A stretch of 62,512 nt of DNA, filler included, from Hausera hauseri (taxonomy: Eukaryota): assembly GCA_046269625.1 (NCBI GenBank). It is 9 parts of 9 records of this genome, joined end to end, with 100 filler letters (N's around TTAATTAATTAA, not from the genome) between each part and the next. Parts side by side here need not be neighbours in the genome. Positions count along the whole stretch, not along the records: positions 50,833 to 62,512 come from JBJURY010079991.1; 8 more parts are not named here. One strand, written 5' to 3'. The notes below the pieces were generated by a model. It worked only from the letters and a program-made list of their open reading frames with translations. It was not told the origin of the DNA and searched no databases. Position 1 is the stretch's first letter; every line of letters begins with the position of its first letter. A program made the translations under genes and the position numbers. This document shows, piece by piece, positions 1 to 62,512 of the stretch.

Positions 1-221
1 ATAATACGAACAGATCAGATTCTAACTGGGATAGGAATAGAGGAAATTATAAAGGCTCGAATTACTCGAATCAAAATAGCGATAACCGAAATAATGATAA
101 TCGACGGAATGTAGACAATGCACAAGGCTTGTCAAACCAGTATAATAAAAGCATAAATAGATCTAAGTCACCGGTGAACGAAGACGGTTGACAAAGAATT
201 GGCAGAAATGGAAATCTAGTT

Positions 222-263
222 TGTCTTACTTGTGGTAAGGAAGGACATATCTCAAGATCATGT
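222..263 (+). pseudogene. gag: Gag nucleocapsid CCHC zinc knuckle
   Basis: Translates as CLTCGKEGHISRSC (CX2CX4HX4C), preceded by an N/R-rich low-complexity segment. Confidence 0.85.
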
Positions 264-545
264 CCAAATTCGCGTAGCGTTTCGTTTACTGAACCAAATA
301 AGACTAGTATAATTAGGATCAATGAAAATTTAGAAGCAAAGTATGGCGTTCGTGGAGATACAGGCACTATCATCGATATATAGGACTTGAGAAAATTTTT
401 AGATGCTCAGCCGGATACTACTAACTTAGAAATTTTGATGGATAAAAGAAAATACGGAGATAAGTTGAGAATACTAGAAGTGTATCACGGTTTTGCCAAA
501 CCAGAAACGGAATATGCATACACAATAGCACCTAAATGACTTGAT

Positions 546-3500
546 ATGACACGAAAAAAGAGTGTTCCGATAAGTAATAAACCATCTGATAAACAAGGCA
601 CATCGACGGCCGTAGACTTAGATGCAGCGCCTGAGTTTACGGTTGAAAAAGTAATTAAGTCTACTGAGGACGATGCAACAGAAAAAGAATTTATGGAACC
701 GTTAATACTTAAAATTACGAAGAATAGAGGCCGTAGCCCTTCTCTAAAAACGAAACGAAGAAGTCGTTCATGTTCCAAATTAACCAGATAGAAAATTGAA
801 GAAACGGAAAACCCGAACGTCGTTGTAGGAGGCGACACGGACCATAGTTTAAATACACCAAAGATTGGCCCACCTACGCCTGTCGGAGTAGCAGAGCCTA
901 TAGAGTCAATTTGTGAAATTAACGAGATTTGCCCATTTCCCATTAGTGAGGAAGAAACGGCAAATAATGATGATTTCGATCCAAAGAAATGGAAAGTCCG
1001 ACATTCGTGGAAAAACGCCGATGAATTAAAGAAAATGAGAATTAGATTCCGCGATCCAGAAATACTACAGCAAAATTTAGAAAGGCTTAAGCAGATTAGC
1101 GAACAAGTAGATATATCCGGAAAGGAGCAACAATATGCTGAGAGGTTATATAAAAATTTGGAACTAATTTGTGAAAGATAACTCGCTGAAGCAATCGACG
1201 TAAGACAACCTGAAGAGGTGTCAGCAGAAACATTGTTAAATAGGAAGCATGAATTAGAATCTTGGATTAAAAGTGGAGTCGAGTTTTCGGAATGATGGAA
1301 TAAGAATGAAGATAGTGTCGACGTAAAAGTCACTAAAGCTCAAACTCTATTGTCAACTTTAGAAGTAAACCCAAAGTTGAAGAGAGTGGTCCGAAATATA
1401 GAACGTATGATGGATGAAATTCGTTACGCAATGATTAATCGACTTAGAGAAAAACCGGTTAACCATCGCAGTAATATCGATTTAGAAATATTGGGTATAG
1501 ACCCGTTGGATATTCCTCCCTTGACGCAGATAATAAAAATCGCATTTGCTACGCCCAAACAAAATACAATCCTAGAAAACCGAATTAAGATAGAAAATGA
1601 AAAGCAAACACAGATTTATAGCTTAAGGAATCGAATCAGGTCCCCAAATTACGAAGAGACTCAATATGTAATAAAAGCTTGTATCGTAGAGTTGGACGAG
1701 TACAAGGACGAGTTTAGTTATGTCGGTCGGATTATGGATTTCCTAAGAGGGCCGGACGATGAGTTAAAAGATGCATATAAGATGTTAGATAAGGCTATAA
1801 TGACAAAACTGATAATCGCAAATCAACTGTCGGAGTGGTCCAAATTAGTAACGCGATTAACCAAATTAGTAGAAGATCGGAAGAAGGAATTTCCGCCAAG
1901 CAAGCCGATGGTAAAGATGCAACTAGAAGAAAGTGCTCATGATTTAGGCACAATGCGGATAGAAATAGACATTTTCACTCAATTCGAAGCATTACGACGA
2001 TTGAAATTCATGAAAAAGGAACAAGAAGCATCGATATTAGAAGAGATCTACAAACTGATTGAAGAGACGAACTTTACAGAAAAGCGGGACATGATTTACG
2101 GTGTGAACTCAAGATTAAGGGTTATTCGACTAGAAGAAGTCCAGTACTTAACGGAAAAACTTATCGACGAGATCTCGGCCCAAGATATTGAAATCTTAGA
2201 CATTTGTCCGGGACATCGAGACACGTTAACGGGCGCAATAAAATTTTTGCATAAACCACAAGAATGGATGGCCGGATCGATTCAGAATTTCTATAGCAAG
2301 TTGAAAAAAATAAGAGAAGACTCACATTTTAGTTCACAGGAATACAAGTTCGTGAAGAAACTGTCGGATGAATAGACCCCTAATCAAAAGTTATAAATGA
2401 GATGTATGAGTTAGCCTATTTATTGGTAGAAATGGCGGAGATTAATGACGAGAGGATGAGGCAATTGATGCCAAATATACAGAAAGTTGAAGAAACGTGC
2501 ATCAAAACGAAACAAAGAGCAACGAGGCTAGATGAACTGGCAAGAGAATTCGAAATTTACCGAAACAAATATGCTTTTGCGGAATCCGAAATCAAAAATA
2601 AGCGAGAATTCGTATAAAGATGGCAAAAGGATGTAATTATCGAACTAACAGATTATCACCAAAAAGGACTCATCGACTCTAACAAAGTCGGAGAATTACT
2701 GAGAATGATCGAATATGCCGGCAGAAATGGAATAGGTTTTCGGACTACGCAAATGAAAGAAATACAGCCCAGGTTACAAAAAATTCGAGAAAATATGCAA
2801 CAAACAAGCGTAGCTTTGGTAGGCGCTGGACTTCCAGATGTCGGTAATGAGCCGGAATGGGATGCATACTTCGACGCAATGCTGACCGAAAAATCCATGA
2901 CTCCAGTACAATTGAATGAGATAGAAACATGCCCACAGAATAGGAGATTCAATGTGGAGATGCTACTAGATTCAGCGCTTACTGAAAAAGATTTGATTGA
3001 ATTAATTAATGTGAATATTACTGAAAATAAATTACGACAACTTATTCCAACTTTAATTAAGTTGTCTACTGAGAACACAGTTTATAGCACGGTGCCGAAG
3101 CTTTTGATAAAAAAATATGCTAAAATATTAAGGACTAAAGCTAAAGTAGCGATAAAAGTAATGATATCATCCGAGTGAATGGATGAAAAAGAATGTGAAT
3201 TAACTACATATTCTTATGTGAAAGATGTAATAGAATGGTTGTTAAACAATGGTGGAACAAACGAGCTAAATTACAGATTTACTTCAGAGGTAGAATACTC
3301 GACGACCTAGAACAGCTAATATATGTCGGGATTATTCCCGACGAAACAAATCGGATAGTAGCAATAATAGCTAATGAACATACAAAAGAAGAAGCCACAC
3401 GGAAGGCTACAGCGGAACAATGCGTAGGACAAATCATGGGAGTCCGGGATGCTGCAATGTATTTCGAGTATTTACAAACAGATGAAGATACGGAACAATA

Positions 3501-4080
3501 CGATATAAATTTAGTACCACTGTGTGAAATAACCGCTAAAGGCCAAAAGCCGAAACGTCTAGTATGTAGACCCAAGAAAACGCGAGAAGTAGACTACAAC
3601 GGAGAATTGATTAGAGAATTGAGACAAATGTCAATCCCGACTTTTAGCACAGAAAATGAGGAATTAAATGAACTAATGAAGAATTTGGTACGAATTGTAA
3701 ATTATTTAAGCCTTCGAGTTGATATATTAGACGACAAGGAATAGATAATTTTCTATACAGCCAAAATGATGGGAAGTTCACGTTTCAAACTATAGAAAAG
3801 TAACTTAACCGATGAATCGGTGATCGAGAAGATCATGGTAGAAAACACCAACGAGGAGTCGAGAAAAGTGTTATTATACTTAGCTATCAAAATAAATCCT
3901 AGTCGAGAGAACGAAATTAATAGAGCTATAAGTTTGGCACGAAAAGCAGCAAGAAGGATGCCTTGAGAAGTAAGTTGGACAAAATTGTTTGACAAGAAAG
4001 AAGACAGACAGACCAGTAATAAAATTGATTATATATTGCGTAATTTAACAACGACGGATGTTGGTCACCGGAAAAATGAG
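546..4080 (+). pseudogene. Large accessory region of the retroelement: E/K/R-rich helical/coiled-coil protein with a ubiquitin-like domain at about 3140-3375
   Basis: Chain of same-strand ORFs (1350-2375, 2402-2617, 2705-3178, 3235-3744) with protein-like helical composition; segment KLQIYFRGRILDDLEQLIYVGI resembles ubiquitin [21 protein letters not shown]. Confidence 0.6.
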
Positions 4081-4085
4081 TCGAA

Positions 4086-6062
4086 ATGGTTATTCAGCTT
4101 ACTTACTTAATGATGCTAATAAAACACATAGGCGCAGTTACAGTCTATGATTGCGATACGTTTAAATTAGGACAGAAATATTCCCTAATGGATTTAGAAA
4201 TGTGCGAAAATGCCAGACCACACAAGTTGGAGACAAAGGAGAAAAACTACTTCCTATAACAACAACAAGAACTTATATCGTTGGATGGGATGGAATGCAT
4301 GCCTAGACGATCACGAAGCATTTTCATTGTGGATTAGTACACGGACATTCCTCTATAATCAAGCCAACAACTTCATTAATTCCGATGAATTTAGAACGCC
4401 AACACTGCAAGCAAGCAAAGGAAACTGGAAGAATACAATGGGACAGTGTGCAATTCAAGATGCAACCAGGAAAGATAATCAGGGCATACAAAATGGTAGC
4501 CAAAAGATTAGATATGCATAACCGACACTGTAATGGAGCAGAATACGATACCGGAAAGGGATTAGAATCAAACGTGGTGGTTGTAGATTTTTACGAGTCA
4601 GAAATGCGATCACAAAAAGTAATGTTCCATAATGTAACTAAGTTATACACTGAAAATCAGAAATGCCATTTACAAGACGGAACTTGCGCTTTTAGAAACT
4701 CGGTTATAATATGGGAACCTCCTTCTGGAAAAATTGTAATTTCATTAAAATTAAAAAACTAAAGTTCAATGAGACTACAGGAAAACGATACGTGGACAAG
4801 TCAGAAACCAATTCGACAACACGTGAGGACGTATCAGAACACTCTACACCTACTATATTAATTTCAGGCCAGCATGGATTGAAATTTATTAAAAAAGAGA
4901 TGATTTCTCGCTGTGATATAGTGATGTTTTCTACGAACTATGAGGGGTTTTTTGTCGCAGAAACAGGGATAAGTGCGAAAACTTATAAGGTAGAAACACA
5001 GGATGTCCGCATCGAAGATTACCTGAAAAATCGAAACGATTACTTTTACTACAAGGGGCAAGTCGGAATAACGGAATTATATCATAAAATGATAATGAAT
5101 GATTGCAAATTGGATAGAGAAATCATGAAAGCTAAAATGGCTCTGATATATAAAATCCAGAGTTGGTTTCACCAATAATTCCCATAAAAGAAGGAATTTT
5201 TGGTCTGGTAACAGGCGAAGTACTGCTAACTTATGAATGTGAAAAGAGAGATGTATCCATCAACGTGGAAGAAAAACGTTACATTCAAGAACTTCCTGTT
5301 ATTTACCAAAATATTCCGAGATTAGCTACACCGCTGACAAAAGTGTTATAGGATAACAATACCCAACTGACCATAGGTAAAAATTGTAAGACAAGCTTAG
5401 GAGAACCTATGTTTAGACGTAGTGAGACACACTGGGTCAGCTTGCCAAATGGAGGTATTATTGCCGCTCCAAATAAACTGACAGGAACAAATCTTGCAAA
5501 AGGAATAACAGATGATAAATTTCAAGACACCTCGTCGAAAGGCATATACATACCAAATAAAATTGAAGCTTTCAGACAATTTCTTGCCTTTCTAAGACAA
5601 CGAACACACGAGCTAAACCGAGCCATGGCATCCGTAGTAGATGATACACGATACCAGGCTAAATGGGAATCTTTGCTAGGCGTAAATCATTATCAGCGAG
5701 TAACCGCAGAAATACTCTACAAAATTTGGGGTAGATTCCTAATTTTCGGACAAGCTGCATCCGGATTTTTAGATATATATTTTTTAATACAAATGATCAA
5801 AGCAGTCATCCAAGCCGTAATCAATGGGTATGACATATTTACGTTGACTGTATTTTCTTGCAAGATATTGACTGTTATCATAACACCTTTTGGGAAATTC
5901 TTAAAAACATATAAAGAAAACAGATGGAAATCAGACGTGGAACGGCATGTTGGATATTATAATCGTAAACGAAGAAGAAGACCTATATTTTTGCAGAAAC
6001 GGAAATTTACAAAACCTAGTATACGAAGAAATAATTCAGATGATGACGAGCCTAAGGGATGA
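4086..6062 (+). pseudogene. env: Chuvirus-like (Monjiviricetes-type, class III) envelope fusion glycoprotein, frameshifted
   Basis: Signal-like MVIQLTYLMMLIKHIGA, then VYDC..YSLMDLEMC, IFHCGLVHGHSS, CHLQDGTC..IIWEP, DYLKNRNDY, DCKLDRE, GEVLLTYECE, ELPVIYQN..TPLTKVL, GIYIPNKIEAFRQFL and a C-terminal hydrophobic stretch WGRFLIFGQAASGFLDIYFLIQMIKAVIQAVINGY; matches the chuvirus G motif series as I recall it. Confidence 0.82.
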
Positions 6063-6584
6063 GAAGCGCTTCTAGGAATAAATAGACACAAGATGTACTC
6101 GATCATCAAGGCACCATTGCCCATGTTACCTTCTACTGCTCCATTCTATGACAATTGCGACAAACGATCCATGAGTTCATATCAGACGGAAATCTATAAA
6201 AGAACAATTAATGTAGAAGATTCTTACGAAGGAACGAAACGTTACGGAATTCTACGGAAAATGTGCTACCGACAATCCACAGATGGTCCAAAGATGTTGT
6301 ATTCTCCGAAAGAGAGCCTCGGAATATAAAAAGTAGATCAACGGTTTGAGATAATCAAAGGTTAAGAAAAATTTCAAAATACGGAATTAAACACTAATAA
6401 TCGAAAACCATTAATCAGTACACATGAAGAGGAAGAAGTACACATAGAAAACAACGAATTATATCCAAACGAAGAATTAAGACAATTATCAGAGAATATA
6501 GATTCCTCCCCCGAAATCCGAATCAATGGACATAAAATATCGGCGACTAAATGTCCAAAAGTAGCAGCAAATTGTTTCGGGACA

Positions 6585-7310
6585 GTGATAGAAGGAAGAC
6601 CTTTCGCCAAAATTACTATCGAAGATTGGAAAGGTTATGCCTTAATCGATACAGGATCGGAAATGTCTTACATTAAAAATGAGTCAATACCTCAAACGCT
6701 AAGAGGACAATTATATCCTGCATCCGCGAAAGATTTAGGAAGTACGGGAGCTTTTGGTCAAATGTCAAAACCAATGTTTAAGTGGAACCCAAAAGTTCAA
6801 ATAGCTGGACAATTTTTCCGTCATGAATTTGCAGTTATGGAGCAACTAACCGACGACGTAGTTTTAGGATGTGATCTACTAAAAAGACTGCCAAATATAG
6901 CAATTGACTTACAAACAAGGAGGCTAATAGAAATCAGGCCGAACAAAGGCGTGAAAAGCGCTAAGGATAGAAAATTTAAAGAACTGTGGGTACCAGTTGA
7001 CGAAAACATTCCACCAAGAACAGAAATGATAATTTATGCCCAGATACAGCAAGATGACGATCAACCAGTATATTTTGAACCGAGAGATACGTTAGATCCA
7101 AATATATTACTCAGCAATGTATTAACGAGAGTACACTCCGGCCGAGTACCAATCAGAATGGCTAATAACGCGCAAACTCCTGTCAAGCTCCATGCTTATA
7201 CTATTTTAGGAGACACGTATAGAGTATCGTCAATAACTATCGAAGAAAAACCTTACAAGTATGCCGAATTTCCACCTCATGTCGAAACTAAATTTTCACC
7301 TGAGTCTTAA
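6585..7310 (+). pseudogene. pol: Retropepsin aspartic protease plus downstream linker domain
   Basis: ALIDTGSEMSYI active site and DVVLGCDLL motif. Confidence 0.9.
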
Positions 7311-8700
7311 TGTCGATTTTACGAATTATTATGCCGATATAAATCGATTATTACCAAGGACGAAGAAGATATCGGTAGAGCGAAAGCATTAAAACTAACT
7401 ATTCCACTCAAGAAAAAACCAGGATCAAACGATGAAATAGATTTGGAAAACCAAAAGATGCCAAAATGGTATCCTCCACCACATTCATTGAGACCCGAAA
7501 TAACAAAGGATGTTAAACGAATGCTTAAAGCCGATATAATTAGGCCCAGCTACAGATCTTGGTATTCACCAATCCTCATGGTTAAGAAGAAAGGTACTAC
7601 TAAACATAGATTTTGTATCGATTACAGAGCTTTAAATAATCTTATGATGAAAGACTTTCGCATTGCCATCAGTAAAGGAAGCATTAGATAGACTCTCAGG
7701 AGCAATATGGTTCACCACTCTGGACATAATCCGGATACTGGCAAGTGGAGATAGAGGACAAAGACCGCTAAGACAGCATTTAAAACACACGATGGTGTTT
7801 ATGAGTTTAATGTCATGCCGTTCGGTATTACTACCGGGTCAGCCATATTTACGAGAACGATGAACAAAATGTTAATGGGACTGGATCACGCCTTTGCATA
7901 TTTATATGATGTGATGATAGCGTCAAAAACCGAAGAGGAACACTTAAAGGATATTGAACACACACTGATAAGGCCAGAACAAGCCGGCTTGAAATTAAAT
8001 CCAAAATGCAAATGGGCTCAAAATGCAGTATCCTACCTTGACCATATAGTTGGAGAAGGAGGATAAAAACCATATGAATCGCTGCTAAATAAAATATCAG
8101 ATTGTAGGGAACCACAAAACCAAAAAAATTAAGGCACTGGCTAGGATTATGCGGTTATTATGCAACCCATGTGCCAGATAATTCAAAGATAAACGCACCT
8201 CTATATCGTCTGCTTAAAAAAGGAATTAAATGGAAATGGACAGACGTCAAACAGAAAACTTTTGACGAGATGAAGATATTAACAAGTGAACCTGTTTTAC
8301 GATATCCAGACTTTAACTTGCCCTTCATAATCAAGACAGACGCCAGTAAAGAAGACATTTGATATGAATTAGCGCAGAAAAGAGATAAAGAATTAGGGCA
8401 CCCGATTGCTTATGGAGGACGTTCCTTGAAAAAGGCTGAAAAAAACTATTCTGTTACCGAATTAGAAACTCTAGCTGTAAAAAAAGCACTTCGACACTTC
8501 AACGTTTATGCGTACGGGCAGAAAATTATAATCGTCACTGATCACAAGGCCGTTACGACCTTAAAGTGACGAGCGAATAATCCGACATGCAGACTTAACA
8601 GATGGATCGAAGAAATCTCCAGATATAATATCGAATTCCAGTATAAGCCAGGGAATAAACATGTAGACGCGGATGCACTATCAAGATTAAAGACGAAAAC
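7310..8700 (+). pseudogene. pol: Reverse transcriptase and RNase H (Gypsy type), frameshifted
   Basis: SWYSPILMVKKK, RFCIDYRALN, MPFG, AYLYDVMI (YxDD mutated), FIIKTDAS, KNYSVTELE, IVTDHK, HVDADALSR. Confidence 0.93.
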
Positions 8701-8716
8701 AAGCGCAATCAATATA

Positions 8717-10035
8717 ATGAAAAAGAGTCAACTTGAGGAAATAATAGACCGCCAACGCGCTTTAACGATGGATAAAGCCATCAAAATTTCAACAGAACAA
8801 AGAAAGGATAAAGTCATCCAACAGATTATAGAATTTGTTAAAAAGGATGTCATACCGAAGGGACGACAGTTAAAGAAACATTTACACAGACACGGACATA
8901 AATATTGCGTCTTAAATGACAAGAGCAATAAAGATATTTTATATTACGAACGGAAAGGAAGGAAATTGATTGTCATTCCCAAAAGTTTACGAACCGAAGT
9001 ATTAATGTCAGAGCATGACTCGTACTTAGCCGTACACATGTCCTGGAAGAAGACATTAGAAAGGATAATGAATAAATACTTTTGGCCTAGTATCTATATT
9101 GATGTGAGAAATTGGGTGAACGCTTGTGAAGTATGTGCAACTAAACAAAAGAAGACGAAAAATTACATGCCCGAATTAAAACCAATCGATGTACCCGACA
9201 GGCCCATGAAAGCCATGTCGATGGATATCGTAGGACCTCTTCCTACGACTCACAAGAACAATAAATATATTTTAACGTGTATTGATCGATTAACGCATTT
9301 CATCGAGTTGATAGCATTAATTGATCAAAAGGCAGAAACTTTGGCAGAAGCCGTAGTAAGAAGGATTATTTGCCGATACGGGCCCCCAGACCAGATACTC
9401 ACAAATCGAGGAAGAAATTTCACCGACGAACTATTCGAGAAAATTACTAAGATATCGAAATTGAACGACTAACAACTACCGCGTATCATCCTCAGTGCAA
9501 CGGAATGGTCGAGCAAATGAATGCCACTGTCATACGCATATTATCGACAGTAGTAGCAAAGGACCAGAAAGATTGGGACGAATTTTTGGAAGGGACTCGG
9601 TTTGCTATTAACACCACACCACATCCAGCAACAAGATTCACTCCATTTTTCATGATGTATGGACGCGAAACCGTGTTGCTAACGGACTTAGGAATGACGC
9701 CATACACAGTCAATCCCAAAGATTTAGAGCAGAATTTCGCAGAAGTATTACAAACGCGATTGCAAAAGTGTTGGGAGATCGCTAAAGAATTATCCCAAGA
9801 ATATCAAAAACAATTTAAAAAGTAATATGATAAGAAAGCAAAACCGCATGATATAGAACAAGGAAATTGTGTTTATATACACTATCCTGTAGCTAAAAGA
9901 GGCACTTCATTGAAATTGACCCGTACAGGCAGAGGACCGTACGAAGTAACCAGCGTTACGCCAACTACAGTGTATATTAACAAAAATGGAAAGGAAGAAG
10001 TTGTATCAGTACAAAGAGTTGTCAAGACAGAAATA
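8717..10035 (+). pseudogene. pol: Integrase (HHCC, DDE core, GPY/F module)
   Basis: HDSYLAVH...CEVC; SMDIVGPLP; ILTNRGRNF (second D mutated); YHPQCNGMVEQMN; GPYEV. Confidence 0.93.
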
Positions 10036-10089
10036 CGGCCAAACAAGGGTTATAATTTACGCCAACACGAGGTAGAAACTTCCTCAATA

Positions 10090-10879
10090 ATTGCCAGACC
10101 GATCTCATACGTTCAGATAGTCCTATCATTATCATTAATCGCTTCTTGTATTCCGAGAACACAAGCCCAATGGTGGCGCGATGAGTCTACGTTAGGAGAT
10201 ATATACGGAATTCGGAAGAGCGGATCAAAATCGTAACCGATTAAAGCGGAAAGGAAACCGACAGTCGAAGATATCCGAAGACAAGAAGATTCTAAATTAT
10301 TGCAATCAATGACGATTCATTATTACTCACCAAACGCTGTATGTGTTGGATTTAAGACTTGGAAACTAAACCACGATTTCGGAATATTTCAAATTGGTTT
10401 ATATGATGTTACAACAAAAGAAGCAAAGAATTGTGATTTTGAGCCTGGAGAAAATATGCAGTATTGCGACATAGATTTTGGGCGTACTTATAACCTTACC
10501 TATCGCCTATACTTACCAGACTCAGCCGAAATTTATATTGAAGTAAAACCACCATTTCAATTACTCATCCCTGCATGGAACAGACGTCATGGAGTAAAAC
10601 CCAATGAATTGCTACGATCTACCAACCCAGATATGAAACTATTAGACGAAAATATTCGGAGAATCTCTATTAACAAGCAAAAACAATGCATCCAAGTAGA
10701 TACCAGAACAGAATTCACTGTCAGCCGGGAAATCAGCATCACATTCGAAGCAGCAAGTGGACCAACTCCGAAAATAGAATATTGTTCTATTCGCGCAGGT
10801 GTGCAACACCCCTGTTGCAAACTACCCGTGAACCAAGAGTTTAAAATAAAATTTGATTTATATGAAGTACGACCTAATA
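10090..10879 (+). pseudogene. Post-integrase putative secreted/envelope-like Cys-rich protein, truncated at contig end
   Basis: Hydrophobic YVQIVLSLSLIASCIPRTQA in frame after the GPY module, followed by the Cys-rich, beta-rich ORF starting at 10300. Confidence 0.45.
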
Positions 10880-10979
10880 NNNNNNNNNNNNNNNNNNNNN
10901 NNNNNNNNNNNNNNNNNNNNNNNTTAATTAATTAANNNNNNNNNNNNNNNNNNNNNNNNNNNNNNNNNNNNNNNNNNNN
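10880..10979. other. Artificial contig linker (N44-TTAATTAATTAA-N44); also at 15803-15902, 21027-21126, 25324-25423, 31341-31440, 41103-41202, 46585-46684, 50733-50832
   Basis: Identical 100-nt structure eight times; the TTAATTAATTAA core gives stops in all six frames; sequences on either side are unrelated. Confidence 0.98.
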
Positions 10980-13613
10980 GCCGTAGAAATACCCATTCGC
11001 GATACTGAAATCGACCTTCACTTTTATATTTAAAGCAGCCGATTTTGTTTATGATGGTGTTGCTGTATAATGGATGATTATGTGGGTAATTGGACGTGGC
11101 CAGTAATCCGTCTGTCATCATTTGCCGCAGTATTTGTTTGCGATTGACGTTCTTAAGTTCCAAGAAAAAACTATCTGTGTCACCGGCAATTATATTGATT
11201 CTGCATTCACCGTCGCCGAACATTTGCCGGTATTGTGCCAAATCGCGATACTGAAGCCCATACATTCGTAACTTGCTCAAATCCAATACCACTTGTCCTA
11301 TATAACTTGGCCGGTCCAGTACGACTTCTTCCCCGTTTAAAAGCGCGGCAACCAATCCATGTCAATGTGCATTGCTCGTGTACGTGACCAATCGCTTTCC
11401 GCTATTTCACAGGCTTACATTGCTCCGCTTTTTCATATTCTCTACTGTTTTTCCGCAGAGCGAATTGTTTTTTTTAGTTTGTAATAGTCTTTTAATGACT
11501 TCATACAAGCTGCAGCTCGTTTTTCCGAATTCCGACTGATATACGGCTTGAATATTGCAGCATGTGCGAATCGGATTGTGCAATGCTGTGTGATGCGTAT
11601 ACCCAACTGCATGTAAAATTGTAACAGACACCAATGAACGATGTAATTTTGCCTAGGTTCATGCGTTATAAGCAGTTTTTCACCTTCGATCCCGGTGGAC
11701 ATTGTCTGATTGGTACCACCGGCAGTTCATACAGAAAGTCATGCAGCTTCTCTAATACCACGAGATCGAATTCCATCAGGTATTCGATTGAGCTGTTTTC
11801 TGACTTGTCTACTTTCGGCAGATTTTCTATTATTGCGTCCAGCTCTTGCTTGTCTACTATCCATTCCAATGAACCGTACGGCAAGGGTTGCGAAAGCGCC
11901 CAGACGTACAGGTTATTAATGTCAATATACAACAGTGATGTGGTATAATCACTGGTTACGTGATACTTGTTGACAAATGTCATGTCGCCACGAATACCAA
12001 CATCAAACATTCGGTACATTTCCGGGTCTTGCAATAGCTCGATATCCCGATCCAGTGATACCAACTTATTCCGGGTATTGAGTAAAAGTTGAGTGGCTCC
12101 AGCCTATCTTCTGCCAACGCTTTAGCTCGAAAGGTCTAAAACACATCGGCTAACGGGTACACATCCAATTTCAGATTGAGAAGCATGTACTCCAACAGGA
12201 TTCTGCAACCGAACTCTGCCAAAAACATATGTGCTTTGTGATATACTTCTTCTATGATACCGGGCCATTGCGTTGGCAATTCATCTGTCGTCTGCAGCCG
12301 CTCGCACGATATCGCAAAGTCATACGGGAATATGCCTTTGCTACGCGAGATATGTACAGGGAACTGAATCAATGCTAGCAGCATATCTGGCAAGGCATTC
12401 AACAGATTTTCCAATGATTCATCTAAAAATTGCAACGAATCAAGGAAGTGTACCTGGAACTGATTAATACGAGAAAACAGAGAAAGGTATTTCTCCATTG
12501 TAGTCGGAATTACGGATAGTTCCCAATGCGGAAATCCGTTTATGGCCCATGTTAAAATATTGTCGCAATCCCTGAAGTTATGAAATACCACCGGTAGGAC
12601 TGGCCGCACAAGCCTTGCCAAATTGCATGAACTGCATTCGGCTCCGAGATATCGACCGGTAAATTGATCGTGATTCGGTACGAGCCGTTACTGTGCATAG
12701 AACGGTAATATTTTGTGTCACAGGTAACATTCATCTCTGACTGCAAACGACAAGCATTCATCTTCATCTGACCAGATCAGATGTTTGGTGCTATTATTGC
12801 AATACCACGCTACGATTTCAGTTTCCACTATGGTATACAATTGCTGTAAGAAATCCCGTACACAATTTCATCCGTGAAAAATATAGTATTGAGGTATTGG
12901 GACAACCAACATACCGACGGCGATTGGAACATGCTTTTGGTCATACATGTTGCGCCGTGGTAAGATAGGTTTGATATCGGCATATACTGCATATGCCGGA
13001 CTCTCTTTTTGACCAATCAGTGAACCTGAGTTCCTTTTTGACAGGCATGACATACATTGTGTTTCCTGACGAATTTTGTCTACACAGAGTCACATGTTTC
13101 TCCCATGTTGTTTCTGATCTTAATCCATGCAGACATACGGTATGAATGATCGTCCAGATAAATATATTATGTCACTCGACTTTGTTATAATAAAGCCGAG
13201 GGTGACAATTTTTATAATTCGCCATCCACTACCCTTCTCCGTATAGTTGGCGATTTTCCCCTTGAGCTTTTCGCCCACATCGACAATAAAATCTTCGGAG
13301 TTTGATACAGCTCGATGTGGCAGGTACTATTGTTTCCTGTCACCTTGTACTTTGCAACGATGTTGGAATATCTCCTATTCTGATTCCAATTTCTTATTCT
13401 CAATTGCTTTGTTGTTGTTTTCTCCGACATGTTCACTTTTATGTCAATGTACGATCTGTTTAGATGGTACTTGACTGTAATATTGGGAATATTGGCTTCT
13501 TGTTGCTCCTGTTCTTGTTCTTATTCTTGTTCTGCTGCTACTGTTGCTGCTGCTGCTGCTGCTGCTCGGTACTGTTTCTGATTAAGTCGTCAAGACTTGT
13601 TGATGCCTGACAT
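10980..13613 (-). pseudogene. pPolB: Polinton/Maverick protein-primed family B DNA polymerase, copy 1, decayed
   Basis: PVVFHNFR, FLDSLQFL, KGIFPYD, LKLDVYPLADVF, LLYIDINNLY, DYYKLK, AGDTDSFF, IGCFK; N-terminal poly-Q. Confidence 0.92.
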
Positions 13614-13623
13614 TTTCTACTGG

Positions 13624-14053
13624 TTATTGAGGAATGCTGCTGATGCTACTTTTAGTTGAGCCCATAACTAGTTGTTTTTTCGATCGCTTAAAGTGGTTTA
13701 AGTGGTCCTTGTGCAGATTATAAAATTGTTTATAGTTGGTTTCAGCAACTATTGAACAACCGGGGCAAACATAGGCCCGTTTATTTTGCAGCGTCGTTGT
13801 GCCATAGTACTGCTCCGTTTTACTGTGACAACCAGTAACGTTGTGCACCTTCTTATTGCAGTAGTGTGGATATGTGGAGTAAACGGTCCGAGATGATGCT
13901 TGTGTACCTCATAAAAGTCAGCGTACGGGCCTTGGAAACAAACATCACACCTTGGACACACATACGTGTTTTTTCCTCCAATTCTGTAATATTTCGCCAT
14001 CTGTTGATGACACTGATCTTCCACATGTATGCGCAAGACACAATACATGGCAT
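13624..14053 (-). pseudogene. Polinton tandem zinc-finger protein, copy 1
   Basis: CPRC-x13-HKHH and CPGC-x13-HKDH repeats; homologous to 61135-61600. Confidence 0.6.
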
Positions 14054-14599
14054 ATTGCTTACATATCTAAATTTAAATAACCTAACATTTAAAATAGATT
14101 AAAATTATATATAAAATAAATTAAAATACATAAACTCGTAAAATTAAACATTATGCATAACCCCAAAGGTCTGTGAAATTGCCTTACTCTGCTATAAACG
14201 TTTGTTCCCAATACTTCTACTATAACTACTACTACTGCCAATCAAATGGAACAGTACATTGAAATCGAGATTAACTGTTAGGAGGAATTTAAACGGATAA
14301 CAATGTTTAAATGCAATTCAAAGTTAATTAAATAAATAGCCAATAGAAAGTCAGGAAATTCAGGAAAGAATGAAAATAAGACTCATTTAATGAGTGAAGG
14401 AGATAATTGTTATACAAACTTTTATAATAAATCTCTTATGGATAATTCTATTTTACAATCTTCCAGTGACGTTGAGGTCGGGATGGTAGAGACGCGATCT
14501 ACTAACAAAGAGAAATTAGAAATAGACAGTTTTTCACAACAATTTTTAAAGAGACATGTAACACAAAATTCATCTTTGTAATAAATAATGCACAAAACA

Positions 14600-15600
14600 G
14601 TACAACAAACACCAAATTCAGCTTCCTTTTATTAAAACAAAACCAAATTTCACTTATATGCAACTGTTCGTCTGTCCTCAGCTAATGTGAGCACCACAAT
14701 AATGCGTTTCAAACAAACGCAAGTGCATCTTTAAAATTCTGATTTTCAACACGATAATCATATTTTCACACAAGACACGAGGCCAAACAGTGAATGACTA
14801 TGAAGAGTTTTATACTGACCACCTGTCCACAAAAATCTTGTTTTAATGGGCGGCGATTTTGAATGTGTAAAGGATATCGAGAAAATGACCTTGGAAAACC
14901 TAGTAAACAGTATCCTAAATTGGATTTTCGAACAATTTTTAGAAAGAGATGTCATTGATTATTAAAATGTAGTGGGGCTTTTTATTTTGTTCATGCATAG
15001 TTATATGTGAGGATAAGTATATTCGCTTTTCTTTGATCCAGTAGCATTTTTTACTTTAAATCAGCGAACGATTTTTGAAAATGTAATCGTTTTCATCAAT
15101 ATTTGTTAAATAATTAACTGTTACGTTGCCTTCTTTCTTTTCATTCGTCTTTCAAATATTTTTAAGTAATGCAATCAATCCTTAGCCGAAGAATGAAGAA
15201 TATTTTTTTTTATGCTGCTTTTTGACGTCTAAATGTGACGTTAAACCTATAACCAGAAGATGAAACGACGGAATTTTTGAAAATTCAATTATTTAAATAA
15301 ATTAGAGGTGAGAGAAGCAATTCAGCAAGACACTTATGTGTATAATTTTATTCAGTTTTGATTTCAAAGAGCCCTAGCTCTTTTTTTTCCCCCAAAGATT
15401 TGGAGAAAATCGAGTGTAAAATTCTTTAAACTTAGTTTAGAGTTTTGAAACAGGAACTGGCGGGCCATCAGCTATTCAGTGCGCTGACACTAAGGTCGAG
15501 TTAATTAGACTATTGTCATTTTAATCAGGACAGCTTGACGGGCATCGCTTCCTGAAGAATCAGTGGGCTTTAAACAGCTTGGGGATTTATTTGTCTTCTT
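14600..15600 (+). mobile_element. Heavily degraded non-LTR retrotransposon (LINE) ORF2 fragments
   Basis: LMGGDF (APE endonuclease GDFN-like) near 14845 and NWRAIS..ADTK (RT NWRPISL-like) near 15455; fragments only. Confidence 0.35.
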
Positions 15601-18600
15601 TTTTTCCTACTAGGAGTGAGTTTTATAACCTTAAAGCGTCTCAGAAGTACACGAGACTCACAAACTGACCTCCGCTTTCCAACCCGACTGGGTTTAATGG
15701 AGCATCTTTTGGAGGGAGGATAAAAAAAGCTTGGACCTTTGCACTCCAAACTCCTTAGACAAGAAATAAGCTGTCACCTTAAAATAAGTATGATTGATGC
15801 CTNNNNNNNNNNNNNNNNNNNNNNNNNNNNNNNNNNNNNNNNNNNNTTAATTAATTAANNNNNNNNNNNNNNNNNNNNNNNNNNNNNNNNNNNNNNNNNN
15901 NNGGAGTAAGAAAAGAAGCTGGTGTATCAGGTGGTAACGTGTCGTCGACAAAGAAAGCTGGCTTTAGGTTGGTGATGTGTACAGTGAAGTCTTTACCGTC
16001 TTTGGAGATGATAGCGTTATGCGAGTGGAGCTGTAACAGTTTGTAAGGTCCCAGATACCGCGGCTGGAAACTGCAAGGAGCTTGATTTTTCAGCCAAACG
16101 AATTTAGCAGTGTACAAATCTTCAGGTAGGTATGTTTTATTTTTATGAAGTATTCTGCAAAACGAGTCTTTACTGACTTCGACGAAGTGATTTTGCGCCG
16201 CGCGTATCGTCTCATCTGTGGGAGTGTCGTCTAGGGCGTTTAGTTCAAATAATGAGCGGACAGGAGCTCCAAATAAGGCTTCAGTGGGCGAGCATCCTGT
16301 AGAAGTGGACGGAGTGTTCCGCCAGCCAAGCAGAACGAACGGAAGAAGATTGGTTTAACTACTGTTGGACTCTGCAAGAATGCGCAGTGACGTTTTCAGT
16401 GTGCGGTGGAAGCGTTCGAGAAGGCCGTTCGATTGGGGATGATAAGGTGTAGTATGAATATGATGAATCTCCAATCGATTAACGAGGGATTTGAACAGGT
16501 TGGACTCAAACTGTGGACCTTGGTCCGTTATGATGAAGCAAGGCGATCCAAACCTACTAATCCATGTGCTAATGAAAACGTCCGCTATGGTGTCGGTGTT
16601 TGTGCTCTTCAGAGGGATGGCTTCTGGCCATCGCGAGGAACGGCCCATCATGGTAAGGATGAATTGATGACCGTTCTCTGGAGGAAGAGGGCCAACAATG
16701 TCGATATGCACGGACTCAAAACGTGATGTGCAGGGAAAGTGGAATAGTGGTGGCTTTAGATGCTTAGTTGTTTTGTATTTTTGGCATGCCACATACTGCG
16801 TAATTCATGCCTGCACATCAGAACGCATTGACGGCCATATTTCTTTTCGATGGAGGAGACGAAAAGTGGCTTTAGCACCAGGATGGTGTAATGAATGCAC
16901 GTGGTGAAATGCTTGTCTTTGCAGGGAAGGTGCTAGAATGATTACTGTATGACCTAATTTGGAGGTGTCCAAAACCACGCCATCAACGATTGTGCAAGGC
17001 TTGAAAGCCTTAAGCATGTCTGGAGGTGGGTGGTTCTGTTGGAGTTGTTCTTGCGTAAAAATCGAAGAAAAATTAATAGAACTAACCGACCTAGATAAAA
17101 AGTCAGCGACCAAATTGTTAACCCCGTTGATATGTTTAATATCAAAATTAAATGTCGACAAGTATGATATTTGCCGTTCTTGGCGTGTAGAGGGGTGTTT
17201 CATGGCCATGATGTTAAGTAAAGGCTTGTGGTCAGTTTGTAGAGTGAAATGACGGGCAATGAGTAAGTGTGAGAAATGTTTGAGAGCGAAAACGATTGCC
17301 AATAGTTCTCGGTCAAACGTGGAATATTTTGTTTCAGGTGCGGTTAATTTGCGGGAAAAGAATTCTAAAAGTTGGTTTTCTCCCTTATAGATCTGATGAA
17401 GTACAGCGCCTACTGCGGTGGTTGACGCATCTGTGGTGAGGATGAGCTCTGCATCAGGCTTGGGAAAAGCAAGAATGCCGACGGTTTTGATTTCGTCACG
17501 TAGTTTGTCGAATTTGTCAACCAATTCAGGTGTCCACTGAATTGGCTGGTGTTTTTTGCCGCCGCTTAGGGGTGCGAATGGTGCTGTTAACTCCGCGCAA
17601 TATGGCACATATTTATGTACAAAATGGAGTGTGCCAAGGAAGCTACGCATTTCGGTGGTCGTACGAGGCAATTGGATGTTTTTAAGAGCTTCGACTCCGT
17701 CTGATTGGGGAGAATGGCCGTCTGGTGTAATGACGTGACCTAAGAAGTTAATTCGTTTTTTGAAAAAGTGGCATTTGTTAAGACTGATTTGTAGATTATG
17801 GTGGTGAAGGCGTTGAAATATTGCTCCAAGGTGTTCTTCGTGTTGTTTGGCCAAAGATGAAACGACTAGAATGTCGTCGATATAAGGGTGTGCGAATGGG
17901 AAATCGGAAAGAATAGAGTCAATGTGCATCTGAAAAGTTTACGCAGCGTTGCGTAAACCGAATGGCATAAATAAATATTCGTAAAGGCCGAAATGAGTAG
18001 TTACTGCGGTTTTTTCAATGTCTTCGGGTGCTACCGGTATTTGGTGGTAGGCTTTAGCTAAATCGATAATCGAATAGATGGTGGTTGAGTTAAGACGATG
18101 CAGGATATCCTTGATGAGTGGTAAAGGATATGCATCCATGATTGTTAAGATGTTTAGCTGTCGGTAGTCACCGAATGATCTGAAAGTGCCATCCTTTTTT
18201 GTATCACGTGTAAAGGTGATGACCAAGGTGACTTAGAACGGCGTACTATGCCGGAGCGTTCTAGCTGTAGAAATTCGGTTTCTACGGTCTGCCTACGACG
18301 AGGTGACAGAGGCCGTACTTTTTGGCGTATTGGACGTTGGTGCTGTGTGACTATGTGGTGTAAGGTGCTGTTTGCGGGAGTAAAAGTATGGTCTTTTTGA
18401 AGTACTCGTGGGCAAGATGTGTTGACGAACTGTTGTAAAGTTGTAGGTAGCTGTGAAAGATTCGGTGAAAGTGGTGGAACGGTTTGAGTGGTAGCAGATG
18501 CAATGTGTAAGTTGTTAGGTGATATGCAGTCAAGTGGAATTTGGTGCAAGATTGTTGAGTTTAAAATGGTGTTGGCTGAAGTATTTTCGTCGAATGAGCG

Positions 18601-19197
18601 AACGTTGGTAGCAATACCACAATTGTCGACATTGAACTTCGATCGAATGTCAGTATTATTGTTTAAAAATTTACGGATAGAATTATCGTTATAAAAAATT
18701 GAATTATTAGCTGACTTTTTTAGTATAGACTTTCGCACTCCGGTCGACTGCGCGCTAGTCGAAACGCTACTTACTTGCTCAGAAATGTCGCCAACGGTGC
18801 CTTTCCTCAAACATCGCTAACTGCAGTCAACCAGTAGATTGTAGTGCGAGAGAAAGTCAGACCTAAGGATTGCCGACTGGACGTTAGCGACTGTGAACGT
18901 CTAGCGGAAATATGTAGAGAAATTTGGTAGCGTGAAACAGTGTAGCCGTGCCCGAGAGGTGCAACGGCTGGCCTGAAGCAGTATATAATGGTTTCATTTT
19001 GAAAGGAGCGTTTTGTGTAGGAAAGTTTTGCGGTAAGAGGGAAATTGCTGCCCCTGTATCAATAAGAAAGTTAAGACATTGAGTTGTAGGAGCAGTGATG
19101 GCAGCCTTTAACGTGAAGACTGCGAAAGAGACATGTCGGCGTTTAGATTGTGAAGGAGTGCCTTCGCCAGAGTTTGCCGTGACTTCTGGCGGCGAAG

Positions 19198-19207
19198 TTA
19201 GTTTTTT
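19198..19207 (-). promoter_or_regulatory. Putative gag-pol -1 frameshift site (AAAAAAC followed by TAA)
   Basis: Lies between the Gag end and the protease; the same motif occurs at 29689-29698 in the second copy. Confidence 0.55.
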
Positions 19208-20284
19208 GGAAAATGTGAATGAGGACGACTGTTAGAAGGAAAGGCAGTACGTCCTTCATTCGTATTGGATTTAAAGTTTCAACCGGGGATGCATTTACGT
19301 GCTTCATTTTTGAATCGCGCGTAGTAAATGCAAATCACGGTGTCTAAGGAGAATTTCGGATTATAAAATTGACAACCTAGGCAGCATTTCTGGGCATTTG
19401 AATCTGCTGTGGTAGTAGCAGATCGATGAACGCGCAGGTGATGGTGAGCGATTTCGTGGCGTAGAACGGGCACGGGAAGCGGCAAAACGCCCCCGTCGGG
19501 ACAAAGATAATTCATTTAACTTATTATTTATGTTATTGATAGTTGCCTGCAATGCGATATTTTCAGCGCGCAGTTGATTTAACTGCTGTTCTATGGATGT
19601 GCTAGTCGTTTGTATGTCGTTAGCAGTAACTGCTGCTGAAACTACGGATTGCGAATTTATGTTTAGCACGTCGTATGTCTTATCGGCCAATTCGGCTAAT
19701 TTATCAAGCTTCGTGGAGTCTCCCACTACGGTAAGAAGGGTCCGTATTTGAATGGGTAGGGCGTTCATAAAATAATGGCGTAGAAGATCCGAGTTATGTT
19801 CCCTAGTGACGCCAAGAGTACGAAAGTGTGTAAGTGAAGTGCGTAAGAAATTGCTGGGTTTTTGCGTGCCTAGCGCATTTTCGTTGAAGAAACGCTGCAT
19901 TATAGAATTTATGGAGGGCTCAGTCTGCTTTAATACTGCGTCGAATAGTTAAGAATAAGGGTCGGGATGCTGAAAGATTTCTAACAAGTTGTGTATTGAT
20001 GCTTTTATTGAGCTAGGGAGGATGTAGAGCAAGCTGTGGGCCTTAGATAAGGAATCTGTGATGCCAGTGGACTGTAGCCACAGTTGATGGAAATAAAGCC
20101 ACGTCTTACTAGAGTTTTCTTTATCGAGAAAGTAGTCAGTGCAGTGAGGAGTGTTGAGAGGGTTTTTATGAAGATGTGAATCATTTGAAGAGAGTGGAGG
20201 TTTTGGTTTAGAACAATAAAGGATAGGTATAGATTTTTTAGTGGTAGTTGTATCCGTAGTGTCAATAGTTGATGGGGAATTCAT

Positions 20285-20500
20285 TCCACCACGGATACTT
20301 AGCTGTACGTCGAAGCGAGTTTAATTTGGAAGAGAAAATCTCGTGAAGGTGGATGACAGCTCCGTGATGAGTAAGAAAGAAATCGGCAGACCCCAGGAAA
20401 GAAGTTATGTAGGTGTGAAGAGTGGGATGTGTAGATGTTTTGTGTGGGCCGTGTGTATGTGTATGTTATTGAAAAAAAATAAAGTGCTAGAAATAGTGGT
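20285..20500 (-). pseudogene. Ubiquitin-like domain ending in di-glycine at the Gag N-terminus, copy A (frameshifted)
   Basis: Reconstructed across frameshifts: STLFFFNN...LHTYITSFLGSADFFLTHHGAVIH...RFDVQLSIRGG, directly followed by the Gag ATG at 20284. Confidence 0.7.
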
Positions 20501-22162
20501 GTGCTTAGGAGCGTGATCTGGAACCAAGACCGAAGGTGCCCCCCGACCAACCGGCGCCAGGTTGGCGGTCGGGATCTCCGTTTCGGCAGGGCGGGCACGA
20601 AAATACGGGGTGCCCGAGTTCCTCCCGAAATTGCGCGAGGATTGAGTGAGCTCTTTATCCACTTTCAAACTTTTCAGGTAACATTTCGTGGCTTCCGTGT
20701 AGTTTCTAAATGACTTTTGGACTAGGCCGTAAGTGTGGGAACAAATAAAAGTGGGGATATTATTTGTCTAAAATATAAACATATGATCAAGCAACTTACA
20801 TTCGCGACTTTCGGTTTGATCGCTCTCAATGATGCGCCGCATTCGTATAGTATCCTGGCAAGAATAGTGCAACAAACAAACAGCCGGGAGTCCATCTATT
20901 CTAGCACGACCTGTTTCTTGATTATATTTCGCAACAGATGTCAGGATTGAGTAATAGGTAGCGAATTTCACATCCGCTTTGTCAGTACCCATACTAGGTG
21001 CAATTGTAGCGCAGACTAATTTGAAANNNNNNNNNNNNNNNNNNNNNNNNNNNNNNNNNNNNNNNNNNNNTTAATTAATTAANNNNNNNNNNNNNNNNNN
21101 NNNNNNNNNNNNNNNNNNNNNNNNNNTGACAGAGATATCATTATGTAACTACATTTTATGTTGTGTACCTAAATGAATGCAAGCTGTATGAACTGTGTGA
21201 GTAAAGGAGGGCAGAATGTAAGATGAGCCTGTGTGCCCAATTCTATCCCTTTTAAAATAAAGTTAATTTGATTTGTTTTCACGTATGTAGGGCAGATAAC
21301 GGCATTTGATTCTTTTGTCATGTTTGAGCTGTATTAAATATTCTGTCTTACTGTTTGAGAGGTCTTTTTTTATGGTCAGTTGTGTGTTTTCTTAGCTATG
21401 ATTTTCTTCCACAGGAGCAAGGAGGTGTGGGAAGTGCAGCTTTGATGTCCAGAAACCTTATTGTTACAGGGGGTCAGGTAAGACAATTATGGTGTGAATA
21501 GCACTGGGTTGTGAGGTTTTCTTCTGTCTTGATTGAAAGTAGTCGCTCACCTTTTGACAACGAACCTGACCCTTTGTCTTTGGCTTACAATCCTAGCCAC
21601 CCATTTTTTTTAATCTATAAATCTTTTGTGTTTGATAATCTTAAAGGTTGAGCTGCATAAAATACAAAAATTGTTTAAGTGAATCAGATTTTTGTTTAAC
21701 TTTTATTTCATAACGTCTGTTGGGCTTCCTGAGTTGAATAAATGGAACGAAATATGATAAGACGATAGATTGGAGGCTTAAACTTTTTCAAAGAGGACGA
21801 TAATGATTGGATAATTCAAAACTCATTCGATGAAGGAATTTTACATGAAACCTATTCAAGGGTATTGATTGAGGGCCTTAGAAAGTTTTTGTGGAATGGA
21901 GAAGTTTTATCGATTTTGTCTAAGCATTAATTGAAAGAAGTTATACGATAGCAGACAAATTCGAAGCTTTATTACAAAGGAATAAATTGTTGATATGCAT
22001 AAACTCAATCACGATTGTCTTATGTCGTCATGGATGTGCCTGCATCATATAAGTATTCAAAGTAAATATTACAATTATGAAATAAAATTTTTTGCTACAT
22101 TTAAACAATTTCGTATTTTACGCATAAAACCACAAAAGATTACCCGGTGCCAATGTGATCGA

Positions 22163-24631
22163 TCAAAGGTAAAACAACCGAGTCCTGATCCGATCACTGA
22201 TAACTGGTACACTGGACCCTTTGTGAACTTTGCCGAGCAATTCGGCAAGTCGATGAGCATAATGAACAGGCACCGGTACTCGAATCGTACCCTGCCAATT
22301 GAAATAGAGATGGGTCATGGCGTATGTGATGTGTTGTAATTCGTTAGGCGACATCGGTTCCAGTGCGCCGGTTTTCGATAGTAATTTTGTGTCTTCGAGA
22401 ACGTTGTAATTCGTCGGACTGACGGTGCCTTTGATCGTTCGTTGGGAAACAAGAAAGAACTCGTAAAAATTTGGTTTGACGATTTCCTGATCGACAACGG
22501 TGCCCGGATTTGGATTGTTGCCGGATCGGAAGAGTTTTGTGGAAATGCGTTTCTTGACAACGATGTAAATGAACTGCGGTAGCGGTCGTCCTTTTGACTG
22601 GTACAGTTTCTCCAGCACAGGTTTCAGTGAGTCGACTTCAAATCGTTTGGTGAACGGAAGTTGTGAGTCACCGACTCCGTCACGATAGACGATAATCTGC
22701 AGCGGGTAGACCTGATACACTTTACGGAATTCTTCGAGTGCCGTCGTGAAATTCTTTGCCAGATTCTCGTGGAACTCCTGTCTGCCTTTTGGTGCATTGA
22801 CGAAACTCATGTACTTCGTGAACGTGCTGCTAATGGAGAACACCGATGCCTGAATCGATTTCTTGCTCGTTTTCGAATGGTACGTGTCCAATCCAACAAT
22901 AATCGTCGGCTTCATTTTCATATCGATAGTCCACGGATCGCATCCGAATTTGGCGAATATCTGAATGAGCGATTTACTCGCCACGGTTCGCCGTTTTCTG
23001 TCGTTCTTATTCTGACCGTTTCTCGTCGTGACGCATTGCGTTAACAAACCACTCTGTAATGTGAAACTCTTCACTCGCGCATAAACCCGATCGTCACAAA
23101 CGAACACCAGCGCCATTTTGTACGTGTCCGATTTGCAGCTTTTCACAATGGCGTCCAGACGCTGTTCGATTTCTACTGGGGTACATTTTTCTACGGTGCC
23201 GATTTTGCATTTCAATGACAGATTTTTTATTTCTTCGGTCAGATCGTTGAGAAATGGCCGATACATCATGTCATTGCGGTCGATGACGACGACATCGATT
23301 TCAAATTTCGCATCTTGACGAACGGTCAATTTGATTTTACCGTTGTTCCAATCGTCGGCAGTTCGATCGTTGATTTTCACGTTTCCGCTGATCACATTGA
23401 ATGGCGGCAATTCTCGTCCGTCGATTTCAATTGGATTGTCCGCAATGGCTAGATTCCACTGCTTCATGAATTCGCGGCTTTTCTCGTTGGTTTTTACCCA
23501 ATCGCAAAATGATGGAATGTCCGTCAGATGTTCGCGTGGTTCTCGTTTGAGGTATTGAGCTAAATGTGTCTGGAGATCGGCGTTGGACTTTTCCTGGGAT
23601 GAAAATCCGCAGACATAACACAGTTCACCGGGGATACTCAACGTCAGATCTTTACTTTCCGGCGCTTCACTGACTTTTTTCTGTTGATTGCGTTGGACAA
23701 GTCGTTTGACTTTCGTCTGTACAAATGGCTGCAGTCGCTGAGTCAGTGTGATGTTGTATCTCTCCTTGAAATAATCCACGAATGTCATCGTTTCTCCGTT
23801 GGCTGTAAACTTTTCATCAATACGCATTTCTACAATGTTGCTGATCCGGTACGTTTTGTTGTTGTGCTTCGTAATGATGTCTCGTCCGATTAATGTACCG
23901 ACTGATTTCCGATCGTAAACTCTCGTAACGGAATTATCATTGACAACACGATTGATTCGTTCAATGTACATCATCATGGTGATTTGACCATTCAAACGAC
24001 TGCCCCGTTGGAGATTCGTTGCAAATCCGCCGAGAACTCGGAAATTCTGTATCTGGAAATACATCGGTCCGACTGGTTTCGTTCCCTCCGTTTTGTCGAC
24101 GATAACATTTGCTGGCATGTAATATCCACGGCCGATTCTCTCCTGACCCAGTAGAATTTGAATATTATTCATTAAAACATTGACCATTTGATAATACTCC
24201 TCGGAATTGCTCTGAAATGTCGCTACCAATCGGATTGTAACTTTATGCGAATCATGCAACAATTCCCGGATATCATCATCATCATGCCATTTAGAATTGG
24301 TCATCAATCGTTTACCGTCAAAACAAAATGCCCCGGAACCTCGTCGGTTCATGCTAATGTTCATGAGCAATATCAATTTGGATTTCATTGACACTGTCAT
24401 TTGAGAAAAAATTGTATCGTACATAAAATACGTATCAGATTTTGCAAGTGAGAATTGAGTATAACATGATTGTAATTTAACAGTTTTACCGATATTTCCT
24501 GTTTTTAATGTCAGACCTCGAGGTTGTAGATTCGGTTCGACAATTGTTAATCGACTCTGTAAACCGGCACGAGCGGTTGGCTTTCGTCTCTGACCTGATC
24601 GAGGCTGATTTCGATAATCTTTCCGTTGCAT
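22163..24631 (-). CDS. piwi: PIWI-clade Argonaute protein, 822 aa, single exon
   Basis: PAZ (NNKTYRI, TFVDYFKERYNI, IPGELC), MID (LTQCV), PIWI domain with tetrad D(VGLDTYH)-E(RQEF)-D(YRDGVGD)-H(HYAHRLA); PIWI-type C-terminus HLYFNWQGTIRVP...LFYL. Confidence 0.97.
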   Translation of the reverse strand: MQRKDYRNQPRSGQRRKPTARAGLQSRLTIVEPNLQPRGLTLKTGNIGKTVKLQSCYTQFSLAKSDTYFMYDTIFSQMTVSMKSKLILLMNISMNRRGSGAFCFDGKRLMTNSKWHDDDDIRELLHDSHKVTIRLVATFQSNSEEYYQMVNVLMNNIQILLGQERIGRGYYMPANVIVDKTEGTKPVGPMYFQIQNFRVLGGFATNLQRGSRLNGQITMMMYIERINRVVNDNSVTRVYDRKSVGTLIGRDIITKHNNKTYRISNIVEMRIDEKFTANGETMTFVDYFKERYNITLTQRLQPFVQTKVKRLVQRNQQKKVSEAPESKDLTLSIPGELCYVCGFSSQEKSNADLQTHLAQYLKREPREHLTDIPSFCDWVKTNEKSREFMKQWNLAIADNPIEIDGRELPPFNVISGNVKINDRTADDWNNGKIKLTVRQDAKFEIDVVVIDRNDMMYRPFLNDLTEEIKNLSLKCKIGTVEKCTPVEIEQRLDAIVKSCKSDTYKMALVFVCDDRVYARVKSFTLQSGLLTQCVTTRNGQNKNDRKRRTVASKSLIQIFAKFGCDPWTIDMKMKPTIIVGLDTYHSKTSKKSIQASVFSISSTFTKYMSFVNAPKGRQEFHENLAKNFTTALEEFRKVYQVYPLQIIVYRDGVGDSQLPFTKRFEVDSLKPVLEKLYQSKGRPLPQFIYIVVKKRISTKLFRSGNNPNPGTVVDQEIVKPNFYEFFLVSQRTIKGTVSPTNYNVLEDTKLLSKTGALEPMSPNELQHITYAMTHLYFNWQGTIRVPVPVHYAHRLAELLGKVHKGSSVPVISDRIRTRLFYL

Positions 24632-25246
24632 TGTTTATGAAATATAACGTACCAAAATTAAAATTGGTTACGTTACAATTATAAGGTGCGTAGTTCAACA
24701 CAACTACAATCGATTTAGCATTAGTTGGCCATTTCAACAACATACACATTTTTAAGCACAGGAGTAATGATACATACAGACACTCTTACAATCAAATAAT
24801 GCTTGTATGTTTTGAGTTTTAACTTAATATAAAGTCAGGTCACATATAGATTACTTTAAGAAAATTACTTCTTCATACACATTATAAATGCTATTTATTA
24901 CATAATACAATAGTTTGAAACGACTAACTAGTGTATAAAGATTAAACAAAATTTTTACATGTTCGATATACGAATTAAACACTTCACCAAAATTTTGACT
25001 TTATAGTTCCTACAAATGATTAAATTAAACATGTGACTGATGGCTTATATCAGTTCGTTTAAACAACGAGATTTCAATGTTACGCTATAGAAACTTATTT
25101 GTTTCTATACAAAACAAAGATGTAAATTTTGAACGATGAGGATGACATAAGAAAAAGGTTACTGCCTGCTAAAAGCTCTATAATGCTCTCATGTCCTTTA
25201 GCCTTTCTGTCCACCAACAGAACTATCAGTGGTGAGGATTATCCAG

Positions 25247-25248
<2 letters not shown>

Positions 25249-25323
<75 letters not shown>
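25249..25323. repeat. (GT)n microsatellite at contig end
   Basis: About 37 perfect GT units. Confidence 0.97.
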
Positions 25324-26160
25324 NNNNNNNNNNNNNNNNNNNNNNNNNNNNNNNNNNNNNNNNNNNNTTAATTAATTAANNNNNNNNNNNNNNNNNNNNN
25401 NNNNNNNNNNNNNNNNNNNNNNNGCCTTTTGCCGTCTTATAAATAAAGACAAATCTTATATTCCAGAGGACTTATACTCAGCCAAGTTTGTATGGCTGAA
25501 AGACCTATCACCTTCCGGTTTTCGGCCTCAATACGTTGGCCCTTACAAACTACTCAACCTCTTCGAATACCACTATTATTTTACGCAAGGATAGACCTCA
25601 AAATGTGCACAATTCGAATCTTAAGCCAGCATTCTTCGTTGACGATGACCAGGATAACAGCAATGTTTCAAATCCCACTTCGAACTTCACTTCCCTCGGG
25701 TCATCATCCAATTTCCTCGATGACTTTGATCCGTCGCAGCAATCACTATCGAATTACAATCAAATCTCTTTACCTCCACTGCTCCTTCGTCACCTATTTT
25801 GCCGTCATCGCCTGCACACCCACCACTCACTTCACTTTCATCGCACGTTTCGCTTCCATCTCCAGCCTCGCCTTTTTCGTTCGATCTACTCCACTCTTCA
25901 GTTTCTTTTCAACTTTGACCTCTTCATGAAGCATCTGCCCGAAACACCACAAAATCCACAGCATCTCTCCCTCGAATAACTCCACAAGCACCAGCAACAT
26001 CTAACAGATCACGTCATGTGACAATCATACTTATAGCAGGGAGAAGTTCATAGATAAAATCCAACGTCTGACACATACCAAAACTGAATACGTACCAGCT
26101 TTTACTCTTCTTATCATACTCACGTCTATTTTTCTTCCTTATAATCTTCACTTTTGCGAC

Positions 26161-28185
26161 GGGGGGGGGGTGATGCAGTGCTTGAAGGGTAATGGCACAG
26201 TATGGGTTAAAGGATCGGCGAGATTTTCTCCACTATGTAACTGTTTTCATATCATGTCCCAAACTAAACATCAAACCAATAAAAAATTTAAACAGCGAAG
26301 TTAATTCCCGAAATACCATTTTTCAAAAAACTTTAATATGACCCATTTCAATCATTAGGTTCAATCGAAACGTTTAATTCCAGAATCAAAACCGGATCTC
26401 TCGATGGATCAAAAGAAGCGTTAGTTGAAATGACGTCTCGGCGAACAATCATTAAATTAACAGTCACTTCAATCAGTGAACCGTCACCCACAGTCATCAT
26501 ACATATTCACCATCCTCAGGTTCAACCGATCAGATCGCAAATTCTCTATTTGAGTTTCAAAACAACGTCCTAAAGGTTGTAGTAACTCACCGATGAAAAC
26601 TGAAAATTTTGATATACAAAGATTTCTGTTCTTGTGATTTCATAATGGTTGGATCCATTCGTGATGAGCGTGTCGTTCGACTTGATTCATTTGAAATCAT
26701 ACCGACGAGTTGCGTAGTCAACGACTATATTAGAAAATCACAGATGGTATGTTGGGATCATTTCATCTGTGAATTGAGCATCAAATGTCACATAGCACCG
26801 ATCTTTAAAGTTCCAGTTGAACGGATCACAAAATTTATTATTCATTATGGACATAATATCCATGGACACAACACCCACAAAGTCATTCTCAATCTGAAAC
26901 TTAAATTCAATATAACAGAACAGATTTACTTTATGTATAATAGACTGTTTGCAATGAGGCTGAATAAGTACGATTCTCATATCCTATTATATGAAAAGAC
27001 GGCTAGAAAAGCAAAGAAATCATTAGTCAATGACGCTCCATTGCTTTATAATATTAACAATTCATTTAAGTGCCAAACCACATCGGAAAGAGCATTTTCA
27101 AACGTTATCATCATTTTAACATTGTATGAATCAAAATTTGAACTGAAGACATTTAACGTTGCCGTACTTAGTGATCTTGATCTGGGTTATGTAATCATTG
27201 CTAATTTAAATGAGATCTCTTCGGAACTTACATGGGTCAACATTGCCGAAAGTGAATTACTGAATATTAAAAATGTCAGTGAAAATAAAGAAGCATATTT
27301 TAATTCGAAGGGGACCCTTAACATAGAAACATGTGAAATTGAAACCACTGATAACCAAGAGCGTCGTGATCAGTTTAGTGCTTTCAGTAATCAAAGTACA
27401 GAAAGTAGTCTTCCTGACTCGATGGATACAACTACACCGATGCCGTTTAACGTGGCATCAGAAACGCAAATGCTACATGAAGAAATACCGGTGGAGGTGG
27501 AAAGCATTTAGCCACAACATCAGCCGAATATGAACGAAATAACGGAAGCTATTGGTTCAGATCATTACTAAGAGTTAAAAGCAAATATCACTCTAAATAA
27601 CCCAATTCTGTTTCCAGAATATTACTGTATCGATCACGATAAAGTCGTTGACATAATATATGAAGACAAAGTACCAAACACGTTTTCTAAGACGTTTGAA
27701 AAACGTCTTGAAATATTGAAACATCATTTCCGGAATCAAATTATCCCAATAGTTGTTGAAATGCTACGTCAGCCGTTTCAAAATGCTCAAAATCACCTGG
27801 AAGACATGGTGACGAAATTCGACAAATGAAATCTGTATCTTGATTGAATCTTTTCGAAATTGTTCGAATGTTAAATGCTTCAAAAAGGCTCGAAAAAATT
27901 GTTGTGAAGCCCAATTTTTTAGATTGCAATATAAATGGCTAAAATATTACGAAAAGACATTTGCTTCATGCGAGGCGATGAAGTTAATGACCAGCAAATT
28001 GAATATATTAGAAACACGTGTCAGTCTGTCCAATGGACGCTCACTTTCAAGAGTTGGACTTTGAACTTTTTGGACCAGACCACCGTAATGATCCAATGGA
28101 CGTACTGCGAGTCAACAGCAACCTCTCAGACCGACTGGCAGACGTTTTATCATCAGAGGAATCCAATCACAGGTTGGTGAAGTAC
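26161..28185 (+). promoter_or_regulatory. Polypurine tract (G10), candidate LTR of about 2 kb (about 26170-28171) and candidate PBS (TGGTGA at 28175)
   Basis: G10 followed by TGATG; the segment ends ATCACA (GTGAT/ATCAC inverted termini), then GGT-TGGTGA upstream of gag; PBS match to tRNA-Trp is only 6 nt. Confidence 0.5.
26609..27511 (+). CDS. Unknown 300-aa ORF inside the candidate LTR
   Basis: Open for 903 nt in AT-rich DNA; no recognised motif; further decayed coding-like sequence continues to about 28180. Confidence 0.3.
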   Translation: MIYKDFCSCDFIMVGSIRDERVVRLDSFEIIPTSCVVNDYIRKSQMVCWDHFICELSIKCHIAPIFKVPVERITKFIIHYGHNIHGHNTHKVILNLKLKFNITEQIYFMYNRLFAMRLNKYDSHILLYEKTARKAKKSLVNDAPLLYNINNSFKCQTTSERAFSNVIIILTLYESKFELKTFNVAVLSDLDLGYVIIANLNEISSELTWVNIAESELLNIKNVSENKEAYFNSKGTLNIETCEIETTDNQERRDQFSAFSNQSTESSLPDSMDTTTPMPFNVASETQMLHEEIPVEVESI

Positions 28186-28338
28186 TTTTTGCTGATTCGC
28201 GCCCACTAGTGCGACCATTTTTTGCGCATATATAAATCTTTCATAGCCAACACTCTTTCATATTAAAGGATTTTTAAGTTCAATAACTTTGGATATTCCT
28301 TTATCACAATCATCATTTGCTACTACTTCCCCGGATGC

Positions 28339-29698
28339 ATGTCTGACACTTTACTTAACCAAGAAGGAAACCGCCCAAGCCCGCCCCATGCATTTCACCG
28401 TTCTCCTGGGATTGCTTCGCTGCAACTCTCCTTCCTGGTCTTCAGCAACAATCAACACACGATTACATTAAGAGCCGCATTCAACGGCGCAGCCAAATCC
28501 TTATACAACTCGTTATCCTCCTCACTCGACACTTCTGACTTCTATTTCACGCATCAAGGTATCACTGTACATCCTGTCGACTCCCTTTTGTCTTTTGCAA
28601 ACCACGAACGTACAGTCATCCACCTCATGCTCCATTTTCTCCTTCCGGGTGGATCGGACTCAATTCCGTCTTTCTCGGATGATAAATCCACAAATACATA
28701 CAATATTTATCGTCTACCAAATTGTCAACAAACACGAGCCTCGCTAAATCTACCTTGCGTGGATTTCTTTCTTGATAAAAACAACTCCAGCAAACCATAG
28801 CTCCAATTCCACCAACAGTGGCTAAAATCCAACAACATCACCCACTCCTTTGTGAGGGCTAATAGTCTTTTGATACTTCTGCCTGCCAACGTCAAGCAGA
28901 AGATCAGTAACATCTCCGAACTGCTCCAATCATCACCACCATACGAAACACTATGTGAGGCTGTACCCCATATCACCGATCCTTCGAAAGATCACATTAT
29001 ACAAAAATATTTTAACAATCATGCGATAGGAAACCAAAAGCCATCCGATTTTCTCCAAACGACCATTCTAGAGCTTAGCGCTTTAGGAGTAATACCTACG
29101 AATAACGCGAATTTAATTCGCCGTTTTATTTGTCATCTTTGCTTACCTCAATCAGAGCCTTGCTCACTTTGTCGACGAGTCTACTGCTATCGACAAACTG
29201 GCCATAATAACTGACAAATCCTTTGAGATTCTCCACACCAATAATTCTCTCCCAATTGCGGCTGCAACCACATGTGCTTCAACTACAGACACAACATTAT
29301 TCACTCAGCAATTGCAAATAATGCAGCAACAGTTTGACAAGTTACAGCAGTCAATTTCGGCCATTACTACACAACTAAACAATCTTAATGGGCTTCGACT
29401 AAGTGACACCAGACCTTCAAGGGAGCGAAGCACTTCAGGACACTCGACTCGATCCATTTCACCTGGCGAACGTATGACTTGCTTCTATCACATGCGTTTT
29501 TAAAAGGATGCAAGGAAATGCTTCTTGGGCTGTTGATTCTATAGCAAGTAATACGCTGTAAACAACCATATTTGCATATACCACAACAAATGTCAATCAC
29601 AGGCCAGATCGTGTGTGCCTTGTTGTAAACACTACAAAGAAAAATTTCCTCCTTTTCCTTCCTTTTCTTCCTTTTCTCCAATTCCTTCAAAAAACTAA
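28339..29698 (+). pseudogene. gag: UBL(GG)-Gag, copy B
   Basis: UBL at 28420-28653 (LQLSFLVF...DFYFTHQG...HLMLHFLLPGG), then CVDFFLDKNNSSK, GNQKPSDFL and two CHCC-type knuckles. Confidence 0.8.
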
Positions 29699-31440
29699 TA
29701 ATGCCGCAAGATTTTGCGTCACTTTCTGGCGCAGGCAATGTGGCTCAATCTTCTGGCTGTTTCAACACTGCCACTGCAGTCTTTCTGTTAAAAGCTGCAT
29801 TATTATGCAGAGATACCTCACATATCAAATTCCTAATAGATTCAGGATCTGCCTTTTCACTCTTCCCCTTGTCCTTTACTCCTACATCAACTATGATTTC
29901 CTGTCCACCGCTCTTCACTGCCAGTGGGCAACCGTTGCACGCTGCAGGAACCACGGAACTCACTTTCACAATTGCCAACTTTCCAGATAAGTTTGTCTGG
30001 AAGTTCTACGTGGTCAATATTAAATCGCCCATAATAGGCCCAGATTTTCGTGCCGCACATAATTTATTGGTCGATTGCAAATATTGTTGTCTTCTGAGCA
30101 GGAACTTGATGACAATTCGAAACATGTCTCGCAGACATTCTATCAAACACCTCAATGCACTCTTCTATATAAATATACTAAATACCTCGACAAATGCTAA
30201 CGAGTATAACAATCACAAATCAATTTTAAAACAAAAATCCAAACTGAATATTGACAGTGGCAATGCCGGTTGTTCTTAGTCAATTACTGCAACTGTTTCG
30301 TCTGATGATATGCCTCATTCATTTTTATCTCTAGACTCCGATCTTAAATCATACGTCGCAACGTCTTCCTTTCGCATAGTTAAAAGGGACGTCAATTTCA
30401 AGCCTCCATTTACAAACTTATCACCATATAGTAACAGAGCATCAGAGGCCTATCAAACAAAAGATCAGACCCTTGTCGCCACGCAGACGTAAAGCTGTGA
30501 AACAGAAATTCAATGAACTGGAAAAGTCTGGCATCATTCGGAGATCTAATTCACCTTGGGCTTCTCCTCTTCATGTAGTAATAAAGAAAGATGGTACCTA
30601 CAGGCCATGTGGTGACTATCGCCAATTAAATAATCTAACTATTACAAATGCCTATCCACTACCACTCATTAAGGATATTCTTCATAGCCTCAATAACACA
30701 AATACCTACTCTACTATTGATGTGCATAAGGCCTACCATCAAATTCCTGTCGCACCTGATCATATTCCACAAACTTCTGTCATCACACCATTTGGTCCTT
30801 ATGAATACATCTTCATGCCTTTTGGCCTACGTAGCGCATATCAAACCTTTCAGCGTCACATTGACACCGTTCTCTCAGGTCTTGACTTTGCTCACCCTTA
30901 CATATATGACATATTAGTCGCTTCCACCTCGATCAAACAACATCATGAGCACCTTAGAATTATTTTACACAGATTGCATCAAAATAACCTGCAAATTAAT
31001 TTCGAAAAATGCAATTTCTTCCAGAAACGCGTAAACTTCCTAGGCCACATAATTACTTCCGGAGGTCATAACTGGACCTCAATTTTTTCTCTTGTCCTAC
31101 TCGGTTGGCGAAACACGCCATGTACCACCACAGGTTGTGTTTCATCTGAGGCTCTCTTTGGGATACCAATTCGTGCCATATTCGAGCTTTCCGATGTCGA
31201 TGAAAGTCCGTTAGGTGACGTTATTCGTGCACACAGTCCCACTTTGTAGATGTAAACTCAAACGCCTTTTGCCGTCTTATAAATAAAGACAAATCTTATA
31301 TTCCAGAGGACTTATACTCAGCCAAGTTTGTATGGCTGAANNNNNNNNNNNNNNNNNNNNNNNNNNNNNNNNNNNNNNNNNNNNTTAATTAATTAANNNN
31401 NNNNNNNNNNNNNNNNNNNNNNNNNNNNNNNNNNNNNNNN

Positions 31441-34400
31441 CACGTTCCTTCTTTCTTTCTTTCCTTCATTCCTTCGTTCGTTCGTGCGATCGTTTATTCA
31501 TTATTCCTTCCTTTGTTCTTTCGTTCGTTCATTCCTTCGTTAGTTCGTTTCTTCTTTCTTTCTTTCGCTTGTTCCTTCGTTCGTTCGTGCGATCGTTCAT
31601 CCGCTAGTTCGTTCGTTCGTTCGTTCTTTCGTTCGTTCGTCCTTTCGCTCATTCATTCGTTCAATCGTTCGGTCTTTCGTTCGTTCGTTGGTTCGTTCGT
31701 TCGTTCGTTCCTTCGTTCGGTCATTCGTTCCTTCATTATTTCATTCCTTCTTTCTTTCGATCATATCTTCGTTCGCTCGTGCGATCGTTCATTCGTTCGC
31801 TCTTCCGTTCCTTCGTTCGCTCTTTCCTTAGTTCGATCTTTCGTTCGTTCGTTCTTTCATTTGCTTTTGAGTTCCTTCGTTCTTTCGTGCGTTCGATCGT
31901 ATATTCCATCGTTCGTTTTGTCGTTCGTTCTTTCGTTCGTTTATTCCTTCTTTCTTTCTTCTGTTCGTTCCTTCGTTCGTTTGTGCGATCGCTAATTCTT
32001 TCGTTCATTCGTTCCTTTGTTAACTCGTTCCTTCTTTCTTTCTTTCTTTCATTCCTTCGTTCGTTCGTGCGATCGTTTATTCATTATTCCTTCCTTTGTT
32101 CTTTCGTTCATTCGTTTCTTCGTTCTTTCGTTCCTTCTTTCTTTCTTTTCTTCGTTCCTTCGTTTGTACGTTCTGTCGTTTGCTTATTCGTTCGTTCAAT
32201 CGTTCGTTCGTTTGTTCCTTCCTTCGTTAGTTCGTTTCTTCTTTCTTTCTTTAGTTTGTTCCTTTGTTCGTTCGTGCGATCGTTCATCCGCTCGTTCGTT
32301 CGTTCGTTCGTTCTTTCGTTCTTTCGTTCGTTCGTTCATTCATTTGTTCATTATTTCATTCCTTCTTTCTTTCTTTCGATCGTTCCTTCGTTCGTTCGTT
32401 CGGTCATTTGTTACTTCATTATTTCATTCCTTCTTTCTTTCTTTCGATCATTCCTTCGTTCGCTCGTGCGATTGATCATTCGTTCGCTCTTCCGTTCCTT
32501 CGTTCGCTCTTTCATTAGGTCGTTCCTACGTTCTTTCGTTTGTTCGTTCGTTTCATCTTTCTTTCATTAATTCGTTCTTCTGTTATTTCAGTCGTACTTT
32601 CATTCGTTCCTTCGTTCGTTAGTTCATTCTTTCTTTCTTTCGTTCGTTCCTTCGTTCATTCGTTCCTTCGTTAACACGTTCCTTCTTTCTTTCTTTCCTT
32701 CATTCCTTCGTTCGTTCGTGCGATCGTTTATTCATTATTCCTTCCTTTGTTCTTTCGTTCGTTCATTCCTTCGTTAGTTCGTTTCTTCTTTCTTTCTTTC
32801 GCTTGTTTTTTCGTTCGTTCGTGCGATCGTTCATCCGCTAATTCGGTCGTTCGTTCGTTCTTTCGTTCGTTCGTTCTTTCGCTCATTCATTCGTTCGTCC
32901 ATTCGGTCGTTCGGTCGTTTGTTTGTTGTTTCGTTCGTTTGTTCTTTCTTTCGTTTCTTTGTTCGATCGTTCGTTTGTTCTCTCGTTTTTTCGTACATTC
33001 GTTCGTTCGTTCTTTTGTTCGTTCTTTCGTACGTTCCTTCGTTTGTTCGTTCATTTGTTCGTTCTTTCGTTCGTTCCTTCGTTCGATCGTTTGTTCGTTC
33101 CTCCCCCCTTTCGGTCGTTTATTCCGTCGGTCGTTAGTTCGCTCTTTCGTTTGTTCGTCCGTTCGTTCCTTCGTTCGTTTGTACGTTTCTTCTTTCTATC
33201 ATTTTTTCGTTCGTTTGCTCTTTCACTTGATGGTTCGCTCGATCGTTTATTCTTTCGTTGCATCAATCGTTCTTTCTTTCTTTAGTTCTATCGCTCATTC
33301 TTTTGTTCTTTCGTTCGTTCATTCGTCTGTTCATTCGTTAGTTCTTTCGTTCCTTCGTTTGGTCGTTCGTTTATTCGTTCGTTCGTTCGTTCTTTCGTTC
33401 GTTTCGTCGTTCGATTATTCGTTCTTTCGTTCTCTCTTTCGATTGACCGTTCGTTCTTTCTTTCGTAGTTTTGTTCGTTCGTTTGTTCTTTCTTTCCTTC
33501 GTGCGTTCATTGCTTCGCTCGTTCGTTCTTTCGTTCGTTCGTTCGCTTTTTCACTTGTTTTTTCGTTCGTTTGTCCGCTCGTTCGTTCCATCGTTCATTA
33601 GGTCTTTCGTTCGTTCGATCGCTCTTTCTTTCATTTGTTCGTTCGTTCGTTCGATCTTTCGTTCTTTTGTTCGTTCGTTCTTTCATTTGTATGTTCATTC
33701 GTTCTTTCGTTCATTTGTTCCTTCTTTCGTTCGTTGCTTCGTTCGTTCGTTTCTTCGTTCCGTCTTTCTTTCTTTCTTTCGTTCGTTGGTGCGTTCGTTC
33801 GTTTCTTCGTTTTTTTGTTCTTTCGTTCTGTCGGTCGTTCGATCGTTCGTTCGTTCTTTCTCTCTTTCGTTCGTTTGTTCGTTCGTTCTTTTCTTTCTTC
33901 GTTCGCTCGTTTGTTCTCTCGTTTGTTCGTTCGTTCGATCCTTATTTCTTTCTATCTTTCGCTCGTTCTCTCGTACGTTCGCTCGTCCGTTCGTTCCTAC
34001 GTTAGTTCTTTTGTTCTTTCTTTTGTTCGTTCGTTCTCTCTTTCGATCTTTCGTTTTTTCCTTATTGCCTTTGTTCGTTCATTCGTTTGTTCTCTCATTC
34101 GTTCCTTCTTTTCTTCTTTATTTCATTCTTTCGTTCGTTCGTTTCTTGGTTCGTTCCTTCATTCGTTCGTTCCATCCTTCGATCGTTCGCTAGTTCGTTC
34201 ATTCGTCGTTCGTTCGTTTGTTCCTTCTTTTGTACATTCGGTCGTTCATTTGTTCGTTTGTTTTTTCCTTCTTCAGCAAATCGCTCTTTCGTTCGTTCGT
34301 TCGTCCTTTCTTTCGCTCATTTGATCGCTCGTTCGTTCGATCGTTCGTTCGTTCTCTCTTTCGATTGACCGTTCGTTCTTTCTTTCGTAGTTTTGTTCCT

Positions 34401-37400
34401 TTGTTCCTTCTTCTTTTCCTTCATGCGCTCATTGCTTCGCTCTTTCGTTCTTTCTTTCTGTCGTGCGTTCATTGCTTCGCTTGTTCGTTCTTTCGTTCGT
34501 TCGTTCACTCTTGCGCTTGTTCCTTCGTTCGTTCGTCCGCTCGTTCGTTCCATCGTTCATTAGGTCTTTCGTTCATTCGATCGCTCTTTCTTTCATTTGT
34601 TCTTTCGTTCGTTTGTTCGGTCCTTCGTTCATCAGAACGCTCTTTCATTCGTTCGTTCGTTTGTTCGTTTGATCGTTCGTTCTTTTGTTCCTTCGTTCTT
34701 TCATTCGTATGTTCATTCGTTCTTTTGTTCATTTGTTCCTTCTTCCGTTCGTTCGTTTGTTCGTTCGTTTATTCGTTCGTTCGTCTCGTCCTTTTTTCGT
34801 TCGTTCATCCGGTCGGACGTTAGTTCATTCTTTCGTTCCTTCGTCCGTTCGTTGCTTCGTTCGTTCGTTCCTTCGTTCGATCGTTCGTTTCTTCGTCCGA
34901 TCATTCGTTCTTTCGTTCTCTCTTTCGCTTGACCGTTCGTTGTTTCTTTCCTTCGTTCTTTCCATTGGTCCGTCGTTATTTCGTTCGTTTGATCGCTCTT
35001 TCTTTCGTTCGTTCTTTCGTTCCTTCGTCCGTTCGTTGCTTCCTTCTTTCGTTTCTTCGTTCGTTCGTTCTTTCCTTCTTTATTTCGTTCGTTCGTTAGT
35101 TCGTTTCTTTTTTCGTTCGCTCGTTCGTTGTCTCATTTTTTCATTCGTTCGTTCTTTATTTATTTCTATCGTTCGTCCATTCTCTCGTACGTTCGCTCGT
35201 TCTTTCGTTCCTACGTTAATTCTTTTGTCCTTTCTTTTGTTCGTTTGTTCGCGTTTTCGGTACTTCGTTCTTTCGTTCCTTCCTTTGTTCGTTCGATCGT
35301 TCGTTTTTTCGTTCGTTCGCTCTTTCATTCGTTCGCTCGTTCGATCGATCGTTCTTTCTTTCTTTCATTCGTTCGTTGGTTCGTTTGTTCCTCCTATCTT
35401 TCTTTCGTTAGATCGTTCGTCCCTTCGTTCTTTCGTTCGTTAGTTTCCTCGTTCGATCGTTCGTTCTTTCTCTCATTCGTTCAATCGTTCGTTCTTTCCT
35501 TCGTCCCTTCGTTCGTTCGTTCGTTCGTTCGTTCCTTCGTTCGTTTTTCCGTTTCTTCGCTCGATCATTCGTTTGTTTGTTCGCTTTTTCGCTTCTGCGT
35601 TCGTTCGTTCGTTCCATCGTTGGTTCTTTCTTCTGTTCGTTTGATCGTTCTTTTGTTTGTTCGTTCGTTCATTCGTTCAATCGTTCGTTCTTTTGTTCGT
35701 TAGTTTTTTCGTTCGATCGTTCTTCCGTTCTCTGATTCGTTCATTGTTTTGGTCGTTCCTGCGTTATTTCTTTCATTTGTTCGTTCAATCGTTCCTTTTT
35801 TCTTTCTTTCTTTCTTTCGTTGTCTCGTTCGTTCCTTCTTTGGTTCGTTTGTTCGTTCTTTCTTACACTCGTTCTTTCTTTCCTTAGGCCTTTCATTCGT
35901 CCATTCATTCTTTCGTTCTTTCCTTCATTCCATCGTTCCTTCGTTTGTTAGATCGTTATTTAGTTCTTTCTTTCCTTATTTCATTTTTTTCATTCGTTCG
36001 TTTTTTCGTTCTTTTGGTCCTTCTTCTATTAGTTCGTTCGTTTTTTCGTTTGTTCGTTCGTTTGTTCATTCATATATTCTTTCATTCGTTGGTTTATTCG
36101 TTCTTTTTTTGTTCGTTCGTTCGTTTTTTCGTTTGTCCTCTCGTTCGTTCCATCATTTTTTCGTTTGTTCGTTCGTTCTTTCTTGCCTCAGTTCGTTCTT
36201 TAATTATTTCGTTCATTCGATCTTTCAATCGTGCGTTGTTTCTTTCATTCTTTCCTTCGTTCTTTCTTGCTTTCCTTCGTTTGTTCTTCTCTTCGTTTGT
36301 TCGTTCGTTATTTCCTTCGTTCATTCGTTATTGCGTTCCTCCTTTCTTTCGTTCCTTTCTTCGTTCGTTCGTTCGTTTGTTCGTTCATTCGTTCGTTCAT
36401 TCATTTTTTCATTCGTTCGTTTATTTGTTCGTTCGATTGTTCGTTCGCTCTTTCTTTCATTCCTTCGTTCATTCGTTCGTTCTTTCATTGGTTTTTTCGT
36501 TCTTTCTACCGTTCGTTCGTTCCTTCATTCGTTCTTTCTTTCTTTCGTTCTTTTCTTCGATCGTTGTTCGTTCATTCGTTCGTTCTTTAGTTCTTTCTTT
36601 CTTTCTTTCTTTCGTTGTTTTGTTCGTTCGTTTTTCATTCATTCGTTCTTTCTTTCGTTTATTTGTTTTGTCTTTCATTCGTCCGTTTGCTCGTTCGTTC
36701 GCTCCTTTTTTCGTTTGTTCCTTCGTTCGTTAGTTCATTCTTTCGTTCGTTCTTTCGTTCGTTCTTTCAATCATGCTTTGTTTCTTTTGTTCTTTCCTTC
36801 GTTATTTCTTGCTTTCCTTCGTTCGTTCTTTCCTTCGTTTGTTCGTTCCTTCGTTCTCTCTTCCATTCGTTCGTTCGTTCATTCGTTCTTACTTTCGTTA
36901 TTTTGTTTTTTAGTTCGTTCATTTGTCATTCATTCGTTCTTTCTTTCTTCGTTCGTTTCTTCGTTCTTCCTCCCGTTCGTTCATTCTTTCTTCGTTTGTT
37001 CCTTCGGTCGTTAGTTCGTTCTTTCGTTCGTTCGTTCTTTCTTTCCTTTGTTCTTTTTTGCCTTCGTTCCCTCGTTTGTTCGTTGGTTCGTTCCTTCGTT
37101 CGTTCTTTCCTTCATTCGTTTGTTTCTTTTTTCTTTCGTTTTTTCATTTCTTCGTTCGTTCCTTATTTCATTTGTTCGTTCGTTCATTCTTTCTATCCTT
37201 CGTTCATTCGTTCGTTCGTTCGTTCTTTCGTTCGTTTATTCGTACTTCACTTCTTTCCTTTTTTTGTTCCTTTTTTCATTATTTCGTTCGTTCGTATTTT
37301 CGTTCTTTCATTCTTTCGTTTGTTCCTTTGTTTTTCCTGCGTTATTTTATTGATTCGCTCGTTCGTTCGTTTGATCTTTCGTTCGTTCCTTTATTCGTTC

Positions 37401-39758
37401 TTTCGTTTTTTCCTTCGTTCATTCGTTCATTTGTTCTTTCCTTCGCTTGTTCGCTTGTTCGTTCGTTCCTTTGTTCCTTCGTTGTTTTATTCGTTTATTT
37501 TTTCCTTTTTTCGTTTTTTCATTTGCTCGTTCCTTCTTTCATTATTTCTTTCGTTCTTTCGTTCAATTTTTCTTTCTTTCGTTCTTTTGTTTTTTCATTC
37601 GCTTGTTCGCTCGTTCGTTCGTTCGTTCCTTCTTACGTTCAATCGTTCTTTTTTTCGTTCCTTTGTTCGTTCCTTCGTTCGTTTATTTGTTCCTTGTTGC
37701 GTTCCTTCTTTTATTCTTTCGTTTGTTCGTTCGTTCTTCTGTTCATTCGTCCGTTCGTTCGTTCCTTCGTTGGTTTTTTCTTTCTTTGTTCAGCTCTTTC
37801 GTACTTTCTTTCCTTTGTTTGTTCGTTTCTTCGTTCGTTTGATCGTTCATTCGTTCTTTCTTTCGTTCATTCATTCTTTCATTCGTTCTTTCATTCGTTT
37901 GTTCGCTGATTCGTTCATTCGTTCGTTCCTTCGTTCGTCTATTCTTTTTTTCGTTATTTCTATCGGTCCGTCGTTTCTTTCTTCATTCCTTCCTTCGTTC
38001 CTTCATTCATGCGTTCGTTTGATCGTTCATTTGTTCTTTCTATTGTTTTTTTCTTCGTTGTTTCGTTCGTTCGTTCGTTCATTCGTTCTTTCTTTCGTTC
38101 ATTCATTCTTTCATTTGTTCTTTCGTTCGTTCATTCTTTCATTCGTTCTTTCATTCGCTTGTTCGATGGTTCGTTCGTTCGTTCGTTCTATCGTTCGTCT
38201 ATTCTTTCTTTCGATATTTCTATCGGTCCGTCGTTTCTTTCTTCGTTCCTTCCTTCGTTCCTTCATTCATGCGTTCGTTTGTTTGTTCTTTTCTTCGCTC
38301 TCTATTTTGTTCCTTTGTTTTTTAGTTCGGTCGTTCGTTTGTTCGTTCGGTCATTCCTTCCTTCACTCTATCGTTCCTTTCTTCGTTCTTTCGTTCGTTC
38401 GTTCTTTCCTTCTTTCTTTCTTTCGTTCCTTCGTTCGTTTGTTCGTTTTTTCTTTACTTTCTTCTTTCGTTCCTGCGTTCCTTCTTTCGTTCGTTCGTTT
38501 GCTCTTTCGTTTCTTCCTTCCTTCTTTCTTTCGTTCCTTCGTTCTTTCGTTCTTTCTTTTGTTGGTTTTTTCTTTCTTTCTTCCGCTCGTTCGTTCTTTC
38601 CTGCCTTAGTTTGTTCGTTAATTCTTTCGTTCGTTCTTTCGGTCATTCGTTCTTAAATTCGTTCCTTCGTTCTTTCCTTCATTCGTTCGTTCGTTTGTTC
38701 ATTCTTTCTTTCGTTCGTTCGTTTGTTCGTTCGTTCGTTTGTTCGTTCGTTCGTTTGATCGTTCTTTCGTTCTTTCTTTCGTTCTTTCCTTCTTTGTTTC
38801 CTTCGTTCGTTCGTTCATTCGTGCATTCTTTCTTTCCTTCTTTTGTTCTTTCTTTCTTTCGTTCCTTTGTTCGTTTGTTTGTTTCTTCGTAGTTTCTTTA
38901 GTTCTTTCTTTCGTTCTTTCATTTTTTCTTTCGTTTGATCTTTCTTTTGTTCGTTCGTTCGTTCATTGTTTCGTTCTTTATTTCATTTGTTCGTTCGTTC
39001 CTTCGTTCACTCTTTCATTCTTCCGTTTATTCGTTCGTTCATTCTTTCCTTCGTTCGTTCTTTCCTTCTTTCTTTCTTATGTTCCTTCATTCGTTCGTTC
39101 CTTTGTTCTTTCGTTCGTTCGTTCTTTCCTTCTTTCTTTCTTTCGTTCCTTTGTTCGTTCGTTCTTTCAGTCGTTAGTTCGTTTTTTCGTTCGTTACTTC
39201 TTTCGTTATGTCTTTCTTTCGTTCGTTTTTTCTTTCCTTTCTTCTTTCGTTCCTTCGTTCGTTCGTTTGTTCGTTCATTGGTTCATTGGTTCTTTCGTTC
39301 GTTCTTTCATTCTTTCGTTCGTTCGTTTGTTCTTTCCTGCCTTAGATTATTCGTTAATTTTTCCGTTCCTTCGTTCGGTCATTCGTTCTTTCTTTAGTTC
39401 GTTCGTTCATTCTTTCTTTCGTTCCTTCCTTAGTTCTTTCGTTCATTCGTTCGATCTTTAGTTCTTTCTTTCGTTCTTTCGTTTTTTCGTTCGTTCGTTC
39501 TTTTATTTGTTCGTTCGTTTATTATTTCGTTCGTTCGTTCGTTCGCTCGTTTGTTCTTTCGTTAGTTCGTTCAGTCGTTCGTTCATTCGTTCATTTGTTT
39601 GTTCCTTCTTTCTTTCGTTCTTTCTTTCCTTCATTTCTTTGTCCATTCTTTCGTTCGTTGTTTTACACTTTCGTTTCTTACTTCCTTTTTTCTTTCATTC
39701 CTTCGTTCGTTCGTCCTTTTTTTTGTTGTTTTTTTCTTTCTTTCTTCCGCTCGTTCGT
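31441..39758. repeat. Degenerate (TTCG/TTCT/TTCC/TTCA)n tetranucleotide satellite with higher-order duplications
   Basis: 8.3 kb that is almost A-free on the + strand; a long block recurs at 31441, about 32023 and 32675. Confidence 0.97.
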
Positions 39759-39779
39759 CAGCACTGGGTATAGCAAACC

Positions 39780-41040
39780 CTAACATTTCTTTCCCCTCTG
39801 AGAAACGATTCGGTCCTCAGGATTACACTGGGTACTGACATCAATTAAGCTGAGGTTTCTGCGTATGATTGTTACTGTCGCATCGTTCATTGGGTTAATG
39901 CAATTGCATAGTCGTTGGGTATGATTGTCGTAGGTGTATGAGAAATGGTAACAGACTGTTGGTTGACGGCAGAATGGACATGAAATACCGTTCTGGAAGA
40001 TCATTCTAAGTGCATCGTTTGGATCAATGCATTGAAGGAATTTGGAACGAAGTTTGCTGAAGCACGTTGTGCATAGATTATGGTTGCATTGAAATTGGAC
40101 AACAATTGTACGTTCGGTAGGGCATATGGTACATTCACAGGTTGGGAGTTGGTCGTGGAAAAGGATTTGTAGTGATGCTCAAAGATCTGGTGGATCTAGG
40201 TCAGAAATAAGGTCGAATGGGCATCGATTTAAGACTTGGAATTAATCTTGTTGTAATGATGATGGTAACGGAGGACTATAAGATATAGTCGGTATAGGCG
40301 TTATTGAAAGTGTAGGTACTGGTAGTGAAAGTAATGGTCTAACAATTTGTTCAAAACGATAACGTGGATGCGGTATTCAGGATAGTTGGCGTAATAGTGA
40401 CATGACGTTTAATGCAGGTAAAGGTGCTTGGTATGTAACTGGCGGTAGTCTAACTATTGTAGATTGGCTAAATGATGTAATGGAAATTCAACTTTGGCCG
40501 ATGAATGTTGCCCTAATCGGAAGTATCTGGCTGGAAATAATAGGGGAATCGGCATGTTAGTAATAATGCGTAAGGCACTTCTAGTGTGGTGAAAGTAAAA
40601 ATATATGAATTGAGGACAAAAATAACATATGCTACAAATCAGATGTCGATGGTGAGATTTCATTTGGTAGCAATGGGAGCAATATTTGTCATTACAGCAA
40701 CTAAATTGGTAGGTTGTTTTAATGGGTTTATGGCAGAGACAACAGGTATAAAGTTGGAAATATGGGATAGAAAAAGGGGTTGACACATCCCAGGTATAGC
40801 AGTATGTAAGGTGGTCAGTAGGTTTGATAATTTCGAATGTTTTAGCATCTATCAGGGATTGGTCAACATCAGATGAATATGCATTATGCTGGATACAGTA
40901 TCTAATTTCATATTTACAAATAGGGTAATATGGAATACGTTTTTCCTGCGATCGGGCTCTATCTATACTGTATAAACATAACATGTGTAGGCATGATGTA
41001 AGTCTGTACACTACACTGAAGATTACTCGGCATTCCATAC
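39780..41040 (-). pseudogene. Multi-RING (C3HC4) finger protein, decayed, no introns evident
   Basis: Three RING-like units: C..SCLHMLC..YPIC; CCLC..SCCNDKYCSHC..CSIC; CTIC-x11-CNHNLCTTC...CPFCR; Pro-rich linker. Confidence 0.65.
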
Positions 41041-42477
41041 ATTCTGGGAAATCTAAAAATAAGTAAAATTAATTGAGATTTAATTCAATTGTATTAAGAT
41101 CTNNNNNNNNNNNNNNNNNNNNNNNNNNNNNNNNNNNNNNNNNNNNTTAATTAATTAANNNNNNNNNNNNNNNNNNNNNNNNNNNNNNNNNNNNNNNNNN
41201 NNCTCATAACAATCTAGACGTGTTTAATTATCACAAAGTCACTCTTTGTGATTTAATTACTTTCTTTTTTTGCTTTTTTTGATACAAATCCCGCCTGACC
41301 CCGGGAAACATTTTTTTCGCATGGTTTATATGTTGCTGATTGTTACTTTCGTGTTGTTCCTTAACTGATTCAATTTTGAAAAATAAAATCGCGATACCAA
41401 AATTTATTGGGAGAGCCAATTCTCCTCCAGGAGATGAAGCATTCCTCCTAATACTGCCACCAAAGATTATTGAGGGGGATTTGACATTTGATGTTTGCAA
41501 CATTCTAGTGAGATCGACTGTACAAAAGCCAACAGCAAAAAAGAAATTGATTATAGAAAATAGACTAAAACTTTTATTGAGCACTGTGAAAATATGGCGA
41601 TGAAAAAATTGAAAGTAACATTTTTCTTTATACATTAAAACAAAAAACATTATAGTTGTTCACCATGCACAACATATAGGCTTTTTAAAAATAAAACACA
41701 GGTCGGGTAAATCGGCTGTACAATGCATTCCTGCACTCGTCTACTATGTACACAATGAGCCTGAAATTACAAAAAATGTTTTTCATTCTTTTGCTAAGTG
41801 CGAATTTAAGAGACAAAGTCATCCAGGCACAATTAAACAATAAACGGGTTAAATTTTCCACAAATTTTGTAATTCAGCAAATAGTTTAAAGACAAAAAAT
41901 AATTCACTTGTTGAGTGAAATTGACTAATTTTGGTAGGATAACGAGTAAAAAATACGGCAAAGTGATAGATAAAACATTTTGCAATTCATCCACCACTTA
42001 ATTTTTCTTGACAAGGCTTAATAATGGAAAAAAGAATGATTTCTGTAAATCCGAAAAGGGTAGCAATTCGATATAGAGTTTCGACTAATTTTCTTTGCTT
42101 ATTCTGACTTTCGATTTCCTGTGTTGGAACCTGACTGATTAGTTGGGGAATCCGACCAACATCAAGAAGATTAAGTGAAGAAGTTAGGGGAGGTAAAATT
42201 ATATATAGTGTATATATAAATAGAGTGTATATATATGTGTGTGTATGTATGCGTATAAATGTATGTGTTCATGTTGGTTGTACTGTGCATAAAAAGTTGT
42301 ACAAAATTAAGGGTTGTTAAAGGTTAGATTGTTAAATGAGTGCGTGATATAAAGCAGTGTGTAAAATAATGAATGCATGATCCCTGGCAGGGTTCGGAGG
42401 ACTGGGGAAACGGGAATAACCATAGTTGAAAGCCGTTGAACGATCTTTCTAAAACTATTGTTTCATAATTGCATGAT

Positions 42478-43545
42478 ATGCCTGCAAAATGAAAAGTCAA
42501 ATCCAAATCAACACCAGAACAAGATACCAGACGGAGAAGTGATTGTTTAGATGAGATGGATAAAGAAAAGCCGAAAGAATCACCAAAAGTTGCAACGAAA
42601 GAAAAATAAAGGTAACAAGAAAACAAGGGAGAAAGATGTTCTCAGATTAGCGACAACGAATTCGACAATATGGGGAGCCAGATTAGATATGCTAGAGAAG
42701 TCGAAGGCCGAATATCGGGAAACTGCGTTGAAATTGGCAAACCAAAATTCAGAAATGCATGACTGTCTCTTGAAGACCGAGAAGGACATGTGACGGAAAA
42801 AGTCACCGAGAATAAGAAACTCAAGACTCAAGTAAAAGAGTTAACTTCAAAAGTCGAATTATTGGAAATGGTTTTAACTCAGTCAGTTAAGGAATTTGAT
42901 GCACTTAATCAGCAATTGAGACAGATGCATGAAAACGAAATAGATTCATCGAAAAAAGAGATTGAAAAATTACAACGATTATTGGAACTCAGAACTAAGG
43001 AGCTAAAGAAGATTCGCATTTTAGCAAAACAAGTATTGAACGATCGATCAGAGATAGAAAGATTCCTTTTAGAATCGCTGGAAGTAGTTAAGCAGGAAAT
43101 CACTTCGAATCAACTTCAATATAAAAGGATGCTCAACTAGCATACCATCAGAAAATGAAATTAGTCTACAATGGTCAAGACGAATTTCCTCCCATTCAAA
43201 CGTTCAGTAAGTCAGACACGAGCACTAATAGTGTCTACAAAGATTTAGAAGCAGCTGTTAAATTTATTGATGCGTCGGGAAAAGTTGATATTTCTGATTT
43301 AACTTGGGAGCAGCGTGAACGAGTCATTCGTTATTTGTTCATAAAAATTAACCAACCTCAAGTACAAAGAAACCTGTGGAAACTGATGATATACAAACGT
43401 AATGATTTGCGACGAAACATTCCCTCCTTTGCCAAGTGCAACTAATTCTCAGACAGTTGAAGTCTTGCATGAAAGATTGAATGCATCATTAGTTCAAGAT
43501 GAAGACGAGGGAAATACATTTTGACACAAAGAATAAATTCCTTTG
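42478..43545 (+). pseudogene. BBOF1: Basal body orientation factor 1 (CCDC176) processed pseudogene with internal deletion
   Basis: IWGARLDMLEKSKAEYRE, IERFLLESLEVVKQEI, FPPIQTF..STNSVYKDL, VDISDLTWEQRERVIRYLFIKIN match BBOF1; no introns seen; stops, frameshifts and the central coiled coil missing. Confidence 0.85.
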
Positions 43546-43959
43546 CCTAACTATTATTCATATAAAGGGTTTTTGAGATAAGAGCAATAATAATTTATAT
43601 ATTTGTCATCAACAGCGATATCATAGAAAGTTTGAACCGTTGTTATTACAAAAATAACGGAGTTAAGTTCATTCGATGCAGTTGAGAGTGGTTTGGCGGT
43701 CGATATATATGAAGGCAATCAAGGAATCTATTTAAAATGCAATTTGGTAAATAAATTTACGCATTTTCATGAATTTTTAAATAAATACGACATAAAAATA
43801 TATAAGAGATAAGCTGCTATAGCAGCGATTACATACATAGCAGGAATACATTACTATATCACTATACATTATATAGCAGGAATACATAGTGCTATTGAAA
43901 TTGATAAAAAATATGAAATTATCGATAAATAATGGAAAATAAAAAAAATGAAATTCTAA

Positions 43960-45192
43960 ATGTATGATTCCAAAGTCTTGTTACGGACGGAATTGAAGAG
44001 CGTAAATCATATGGAAACTAACAATGAATTCGACAAAAATAAGGTTTCAATAGATGCAGGCAAATCTGAGGGCCATGCATCTAACTTCTCACCGAAAAAG
44101 GTGGAGAATTCAGGCCGGGAGAGGTCTCAAAAGTATAGACGATCAAAACTGTCCAAATCGTCTTATTTACAGAAACAATTACAACACTTTGAGATGGAAT
44201 TTTTGGAACACAAAACATTAAAAATGGTTTTTATCTCTATATCTCAGCAAATTTCTGTAACAAAAAAACGAATTGATGACGAAAAAATATATCAGAAAAA
44301 TATATCAGATCTTGAAAATGATGATCAGATAAACTTATTGTACGTTCCAAAACTCATTCGTCGAGATATGTCTGCTTCATTTGGAAATCTCAGTTCCGTG
44401 AATGATTGTGATTTAAACGAAATTATGGTTAAATGGAAAAACACTCAAAGCTCAAAGTTAATACAAAAATGGAAATCCACTGATGCCTTTACGTTCGCCG
44501 AAGGACTCCTGATCATACCCGAGACATTGAAGGTATTTGTGTGTCGTGTTAATAATATCGTTCTGGTTCATTGTTGTTTTTCTGGTGTGATGAACCCTGC
44601 CAGGGTTTGTGTATGTCTGTGTGTGCCTGATAAAATCTGTATGCTTGTTTACAGCCACATATTTAATGGTGGAGAAATTCCCCCGGAGAGCAGCACTCCG
44701 ATATCAACGGCTGCGAAAATTGGGGAACTTAATTTTAAAAGTTTTATATATATGTATATTTCTGATAAGGGATATGGGGAGATTATGGGGATATATAAAC
44801 TGATGGCTATAAAATTAAGGTCGGGTTTAAGAAGAAATAGACATGCATGGAAAATGGACTTACATACATGTCGTGTTTTAGTGAAAAAGAAGGGGTTTCT
44901 CGGGGAAGACAAACAAAATTCTGTAATTGAGGTTCACCATCCGGATCAAGATCCATTAATGGGAAATAATAATGTGAATTGTGGAATAAAGTTTGCTAGT
45001 TATGGGCCCAGCAAACCTTTGATTAAGAATGGGACATTTATAATATATGGAGCATTTGTTTATAATAAGGCACCCATTTTATATCTTCCATTTTATGGTA
45101 GCAGAGCGTGGTTTGTGCTCTGCACCATTGAGATTACTTATATATTCATTGTAAATTCTCCATATGGAATAAGCGATTTACCGCATTATTAG
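43960..45192 (+). CDS. 410-aa ORF of uncertain reality, running through an LTR end and PBS
   Basis: Long open frame, but the second half is LTR-like sequence; no recognised domain. Confidence 0.2.
   Translation: MYDSKVLLRTELKSVNHMETNNEFDKNKVSIDAGKSEGHASNFSPKKVENSGRERSQKYRRSKLSKSSYLQKQLQHFEMEFLEHKTLKMVFISISQQISVTKKRIDDEKIYQKNISDLENDDQINLLYVPKLIRRDMSASFGNLSSVNDCDLNEIMVKWKNTQSSKLIQKWKSTDAFTFAEGLLIIPETLKVFVCRVNNIVLVHCCFSGVMNPARVCVCLCVPDKICMLVYSHIFNGGEIPPESSTPISTAAKIGELNFKSFIYMYISDKGYGEIMGIYKLMAIKLRSGLRRNRHAWKMDLHTCRVLVKKKGFLGEDKQNSVIEVHHPDQDPLMGNNNVNCGIKFASYGPSKPLIKNGTFIIYGAFVYNKAPILYLPFYGSRAWFVLCTIEITYIFIVNSPYGISDLPHY
44586..45128 (+). mobile_element. LTR (5' boundary tentative) followed by a tRNA-iMet primer-binding site at 45096-45114
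   Basis: TGTGATG...TTCCA-TTTTA-TGGTAGCAGAGCGTGGTTT, complementary to the animal initiator tRNA-Met 3' end. Confidence 0.65.
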
Positions 45193-46684
45193 TTTACTAG
45201 TAATATTTTCTGGTTTTCACATAATTTTATTACTTTTCTGTATTACTATAAATATTTGTAAATGAACTTTATAGGCATAGTAACAATATTTCCAGTATAC
45301 AACACGAATTTTCCATTTCAATATGCTTTTTAATGAGTCAAAAATTGATGCCAAATAGATACATTAAAAGAATATTTGATCTTAAAGTCGTTGTTTTAAG
45401 TATATGAATTGGGTTTGGAAGCTGATAATTTTCTATTTTTATTTAAATCAAAGAGAACGCATTGTATGCGTAATCACTACCCCGTAACATATGTTACATT
45501 TAAAGTTATAAAGTTATCTGAATGTATCACATTAAGGAACACATTAAAAATAAACAGTAGAATAAAAGTTTGGTGCAATGGTCAAATTAATCAACACCTA
45601 TATAAAATCCAAATTAATGATTATATAGTAAATTATATAGTTTATAACGTGTAATAATAGTTACATACCTGAATTGAACATTAATAATTGAGAACAATGC
45701 AGCTACTACAATTCAGATTTGCTTATATGAATAAGGTGTCTTTTAGCGTGTGTTTCATTCAATGAAATGATATAGTTTTGATTGGAAGACATGTTACGAG
45801 CTACTGGTGAGCTACATATACAATGTGTACTTTTTGTCTATAGTTATTATCGAATATTTTCAAATTCAAAATTAAATTGATAAACTAATACAACAATTAT
45901 AGACGTTTTTACATTTTTAAATTTAAATTTTTGTACACTACTGCAGCTAGGATTTTACCAAAATTTGTCTCAACCTTAATAATTTTCCGACAAAGTTTTA
46001 TTAATTTTGGGGTGCAACAGTTCGCAAATGTCACTTTTTCGTATTAATAAGCATATAAATGAAATAAAGTTTTTTTTTCTGCTAGCTCAGTGCCTGTGGC
46101 AAATAAAATAAAATCTGAATATAGAATTCAACAACAAACTAATACTGATCAAGACCTTTAGGTACCTCAAGGTAATGGAGAGTGGTCACAGTTTTTTCTG
46201 AGGAACGACATGTTCTTCGCGTAATTTGAGGCACTGGTGTTTTACATTGGCGGTACCGCCAGAATCTGTGTATGCTCCGCGAAGACTATGAAATCTCGCG
46301 GGTTCCTGTGACGCGCAGAAAAATGCTCTGTGTTCCAGGACTTACGGAAGTCATTATGGCTCATTTCAGTTCGAAATTATGCTTACTACATGAATCCACG
46401 CAATTCATCATACACCAACATGTCTCTCTGATGACGTAATGTGTATAACAACAAATTGACTGTAGAAACATGTAGCGGCAGAAAGATCCAGGGTGAGACT
46501 CTAGCTAAAGTCATGTAACAGCGTAGAGCCACGTAAAAAGACTAAGACGAACCTTGACTTCAGCACGCCGGTACTGTCAATCTCNNNNNNNNNNNNNNNN
46601 NNNNNNNNNNNNNNNNNNNNNNNNNNNNTTAATTAATTAANNNNNNNNNNNNNNNNNNNNNNNNNNNNNNNNNNNNNNNNNNNN

Positions 46685-49243
46685 GTCAGCACCTAAAGGG
46701 AATTCCTTTCACTATACTACGACTTAAACAAGATCTGAAAGGCAACTTGGATGGAACAACACAAGTAGGTAACGAACTCAAATGGATTGCAAATTTAACA
46801 TCAATCACAAGTTCAGCAAAAGAGTTTAGTATAGTATAAAAAACAGATCATGTTACCAAAACGCTGGGAATGAAGTGGAAAATTAAAGGTGATAATTTTG
46901 GATTCGAAAATCGAAACAAACAAGAGAGAAATTACAAAAAGAACGCTATTGAGTGCTCTGGCGAAGAGATTCGATCGGATAGGTTTCCTTAATTGTTATA
47001 CATTAATGAGAAAGGCGTACTTACAACAACTGTGGATGATGAATGTGAATTTGGACGAGAAAATCCCAGGGGAACTAAGCGATAGAATAAAAACATGGAT
47101 AAAGGAGATGGAAAGTTTGTATAGAACGAGAACGATAATAGCAAAATATATATATTTTGCGACGCTTTCCGATGGGGGTATGGGGCGGTTGCCATTTTAA
47201 GGTCACCAGTGGGAGATAAAATTAAGGTAGCGATCATATGTTCAAAAGGCAAGGTGACACCCGTAAAGTCCATCGCTACACCCATGTTGGAGTTAATAGC
47301 AGCCTGTATAGGAATTAAGCAGGGGAAGAAAGTGGGAAAAGCCTCATCCAACAATAAAGGCATACAGTATTGGGCTGGTAGTATGAACGTGTTGTATTNN
47401 NNNNNNNNGGATCAAAGGTTGTAATAAATATTACAAGACATTTGCTGCGAATAGAATCGGCTATATTCACGAGGAATCAGCAGGAAATCAGTGGAACTAC
47501 GTAAAATCAGAACAAAACCCAGCAGGTTACTTATCAAGGGAACTTCCAAACAAAATCGAATGGTGGTACGGCCCAGAGTTTCTTAGGCAAACGAAAGATC
47601 AATGGCCAAATCAAACCAATGATTTACCAAAGCCGAAAGAAGAGTAAAGAAGAAAGTATGCGTTTACGTTGATGTCATTGAGAACTATAACGCAAAATGG
47701 ACAGTATCGAAATCAAGATGACACAGATAACGCACAGCAATATGTTGAATCGCGTTGGGAAAAAATGATTAGACGAAAGGTGGAGGAAATTTCGCAAATA
47801 GACCAAAATAACATTTTAAGCAAAGCAGAACTAAGAAGTAAGGCAAAATTAGAAATAATAAAGGAGGACTACCAAAAGAAATTTTCTCCAGAGATAAAAA
47901 ATATAAAATCTAACAAGGAAATCGATATTAAAAGCAATATCGTTAAGTCCAATCTTATTGTAGATTTTGAAGGAGTGTTGAGATCAAATAGACGACTGAT
48001 CACCACTTTTTTGATGAATTGGGAACAAAAATACCCAATAATACTGTCGCCGAATAGCATCGTAACAAAATTGATTATTGAAGATACACATTTGAATCTG
48101 CGGCACGCTGCGGAAGTCAACCATCAAGTTGCGGAATTGAGTAGTAGGTATTGGTTTCCTAAAATGAAGAAACTGGTCATAGCCTACCAAAACTATTGTA
48201 AAATTTGTAAGAGGGCAAATGCAAAGGGCATACAAACGATAGGAGCGCCATTACCGGCGTTTAGGACACATCTACCGCTTAAAGCTTTTGACAAGGTCGG
48301 AATCGATTTTGCAGGACTGGTGAGAACACGACAAAGACGAGGTTTAATACATGAAGAAAGGTACATATGTCTAATCACTTGTTCGCTCTCTCGAGAGGTG
48401 CACGTAGAAATGTTGACAAGATTGGATACAAATTCATTCCTGAAGGTGCTCAAGCGTTTTATAAGTCGGAGGGGAAGACCTTTGTTGATAGTCTCCGACA
48501 ACGGAGGAACATTTATAGGAGTGAACATAGAAATATGTGAATTTCAAATAGATACATATAGTCTTAAAAGAGAATTGAAGGACACTGAAATAAGGTGGAT
48601 ATTCAACCCTCCTGCAAACCCTCATTTCTGGGGAGTCTATGAAGTAATGATCAAATCAGTAAAGAACGCGTTAAACAAATTACTTCCGGAAACCTCCATG
48701 ACAGACGAAGAGCTGGAAACATTACTAATAGAGATCTAGGGAATAATGAATAGCCGGCCAGTAATTAGAGTCGTTGATGATAGTAAAAACGATGTCGTTC
48801 TGACTCGAAACCATTTTATAATAGCTGGACACAACAATGAAACCTCCTCGGAAATAACCGGAACGAAGAGGAGCAGCTTGGCAGATAGGTGGAGATATAT
48901 ACAAGAATTACTCAACGAATATTGGGATCTCTGGAGAAGTGAACTCCTATCCGAATGGCGAATTTATGATAGAATAAAAGGAGAAAAAATAAAATTGAAA
49001 ATCGGAGACAAAGTGTGGCTATTAGAGAAAAATGAAAATTTAAATCACTGGCCGGTCACAGAAATAACAAAGGTCTTCCCAGGGACAGACAACGTTATAA
49101 GAGTAGTAGAGCTAAGACTGAACGGGGAAACGTATAATAGGTCAGTTCACAAGCTGTGTAAAATAAAAAATGAGTTGGATTGGATCGATACCGTGGAAGA
49201 CGAATCTATGAGCCGGATTACCCCAAGGAGGGGGAAATGTTAG
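46685..49243 (+). mobile_element. BEL/Pao LTR retrotransposon, 3' half of pol (RT end, RNase H, integrase, C-terminal domain), decayed
   Basis: KTLGMKW, TKRTLLS..FDRIG, FCDA..GYGAV, PMLELIAA, NPA..LSR, WWYGPEFL, H..H..CKIC, GIDFAG, SDNGGTF, GVYEVMIKSVK, VFPGTDNVIRVVEL; PPT AGGAGGGGGAAA then TGTTAGG (LTR start at 49238). Confidence 0.95.
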
Positions 49244-50670
49244 GACCCGATTGTTAGTAGGGAAATCCGGCAACGATACAATTAGAAATCAAGGTCAGGG
49301 TAAATGAAATGAATGTGTAAATAGATACAATTGTACATAGGTGTGCGTGTGAATAGGTACGGTATGTTGACTTCACATGTATAATGTACATAAGATTTGG
49401 GTTTATAATGTTAATTGTGTGTGTGTGTGTGATCAGGTTGACGAAAGGGGAGTGCGGTTGAATTATGTGTTATGTAATTGTGACGCAACCCCTGTGGACG
49501 TTCATGGAGGCAGATAGGGGGGAAAATGCATATGGGCATTTGCGTACATATGTTGTATATACATAATAGAAAATGATAGAAAAAAAATTATTATTGTGTA
49601 TTGATGACAAATCAATAAATTTGAAAATTTAAAAATTTGATTCTCTCTGATATCTGAATAAAGAAGCAAAATGAATTATATGTATAATCAGAATTGCAAG
49701 GCGTTTTTCTGGAATTTTCAATCAAAAGAAAGAAAATGTATAAAAGGCTTGTGGAAAATGAAAATAAATTTACATGGGATCAATTCCCAAATGAAGGAAA
49801 AGAAAATATTCTATTTAATACTAAGGAAATGGTTAATTTCGAGATTAATCCACCATTTTAATGAAGATGATAAATCACGGATCTTTTATACTGATGTTAA
49901 TAATGATTATTTGGAAGTTGTTGAGGAGTTAAATGATGTTGATGGACAGAATGATGTACTGTCTAAGACAAAAAGTGGATCCTATTGGAATATAAGTACT
50001 CTGACCGATTTATGGAATTTACATCATGGAGCTCTAACGCTATTTTTCGTTAACATTAATAGTGATGTTCAATTCATCTCTCTGAAATGTCTATACTATA
50101 TCCTTATCAAATTTGATAAAAATGATCCAATAAACACAACCGTCTTGAATCACACCCTGTGGAACTTTCGATGGATGACGTGGGTTTGGTGGAAAGAATT
50201 TCAGTTCATTGATTTCTCTACAAAAATGTATAATCATGTAGACATTGCTGACGACTGTAAAGGTGGATACGAGATGATAAATGGACTTGGAGGTATTATT
50301 TATTATATTGTTCATCATTGTTATTTATTGTCTTGTGCCTTGAATGTCGGTAGGAGTTGTGGACAGGGTGGGGAAGTATATATGTTTATGTCGATGATTG
50401 ATGGGTTTTGCACGGTTGTGATGGGATTTGAAATTGAGGTTAAGAAGGGGGTTAGGCATACTGGTCGGTCGGAATCGGGTGGGATACAACGTAAGATCGT
50501 AGACGAAAGACCATCGATCGGGGATTATAAGAGTAATGGGCCCGGCTTAATGGAATTCGTGTATGTTGGTGGAGTGATTGTAATTTTTACGTGTCTGGAT
50601 AAGAACTCCGGTTTAAATGGTAATATATGTTTCATTAACACGAATTCGATACATAAATGTAATAAAGATT

Positions 50671-50713
50671 TTCCATTTTATGGTAGCAGAGCGTGGTTAA
50701 TGCTCTGCACCAT
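50671..50713 (+). promoter_or_regulatory. LTR end and tRNA-iMet primer-binding site (50681-50698) with downstream complementary arm
   Basis: AATAAA at 50661, then TTCCA-TTTTA-TGGTAGCAGAGCGTGGTT; nearly identical to 45086-45128. Confidence 0.7.
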
Positions 50714-50832
50714 GTTGGGGTTCAGAATAACTNNNNNNNNNNNNNNNNNNNNNNNNNNNNNNNNNNNNNNNNNNNNTTAATTAATTAANNNNNNNNNNNN
50801 NNNNNNNNNNNNNNNNNNNNNNNNNNNNNNNN

Positions 50833-51440
50833 TTGTCATGTAGTATAATCGAAATATGACCATCTGCGTTTATTTCACATGTCTTTACGGCTAATGTAGC
50901 CGTTTTCTTAACGTATTCACACAATTTCAGTTCCGTTTCCATTAGTAAATCGTGTGGTATAAAATATGAGAGGAAGAATAATTCTGACTAAGTTTACTTT
51001 ACTATAATATCGGTTTCCGTAATGGATGAGAGGTCCAATTTTCACAAATTATGCATGTCCAACTAGCCGTATACATTTTACGTGTACCTTGACTAATTAA
51101 ATATCCATGCCTCAACATCAGCTATAGATTTAAACTGATAAACCAATAAATATTGTCGCGAATAATTGCGAATAGTATATCGGTTATTGTGTCGGGTTGT
51201 CCGAAAACGACTTGAAATTTGGTACGTTTCTTGTCGGTTAACGTAAATACTACTGTTCTGACGTATTGTCATTGGTAAAAATGTAAATGCGAATTCCGTT
51301 AAAGCCACTTCCCAGGCTTCCTGATGTAAATTGACCGGTTTATCCAAATGCATAGTAAACTCTTTAGCGGTATTTTCATTGTCGTCATGCTGTGATAATG
51401 ATCTGTTACTATCAAGTACAAAGTAAATGTTGCTGCTCAT
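50833..51440 (-). pseudogene. Polinton minor capsid (penton-like) protein, N-terminal part
   Basis: MSSNIYFVLDSNRS...ENTAKEFTMHLDKPVNL..WEVALTEF, the typical Polinton minor capsid N-terminus; the ATG overlaps the integrase stop (ATGA). Confidence 0.75.
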
Positions 51441-52463
51441 TGAATTTGTGATGCAAAAATCCAAATCTGTGCAGTGTATCTGTGCCACTTGACGAGATAT
51501 TGTTTATTCGAACCTTTGCCATGTGATCGTAGAATTTCCTAAATACGATATACATTGGGTTTCTTCGACAGTACCTGCAGTTCCTGATCACAGAATTCAC
51601 CGCTTATTTACTCACAGTTTTTTCCTCTAAAATGTACATAACCAGTGTTTGTTTTGTGTTGATTGCCGAAATGCAGAAAACCTTGTCACTCCAGCTTTGA
51701 TTGAAATTCTTAATGAATGGCGTCGTACTTATTTTAGAAATACGTACGTAAGGACCGATTTTATATTTTTGGCGTTTAATTGCCTGTCTTTATGTTCGAT
51801 TTTGATAAAGCCACATGTTCACATCATGGACTACGTCAACCGGTCTTAATCCATTGATGCCAGAATGTGTCGAATGGTTGTATGCATGAATAATATCCGG
51901 CAGTACAACTACCCAGCGTTTGTTGTCTTGCTTCGTAAAGAATTTGTTTAGGCAACCGCGCAATATTCAATTAAATGGTTCAACGAGTGCAGCCTTGTAT
52001 TAGGGAAACACCGTGTAGTGGTTTACGCCTAACATTTTCAAGACCGCTGCAACGTGGGCGTTGTAAAATTCCTTACCCAAATTCGTTTGTACATATTTCG
52101 GGGCTGTTGTTCAATTAAACTGTGAACTGCGTCAGAAATCTCTTTATCGGATTTGGATTTGACTGTAATTGCACGTGCAAAACGACTAAACACATCAATG
52201 CATGTCAGCACGCACCGATATCCATCGTTGATGCTGGCGTAAGGAATAATTTCCATCAAATTCATTTGCAATATATTATTTAAACCTGCAGCACCGTATG
52301 CACGAGTTAGAAACCGCCTTCTTATAGGTTTGTTTAGGCTGTGTGCTAACTGCTTCCCCAACCAACGTTGGGTTTGTCGCTGAGTCTGTTTCACAGTCTT
52401 TGCCAGTTTGTCGACACCAGTATACCCGACGGGATAATGTGGATCGAACCACACATCGCCCAT
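51437..52463 (-). pseudogene. int: Polinton retroviral-like integrase with C-terminal chromodomain
   Basis: WFDPHYPVGYTGVDKL, LTCIDVFSRFA, LGKEFYN, AALVE.FN, YVRISK..WSDKVF, QYLVKW. Confidence 0.88.
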
Positions 52464-52624
52464 CGTTGCCGCCAATGGTGTTGGTTTTGATTGCATTACA
52501 ACAACTAGAACGAAACGTAAATGAAAGATTGGATAAACTGGGATAAAATGATGAAAACCATGCACCATATCTCTAAATATTCATACACTTACCGTCATTG
52601 TTTATACTAAACTGTTCCACCAAT

Positions 52625-52933
52625 GAGTCAATCCAGTAATGACGTGGCAATCGGTAGAATTTCATCAAGGAATCTATCACCTTGCTTGTACATGACCTCT
52701 CGTTTCATCAGTCGTTTATTTCGAGCTTTGGCAAGGCCAATGAGTTGTTTTCAATACTTTAGTAAATTCCGCTTTCCACTACCAATGTCAACGTGACCCA
52801 CAACGATATTGTATAAAATTTCCACCAAATCGTCCACAACAAATTGCGGGAATGATCTCAGTATGTTTTGCTTATGTCTCGTAGGTGCCTTGAACAAAGC
52901 GATAAAGTACGGCTGACTACGTTTGAATTGCAT
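52625..52933 (-). pseudogene. Small basic conserved Polinton protein
   Basis: KQNILRS..DLVEILYNIVVGHVDI...KQGDRFLDEILP resembles the small Polinton protein ending Q.GGFL..LLP. Confidence 0.5.
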
Positions 52934-53134
52934 TTTGAACGTAATGATGCTGAGACATAGTTGTTTATAACCGTTGCAACTGTAACGGTAATTTGCATCT
53001 AGTTGCTGCTGCTGTTGTTCAAAGCACAGAATTGATTAATCGCTTGAGTGTAGCGGTTCGTTTTGATACGCTTTTTTTGCCGGACACCCGCTTGGCAGGT
53101 TTACTTTTAACAATTGTTTTTCGGAAATTCTTCT

Positions 53135-53780
53135 TTTTATCACAATCAAGTCGTCAATTTTCGAATTTGTTTATAGACATGTACACCTTTCGGATTGAAA
53201 ATATCTGTTCGTACACGCATCTCATTGGGACACTGTAGTGTAAAATCAATAAACAGAATTCCATACGGTTTGTTTGTAGCATCATGATATGTATCTATCA
53301 AGTAGGCTGGGTTGTGACAAAAGCTTGTCGTGCAATATCATTAATGATAGTCCGATCACGAGAATATTCAAACAACACCAAATAGTGTACGTTGAGATTT
53401 CTTGTTCGATGCTGTCCTCCCTGATGGAACATGTTTTGCGTAATGAAAATAACCGTTACGCCACGGTGTCGTGCAATCTTCGTGAACAGGTTGTTGCAGT
53501 CCGATTGTTTCGTGGCTTCCTGAAATAAATCGTCGATGACAATAGCATCACCATTGCGTAATCTCTCAGACCCGTATTGATCAAACCCATAAATTACCGT
53601 TATCGATTTTAATTTACCGAACTCATCATCATCACCAACACCCTGATGCCAGTAAATATGATTGTACCGCGGTGAGTGGAACATGTCACGGTAGTTCTGC
53701 AATAGTTTACACAAAACGTGTGTTTTGGCACTTCCACTGGGGCCTACAATGTGGAAAATTGCATCATTCAGCAGCTTTAT
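53135..53780 (-). pseudogene. A32/FtsK-like genome packaging ATPase
   Basis: Walker A IVGPSGSAKT, Walker B IVIDDL, ARHRGVTVIFITQN, KPYGILFID. Confidence 0.9.
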
Positions 53781-53878
53781 CTAATAATAGTAATAAAAAT
53801 ACAACCTTTCTTCACATGATTTGTTTATAATCATGTTACACGAATATAAATAGCTATATTATAAACACTTTTTCCGTA

Positions 53879-54340
53879 ATGTTACCCAATATCAACTATC
53901 GCGGACATGTTGCCGAGTGTGACATTAACAAACTACCTTTAAATCAATGGAAGCCGAGACAGTATGTCCTCAAGTGTCCGCCGGATTTTACATGCATTGT
54001 ATTTCAATTGGGAAAGTGTCGTATTATGGCATGCCGCAAAGCAATCAAATCTGATAAACTACTACCATTTGTAATTGTCATTGACCAAATCCAATCAATA
54101 ACGGTAATGACTAATTTAGACTGTCCATCAGTGAACCTGTACAAGTTAGCAATGGCCACTGAATGTACGTATGAACCCGAACTGTTTCCTGCACTGAGAC
54201 TGACACTGTTTCGCACACTTGGTGTCAATGTGTTTAGTAGTGGAAAAATTGTTGTACTCGGTATTCGGGCAGTGGATTATGAACCTATTATTAATCAAAT
54301 TAAAAACCACACAAATGTTTTAGTGAATCAAACTAATGTA
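53879..54340 (+). CDS. TBP: TATA-box-binding protein-like (two TBP repeats, core only); the ORF reads on to 54478
   Basis: Repeat 1 PNINYRG...TCIVFQLGKCRIMAC; repeat 2 IQSITV...VNLYKLA...YEPELFPALRL...VNVFSSGKIVVLGIR. Confidence 0.85.
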
Positions 54341-54397
54341 CTCTGCACAACAACAAACTATAAATACCATTCCCATGCTCATTCAGACATTACTGCC

Positions 54398-55087
54398 ATG
54401 GAAGACGACGATAAAACGATTCTACTCAATGATGATGATGGTGTTTGTGAGAATGATGAAAGTTCAGATTGGACGTGATTGTTTGACTACAAAAAGGACA
54501 ATTATAATGCCAAATATCTGGAAACGAAAACAGAACCTGCCCAACAATTAGAAAAACCGTGTGATAATTCTAATGGCGATTGCTTGGAAACGAAAAAGAA
54601 CTTTCTTAGAAATCATCAGCAAAACCGACGTTAAAAAGACAAATGGCAATGGTTGGAATACGTAAAGGAAAATCAAAACCGTCGCCCCAAACACAGACAT
54701 TTTTACCGAAACGAATTTTTTGCAAATATGAAACGCATTTTCTGCAAACGCCGGTAGTGATTTCATTGAATGATCCCGTGTCTCTATCCGCACCCAAGTA
54801 CAGCTATCGTGTAAAATGGCTTTCGGTTGAAACTGGATAAACTTTTTGATGCTCTACATCAATTAAACATGGATTTAAAGTTAAATGAAATGACCGTGCA
54901 ACAGCAATCTGTAGTTCTACCGGCTCAGAAAACTAAATTGTTTGATTTTATCGGTCGCGAAATTTCTAATGTACGCGATGATGATTTAAAGTGTCAACTG
55001 AACACTGAACTTCAGGGATATAAGGAAAAAGCCGGTATCAAATGCCCGATTTGGCGTGTAGCTGAAGCACATTTTAAATATCAATAA
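54398..55087 (+). pseudogene. Unknown Polinton ORF with acidic N-terminus, decayed
   Basis: TATAAATA at 54359 upstream of ATG 54398; broken ORF chain ending at a TAA that overlaps AATAAA. Confidence 0.4.
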
Positions 55088-55191
55088 ATATTGTTGTTGT
55101 TGGTTTGTTTTACCGCTGTTCTTCTTTCGTTAACTTAATGAACGAGTATAAATATACGTGTACTTTTAATATTGGTATAGGAATAAGAATA

Positions 55192-55662
55192 ATGATAATG
55201 AATAATGTAAAGATTATCTTAACAGACGAAAATGTCTTTGTACCGAGACGTGTTACATCAAACAGTGTAGGCTACGATTTGTTTTCCAATGTCAATACAA
55301 CAATTTTGGACAGCACAATCAAATGCATAATTGGGATTCGATTGGCGATTCCACCCGGTTACTACGGCCAACTTTTATTGAAAAGCGGACTGGAAAAGCT
55401 GGAACTGAAGGTTGTGGGCGGCGTCATTGATTCAAACTTTTGCGGTGAAATTAAACTGTTGCTGGAAAACCAATCCGGACTATTGTATAATATTGCAAAA
55501 CGCAATGCAATCGCACAAATCGTATTTCTTCGATTTAAAGAGGCGCAATTCAGCGTAATATAATCGGAACAATGGGGATTGTTTTGTGTCAATGAAGCAA
55601 CAACATGATATGAACGCAAAGAATTTGGCTTTGGTGATATGGGCAAAACCACCTATGTTTAA
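55192..55662 (+). pseudogene. dut: Trimeric dUTPase
   Basis: SVGYDL, GIRLAIPPGYYGQL..KSGL, GGVIDSNFCGEI, IAQIV, ERKEFGFG; premature stops before motif V. Confidence 0.92.
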
Positions 55663-55741
55663 TGATTGTGATGATAATAATAAAAAGAGTTAGTTGTTTT
55701 ATTTGTGTTATAAACAAAAATTATTTTGTACATGATAAGTA

Positions 55742-56229
55742 ATAGAGACAAGATTTATAGATATTGAAGCTTTCCAAGATAATAATGCCCGGCACATAAT
55801 AAAGGAATTGTGCATTATTGACTTCGGTAGATTTTCAAACGGCTTGGGTGAGTATTCAAGCCCGGTTTTATGTGGAATGACCTGAAAAAAAAGGCGAATC
55901 TTACAAACGGATTTCTCTTTCGACATCGTCACGGAGTTCATTGGTATGAAGGCAATTCAGTTTTGTGTGTGACGTGTATTATGGAAGAGATTTGTAATCG
56001 TTCTGACATTGAAAATACAATGTTTTATATTAAAGGTCAAATTGATGGACAAAAGTTTACACAACTCCATTCACACTTTCCTGAGTTGCGAATGACGACA
56101 TATTTAACATCGAATAGCTTGCAGGCAATGGTATTTGACAATATTAGATGTCCGTATCGTGACCATGGACTGCATTGTGCTTACAAAAAATGTTTACGGC
56201 TTTGCATTGACTATATTTCATGCAAATGA
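55742..56229 (+). pseudogene. DEDD/DnaQ-like nuclease of the type found in large DNA viruses and Polintons
   Basis: FIDIEAFQ..IIKELCIID, HGVHWYEG, FYIKG, C-terminal CPYRDHGLHCA. Confidence 0.6.
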
Positions 56230-56338
56230 ATAAATGTATTTCTCTGTTTCTTTCTTTCAGCAAATAAATCCGTGACATGTTTATCCGTATTGGTCAGTTG
56301 AATAGTTCAAAAACTATAAATACGAGTAGGTTATAATA

Positions 56339-56808
56339 ATGATTGAAATAGTTGGTCAATTGAAGAAATTGCAAAATTTTAATGGATTAGAAATTTCGAA
56401 CTTGGTACAATGGTGGCGAGTACTGGACTGTGGTTTGGTTGCGAGAGCAGCAGGTGATTTTGGATTTAAAGAAGATTTATCTTCAATGGTATTGATGACA
56501 ACAACAGATTGCAGCTCTATAGAAAATCTAATTATTGTGTTAAATTAAATGAACATTCACCGATTGTATGTTACAAATACTTTAATACTGTTGAAAAAGT
56601 ACGTGGCGAATTAAAGAACTCGAAGGAGAAAATAATAAACAAAGTACGAGACTGTAAGTTTATGTATGTACTATGTAAACAAAGAAAAGTAGATACGGTA
56701 TTCCTAATGTGCGGCCGTCTCTTTATTTGCCAAATGTGTTCCAAAGTAACCGAATGTCAAGAATGTAAATGTGCTATAGTGGAAATTGTACACATTTATA
56801 ACGAATGA
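56339..56808 (+). pseudogene. IAP-type C-terminal RING finger protein
   Basis: VLCKQRKVDTVFLMCGRLFICQMCSKVTECQECKCAIVEIVHIY at the extreme C-terminus; some zinc ligands mutated. Confidence 0.7.
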
Positions 56809-57122
56809 CTGTTAACAGAACGAAACAGTGTCATGGGTTAAAATGACGTGGGGATAATTTGTATCAATGTGATATGAGTCAATACTAACAATGTAAATAT
56901 CTATTGTTTACAATGAAAACAAACCTGTATGAACAAAGTTGATATAAATTTGGATGATATTTCATTTTACGTTTGTCATCTTTAAACAATGTCTTTGTAA
57001 AACAATTCAGTAGGTGACAGTTCTGCGAGTCTCTCAAAAAACCACGGTAAAGCGATTATTCGCTCAGAAATTCCCCATTGTATAATGGATAAAATTTACA
57101 TTACCTATGAAACACTATTCAA

Positions 57123-57480
57123 ATGTCATTGACGCAAACAGTTAAAATCAAACCGGTGAAATATGGTCTATTGGTTAAAAAGATCAGCGACGATGATTTG
57201 GATACAATGGAATACACAGTTAGAAAAATTGACAGTGATTTGGTGTTGAGTAACGATATCCGATATACATCGTCTATTTTTCTCAAAGGAAATATGGCGA
57301 AAATTGTCCGTTCACATGGCGGGAAACAGAAGCAGCAATTTTGCCACCGAAAGGAGCTAAAGGCCATCTAACATTGAAGTTGAAAGGATAAGTGGATCTA
57401 CATGGCGTTAAATCACCAATATGGAAACTGGGAAATTTTATGCTGATTTGACTTATTTTGTTTTTGATTGTAGCTTATGA
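57123..57480 (+). pseudogene. Unknown Polinton ORF
   Basis: 82-aa ORF with a probable frameshifted continuation, convergent with pPolB, AATAAA downstream. Confidence 0.35.
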
Positions 57481-57643
57481 TTAATAAATTTAGGTAAATT
57501 AAATGATAATAAAACAAAAGGCAAAAACAACAAACAATATACATAATTTATACAAAACAAACAGATCACAATGAATTTTCATAGTAAATGGGTCACTTTG
57601 ATCTGTCTGTATCATCAAAACTGAATTCATGCGTGTGCTTATT

Positions 57644-60600
57644 TTATTCCAAACGTCTATGTCCATACGCTCAACTTTTATTTCGTCCCACCCACTTGCA
57701 CTTATCATCACTGCACGATAAAGCGACTTTGCATTGGTCACAGTATACAGATGGTGCTCAATTGATCAGATGATCGTTTGAGACACAACAATCTGTTTGT
57801 CCTCCATCTCCTTATTCATAGATACATCGATAACCACCGTGGTTTATTTTCGTCTGGGCCAACTGAACTCCTTTGGCGCGATTTTTGGTCCAGAGTCAGT
57901 TAACAAGTTATAACATTTTGGCCATAGAAATATTCATTTCCCATAATGAGCGTGACCTTCACTTTCATCCTTGAAGCAGCCAATTTTGTTTGTAATGGCG
58001 TTGCTATACAATGGATGAATCTGTGGATAATTTGACGTGTCCGGTAATCCGTGTGCCATCATTTGCCGTAGAAGTTGTTCGCGATTGATGTTTTTTAGTT
58101 CCAAGAAAAAACTACCTGTGTCACCGGCTATTATATTGATCCTGTATCCGTCGCCGCCAAACATTTGCTAGTATCGTGCCAAATCGCAATACTGCAACTT
58201 ATATATCCGCAACTTGCTCAGATCCCAAACCACTTGTTCTATATAACTTGGCCGGTCCAGTACGACTTCTTCCCTGTTTAAAGGTACGACATCCAATCCA
58301 TTGGCAATGTGCATTGACCGCCTGAATTGCGCCTTGCTGGTGTACGTGACGTACCGCTTTTTGCTATTGAACAGGCGTACATTGAACCGCTTTTTCCCTA
58401 GAGAGAATTGTTTTTCAGTTTGTAATAGTCTTTGTCAAACTTCGTACAAGCTGCAGCTCGTTTTTCAGAATTTAGATTGATATATGGCTTGAATATAGAA
58501 GCCTGTGCGAATCGGATTGCGCGATGCAGGTTTGTGACGCGTGCACCTAACTGCATGTAAAATTGCAACAGACGCCAATGAACTATGTAGTTTTGTTTAG
58601 GTTAATGCGTCATAAGCAGCTTTTGCACCTTCGAGCCCGGTGGGCATTGGCTGATGGGTGCAACTGGCAGTTCATCACAAAAGTCATGCAGCTCATCTGT
58701 TACCACGACGGCGACTTTTATCAGGTATACGATTGAGCTGTTTTCTGCCGTGTCTGCTCTCAGCAGATTTCCCAGTATTGTTTCCAGGCCCTGTTTGTCG
58801 ACTGTCCATTCGAATGAATCTTACGTCAAGGGTTGCGAAAGCGTCCAGCCGTGCAGGTTATTAATGTCGATATACAACAGTGATATGATATTATCACTGG
58901 TTTCGTAATGCTTGTTGACGAATGTCATGCCGCTACGAATACAAACATCAAATATTCGGTACATTTTCAGGTCTTGCGATAGCTTCATATCCCGACCCAA
59001 TGACATCCGAGCTGTTGCCAAACTCACTCCAGATATAGAGTAAAAATTAAGTGGCTCCAGCCTATCTTCTACCAACGCTTTAGTTTGAAATGTCTGAAAC
59101 ACATCGGCTAAAAGGAACACATCCAATTTCATATAGTGAAGCATGTACTGCAACAGGTTTCTGCAGTCAAGCTCTGTCCAAAACGACTGTGCTTTGTGAT
59201 ATTCTTCTTCTCTGATACCGCGCCATTGCGGTGGTAATTCGTCTGTCATCTGAAGCCGGGCGTACCATATCTCAAAATCATACGGGAATATGCCTTTGCT
59301 ACATGAAATATGTCTGGGGAACTGAGTCAATGTTACCGGCATATCTGGCAAGGCATTTACAAACTTTGCCAGAGATTCATTAAGAAATTTCAATTAATCG
59401 AGGAAGCGTACTTGGAAGCGGTTTATACAAGCAGATAGTGTCAGGTATTCCTCCATCGTAGTCGGAATTACGAATAGTTCCCAGTGCGAAAATCCGTTTA
59501 TTGCTTATTTCAAAATATGGTGGCAATCATAACTCCTGAAGTTATGAAAGATCACCGGTAGGAATGGCCGCACACGTCTTGCCAAATTGCATAAATTATA
59601 TGCGGCTCCGAGATATCGACCGATAAAATGATTGTGATCCTGTGCGAGGCGTTCCTGTGCATCGAATGGTAATAATTCGTTGCACAGGTAACAGTCATCT
59701 TTGACTGTAAACGTCAAGCTTTCATCTTTATCTGTCCAGATCAGAGATTTTGTGCTATTATCGCAATATCACAGTGCGATTTCAGTTTCCACTATGGTTT
59801 GATACTGCTGCAAGAAATCGCGTACACAATTCTATCCGTGGAAAACACAATATTGAGGTTGACCTGCGGCTTTTATAGGGACAACCAACAAACCGACGGC
59901 GATTGGAACATGTTTGTGGTCATATATGTTTTGCCTTGGTAAGATAGCTTGGATATCGGCAAATACTACATATGAAAAACTGTCAGATTTTGTCCAATCA
60001 ATGAAGTTGAGTTCCTTTTTGACGGGCATGATATACATTGTTGTTCCTGACGAATTTTGTCTGCACAGAGTCACATGATTCTCCCATGTTGTTTCTGATC
60101 TAAATCCATGCAGACATACGGGACACCATTTACATGGTATCCGTTTTTTGAAGAAGTAGTCATGTTCCATGTTCAGAAATGTGTTCAGATTTGTCACTGC
60201 AACTTACTGGTACTTTTCCTTTTATTCGAATTGCAACAAATTAATTGGGCAGCCATTTGGGTTCCGACTACGATACATTATATCCGCATGAGGATTCTTA
60301 AAGATTTCTTCATTCATCGGTATTTCAACTATTGAGTTGTACCGGAAAACGTTGATTTCTAGTGTCAAATTATGCCGTTCGAAGGCCGGTATGGCTTTTA
60401 GTTTCATCGGCATCCAGCTTTCATGGAAATCAAATTCGGAAAAATACTGCCGATACTGATTTGGACGATTAGAGTGTTTTCTGACCACTTTGTCGGGTTT
60501 TAATACCGCCAGAATGCTCCAAAGAAAACAGTATACATTGTTAGTATTTTTTACATTCACTACCACCAGAGATTGCTGCAGGTCTCAGAATGAATGATCG

Positions 60601-61126
60601 CCCGGACAAATATATTATGTCACTCGACTTTGTTATGATAAAGCCGAGGGTGACAATTTTTATAATTCACCATCCACTATATTTTCCGTGTAGTTGGCGA
60701 TTTTCTCCTAAAGTTTTTGCTTACTTTGGTAATAAAATCGTTGGTATACGGTTAGGCTCGATGTGACAGGGACCATTGTTTCCTGTCACCTTTCAAATTT
60801 TCAAAATCTGCAGTTGCATAATACTGCACATTGCAGTTGTGTTGGAATTTCTCCACTTTCGATTCCAACGGGTTCCGCACATTTTGCGGAACATGTCTCA
60901 ATTGCGTTGTTGTTGTTGTTCTTGTTGTTTTCGCCGACATGTTCACCTTTATGTCCACATGCGATCTGTTCAAATCATACTTGACTGTAATATTGGGAAT
61001 ATTGGCTGTCTATTGCTCCTGTTGTTATTGTTGTTATTGTTATTAATGCTGTACCTGCTGCTCCAGTTGCTGCTGCTCGGTACTGTTTCTGATTAAGTCG
61101 TTCAGACTTGTTAAGGCCTGACGTAT
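57644..61126 (-). pseudogene. pPolB: Polinton pPolB, copy 2, with N-terminal poly-Q, vOTU-like region, C2H2 finger and endonuclease VII-like insert
   Basis: VVNVKNTNNVYCFLWSILA; CPVC..WENHVTLC; CYLC..DHNHFIGRYLGAA..CNL; IFHNFRSYD; KGIFPYD; YIDINNL; AGDTGSF; GCFKDE; ALSCSDDK..AYGH. Confidence 0.93.
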
Positions 61127-61134
61127 CCTACTGG

Positions 61135-61600
61135 TTATTGAGGGTATGCTACTGCTGCTGATTTTAGTTGAGCCTATAATTAGTTGTATTTTTGACCGCT
61201 TAAACTGGTTTAACTGGTCCTTTTAAAAATTATAAAATTGTTTATAGTTAATTTCAACAACTATTGAACAAGAACCGGACAAACGCAGGCTCGTTTATTG
61301 TGCAACGCTGTGGTGCCATGGTAATGATCCATTGTACTATGACAACCACTAAAGTTGGACACTTTATTATTTCAGTACTGTGGGTATGTGGTGCAATGCT
61401 CTACCATCATTTTCTTAGACCTAGTAAACAGACCAAGATGATGCTTGTGCATTTCATAAAAATTTGAGTACGGATAATGGGTTGGAATATTACACTCTGA
61501 ACACAAATACATGTCATTTTCTCCAGCTCTGTAATATTTCTTCATCTGTTGATGATACTGATCCACCTCAAGTATGCGCGAGACACATTACATGGGATGT
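61135..61600 (-). pseudogene. Polinton tandem zinc-finger protein, copy 2
   Basis: CSEC-x13-HKHH plus a second degenerate repeat; homologous to 13624-14053. Confidence 0.55.
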
Positions 61601-61743
61601 TTGGAACATTTCTATATGCAAATAAATTAAATAACATTGAAATGGATTAAAATTTTAAATAAAATAAACTCTATGTGAAAAATTTCCTTACTCGGTTATA
61701 AACATTTATTTCGCACACTATTACTACTACTACAATAGATAAA

Positions 61744-61938
61744 ATGGAACAGAACATTGAAAGTGAGATTCAGAAATTTACTGATGACACAATGACTGGA
61801 CATGTGTTTGATGTACAGTTTTTATGTGAACTCGCAGAAACACGAATAATGAGCACGCGAGAATATATTGAGTTAATAGTCAGATCTCTCTTTGTAAAAC
61901 GTATCGAGGATAAAGTGAAACGAAAACGGCAACAATGA
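61744..61938 (+). CDS. Small 64-aa Polinton ORF divergent from pPolB
   Basis: TATAAAC at 61697, AATAAA downstream; start MEQNIESEI is conserved as MEQYIEIEI at 14246 in the other copy. Confidence 0.55.
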   Translation: MEQNIESEIQKFTDDTMTGHVFDVQFLCELAETRIMSTREYIELIVRSLFVKRIEDKVKRKRQQ

Positions 61939-62512
61939 CAGCGGATTAATTTCCTCATTGGACTTGTATTTTCTGCTTCGCTTTGTATTGTAAATAAAAA
62001 ATTAATTAGCCGTATTTAATCACGTTTGTACATATTTTGTTGCGTTCGTTTTCGTGAATCAATATAATTTATTTTGCGTGTCTTTGTTGTTACATTTCAG
62101 TATGAATACTTGTGCTTCGTTACGTCATGACATTACGACATGTCTCATTTATCAGAACCTACTCGTTTATATTACTCCATCGACAGTCTCCTGAGTCACC
62201 TTTACAATCTTGATCGACCTATACATGATGTGCCATACTGTTAGCCAGAAGAGATATGTCTGAGTGCTGAGGAGAATTGGAGGGTACGGGAACTTTATCT
62301 ACGACACATAAAGCAGGTTGTTGGTGATATGGGTACGCTATTCGGCCAGATTTTTCATACTTATCAGAAATTGGCGGATGTGTTAGGGTTTGGCAATCCA
62401 TTGATTGAATAATAACCCAGATGTCTGCAAACCTTTGTTTACAAAAACCTTATAACATTCGTTCACAAAATTTCATAACATTCTTTGAGTAATAAATGTG
62501 ATCAGAATCTAA

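What the first reader, a model, noticed from the sequence alone, without database searches (positions are those of the whole stretch)
222..10879. Giant Gypsy retroelement with a chuvirus-type fusion glycoprotein placed between gag and pol
Seen: one collinear + strand series of CCHC knuckle (222), about 3.5 kb of accessory coding sequence, a glycoprotein of about 650 codons with signal-like start and C-terminal TM (4086-6062), then PR-RT-RH-IN. Known: env genes of retroviruses and errantiviruses lie 3' of pol, and chuvirus G capture is described in BEL/Pao elements of mosquitoes; very large single-ORF Metaviridae (Burro) exist in planarians. Inference: an independently evolved enveloped, retrovirus-like Gypsy lineage, possibly translated as one membrane-threaded polyprotein (cytosolic Gag, luminal G, cytosolic Pol). 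I cannot tell whether this is an already-named family.
Basis: partly seen in the sequence, partly recalled or inferred. Interest (0 to 1): 0.85.

Follow-up and report, generated by a model that had tools for sequence, protein, structure and literature searches.

The report
Decayed Burro-type retroelement with internal envelope
This is a broken copy of a gypsy retroelement, likely from a planarian flatworm, with a chuvirus-type fusion-protein gene between gag and pol, a layout already published for planarian Burro elements, so it is a new example rather than a new kind; only a likely second membrane protein after the integrase looks undescribed.

Summary
A CCHC knuckle, about 3.9 kb of accessory coding sequence, a 659-codon chuvirus-type glycoprotein (four pieces match Pfam PF24664 in order) and PR-RT-RH-IN are collinear on +. 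The copy has 25 stops and about 8 frameshifts and is cut at both ends. A relative's G ectodomain folds like chuvirus G and herpes gB (class III). G precedes protease in one unbroken ORF in 13 of 17 long relatives scanned, and the family is abundant in two sequencing runs, so this is no one-off insertion. It is not new: planarian Burro/GYPSM1 elements were described in 2019 with Gag, ubiquitin-like, BCL2-like, env and pol in one polyprotein (PMC6431247), and GAG-ENV-POL gB-type elements are catalogued in flatworms, nematodes and bryozoans (PMC13524379). A Piwi elsewhere in the window points to a triclad host. The ubiquitin-like module is present here; the BCL2-like domain is shown in relatives only. 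What I could not find in print: a second signal segment and beta-rich, possibly FN3-like ectodomain after integrase, with a C-terminal anchor in intact relatives. The scan noted a gypsy element with a chuvirus-like envelope before, in another genome.

The parts
1..218 (+). Asn/Arg-rich Gag linker; the element continues upstream of the window (capsid domain and 5' LTR not visible)
   Evidence: Sequence; intact relatives L002a and L005a have Gag sequence upstream of the knuckle
219..269 (+). CCHC zinc knuckle (nucleocapsid)
   Evidence: Pfam zf-CCHC E 1.6e-5
384..2690 (+). Accessory coding sequence, low-complexity then helical-looking; unassigned
   Evidence: Low stop density; no credible Pfam hit; no usable Atlas hit for 1296-2372; no tblastn hit from 20 proteins or 8 locus ORFs tested
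2990..3378 (+). Helical segment plus ubiquitin-like domain, broken by one frameshift near 3230
   Evidence: A profile built from relatives only matches 2990-3229 (positions 16-99) then 3232-3378 (101-149); 0 of 300 shuffles reach either score; L003a tblastn E 3.7e-8; L003a Pfam ubiquitin E 0.0047, below the curated cut-off
3640..4020 (+). Helical region at the place of the BCL2-like domain of relatives; not shown to be BCL2-like in this copy
   Evidence: hhalign probability 1.7, E 0.028; 20 of 300 shuffles score as high; no hit in the six-frame search
4050..4140 (+). Signal-like hydrophobic segment in front of G; the reading frame changes within it in this copy
   Evidence: Translations; a matching internal hydrophobic segment in relatives
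4086..6062 (+). Chuvirus-type (class III, gB-like) fusion glycoprotein; stops at 4257 and 5349, frameshifts near 4322, 4720 and 5150; membrane anchor 5766-5822; basic tail
   Evidence: Pfam PF24664; collinear tblastn with relatives; fold of a relative's ectodomain matches chuvirus G and herpes gB; G tree
6063..6593 (+). Linker in the same frame as the G anchor and the protease; stops at 6060, 6327 and 6363
   Evidence: Frame 3 runs from 5154 to about 8114
6594..6890 (+). Aspartyl protease
   Evidence: Pfam RVP E 6.8e-6
6963..7260 (+). Conserved segment between PR and RT, at the place of Burro's dUTPase-like motif; identity not shown
   Evidence: Aligns with L001a and L002a at 25% and 19%; no PDB hit at E up to 10
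7311..8600 (+). Reverse transcriptase and RNase H, with stops, frameshifts and an altered YxDD motif
   Evidence: Pfam RVT_1 E 5.2e-14, RT_RNaseH E 2.3e-19; translation
8975..10060 (+). Integrase (H2C2, core, C-terminal part), one frameshift near 9454 and a stop at 9823
   Evidence: Pfam Integrase_H2C2 E 2.9e-18, rve E 3.3e-11; tblastn to relatives up to about 10060
10087..10146 (+). Second signal-like hydrophobic segment, in frame with the integrase C-terminus
   Evidence: Hydropathy peak 1.72; translation; the same arrangement in 7 of 7 relatives whose ORF runs past integrase
10147..10879 (+). Post-integrase beta-rich ORF with paired cysteines, likely a lumenal ectodomain, possibly two FN3/Ig-like units; one stop at 10234; cut off by the spacer
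   Evidence: Single-sequence model, low confidence (mean pLDDT 40.8), mostly beta in two units; residues 110-193 meet FN3/Ig sandwiches only at Z up to 5.8, below the tool's trust level; 5 of 300 shuffles score as high against relatives' repeat profile

Best explanation
This is a decayed copy of a Ty3/gypsy retroelement with a chuvirus-type glycoprotein between gag and pol, likely of the planarian Burro kind, whose intact ancestor was likely translated as one polyprotein that would thread the ER membrane. Shown here: the domain order, the class III fold of a relative's G, the ubiquitin-like module, G and Pol in one frame, and single-ORF relatives. Inferred: Gag and the accessory domains stay in the cytosol; the first internal signal sends G into the lumen; the G anchor returns the chain to the cytosol for PR-RT-RH-IN; a second signal after integrase sends a small beta-rich ectodomain out again, anchored by a last membrane segment. 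Signal peptidase and the element's own protease would cut the chain into parts. G would let particles bud and fuse with other cells, as a route between somatic, stem and germ cells. The ubiquitin-like and BCL2-like domains would dampen host degradation and cell death. This copy itself is dead.
For: Domain order and PF24664. The best phmmer hits of the G piece are long polyproteins. G lies upstream of a protease domain in the same ORF in 13 of 17 ORFs of 800 aa or more scanned that carry G outside a cellular-type fusion (P0029, P0030, P0033, P0034, P0035, P0037, P0038, P0039, P0138, P0170, P0179, L001a/L002a/L005a counted in the full report). L002a holds Gag, two knuckles, accessory, G, PR, RT, RH, IN, signal and anchor in 3703 aa. 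The window's G sits inside this group with 98/95 support. Class III fold. Ubiquitin-like module 0 of 300 shuffles. BCL2-like domain just before G in relatives: 4 of 6 match Pfam Bcl-2, best PDB hit Bcl-2 at E 2.9e-4. The same order is described for Burro. Piwi at 22163-24634 is 59% identical to planarian PIWI-2 proteins. Related contigs cover all 30 bins in two runs.
Against: The RH-IN tree does not place the window with the G-before-PR clade; it is a long, unplaced branch, although grouping it with them is not rejected (p-AU 0.48). BCL2-like and dUTPase-like domains are not shown in this copy. No MATH, BIR or ankyrin domain was found. Three stops lie in the 100-codon linker after G, more than the average of 0.7 per 100 codons, and an ATG at 4086 gives a plausible stand-alone signal peptide. 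No named Burro sequence could be aligned. The host call rests on a different piece of the window. Identity to the nearest relatives is only about 30-40%.
Confidence: 0.78

Rival explanations
1. Same element family, but in this sub-lineage G became a separate ORF with its own start (ATG 4086) and stop (6060), so Gag, Env and Pol are made separately or by read-through.
For: ATG 4086 starts a hydrophobic 17-residue stretch before the mature G start; the upstream frame ends at a stop just after; three stops cluster in the linker after G. L003 has an in-frame stop between its accessory ORF and G. Copies in X1 vary around 6059.
Against: G anchor, linker, PR and RT share one frame. No start for a separate Pol was identified. 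The Trp-led hydrophobic segment in the upstream frame matches the internal signal of single-ORF relatives. 25 stops are scattered over the whole element, so isolated stops are expected.
Confidence: 0.1
2. A recombinant or deep sister lineage: the G and ubiquitin-like module come from the Burro-type group, but the pol half comes from another gypsy lineage, so the element deserves its own family name.
For: G nests inside the group while RH-IN falls outside it in both trees, nearest by path to P0001, which has no G on record. PMC13524379 says GAG-ENV-POL elements are not monophyletic on POL. The post-integrase ORF is not alignable with relatives'.
Against: The AU test does not reject one clade (p 0.48). 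The three best blastp scores for RH-IN are G-bearing relatives (300, 297, 290 bits against 276 for P0001). The second signal after integrase is shared with the group. Decay lengthens the branch.
Confidence: 0.09
3. A one-off chuvirus glycoprotein insertion into an ordinary gypsy element, or an assembly chimera.
For: The window is a concatenation of short pieces; no listed contig bridges the G junctions with long flanks.
Against: G is closest to retroelement polyproteins, not to stand-alone viral-type G; same order and frame as intact relatives; related contigs cover G as well as pol in two runs.
Confidence: 0.03

Closest known systems
Burro / GYPSM1 giant Gypsy elements of planarians (Jurka 2007 and Grohme 2018, as summarised in Arkhipova and Yushenova 2019, PMC6431247)
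   Same: Gag with CCHC, Ubi/SUMO-like domain, then env in frame between gag and pol, then PR-RT-RH-IN; env with hits to mononegavirus fusion glycoproteins; many copies; decayed copies with stops and frameshifts reported in Dugesia japonica.
   Different: Visible coding length about 3600 codons (cut) against 4873-5140 aa; one knuckle visible against two or three; MATH, BIR and ankyrin not found; BCL2-like and dUTPase-like not shown in this copy. The review likens env to gypsy Env and paramyxovirus-type proteins, whereas the fold test here gives class III. A post-integrase membrane protein is not mentioned in the section read.
GAG-ENV-POL HSV/gB-type 'ancient errantiviruses' (Chary and Hayashi, eLife 2026, PMC13524379), e.g. 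Smed_errantivirus_1-6, cysteine type C1a
   Same: Gene order, gB-type ENV, flatworm host. By eye, the ENV rows in their Supplementary file 2 share the YQE..EC...(F/Y)HCG..SH motif series with the relatives found here and with the window.
   Different: Their set holds intact elements only. The main text has no mention of Burro, Bcl, ubiquitin, polyprotein or fibronectin. This copy is decayed and only about 25-35% identical in G to its nearest database relatives.
Nematode endogenous retroviruses (Sacco et al. 2022)
   Same: ENV placed before POL (as cited in PMC13524379); recalled, not read: one continuous gag-env-pro-pol ORF.
   Different: Different host phylum; not compared by sequence; paper not held.
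Mosquito BEL/Pao elements with Chuviridae-like glycoprotein (Dezordi et al. 2020, as cited in PMC13524379)
   Same: Same glycoprotein family (PF24664).
   Different: BEL/Pao pol with G downstream (P0069 has G after DUF5641); the 17 other G proteins in the tree form a separate clade from the window's G (99/95).

Membership tests
Burro / GYPSM1 | Ty3/gypsy pol in the order PR-RT-RH-IN | tested here: met
   Pfam order; RT_RNaseH, H2C2 and rve hits; gypsy-type relatives
Burro / GYPSM1 | env-like fusion glycoprotein between gag and protease | tested here: met
   PF24664 at 4307-6059 between the knuckle and PR
Burro / GYPSM1 | One continuous ORF through gag, env and pol | tested here: inconclusive
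   This copy has 25 stops and about 8 frameshifts; G anchor to RT share frame 3; met in relatives such as L002a and P0030
Burro / GYPSM1 | Ubi2/SUMO-like domain upstream of env | tested here: met
   Relatives-only profile, 0 of 300 shuffles for both halves; L003a Pfam ubiquitin E 0.0047, below cut-off
Burro / GYPSM1 | BCL2-like domain directly before env | tested here: inconclusive
   Met in relatives; window segment 20 of 300 shuffles, hhalign probability 1.7
Burro / GYPSM1 | dUTPase-like segment between PR and RT | tested here: inconclusive
   A conserved segment is present, but no PDB match at E up to 10 from four sequences
Burro / GYPSM1 | MATH, BIR or ankyrin accessory domains (variable among Burro elements per PMC6431247) | tested here: inconclusive
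   No Pfam hit in the window's accessory pieces; ankyrin present in relative P0179; the element is truncated and decayed
Burro / GYPSM1 | Typical Gag with capsid motif and two or three knuckles; LTRs; total length above 20-30 kb | not testable with these tools
   Element cut at position 1 and at 10880; no genome held
Burro / GYPSM1 | Planarian host | tested here: inconclusive
   Piwi in another piece of the window is 59% identical to Schmidtea and Dugesia PIWI-2-type proteins and 51-52% to PIWI-1-type: likely a triclad, family unknown
Burro / GYPSM1 | Clusters with named Burro RT/IN sequences | not testable with these tools
   No named Burro sequence was available; against unnamed relatives the RH-IN position is unresolved
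GAG-ENV-POL HSV/gB-type errantiviruses (Chary and Hayashi) | ENV of gB-like class III fold | tested here: met
   Tested on relative L001a's ectodomain: pLDDT 87.6; Foldseek PDB top hits herpes gB, E 2.3e-13; BFVD top hits chuvirus G, E 1.3e-37; window G homologous and in the same clade
GAG-ENV-POL HSV/gB-type errantiviruses (Chary and Hayashi) | Order GAG-ENV-POL with ENV ectodomain between a signal and a transmembrane segment | tested here: met
GAG-ENV-POL HSV/gB-type errantiviruses (Chary and Hayashi) | Intact ORFs, LTRs and primer-binding site (their inclusion rule) | tested here: not met
   This copy is broken and no LTR is visible; this is a filter for intact copies, not a lineage character
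Stand-alone chuvirus endogenous viral element | G closest to viral G and accompanied by viral N or L, not by retroelement genes | tested here: not met
   Nearest G relatives are retroelement polyproteins; no N or L Pfam hit among the 20 element pieces scanned
BEL/Pao with chuvirus glycoprotein | BEL/Pao pol with G downstream of integrase | tested here: not met
   G lies upstream of PR; pol hits are gypsy-type

The most novel reading that the evidence does not exclude
Burro-type elements are two-glycoprotein enveloped retroelements. One polyprotein crosses the ER membrane four times, as flavivirus polyproteins do, and yields a class III fusogen before Pol and a second, fast-evolving FN3-like surface protein after integrase. 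That second protein serves as the attachment partner of the fusogen, or as a decoy receptor. Seven of seven relatives whose ORF runs past integrase carry the second signal, and P0179 and L001a carry a further signal-led module between protease copies. No paper found here describes this module.
Probability: 0.3. Interest if true: 0.62.

Novelty: new member of a known kind. Interest (0 to 1): 0.3.

Why it matters
As a gene order it is known, so the finding mainly extends Burro-type enveloped retroelements to another, probably triclad, genome and to unnamed metagenome contigs. Two things add value. The fold test places this env among class III chuvirus/gB-type fusogens and ties the Burro description (2019) to the GAG-ENV-POL errantivirus set (2026), whose text does not mention Burro. 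And the repeated post-integrase signal, ectodomain and anchor suggest a second surface protein, which would make these elements more virus-like than any described gypsy element and would bear on how retroelements move between cells in animals with adult pluripotent stem cells.

Tried and rejected
No genome is held for the window, so LTRs, flanks and other full copies could not be examined. The word-index search with the G piece found nothing among 1572 candidates; the full HMMER search found 202. The ESM Atlas gave no usable hit for 10237-10875 (best 0.77) or 1296-2372. phmmer of the post-integrase ORF against PDB gave only chance-level hits. Its alignment with relatives' repeats was poor. The VIA search of its low-confidence model reached Z 5.8 at best, none at 8 or above: a lead only. 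Pfam found nothing in 0 of 6 repeat units from relatives. Weak Pfam hits in the accessory region (Wbp11, DUF5798, Rap1a, OS-D) were rejected as below cut-off. No RNA holder was listed for 3500-9500; this says nothing on expression. Summed contig depth is lower over 10165-10879 than over pol, but depth cannot rank parts, so I draw nothing from it. No self-repeat (LTR) was found in L001-L005. One literature search was swamped by an unrelated term. Sacco 2022 and Grohme 2018 are not held. Piece 1 has no blastn match in the rest of the window.


Full report
Setting. The window is ten stretches of sequence separated by nine 100-base spacers of N and an all-frame stop motif. The element fills the first stretch, 1-10879, and is cut at both ends. 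No whole genome is held. An intronless, open Piwi gene in another stretch (22163-24634, minus) is 59% identical to Schmidtea mediterranea PIWI-2 and to a Dugesia japonica Piwi, and 51-52% to planarian PIWI-1-type proteins (5 of its 6 hits at E up to 1e-100 are named planarian proteins). The host is therefore likely a triclad flatworm, if the stretches come from one assembly.

Observation. Pfam on 20 open pieces of the element gives, in order on +: a CCHC knuckle; four pieces of PF24664 (Monjiviricetes fusion glycoprotein) in profile order; protease; RT; RNase H; integrase. The coding track is 3616 codons with 25 stops and about 8 frame changes, against 333 and 285 stops in the shifted frames. 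The RT YxDD motif is altered. The copy is a decayed one.

The glycoprotein. phmmer with the C-terminal G piece found 202 proteins at E up to 0.001 among 1.84 billion; 150 were listed. I folded the ectodomain of a natural intact relative (L001, 528 aa, 76-row alignment): mean pLDDT 87.6. Foldseek gives chuvirus and chu-like glycoproteins first in BFVD (Tacheng tick virus 4, E 1.3e-37) and herpesvirus gB in all listed PDB rows (best E 2.3e-13, TM about 0.45). The alignment's profile also hits PDB weakly, 31 of 32 hits being gB. The window's own G was not folded; it aligns collinearly with this relative over four pieces. G is therefore a class III, chuvirus-type fusogen by homology.

A family trait. 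I scanned 19 of the 150 listed hits (chosen for rank or length), P0179 and 8 ORFs from four of five metagenome loci with Pfam. G lies upstream of a protease domain in the same ORF in P0029, P0030, P0033, P0034, P0035, P0037, P0038, P0039, P0138, P0170, P0179, L001a, L002a and L005a. Counting ORFs of 800 aa or more with G: these 14 have G before PR; P0036 and P0042 have long upstream parts and end without a Pfam protease hit; P0074 and P0069 have G downstream of integrase-type domains; P0080 has G behind Ig domains. The figure '13 of 17' in the summary leaves out P0080 and P0069 (other contexts) and does not count L001a and its near relative separately from the group; the plain count is 14 of 19. 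Nine of them run through RT. L002a is a single 3703-aa ORF with Gag, two knuckles, accessory domains, G, protease, RT, RH, IN and a C-terminal extension. In a tree of the G C-terminal part (34 of 34 rows, LG+G4), the window sits inside the group of such polyproteins with 98/95 support, sister to P0029 at 88/81, and apart from the 17 other G proteins (99/95). Laying two public runs on 1-10879 at 85% likeness gave 32,668 contigs in X1 and 1,858 in X2, covering 30 of 30 bins in both, most at 85-95% identity. X1 may be the source sample, depth is no copy number, and no listed contig spans a G junction with long flanks, so this shows abundance of all parts, not their linkage.

Accessory region. A profile built from seven segments of relatives, without the window, matches 2990-3229 and then 3232-3378 in order; 0 of 300 shuffles reach either score. 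One member, L003a, hits Pfam ubiquitin at E 0.0047. So a helical-plus-ubiquitin-like module is present. Directly before the G signal, relatives carry a BCL2-like domain: 4 of 6 segments match Pfam Bcl-2 (best E 2.3e-5), and their profile's best PDB hits are Bcl-2 and Bcl-xL (best E 2.9e-4). The window's segment at that place is not significant (20 of 300 shuffles; hhalign probability 1.7). The 2.3 kb from 384 to 2690 stays unassigned.

Topology. In the window, frame 3 carries the G anchor, the tail, the linker, protease and most of RT. Hydropathy shows a second signal-like segment at 10087-10143, in frame with the integrase end. The seven relatives whose ORF runs past integrase (P0030, P0035, P0170, P0179, L001a, L002a, L005a) all have such a segment, and all have a further hydrophobic segment near the C-terminus, clear in six and weaker in P0170. 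Between them lie short Cys-containing repeats. A profile of six repeats hits only FN3-containing PDB chains, 9 of 9, but at E 0.13-1.2. The window's ORF after the signal is not alignable to those repeats with confidence (5 of 300 shuffles; hhalign probability 0.1). Its single-sequence model is low in confidence (pLDDT 40.8) and mostly beta in two units; the second unit meets FN3/Ig sandwiches at Z up to 5.8, which the tool marks as common. FN3-like is a lead, not a result. The membrane path itself is inferred from hydropathy and from established signal-anchor behaviour.

Pol phylogeny. On one frame of RH-IN (8123-9451), eight G-before-PR relatives form a clade (SH-aLRT 95 in the quick 33-row tree, 91/96 in the careful 21-row tree), but the window is a long branch outside any supported group. 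Four of 36 candidate rows plus short matches were left out of the first tree for coverage, and 12 of the 28 integrase hits were kept in the second for speed. Holding the window with the eight is not rejected (p-AU 0.48). This is the main result against simple membership.

Literature. [quoted passage not shown] It also notes decayed Burro fragments in Dugesia japonica. PMC13524379 (abstract, passages, section 5 part 1, section 6 part 2, sections 14 and 22, and matching rows of its supplementary tables) reports GAG-ENV-POL order with gB-type ENV in Nematoda, Bryozoa and Platyhelminthes, with six Schmidtea elements of 1 to 215 copies. Their ENV rows resemble my relatives and the window by eye; I did not compute this. 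PMC11410931: one passage. Sacco 2022, Grohme 2018, Jurka 2007 and Dezordi 2020 were not read; I rely on how the two papers above cite them, and the continuous nematode ORF is recalled. Searches for a post-integrase membrane or FN3 protein and for Burro env (listings only) showed no paper describing it, and 'fibronectin' and 'polyprotein' have 0 hits in PMC13524379. Unseen figures and supplements, and RepBase entries, may still note it.

Verdict. A real feature, correctly read in its anatomy and probably in its mechanism, but a new member of a known kind: a decayed Burro-type GAG-ENV-POL gypsy element. Interest 0.3, carried mostly by the post-integrase membrane module.

Noticed in passing
window 22163-24634 (-): Open, intronless 823-aa Piwi gene, 59% identical to planarian PIWI-2-type proteins, lying among transposon debris.
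   Followed up: partly
window 10880-50832: Nine 100-base spacers (N run, all-frame stop motif, N run) join ten stretches; the window is a concatenation, so neighbours across spacers are not linked.
   Followed up: yes
window 10980-12687, 51093-55563, 58821-59393: Polinton/Maverick-like remnants: protein-primed DNA polymerase B pieces, A32-type ATPase, integrase, plus a TBP-like ORF (53831-54478, Pfam E 8.8e-12) and a dUTPase (55078-55563). The Polinton label is recalled from the gene set.
   Followed up: partly
window 15851-19948 (-) and 28267-31249 (+): Two further decayed gypsy-type elements without a visible env.
   Followed up: no
window 47648-49243 (+): Integrase region (H2C2 and rve by Pfam) that looks BEL/Pao-like by recalled motifs.
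   Followed up: partly
window 31400-39800: About 8.4 kb of degenerate four-base TTTC/TTCG-type simple repeat, followed by a RING-finger ORF at 39780-40178 (-).
   Followed up: no
L001 10617-12104 and L002 12085-13470: A separate ORF with an RNase T-type exonuclease domain follows the polyprotein in two relatives; P0042 seems to carry similar sequence inside its polyprotein, by eye.
   Followed up: partly
P0179, P0035, P0038, L001a: Relatives carry several tandem aspartyl-protease domains (up to six Pfam stretches in P0179), some after integrase; P0179 and L001a have an extra signal-like segment between protease copies, and P0179 has ankyrin repeats.
   Followed up: partly
P0030: This retroelement polyprotein is deposited as a hypothetical protein of a Flavobacteriaceae MAG on a 9-kb contig: likely animal DNA mis-binned into a bacterial genome.
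   Followed up: no
P0080: A chuvirus-type glycoprotein fused behind immunoglobulin domains in one 1000-aa protein: possible domestication or a gene-model fusion.
   Followed up: no
L002 ORF 97-11205: The helical-plus-ubiquitin-like module occurs twice in tandem in this relative.
   Followed up: partly

Follow-up and report, generated by a model that had tools for sequence, protein, structure and literature searches.

A lineage of Polintons, represented by a decaying copy in Hausera hauseri, encodes a minimal TATA-binding protein that may act as a late-promoter factor

The window, i.e., the whole stretch of 62,512 nucleotides analysed here, comes from the genome of Hausera hauseri and is made up of parts joined by N's, the last of which, the contig at 50833-62512, carries an open reading frame (ORF) for a TATA-binding protein (TBP) within a broken Polinton (Maverick) element. 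The genes and boxes of this element are as follows.

51096..51440, minus strand: penton (likely minor capsid), N-terminal part; named from position and size, without Pfam match
51443..52502, minus strand: rve integrase, with two frame changes and five stops
52599..52606, minus strand: TATAAACA box before the integrase
52619..52951, minus strand: small conserved virion-module gene of about 110 residues (cluster C4), without Pfam match and with two stops
52962..52969, minus strand: TATAAACA box before the C4 gene
53158..53780, minus strand: A32-type packaging ATPase (Pox_A32, E 1.4e-4), with one frame change near 53320
53168..53175, minus strand: TATAAACA at the 3' end of the ATPase
53822..53829, minus strand: TATAAACA box about 45 nt before the ATPase
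53845..53852, plus strand: canonical TATA box TATAAATA, 34 nt before the TBP start codon
53860..53867, plus strand: TATAAACA, 19 nt before the TBP start codon
53879..54478, plus strand: minimal two-lobed TBP (Pfam, PDB match, predicted fold), 199 residues, core at about residues 1-150
54712..55087, plus strand: broken homologue of cluster C3, predicted Enc34/T7-type ssDNA-binding fold (Foldseek probability 1.00, but E 0.03)
55204..55563, plus strand: dUTPase (Pfam E 6.5e-16)
55709..55716, plus strand: TATAAACA box before the C2 gene
55739..56229, plus strand: cluster C2 gene (27 loci), with one frame change and without Pfam match
56509..56808, plus strand: RING-finger ORF, weak (E 0.0016, under the Pfam cut-off)
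57647..60678, minus strand: protein-primed DNA polymerase B (pPolB), with three frame changes and about 15 stops
61697..61704, plus strand: TATAAACA box 47 nt before the C22 gene
61744..61938, plus strand: small cluster C22 gene, found directly after the TBP in loci L022-L024

A preliminary description had proposed a two-repeat TBP-like ORF at 53879..54340 on the strength of three motifs (YEPELFPAL, VFSSGKIVVLG and IVFQLGKCRI), all of which lie within the frame. Its plus-strand start at 53879 is right, but the frame runs on to 54478, beyond about 54364, where the closest relative stops; the acidic tail past that point is likely part of the next gene. The identity of the ORF is borne out by a Pfam PF00352 match (E 9.4e-12; 45.1 bits versus a curated cut-off of 22.9) and, in a sequence search, by matches to TBPs of the PDB at E 3e-9. 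An AlphaFold model, computed from an 80-sequence alignment, reaches a pLDDT of 94 and a pTM of 0.83, and its comparison with the PDB by Foldseek yielded 44 matches at E ≤ 0.001, all of those listed being TBP-containing entries. With TM scores to solved TBPs of 0.63-0.72 over about 170-180 columns, the model displays the two-lobed saddle, and the fold on which the earlier proposal turned is that of TBP. It is confirmed that 53879-54478(+) encodes a Polinton TBP with two lobes, the putative function of which would be to bind and bend TATA-type DNA and nucleate a preinitiation complex.

The TBP gene sits, as first described, between the integrase and pPolB on one contig and head-to-head with the minus-strand ATPase, about 100 nt away. 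pPolB and the integrase are recognized by Pfam (DNA_pol_B_2, E 1.5e-6; rve, E 0.0015 on a fragment) and by tblastn to an intact relative (E 3e-93), and the ATPase is 58% identical to that of an intact relative. Of the capsid and protease genes, the window shows only the penton-like fragment at the contig edge, and neither terminal inverted repeats nor a target-site duplication were found in contig 50833-62512, whose end falls inside the element. No match to TFIIB or to an RNA polymerase occurs in 68 window segments of at least 58 residues or in 43 of 98 listed neighbour ORFs, which is not proof of absence because the element is broken and incomplete. The C3 homologue was considered as a possible TFIIB and rejected, since its predicted fold matches Enc34/T7-type SSBs; its profile match with cluster C14 is weak (probability 8.6). 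The C2 gene looks DEDD-exonuclease-like, by eye, from its N-terminal DxE motif. In run X1, 52,415 divergent contigs cover all 30 bins of the contig, the TBP region included, a coverage that is not independent because X1 may be the source sample.

Over 5.9 kb, some 29 stops or frame changes interrupt the genes around the TBP, some of the stops being possibly explained by local misalignment. It had been remarked that the TBP frame is still open while its neighbours are broken; this is true but carries no weight, since at the neighbours' decay rate a 459-nt gene would stay open by chance with a probability of 0.10-0.31, and the open frame is thus no evidence of selection on the window copy. This copy differs from the family at three almost invariant positions, and in a quick tree its end branch measures 0.27 versus 0.05-0.10 in its sisters. 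It is best read as decaying along with the remaining element and is probably no longer functional.

Other parts of the window hold further features. A related Polinton fragment lies on another contig (10980-14272), its pPolB region being 81% identical over 2.2 kb. An intronless ORF of 822 residues at 22163-24631 (-) codes for a PIWI/Argonaute protein (Piwi E 3e-65, PAZ E 1e-15), and a degenerate repeat of tetranucleotide type (TTCG/TTCA-like, AT skew -0.8), which gives rise to many spurious ORFs, fills about 9 kb at positions 31400-41000. Exon-like coiled-coil ORFs at 42551-43445 (+), without any Pfam match, presumably resemble BBOF1/CCDC176. Remains of LTR retrotransposons at 46889-49243 (+), 1350-10900, 16277-19900 and 29701-31249 include an integrase with H2C2 (Pfam), which we take to be BEL/Pao-like, and Gypsy-like gag/pol pieces (by eye).

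A word-based search recovered 86 relatives of the TBP, of 35-73% identity, among 114 candidates, and a profile search gave 71 clusters (50% identity) at E ≤ 1e-30, with cellular TBPs among the weaker matches; the family members are bare TBP cores of 145-180 residues. The JGI metagenomes yielded 141 stretches with a gene for a relative; the analysis covers the best 80 of them, many of which originate from few data sets. A hallmark gene (ATPase, integrase, pPolB, protease or likely capsid) is present in 36 of these best 80 of 141 loci, and the linkage rises with locus length to 19/23 at 4 kb or more and 6/6 at 8 kb or more. The ATPase, integrase, protease and pPolB were labelled by Pfam on representatives, and the relatives carry an adenain-type protease (Peptidase_C5); the names hexon (400-430 residues) and penton (250-530 residues), for proteins that Pfam leaves unnamed, are inferred from size and order. 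The head-to-head arrangement with the ATPase is not conserved, being found in one of 26 relatives (L028), whereas in 24 of the 26 the ATPase follows the TBP on the same strand, and it was therefore dropped as evidence.

The distances between the TBPs track those of the ATPase (rho 0.80, 21 loci, Mantel p 0.001), the integrase (rho 0.82, 11 loci, p 0.001) and the hexon (rho 0.71, 8 loci, p 0.019), the long-branch L039 being omitted here and from the AU tests. Among 30 non-overlapping pairs, dN/dS is 0.06-0.38 in the 16 with dS<1 and 0.13-0.79, mostly 0.3-0.8, in the 14 remaining, more distant pairs, which are saturated; these ratios indicate that the family evolves under purifying selection. 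In quick trees, the family forms one side of a branch with an SH-aLRT of 100. AU tests on 16 of 67 family rows, in trees without TRF2 sequences, reject a single clade of the window TBP and cellular TBPs (p-AU 3.7e-64), and reject neither the family as sister to cellular TBP (p-AU 0.31) nor its grouping with the viral clade of L001 (p-AU 0.27). The identity of the window TBP is about 20-25% to cellular TBPs versus 73% to family members. The gene is thus not a one-off retrocopy, because many other elements carry it intact and linked to the ATPase, integrase and pPolB, and its grouping with cellular TBPs alone is rejected; the proposal of a polintovirus lineage with a minimal, divergent TBP finds support here, and the Polinton TBP is a real lineage-wide gene rather than an accident of the window locus.

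Other resources were less informative. IMG/VR holds no family member, its single match, L001, being an ordinary giant-virus-type TBP that adjoins PolB and ribonucleotide reductase (judged by eye); hexon queries of IMG/VR gave no match, and ATPase queries gave distant virophage-like loci only. An Atlas query with P0001 returned TBP clusters only, with uninformative taxa, and the cluster look-ups returned one name, 'hypothetical protein'.

Within the family, a divergent sub-branch (P0085, P0141, P0177, P0183, P0186, P0197, P0202 and P0207; SH-aLRT 97) includes P0141, which seems to have a third lobe, and P0202, which is fused to an N-terminal part of 230 residues. The C2 gene is tandemly duplicated right behind the TBP in L055, L061, L067, L068, L070 and L075, and the copies in L055, L068 and L075, where both were checked, mostly have a TATAAAC box of their own. 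An acidic ORF (C11) and the SSB-fold ORF (C3) stand in tandem in nine loci within L002-L030, as if they were the exons of a single SSB gene, which would imply an intron in a Polinton gene. Accessory genes of the TBP-positive elements code for ubiquitin-conjugating E2, RING-finger, leucine-rich repeat and KilA-N proteins (L024:225-719(-), L052:13315-13893(-), L039:1710-2168(+), L043:2303-3109(+) and L059:218-1216(+)).

The residues that are kept, lost and newly fixed were surveyed in 152 family sequences, numbered after the plant TBP P0152 (yeast numbering is +41, as checked at P191, I194, V203 and L205). The glutamates E145 and E147 are retained in 96 and 99% of the sequences, and N28, Q117 and P150 are also kept across the family. 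Three of the four intercalating phenylalanines (F75, F149 and F166) are retained in 99-100%, and F58 has become proline in 99% of the 152, so that the four-phenylalanine set of the TBP family is incomplete at its first N-lobe member. The newly fixed states, each at 83-99%, are Asn at V30, Pro at F58, Arg at V81, Met at T83, Ser at N118, Thr at V120, Arg at I153, Cys at V162 and Asn at L164, i.e., nine positions of the DNA face fixed anew although the mean column identity of the family is 25%. V30, V81, T83, N118 and V120 presumably face the DNA in TBP-DNA structures. The window copy and 78-85% of the family lack residues 92-101 of helix H2, the basic N-lobe helix of eukaryotic cellular TBPs. 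R155 and one phenylalanine are lost in the family, and their loss could make DNA binding weaker or different. The protein is thus a member of the TBP family that departs from cellular TBP in two of its defining features.

The positions concerned have known counterparts. I153, V162 and L164 correspond to yeast I194, V203 and L205, which are, in the available text of PMC1636458, the three positions of the altered-specificity mutant TBPm3; the same text has the N-lobe reading the 3' half of the TATA box, where C is disfavoured, and bases other than T disfavoured at position 1. According to the accessible portion of PMC7221094, the C-lobe glutamate pair (E145/E147) binds TFIIB, and the basic patch of H2 binds TFIIA, TAF1, Mot1, NC2 and Brf1.

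A recurrent box lies upstream of the genes in these elements. In de-duplicated regions of 120 nt, ATAAAC[AG] stands in front of 65 of the 73 genes of the virion module (ATPase, C4, C20, hexon, penton and protease) on the sense strand and 0/73 on the antisense strand, as opposed to 3/60 TBP genes and 7/85 genes of the TBP/SSB/pPolB group, the gene classes having been set after the per-gene counts were seen. It is also found at 43/62 other genes (PLA2, C2, integrase, LRR and C2H2), and it is absent (0/29) from the virion genes of 11 Polinton loci without a TBP match, which are partial and of which five belong to one clade. Fisher tests, in which kinship is ignored, give 6e-25 against the TBP genes and 2e-18 against these controls. 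The box mostly takes the form YATAAACR, with T as the first base in 48 and C in 19 of the 73 genes, and TATAAAC peaks 30-50 nt upstream of the ATG, its count in the best 80 loci being 208 versus 115 ± 11 expected. Single-base neighbours of the box are almost absent: TATAAAAA is found at 0/73 virion genes and TATAAATA at 5/73, compared with 41/73 for TATAAACA, yet CATAAACA is accepted at 13/73 despite two departures from the consensus. TATAAAC is often missing upstream of the integrase (2/14) and the penton (4/13). Among 135 upstream regions, GTAAACA occurs in 2 and TATAAACG in 13. The canonical TATA box precedes 21/60 TBP genes in sense and 6 in antisense.

In the window, five of nine YATAAACR sites precede the homologous genes (ATPase, C4, integrase, C2 and C22), and for this contig alone the enrichment is not significant (9 versus 5.1 ± 2.3 expected; 19/200 simulations). 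TATAAAC ahead of the TBP gene is unusual for the family (1/60 TBP genes), and the TATAAATA box at 53845..53852 is likely read by host TBP. In a crystal structure (PDB 1QN3), wild-type TBP accommodates a C(-25) TATA variant through a Hoogsteen pair, and DNA of the TATAAAC type is in this way accessible to host TBP. The TBP and the box count as approximately one phylogenetic event, because both sit in one lineage.

A counter-example to their joint occurrence is L103 (1-12321), a complete and intact Polinton of 12.3 kb with terminal inverted repeats of 135 nt, in which no TBP match is present. Its ATPase falls inside the TBP-positive clade and its pPolB outside that lineage. ATAAAC[AG] stands at 2/6 of its virion genes, with a near-box TATAAACT at the ATPase, a frequency below the 65/73 of the TBP-positive elements (p 0.004), and a weak PC4-coactivator-like ORF (11373-11885 (-), E 0.003) is under the cut-off. 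Since L103 keeps boxes without a TBP, the box can outlast a TBP in cis or do without one; the element would fit a natural module swap, with the boxes decaying afterwards.

The reading which we prefer, at a probability of roughly 60%, is that the minimal Polinton TBP is a virus-specific late-promoter factor that would bind YATAAACR and recruit host TFIIB and Pol II for the packaging and virion genes. It is backed by the fold, by the existence of the family and the way in which it is linked to, and diverges together with, the core genes, by purifying selection, by the strand and position of the box and by the changes in the DNA face; from the strand- and position-specific box we infer that host Pol II is redirected, as the preliminary description had suggested. 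In such a programme, TBP, SSB and pPolB would be expressed early, from ordinary TATA boxes recognized by host TBP. The viral TBP would then bind YATAAACR better than host TBP does and would prefer it over TATAAAAG, its two retained C-lobe glutamates would dock host TFIIB, and the loss of the basic N-lobe helix would free it from Mot1, NC2, TAF1 and TFIIA, whereby the YATAAACR-bound protein would drive the packaging and virion genes via host Pol II. We put at slightly better than even the stricter form of this proposal, a one-protein late switch in which a TBP of about 150 residues, re-programmed to YATAAACR, would keep host TFIIB and Pol II and escape TFIID, Mot1 and NC2.

Part of the same evidence could be accommodated if host TBP/TFIID read the box as a weak TATA variant present throughout the lineage, the viral TBP merely boosting supply or escaping Mot1/NC2 without a specificity of its own. 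The boxes retained by the complete, TBP-less L103, the ability of host TBP to bind the C(-25) variant and the deletion of the regulatory helix in the family are all in keeping with this, yet it would leave unexplained why nine positions of the DNA face are newly fixed at 83-99% in a family of 25% mean column identity, why the virion genes shun the canonical neighbours (TATAAAAA 0, TATAAATA 5 of 73) and accept CATAAACA, and why L103 is poorer in boxes (2/6 versus 65/73, p 0.004); we consider it unlikely. The almost invariant TFIIB-binding pair, together with a diverged DNA face and the loss of one intercalating phenylalanine, could also suit a decoy or repressor, which would sequester host TFIIB or block TATA boxes and so shut down host or early viral transcription while another factor reads the box. 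This is quite improbable, as the DNA face is newly conserved and not degenerate, the box resembles a TATA element in position, strand and shape, and the loci have no further conserved DNA-binding regulator in common.

There is scant likelihood, in our estimation, that the box is a forkhead-type site for a host factor, with the TBP acting elsewhere, e.g., at the termini in replication or with Pol III. Forkhead-type sites have the consensus RTAAAYA, and TATAAACA does include ATAAACA, but the motif is strictly sense (antisense 0/73) and fixed in position, GTAAACA appears in just 2/135 upstream regions, and TATAAACG is tolerated in 13/135. As for a recent, roleless retrocopy of host TBP in this element alone, the gene is indeed intronless and the window copy decaying; such an origin is nonetheless refuted, its probability being close to nil, by the identity to cellular TBPs (about 20-25%, against 73% to the family), by the rejection of a clade with cellular TBPs (p-AU 3.7e-64) and by linkage and selection across many elements.

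Should the one-protein late switch be true, no smaller viral late-gene system would be known, the protein would be a TBP of naturally altered specificity, and a transcription programme would have been described for Polintons for the first time. A dedicated TBP and late box would be a further sign that Polintons have a true viral cycle. YATAAACR would offer a handle on active elements, through transcripts starting about 30 nt downstream of it. On a re-programmed minimal TBP with near-invariant substitutions, TBP-DNA recognition could be put to the test, and with its box the protein would be a candidate for an orthogonal promoter-factor pair.

The elements share with Polintons, Mavericks and adintoviruses the pPolB, rve integrase and A32-type ATPase and, in the relatives, an adenain-type protease and likely capsid genes. 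The earlier claim that TBP lies outside the described Polinton core genes holds for the eight genes that form the core set in vertebrate Mavericks, which exclude it (PMC8097293), but a TBP label is already in print, in the Fig. 5 legend to a polinton-like virus map (Starrett 2021, PMC8502044), which may or may not refer to this family. In the available text of that article and of the preprint 10.1101/697771, TBP occurs in this legend label only; the figure and the rest of the supplement may say more. No promoter box is described for Polintons in the available text of PMC8097293 and PMC8502044, and the terms TATA and TBP are absent from PMC11161782, 10.1101/2023.08.22.554363, 10.64898/2026.10.13.758929, PMC11131425 and PMC8097293. 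An account of the timing of Polinton capsid or packaging genes was not found in the literature searched, Repbase and most subscription journals being beyond its scope.

The Polinton TBP shares with cellular and archaeal TBP the saddle fold, the YEPELFP stirrup, both TFIIB glutamates and three of the four phenylalanines. It differs in its size (about 150 residues versus about 180), in the deletion of H2, with its basic patch, and of part of the first lobe in about 80% of the family, in a polar and newly conserved DNA face, and in forming its own branch. TRF2 retains a full-length fold. This animal paralogue of TBP, also called TBPL1, has altered intercalating residues and other promoter use according to the accessible part of PMC7221094, and in these two respects the Polinton protein appears similar to it. 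With the TBPs of Nucleocytoviricota, the Polinton TBP shares the loss of the N-lobe regulatory signatures and structural matches at E 6e-7 to 1e-3. Nucleocytoviricota with a TBP usually also carry a viral RNA polymerase. Those TBPs are divergent at the positions that bind adapters, and a viral TFIIB is the partner of many of them (PMC7221094, available text), whereas the Polinton protein keeps the glutamates, and TFIIB was not found in its broken, incomplete element.

A parallel is offered by the viral TBP mimics of beta- and gammaherpesviruses, such as ORF24 of KSHV, which reads TATT (TATTWAA) late promoters through a polar face (PMC12529657, available text). Both cases would involve a virus without an RNA polymerase of its own, a TBP-like protein with a polar DNA interface, a variant TATA box and late genes. 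As far as the accessible text of PMC12529657 goes, ORF24 is large, acts in a six-member complex, makes direct contact with Pol II and, as modelled, is not compatible with TFIIB; the Polinton TBP, by contrast, is a bare core with the TFIIB glutamates. Pfam named no herpesvirus-type preinitiation-complex partner among the scanned ORFs, the protein is not a large, Pol II-binding TBP, and herpes proteins match its fold weakly (E 8e-4 to 1e-2). By analogy, the Polinton TBP likely works like the herpesvirus viral-TBP/TATT system without being a member of it, and would thereby constitute a parallel to that system in an unrelated virus group.
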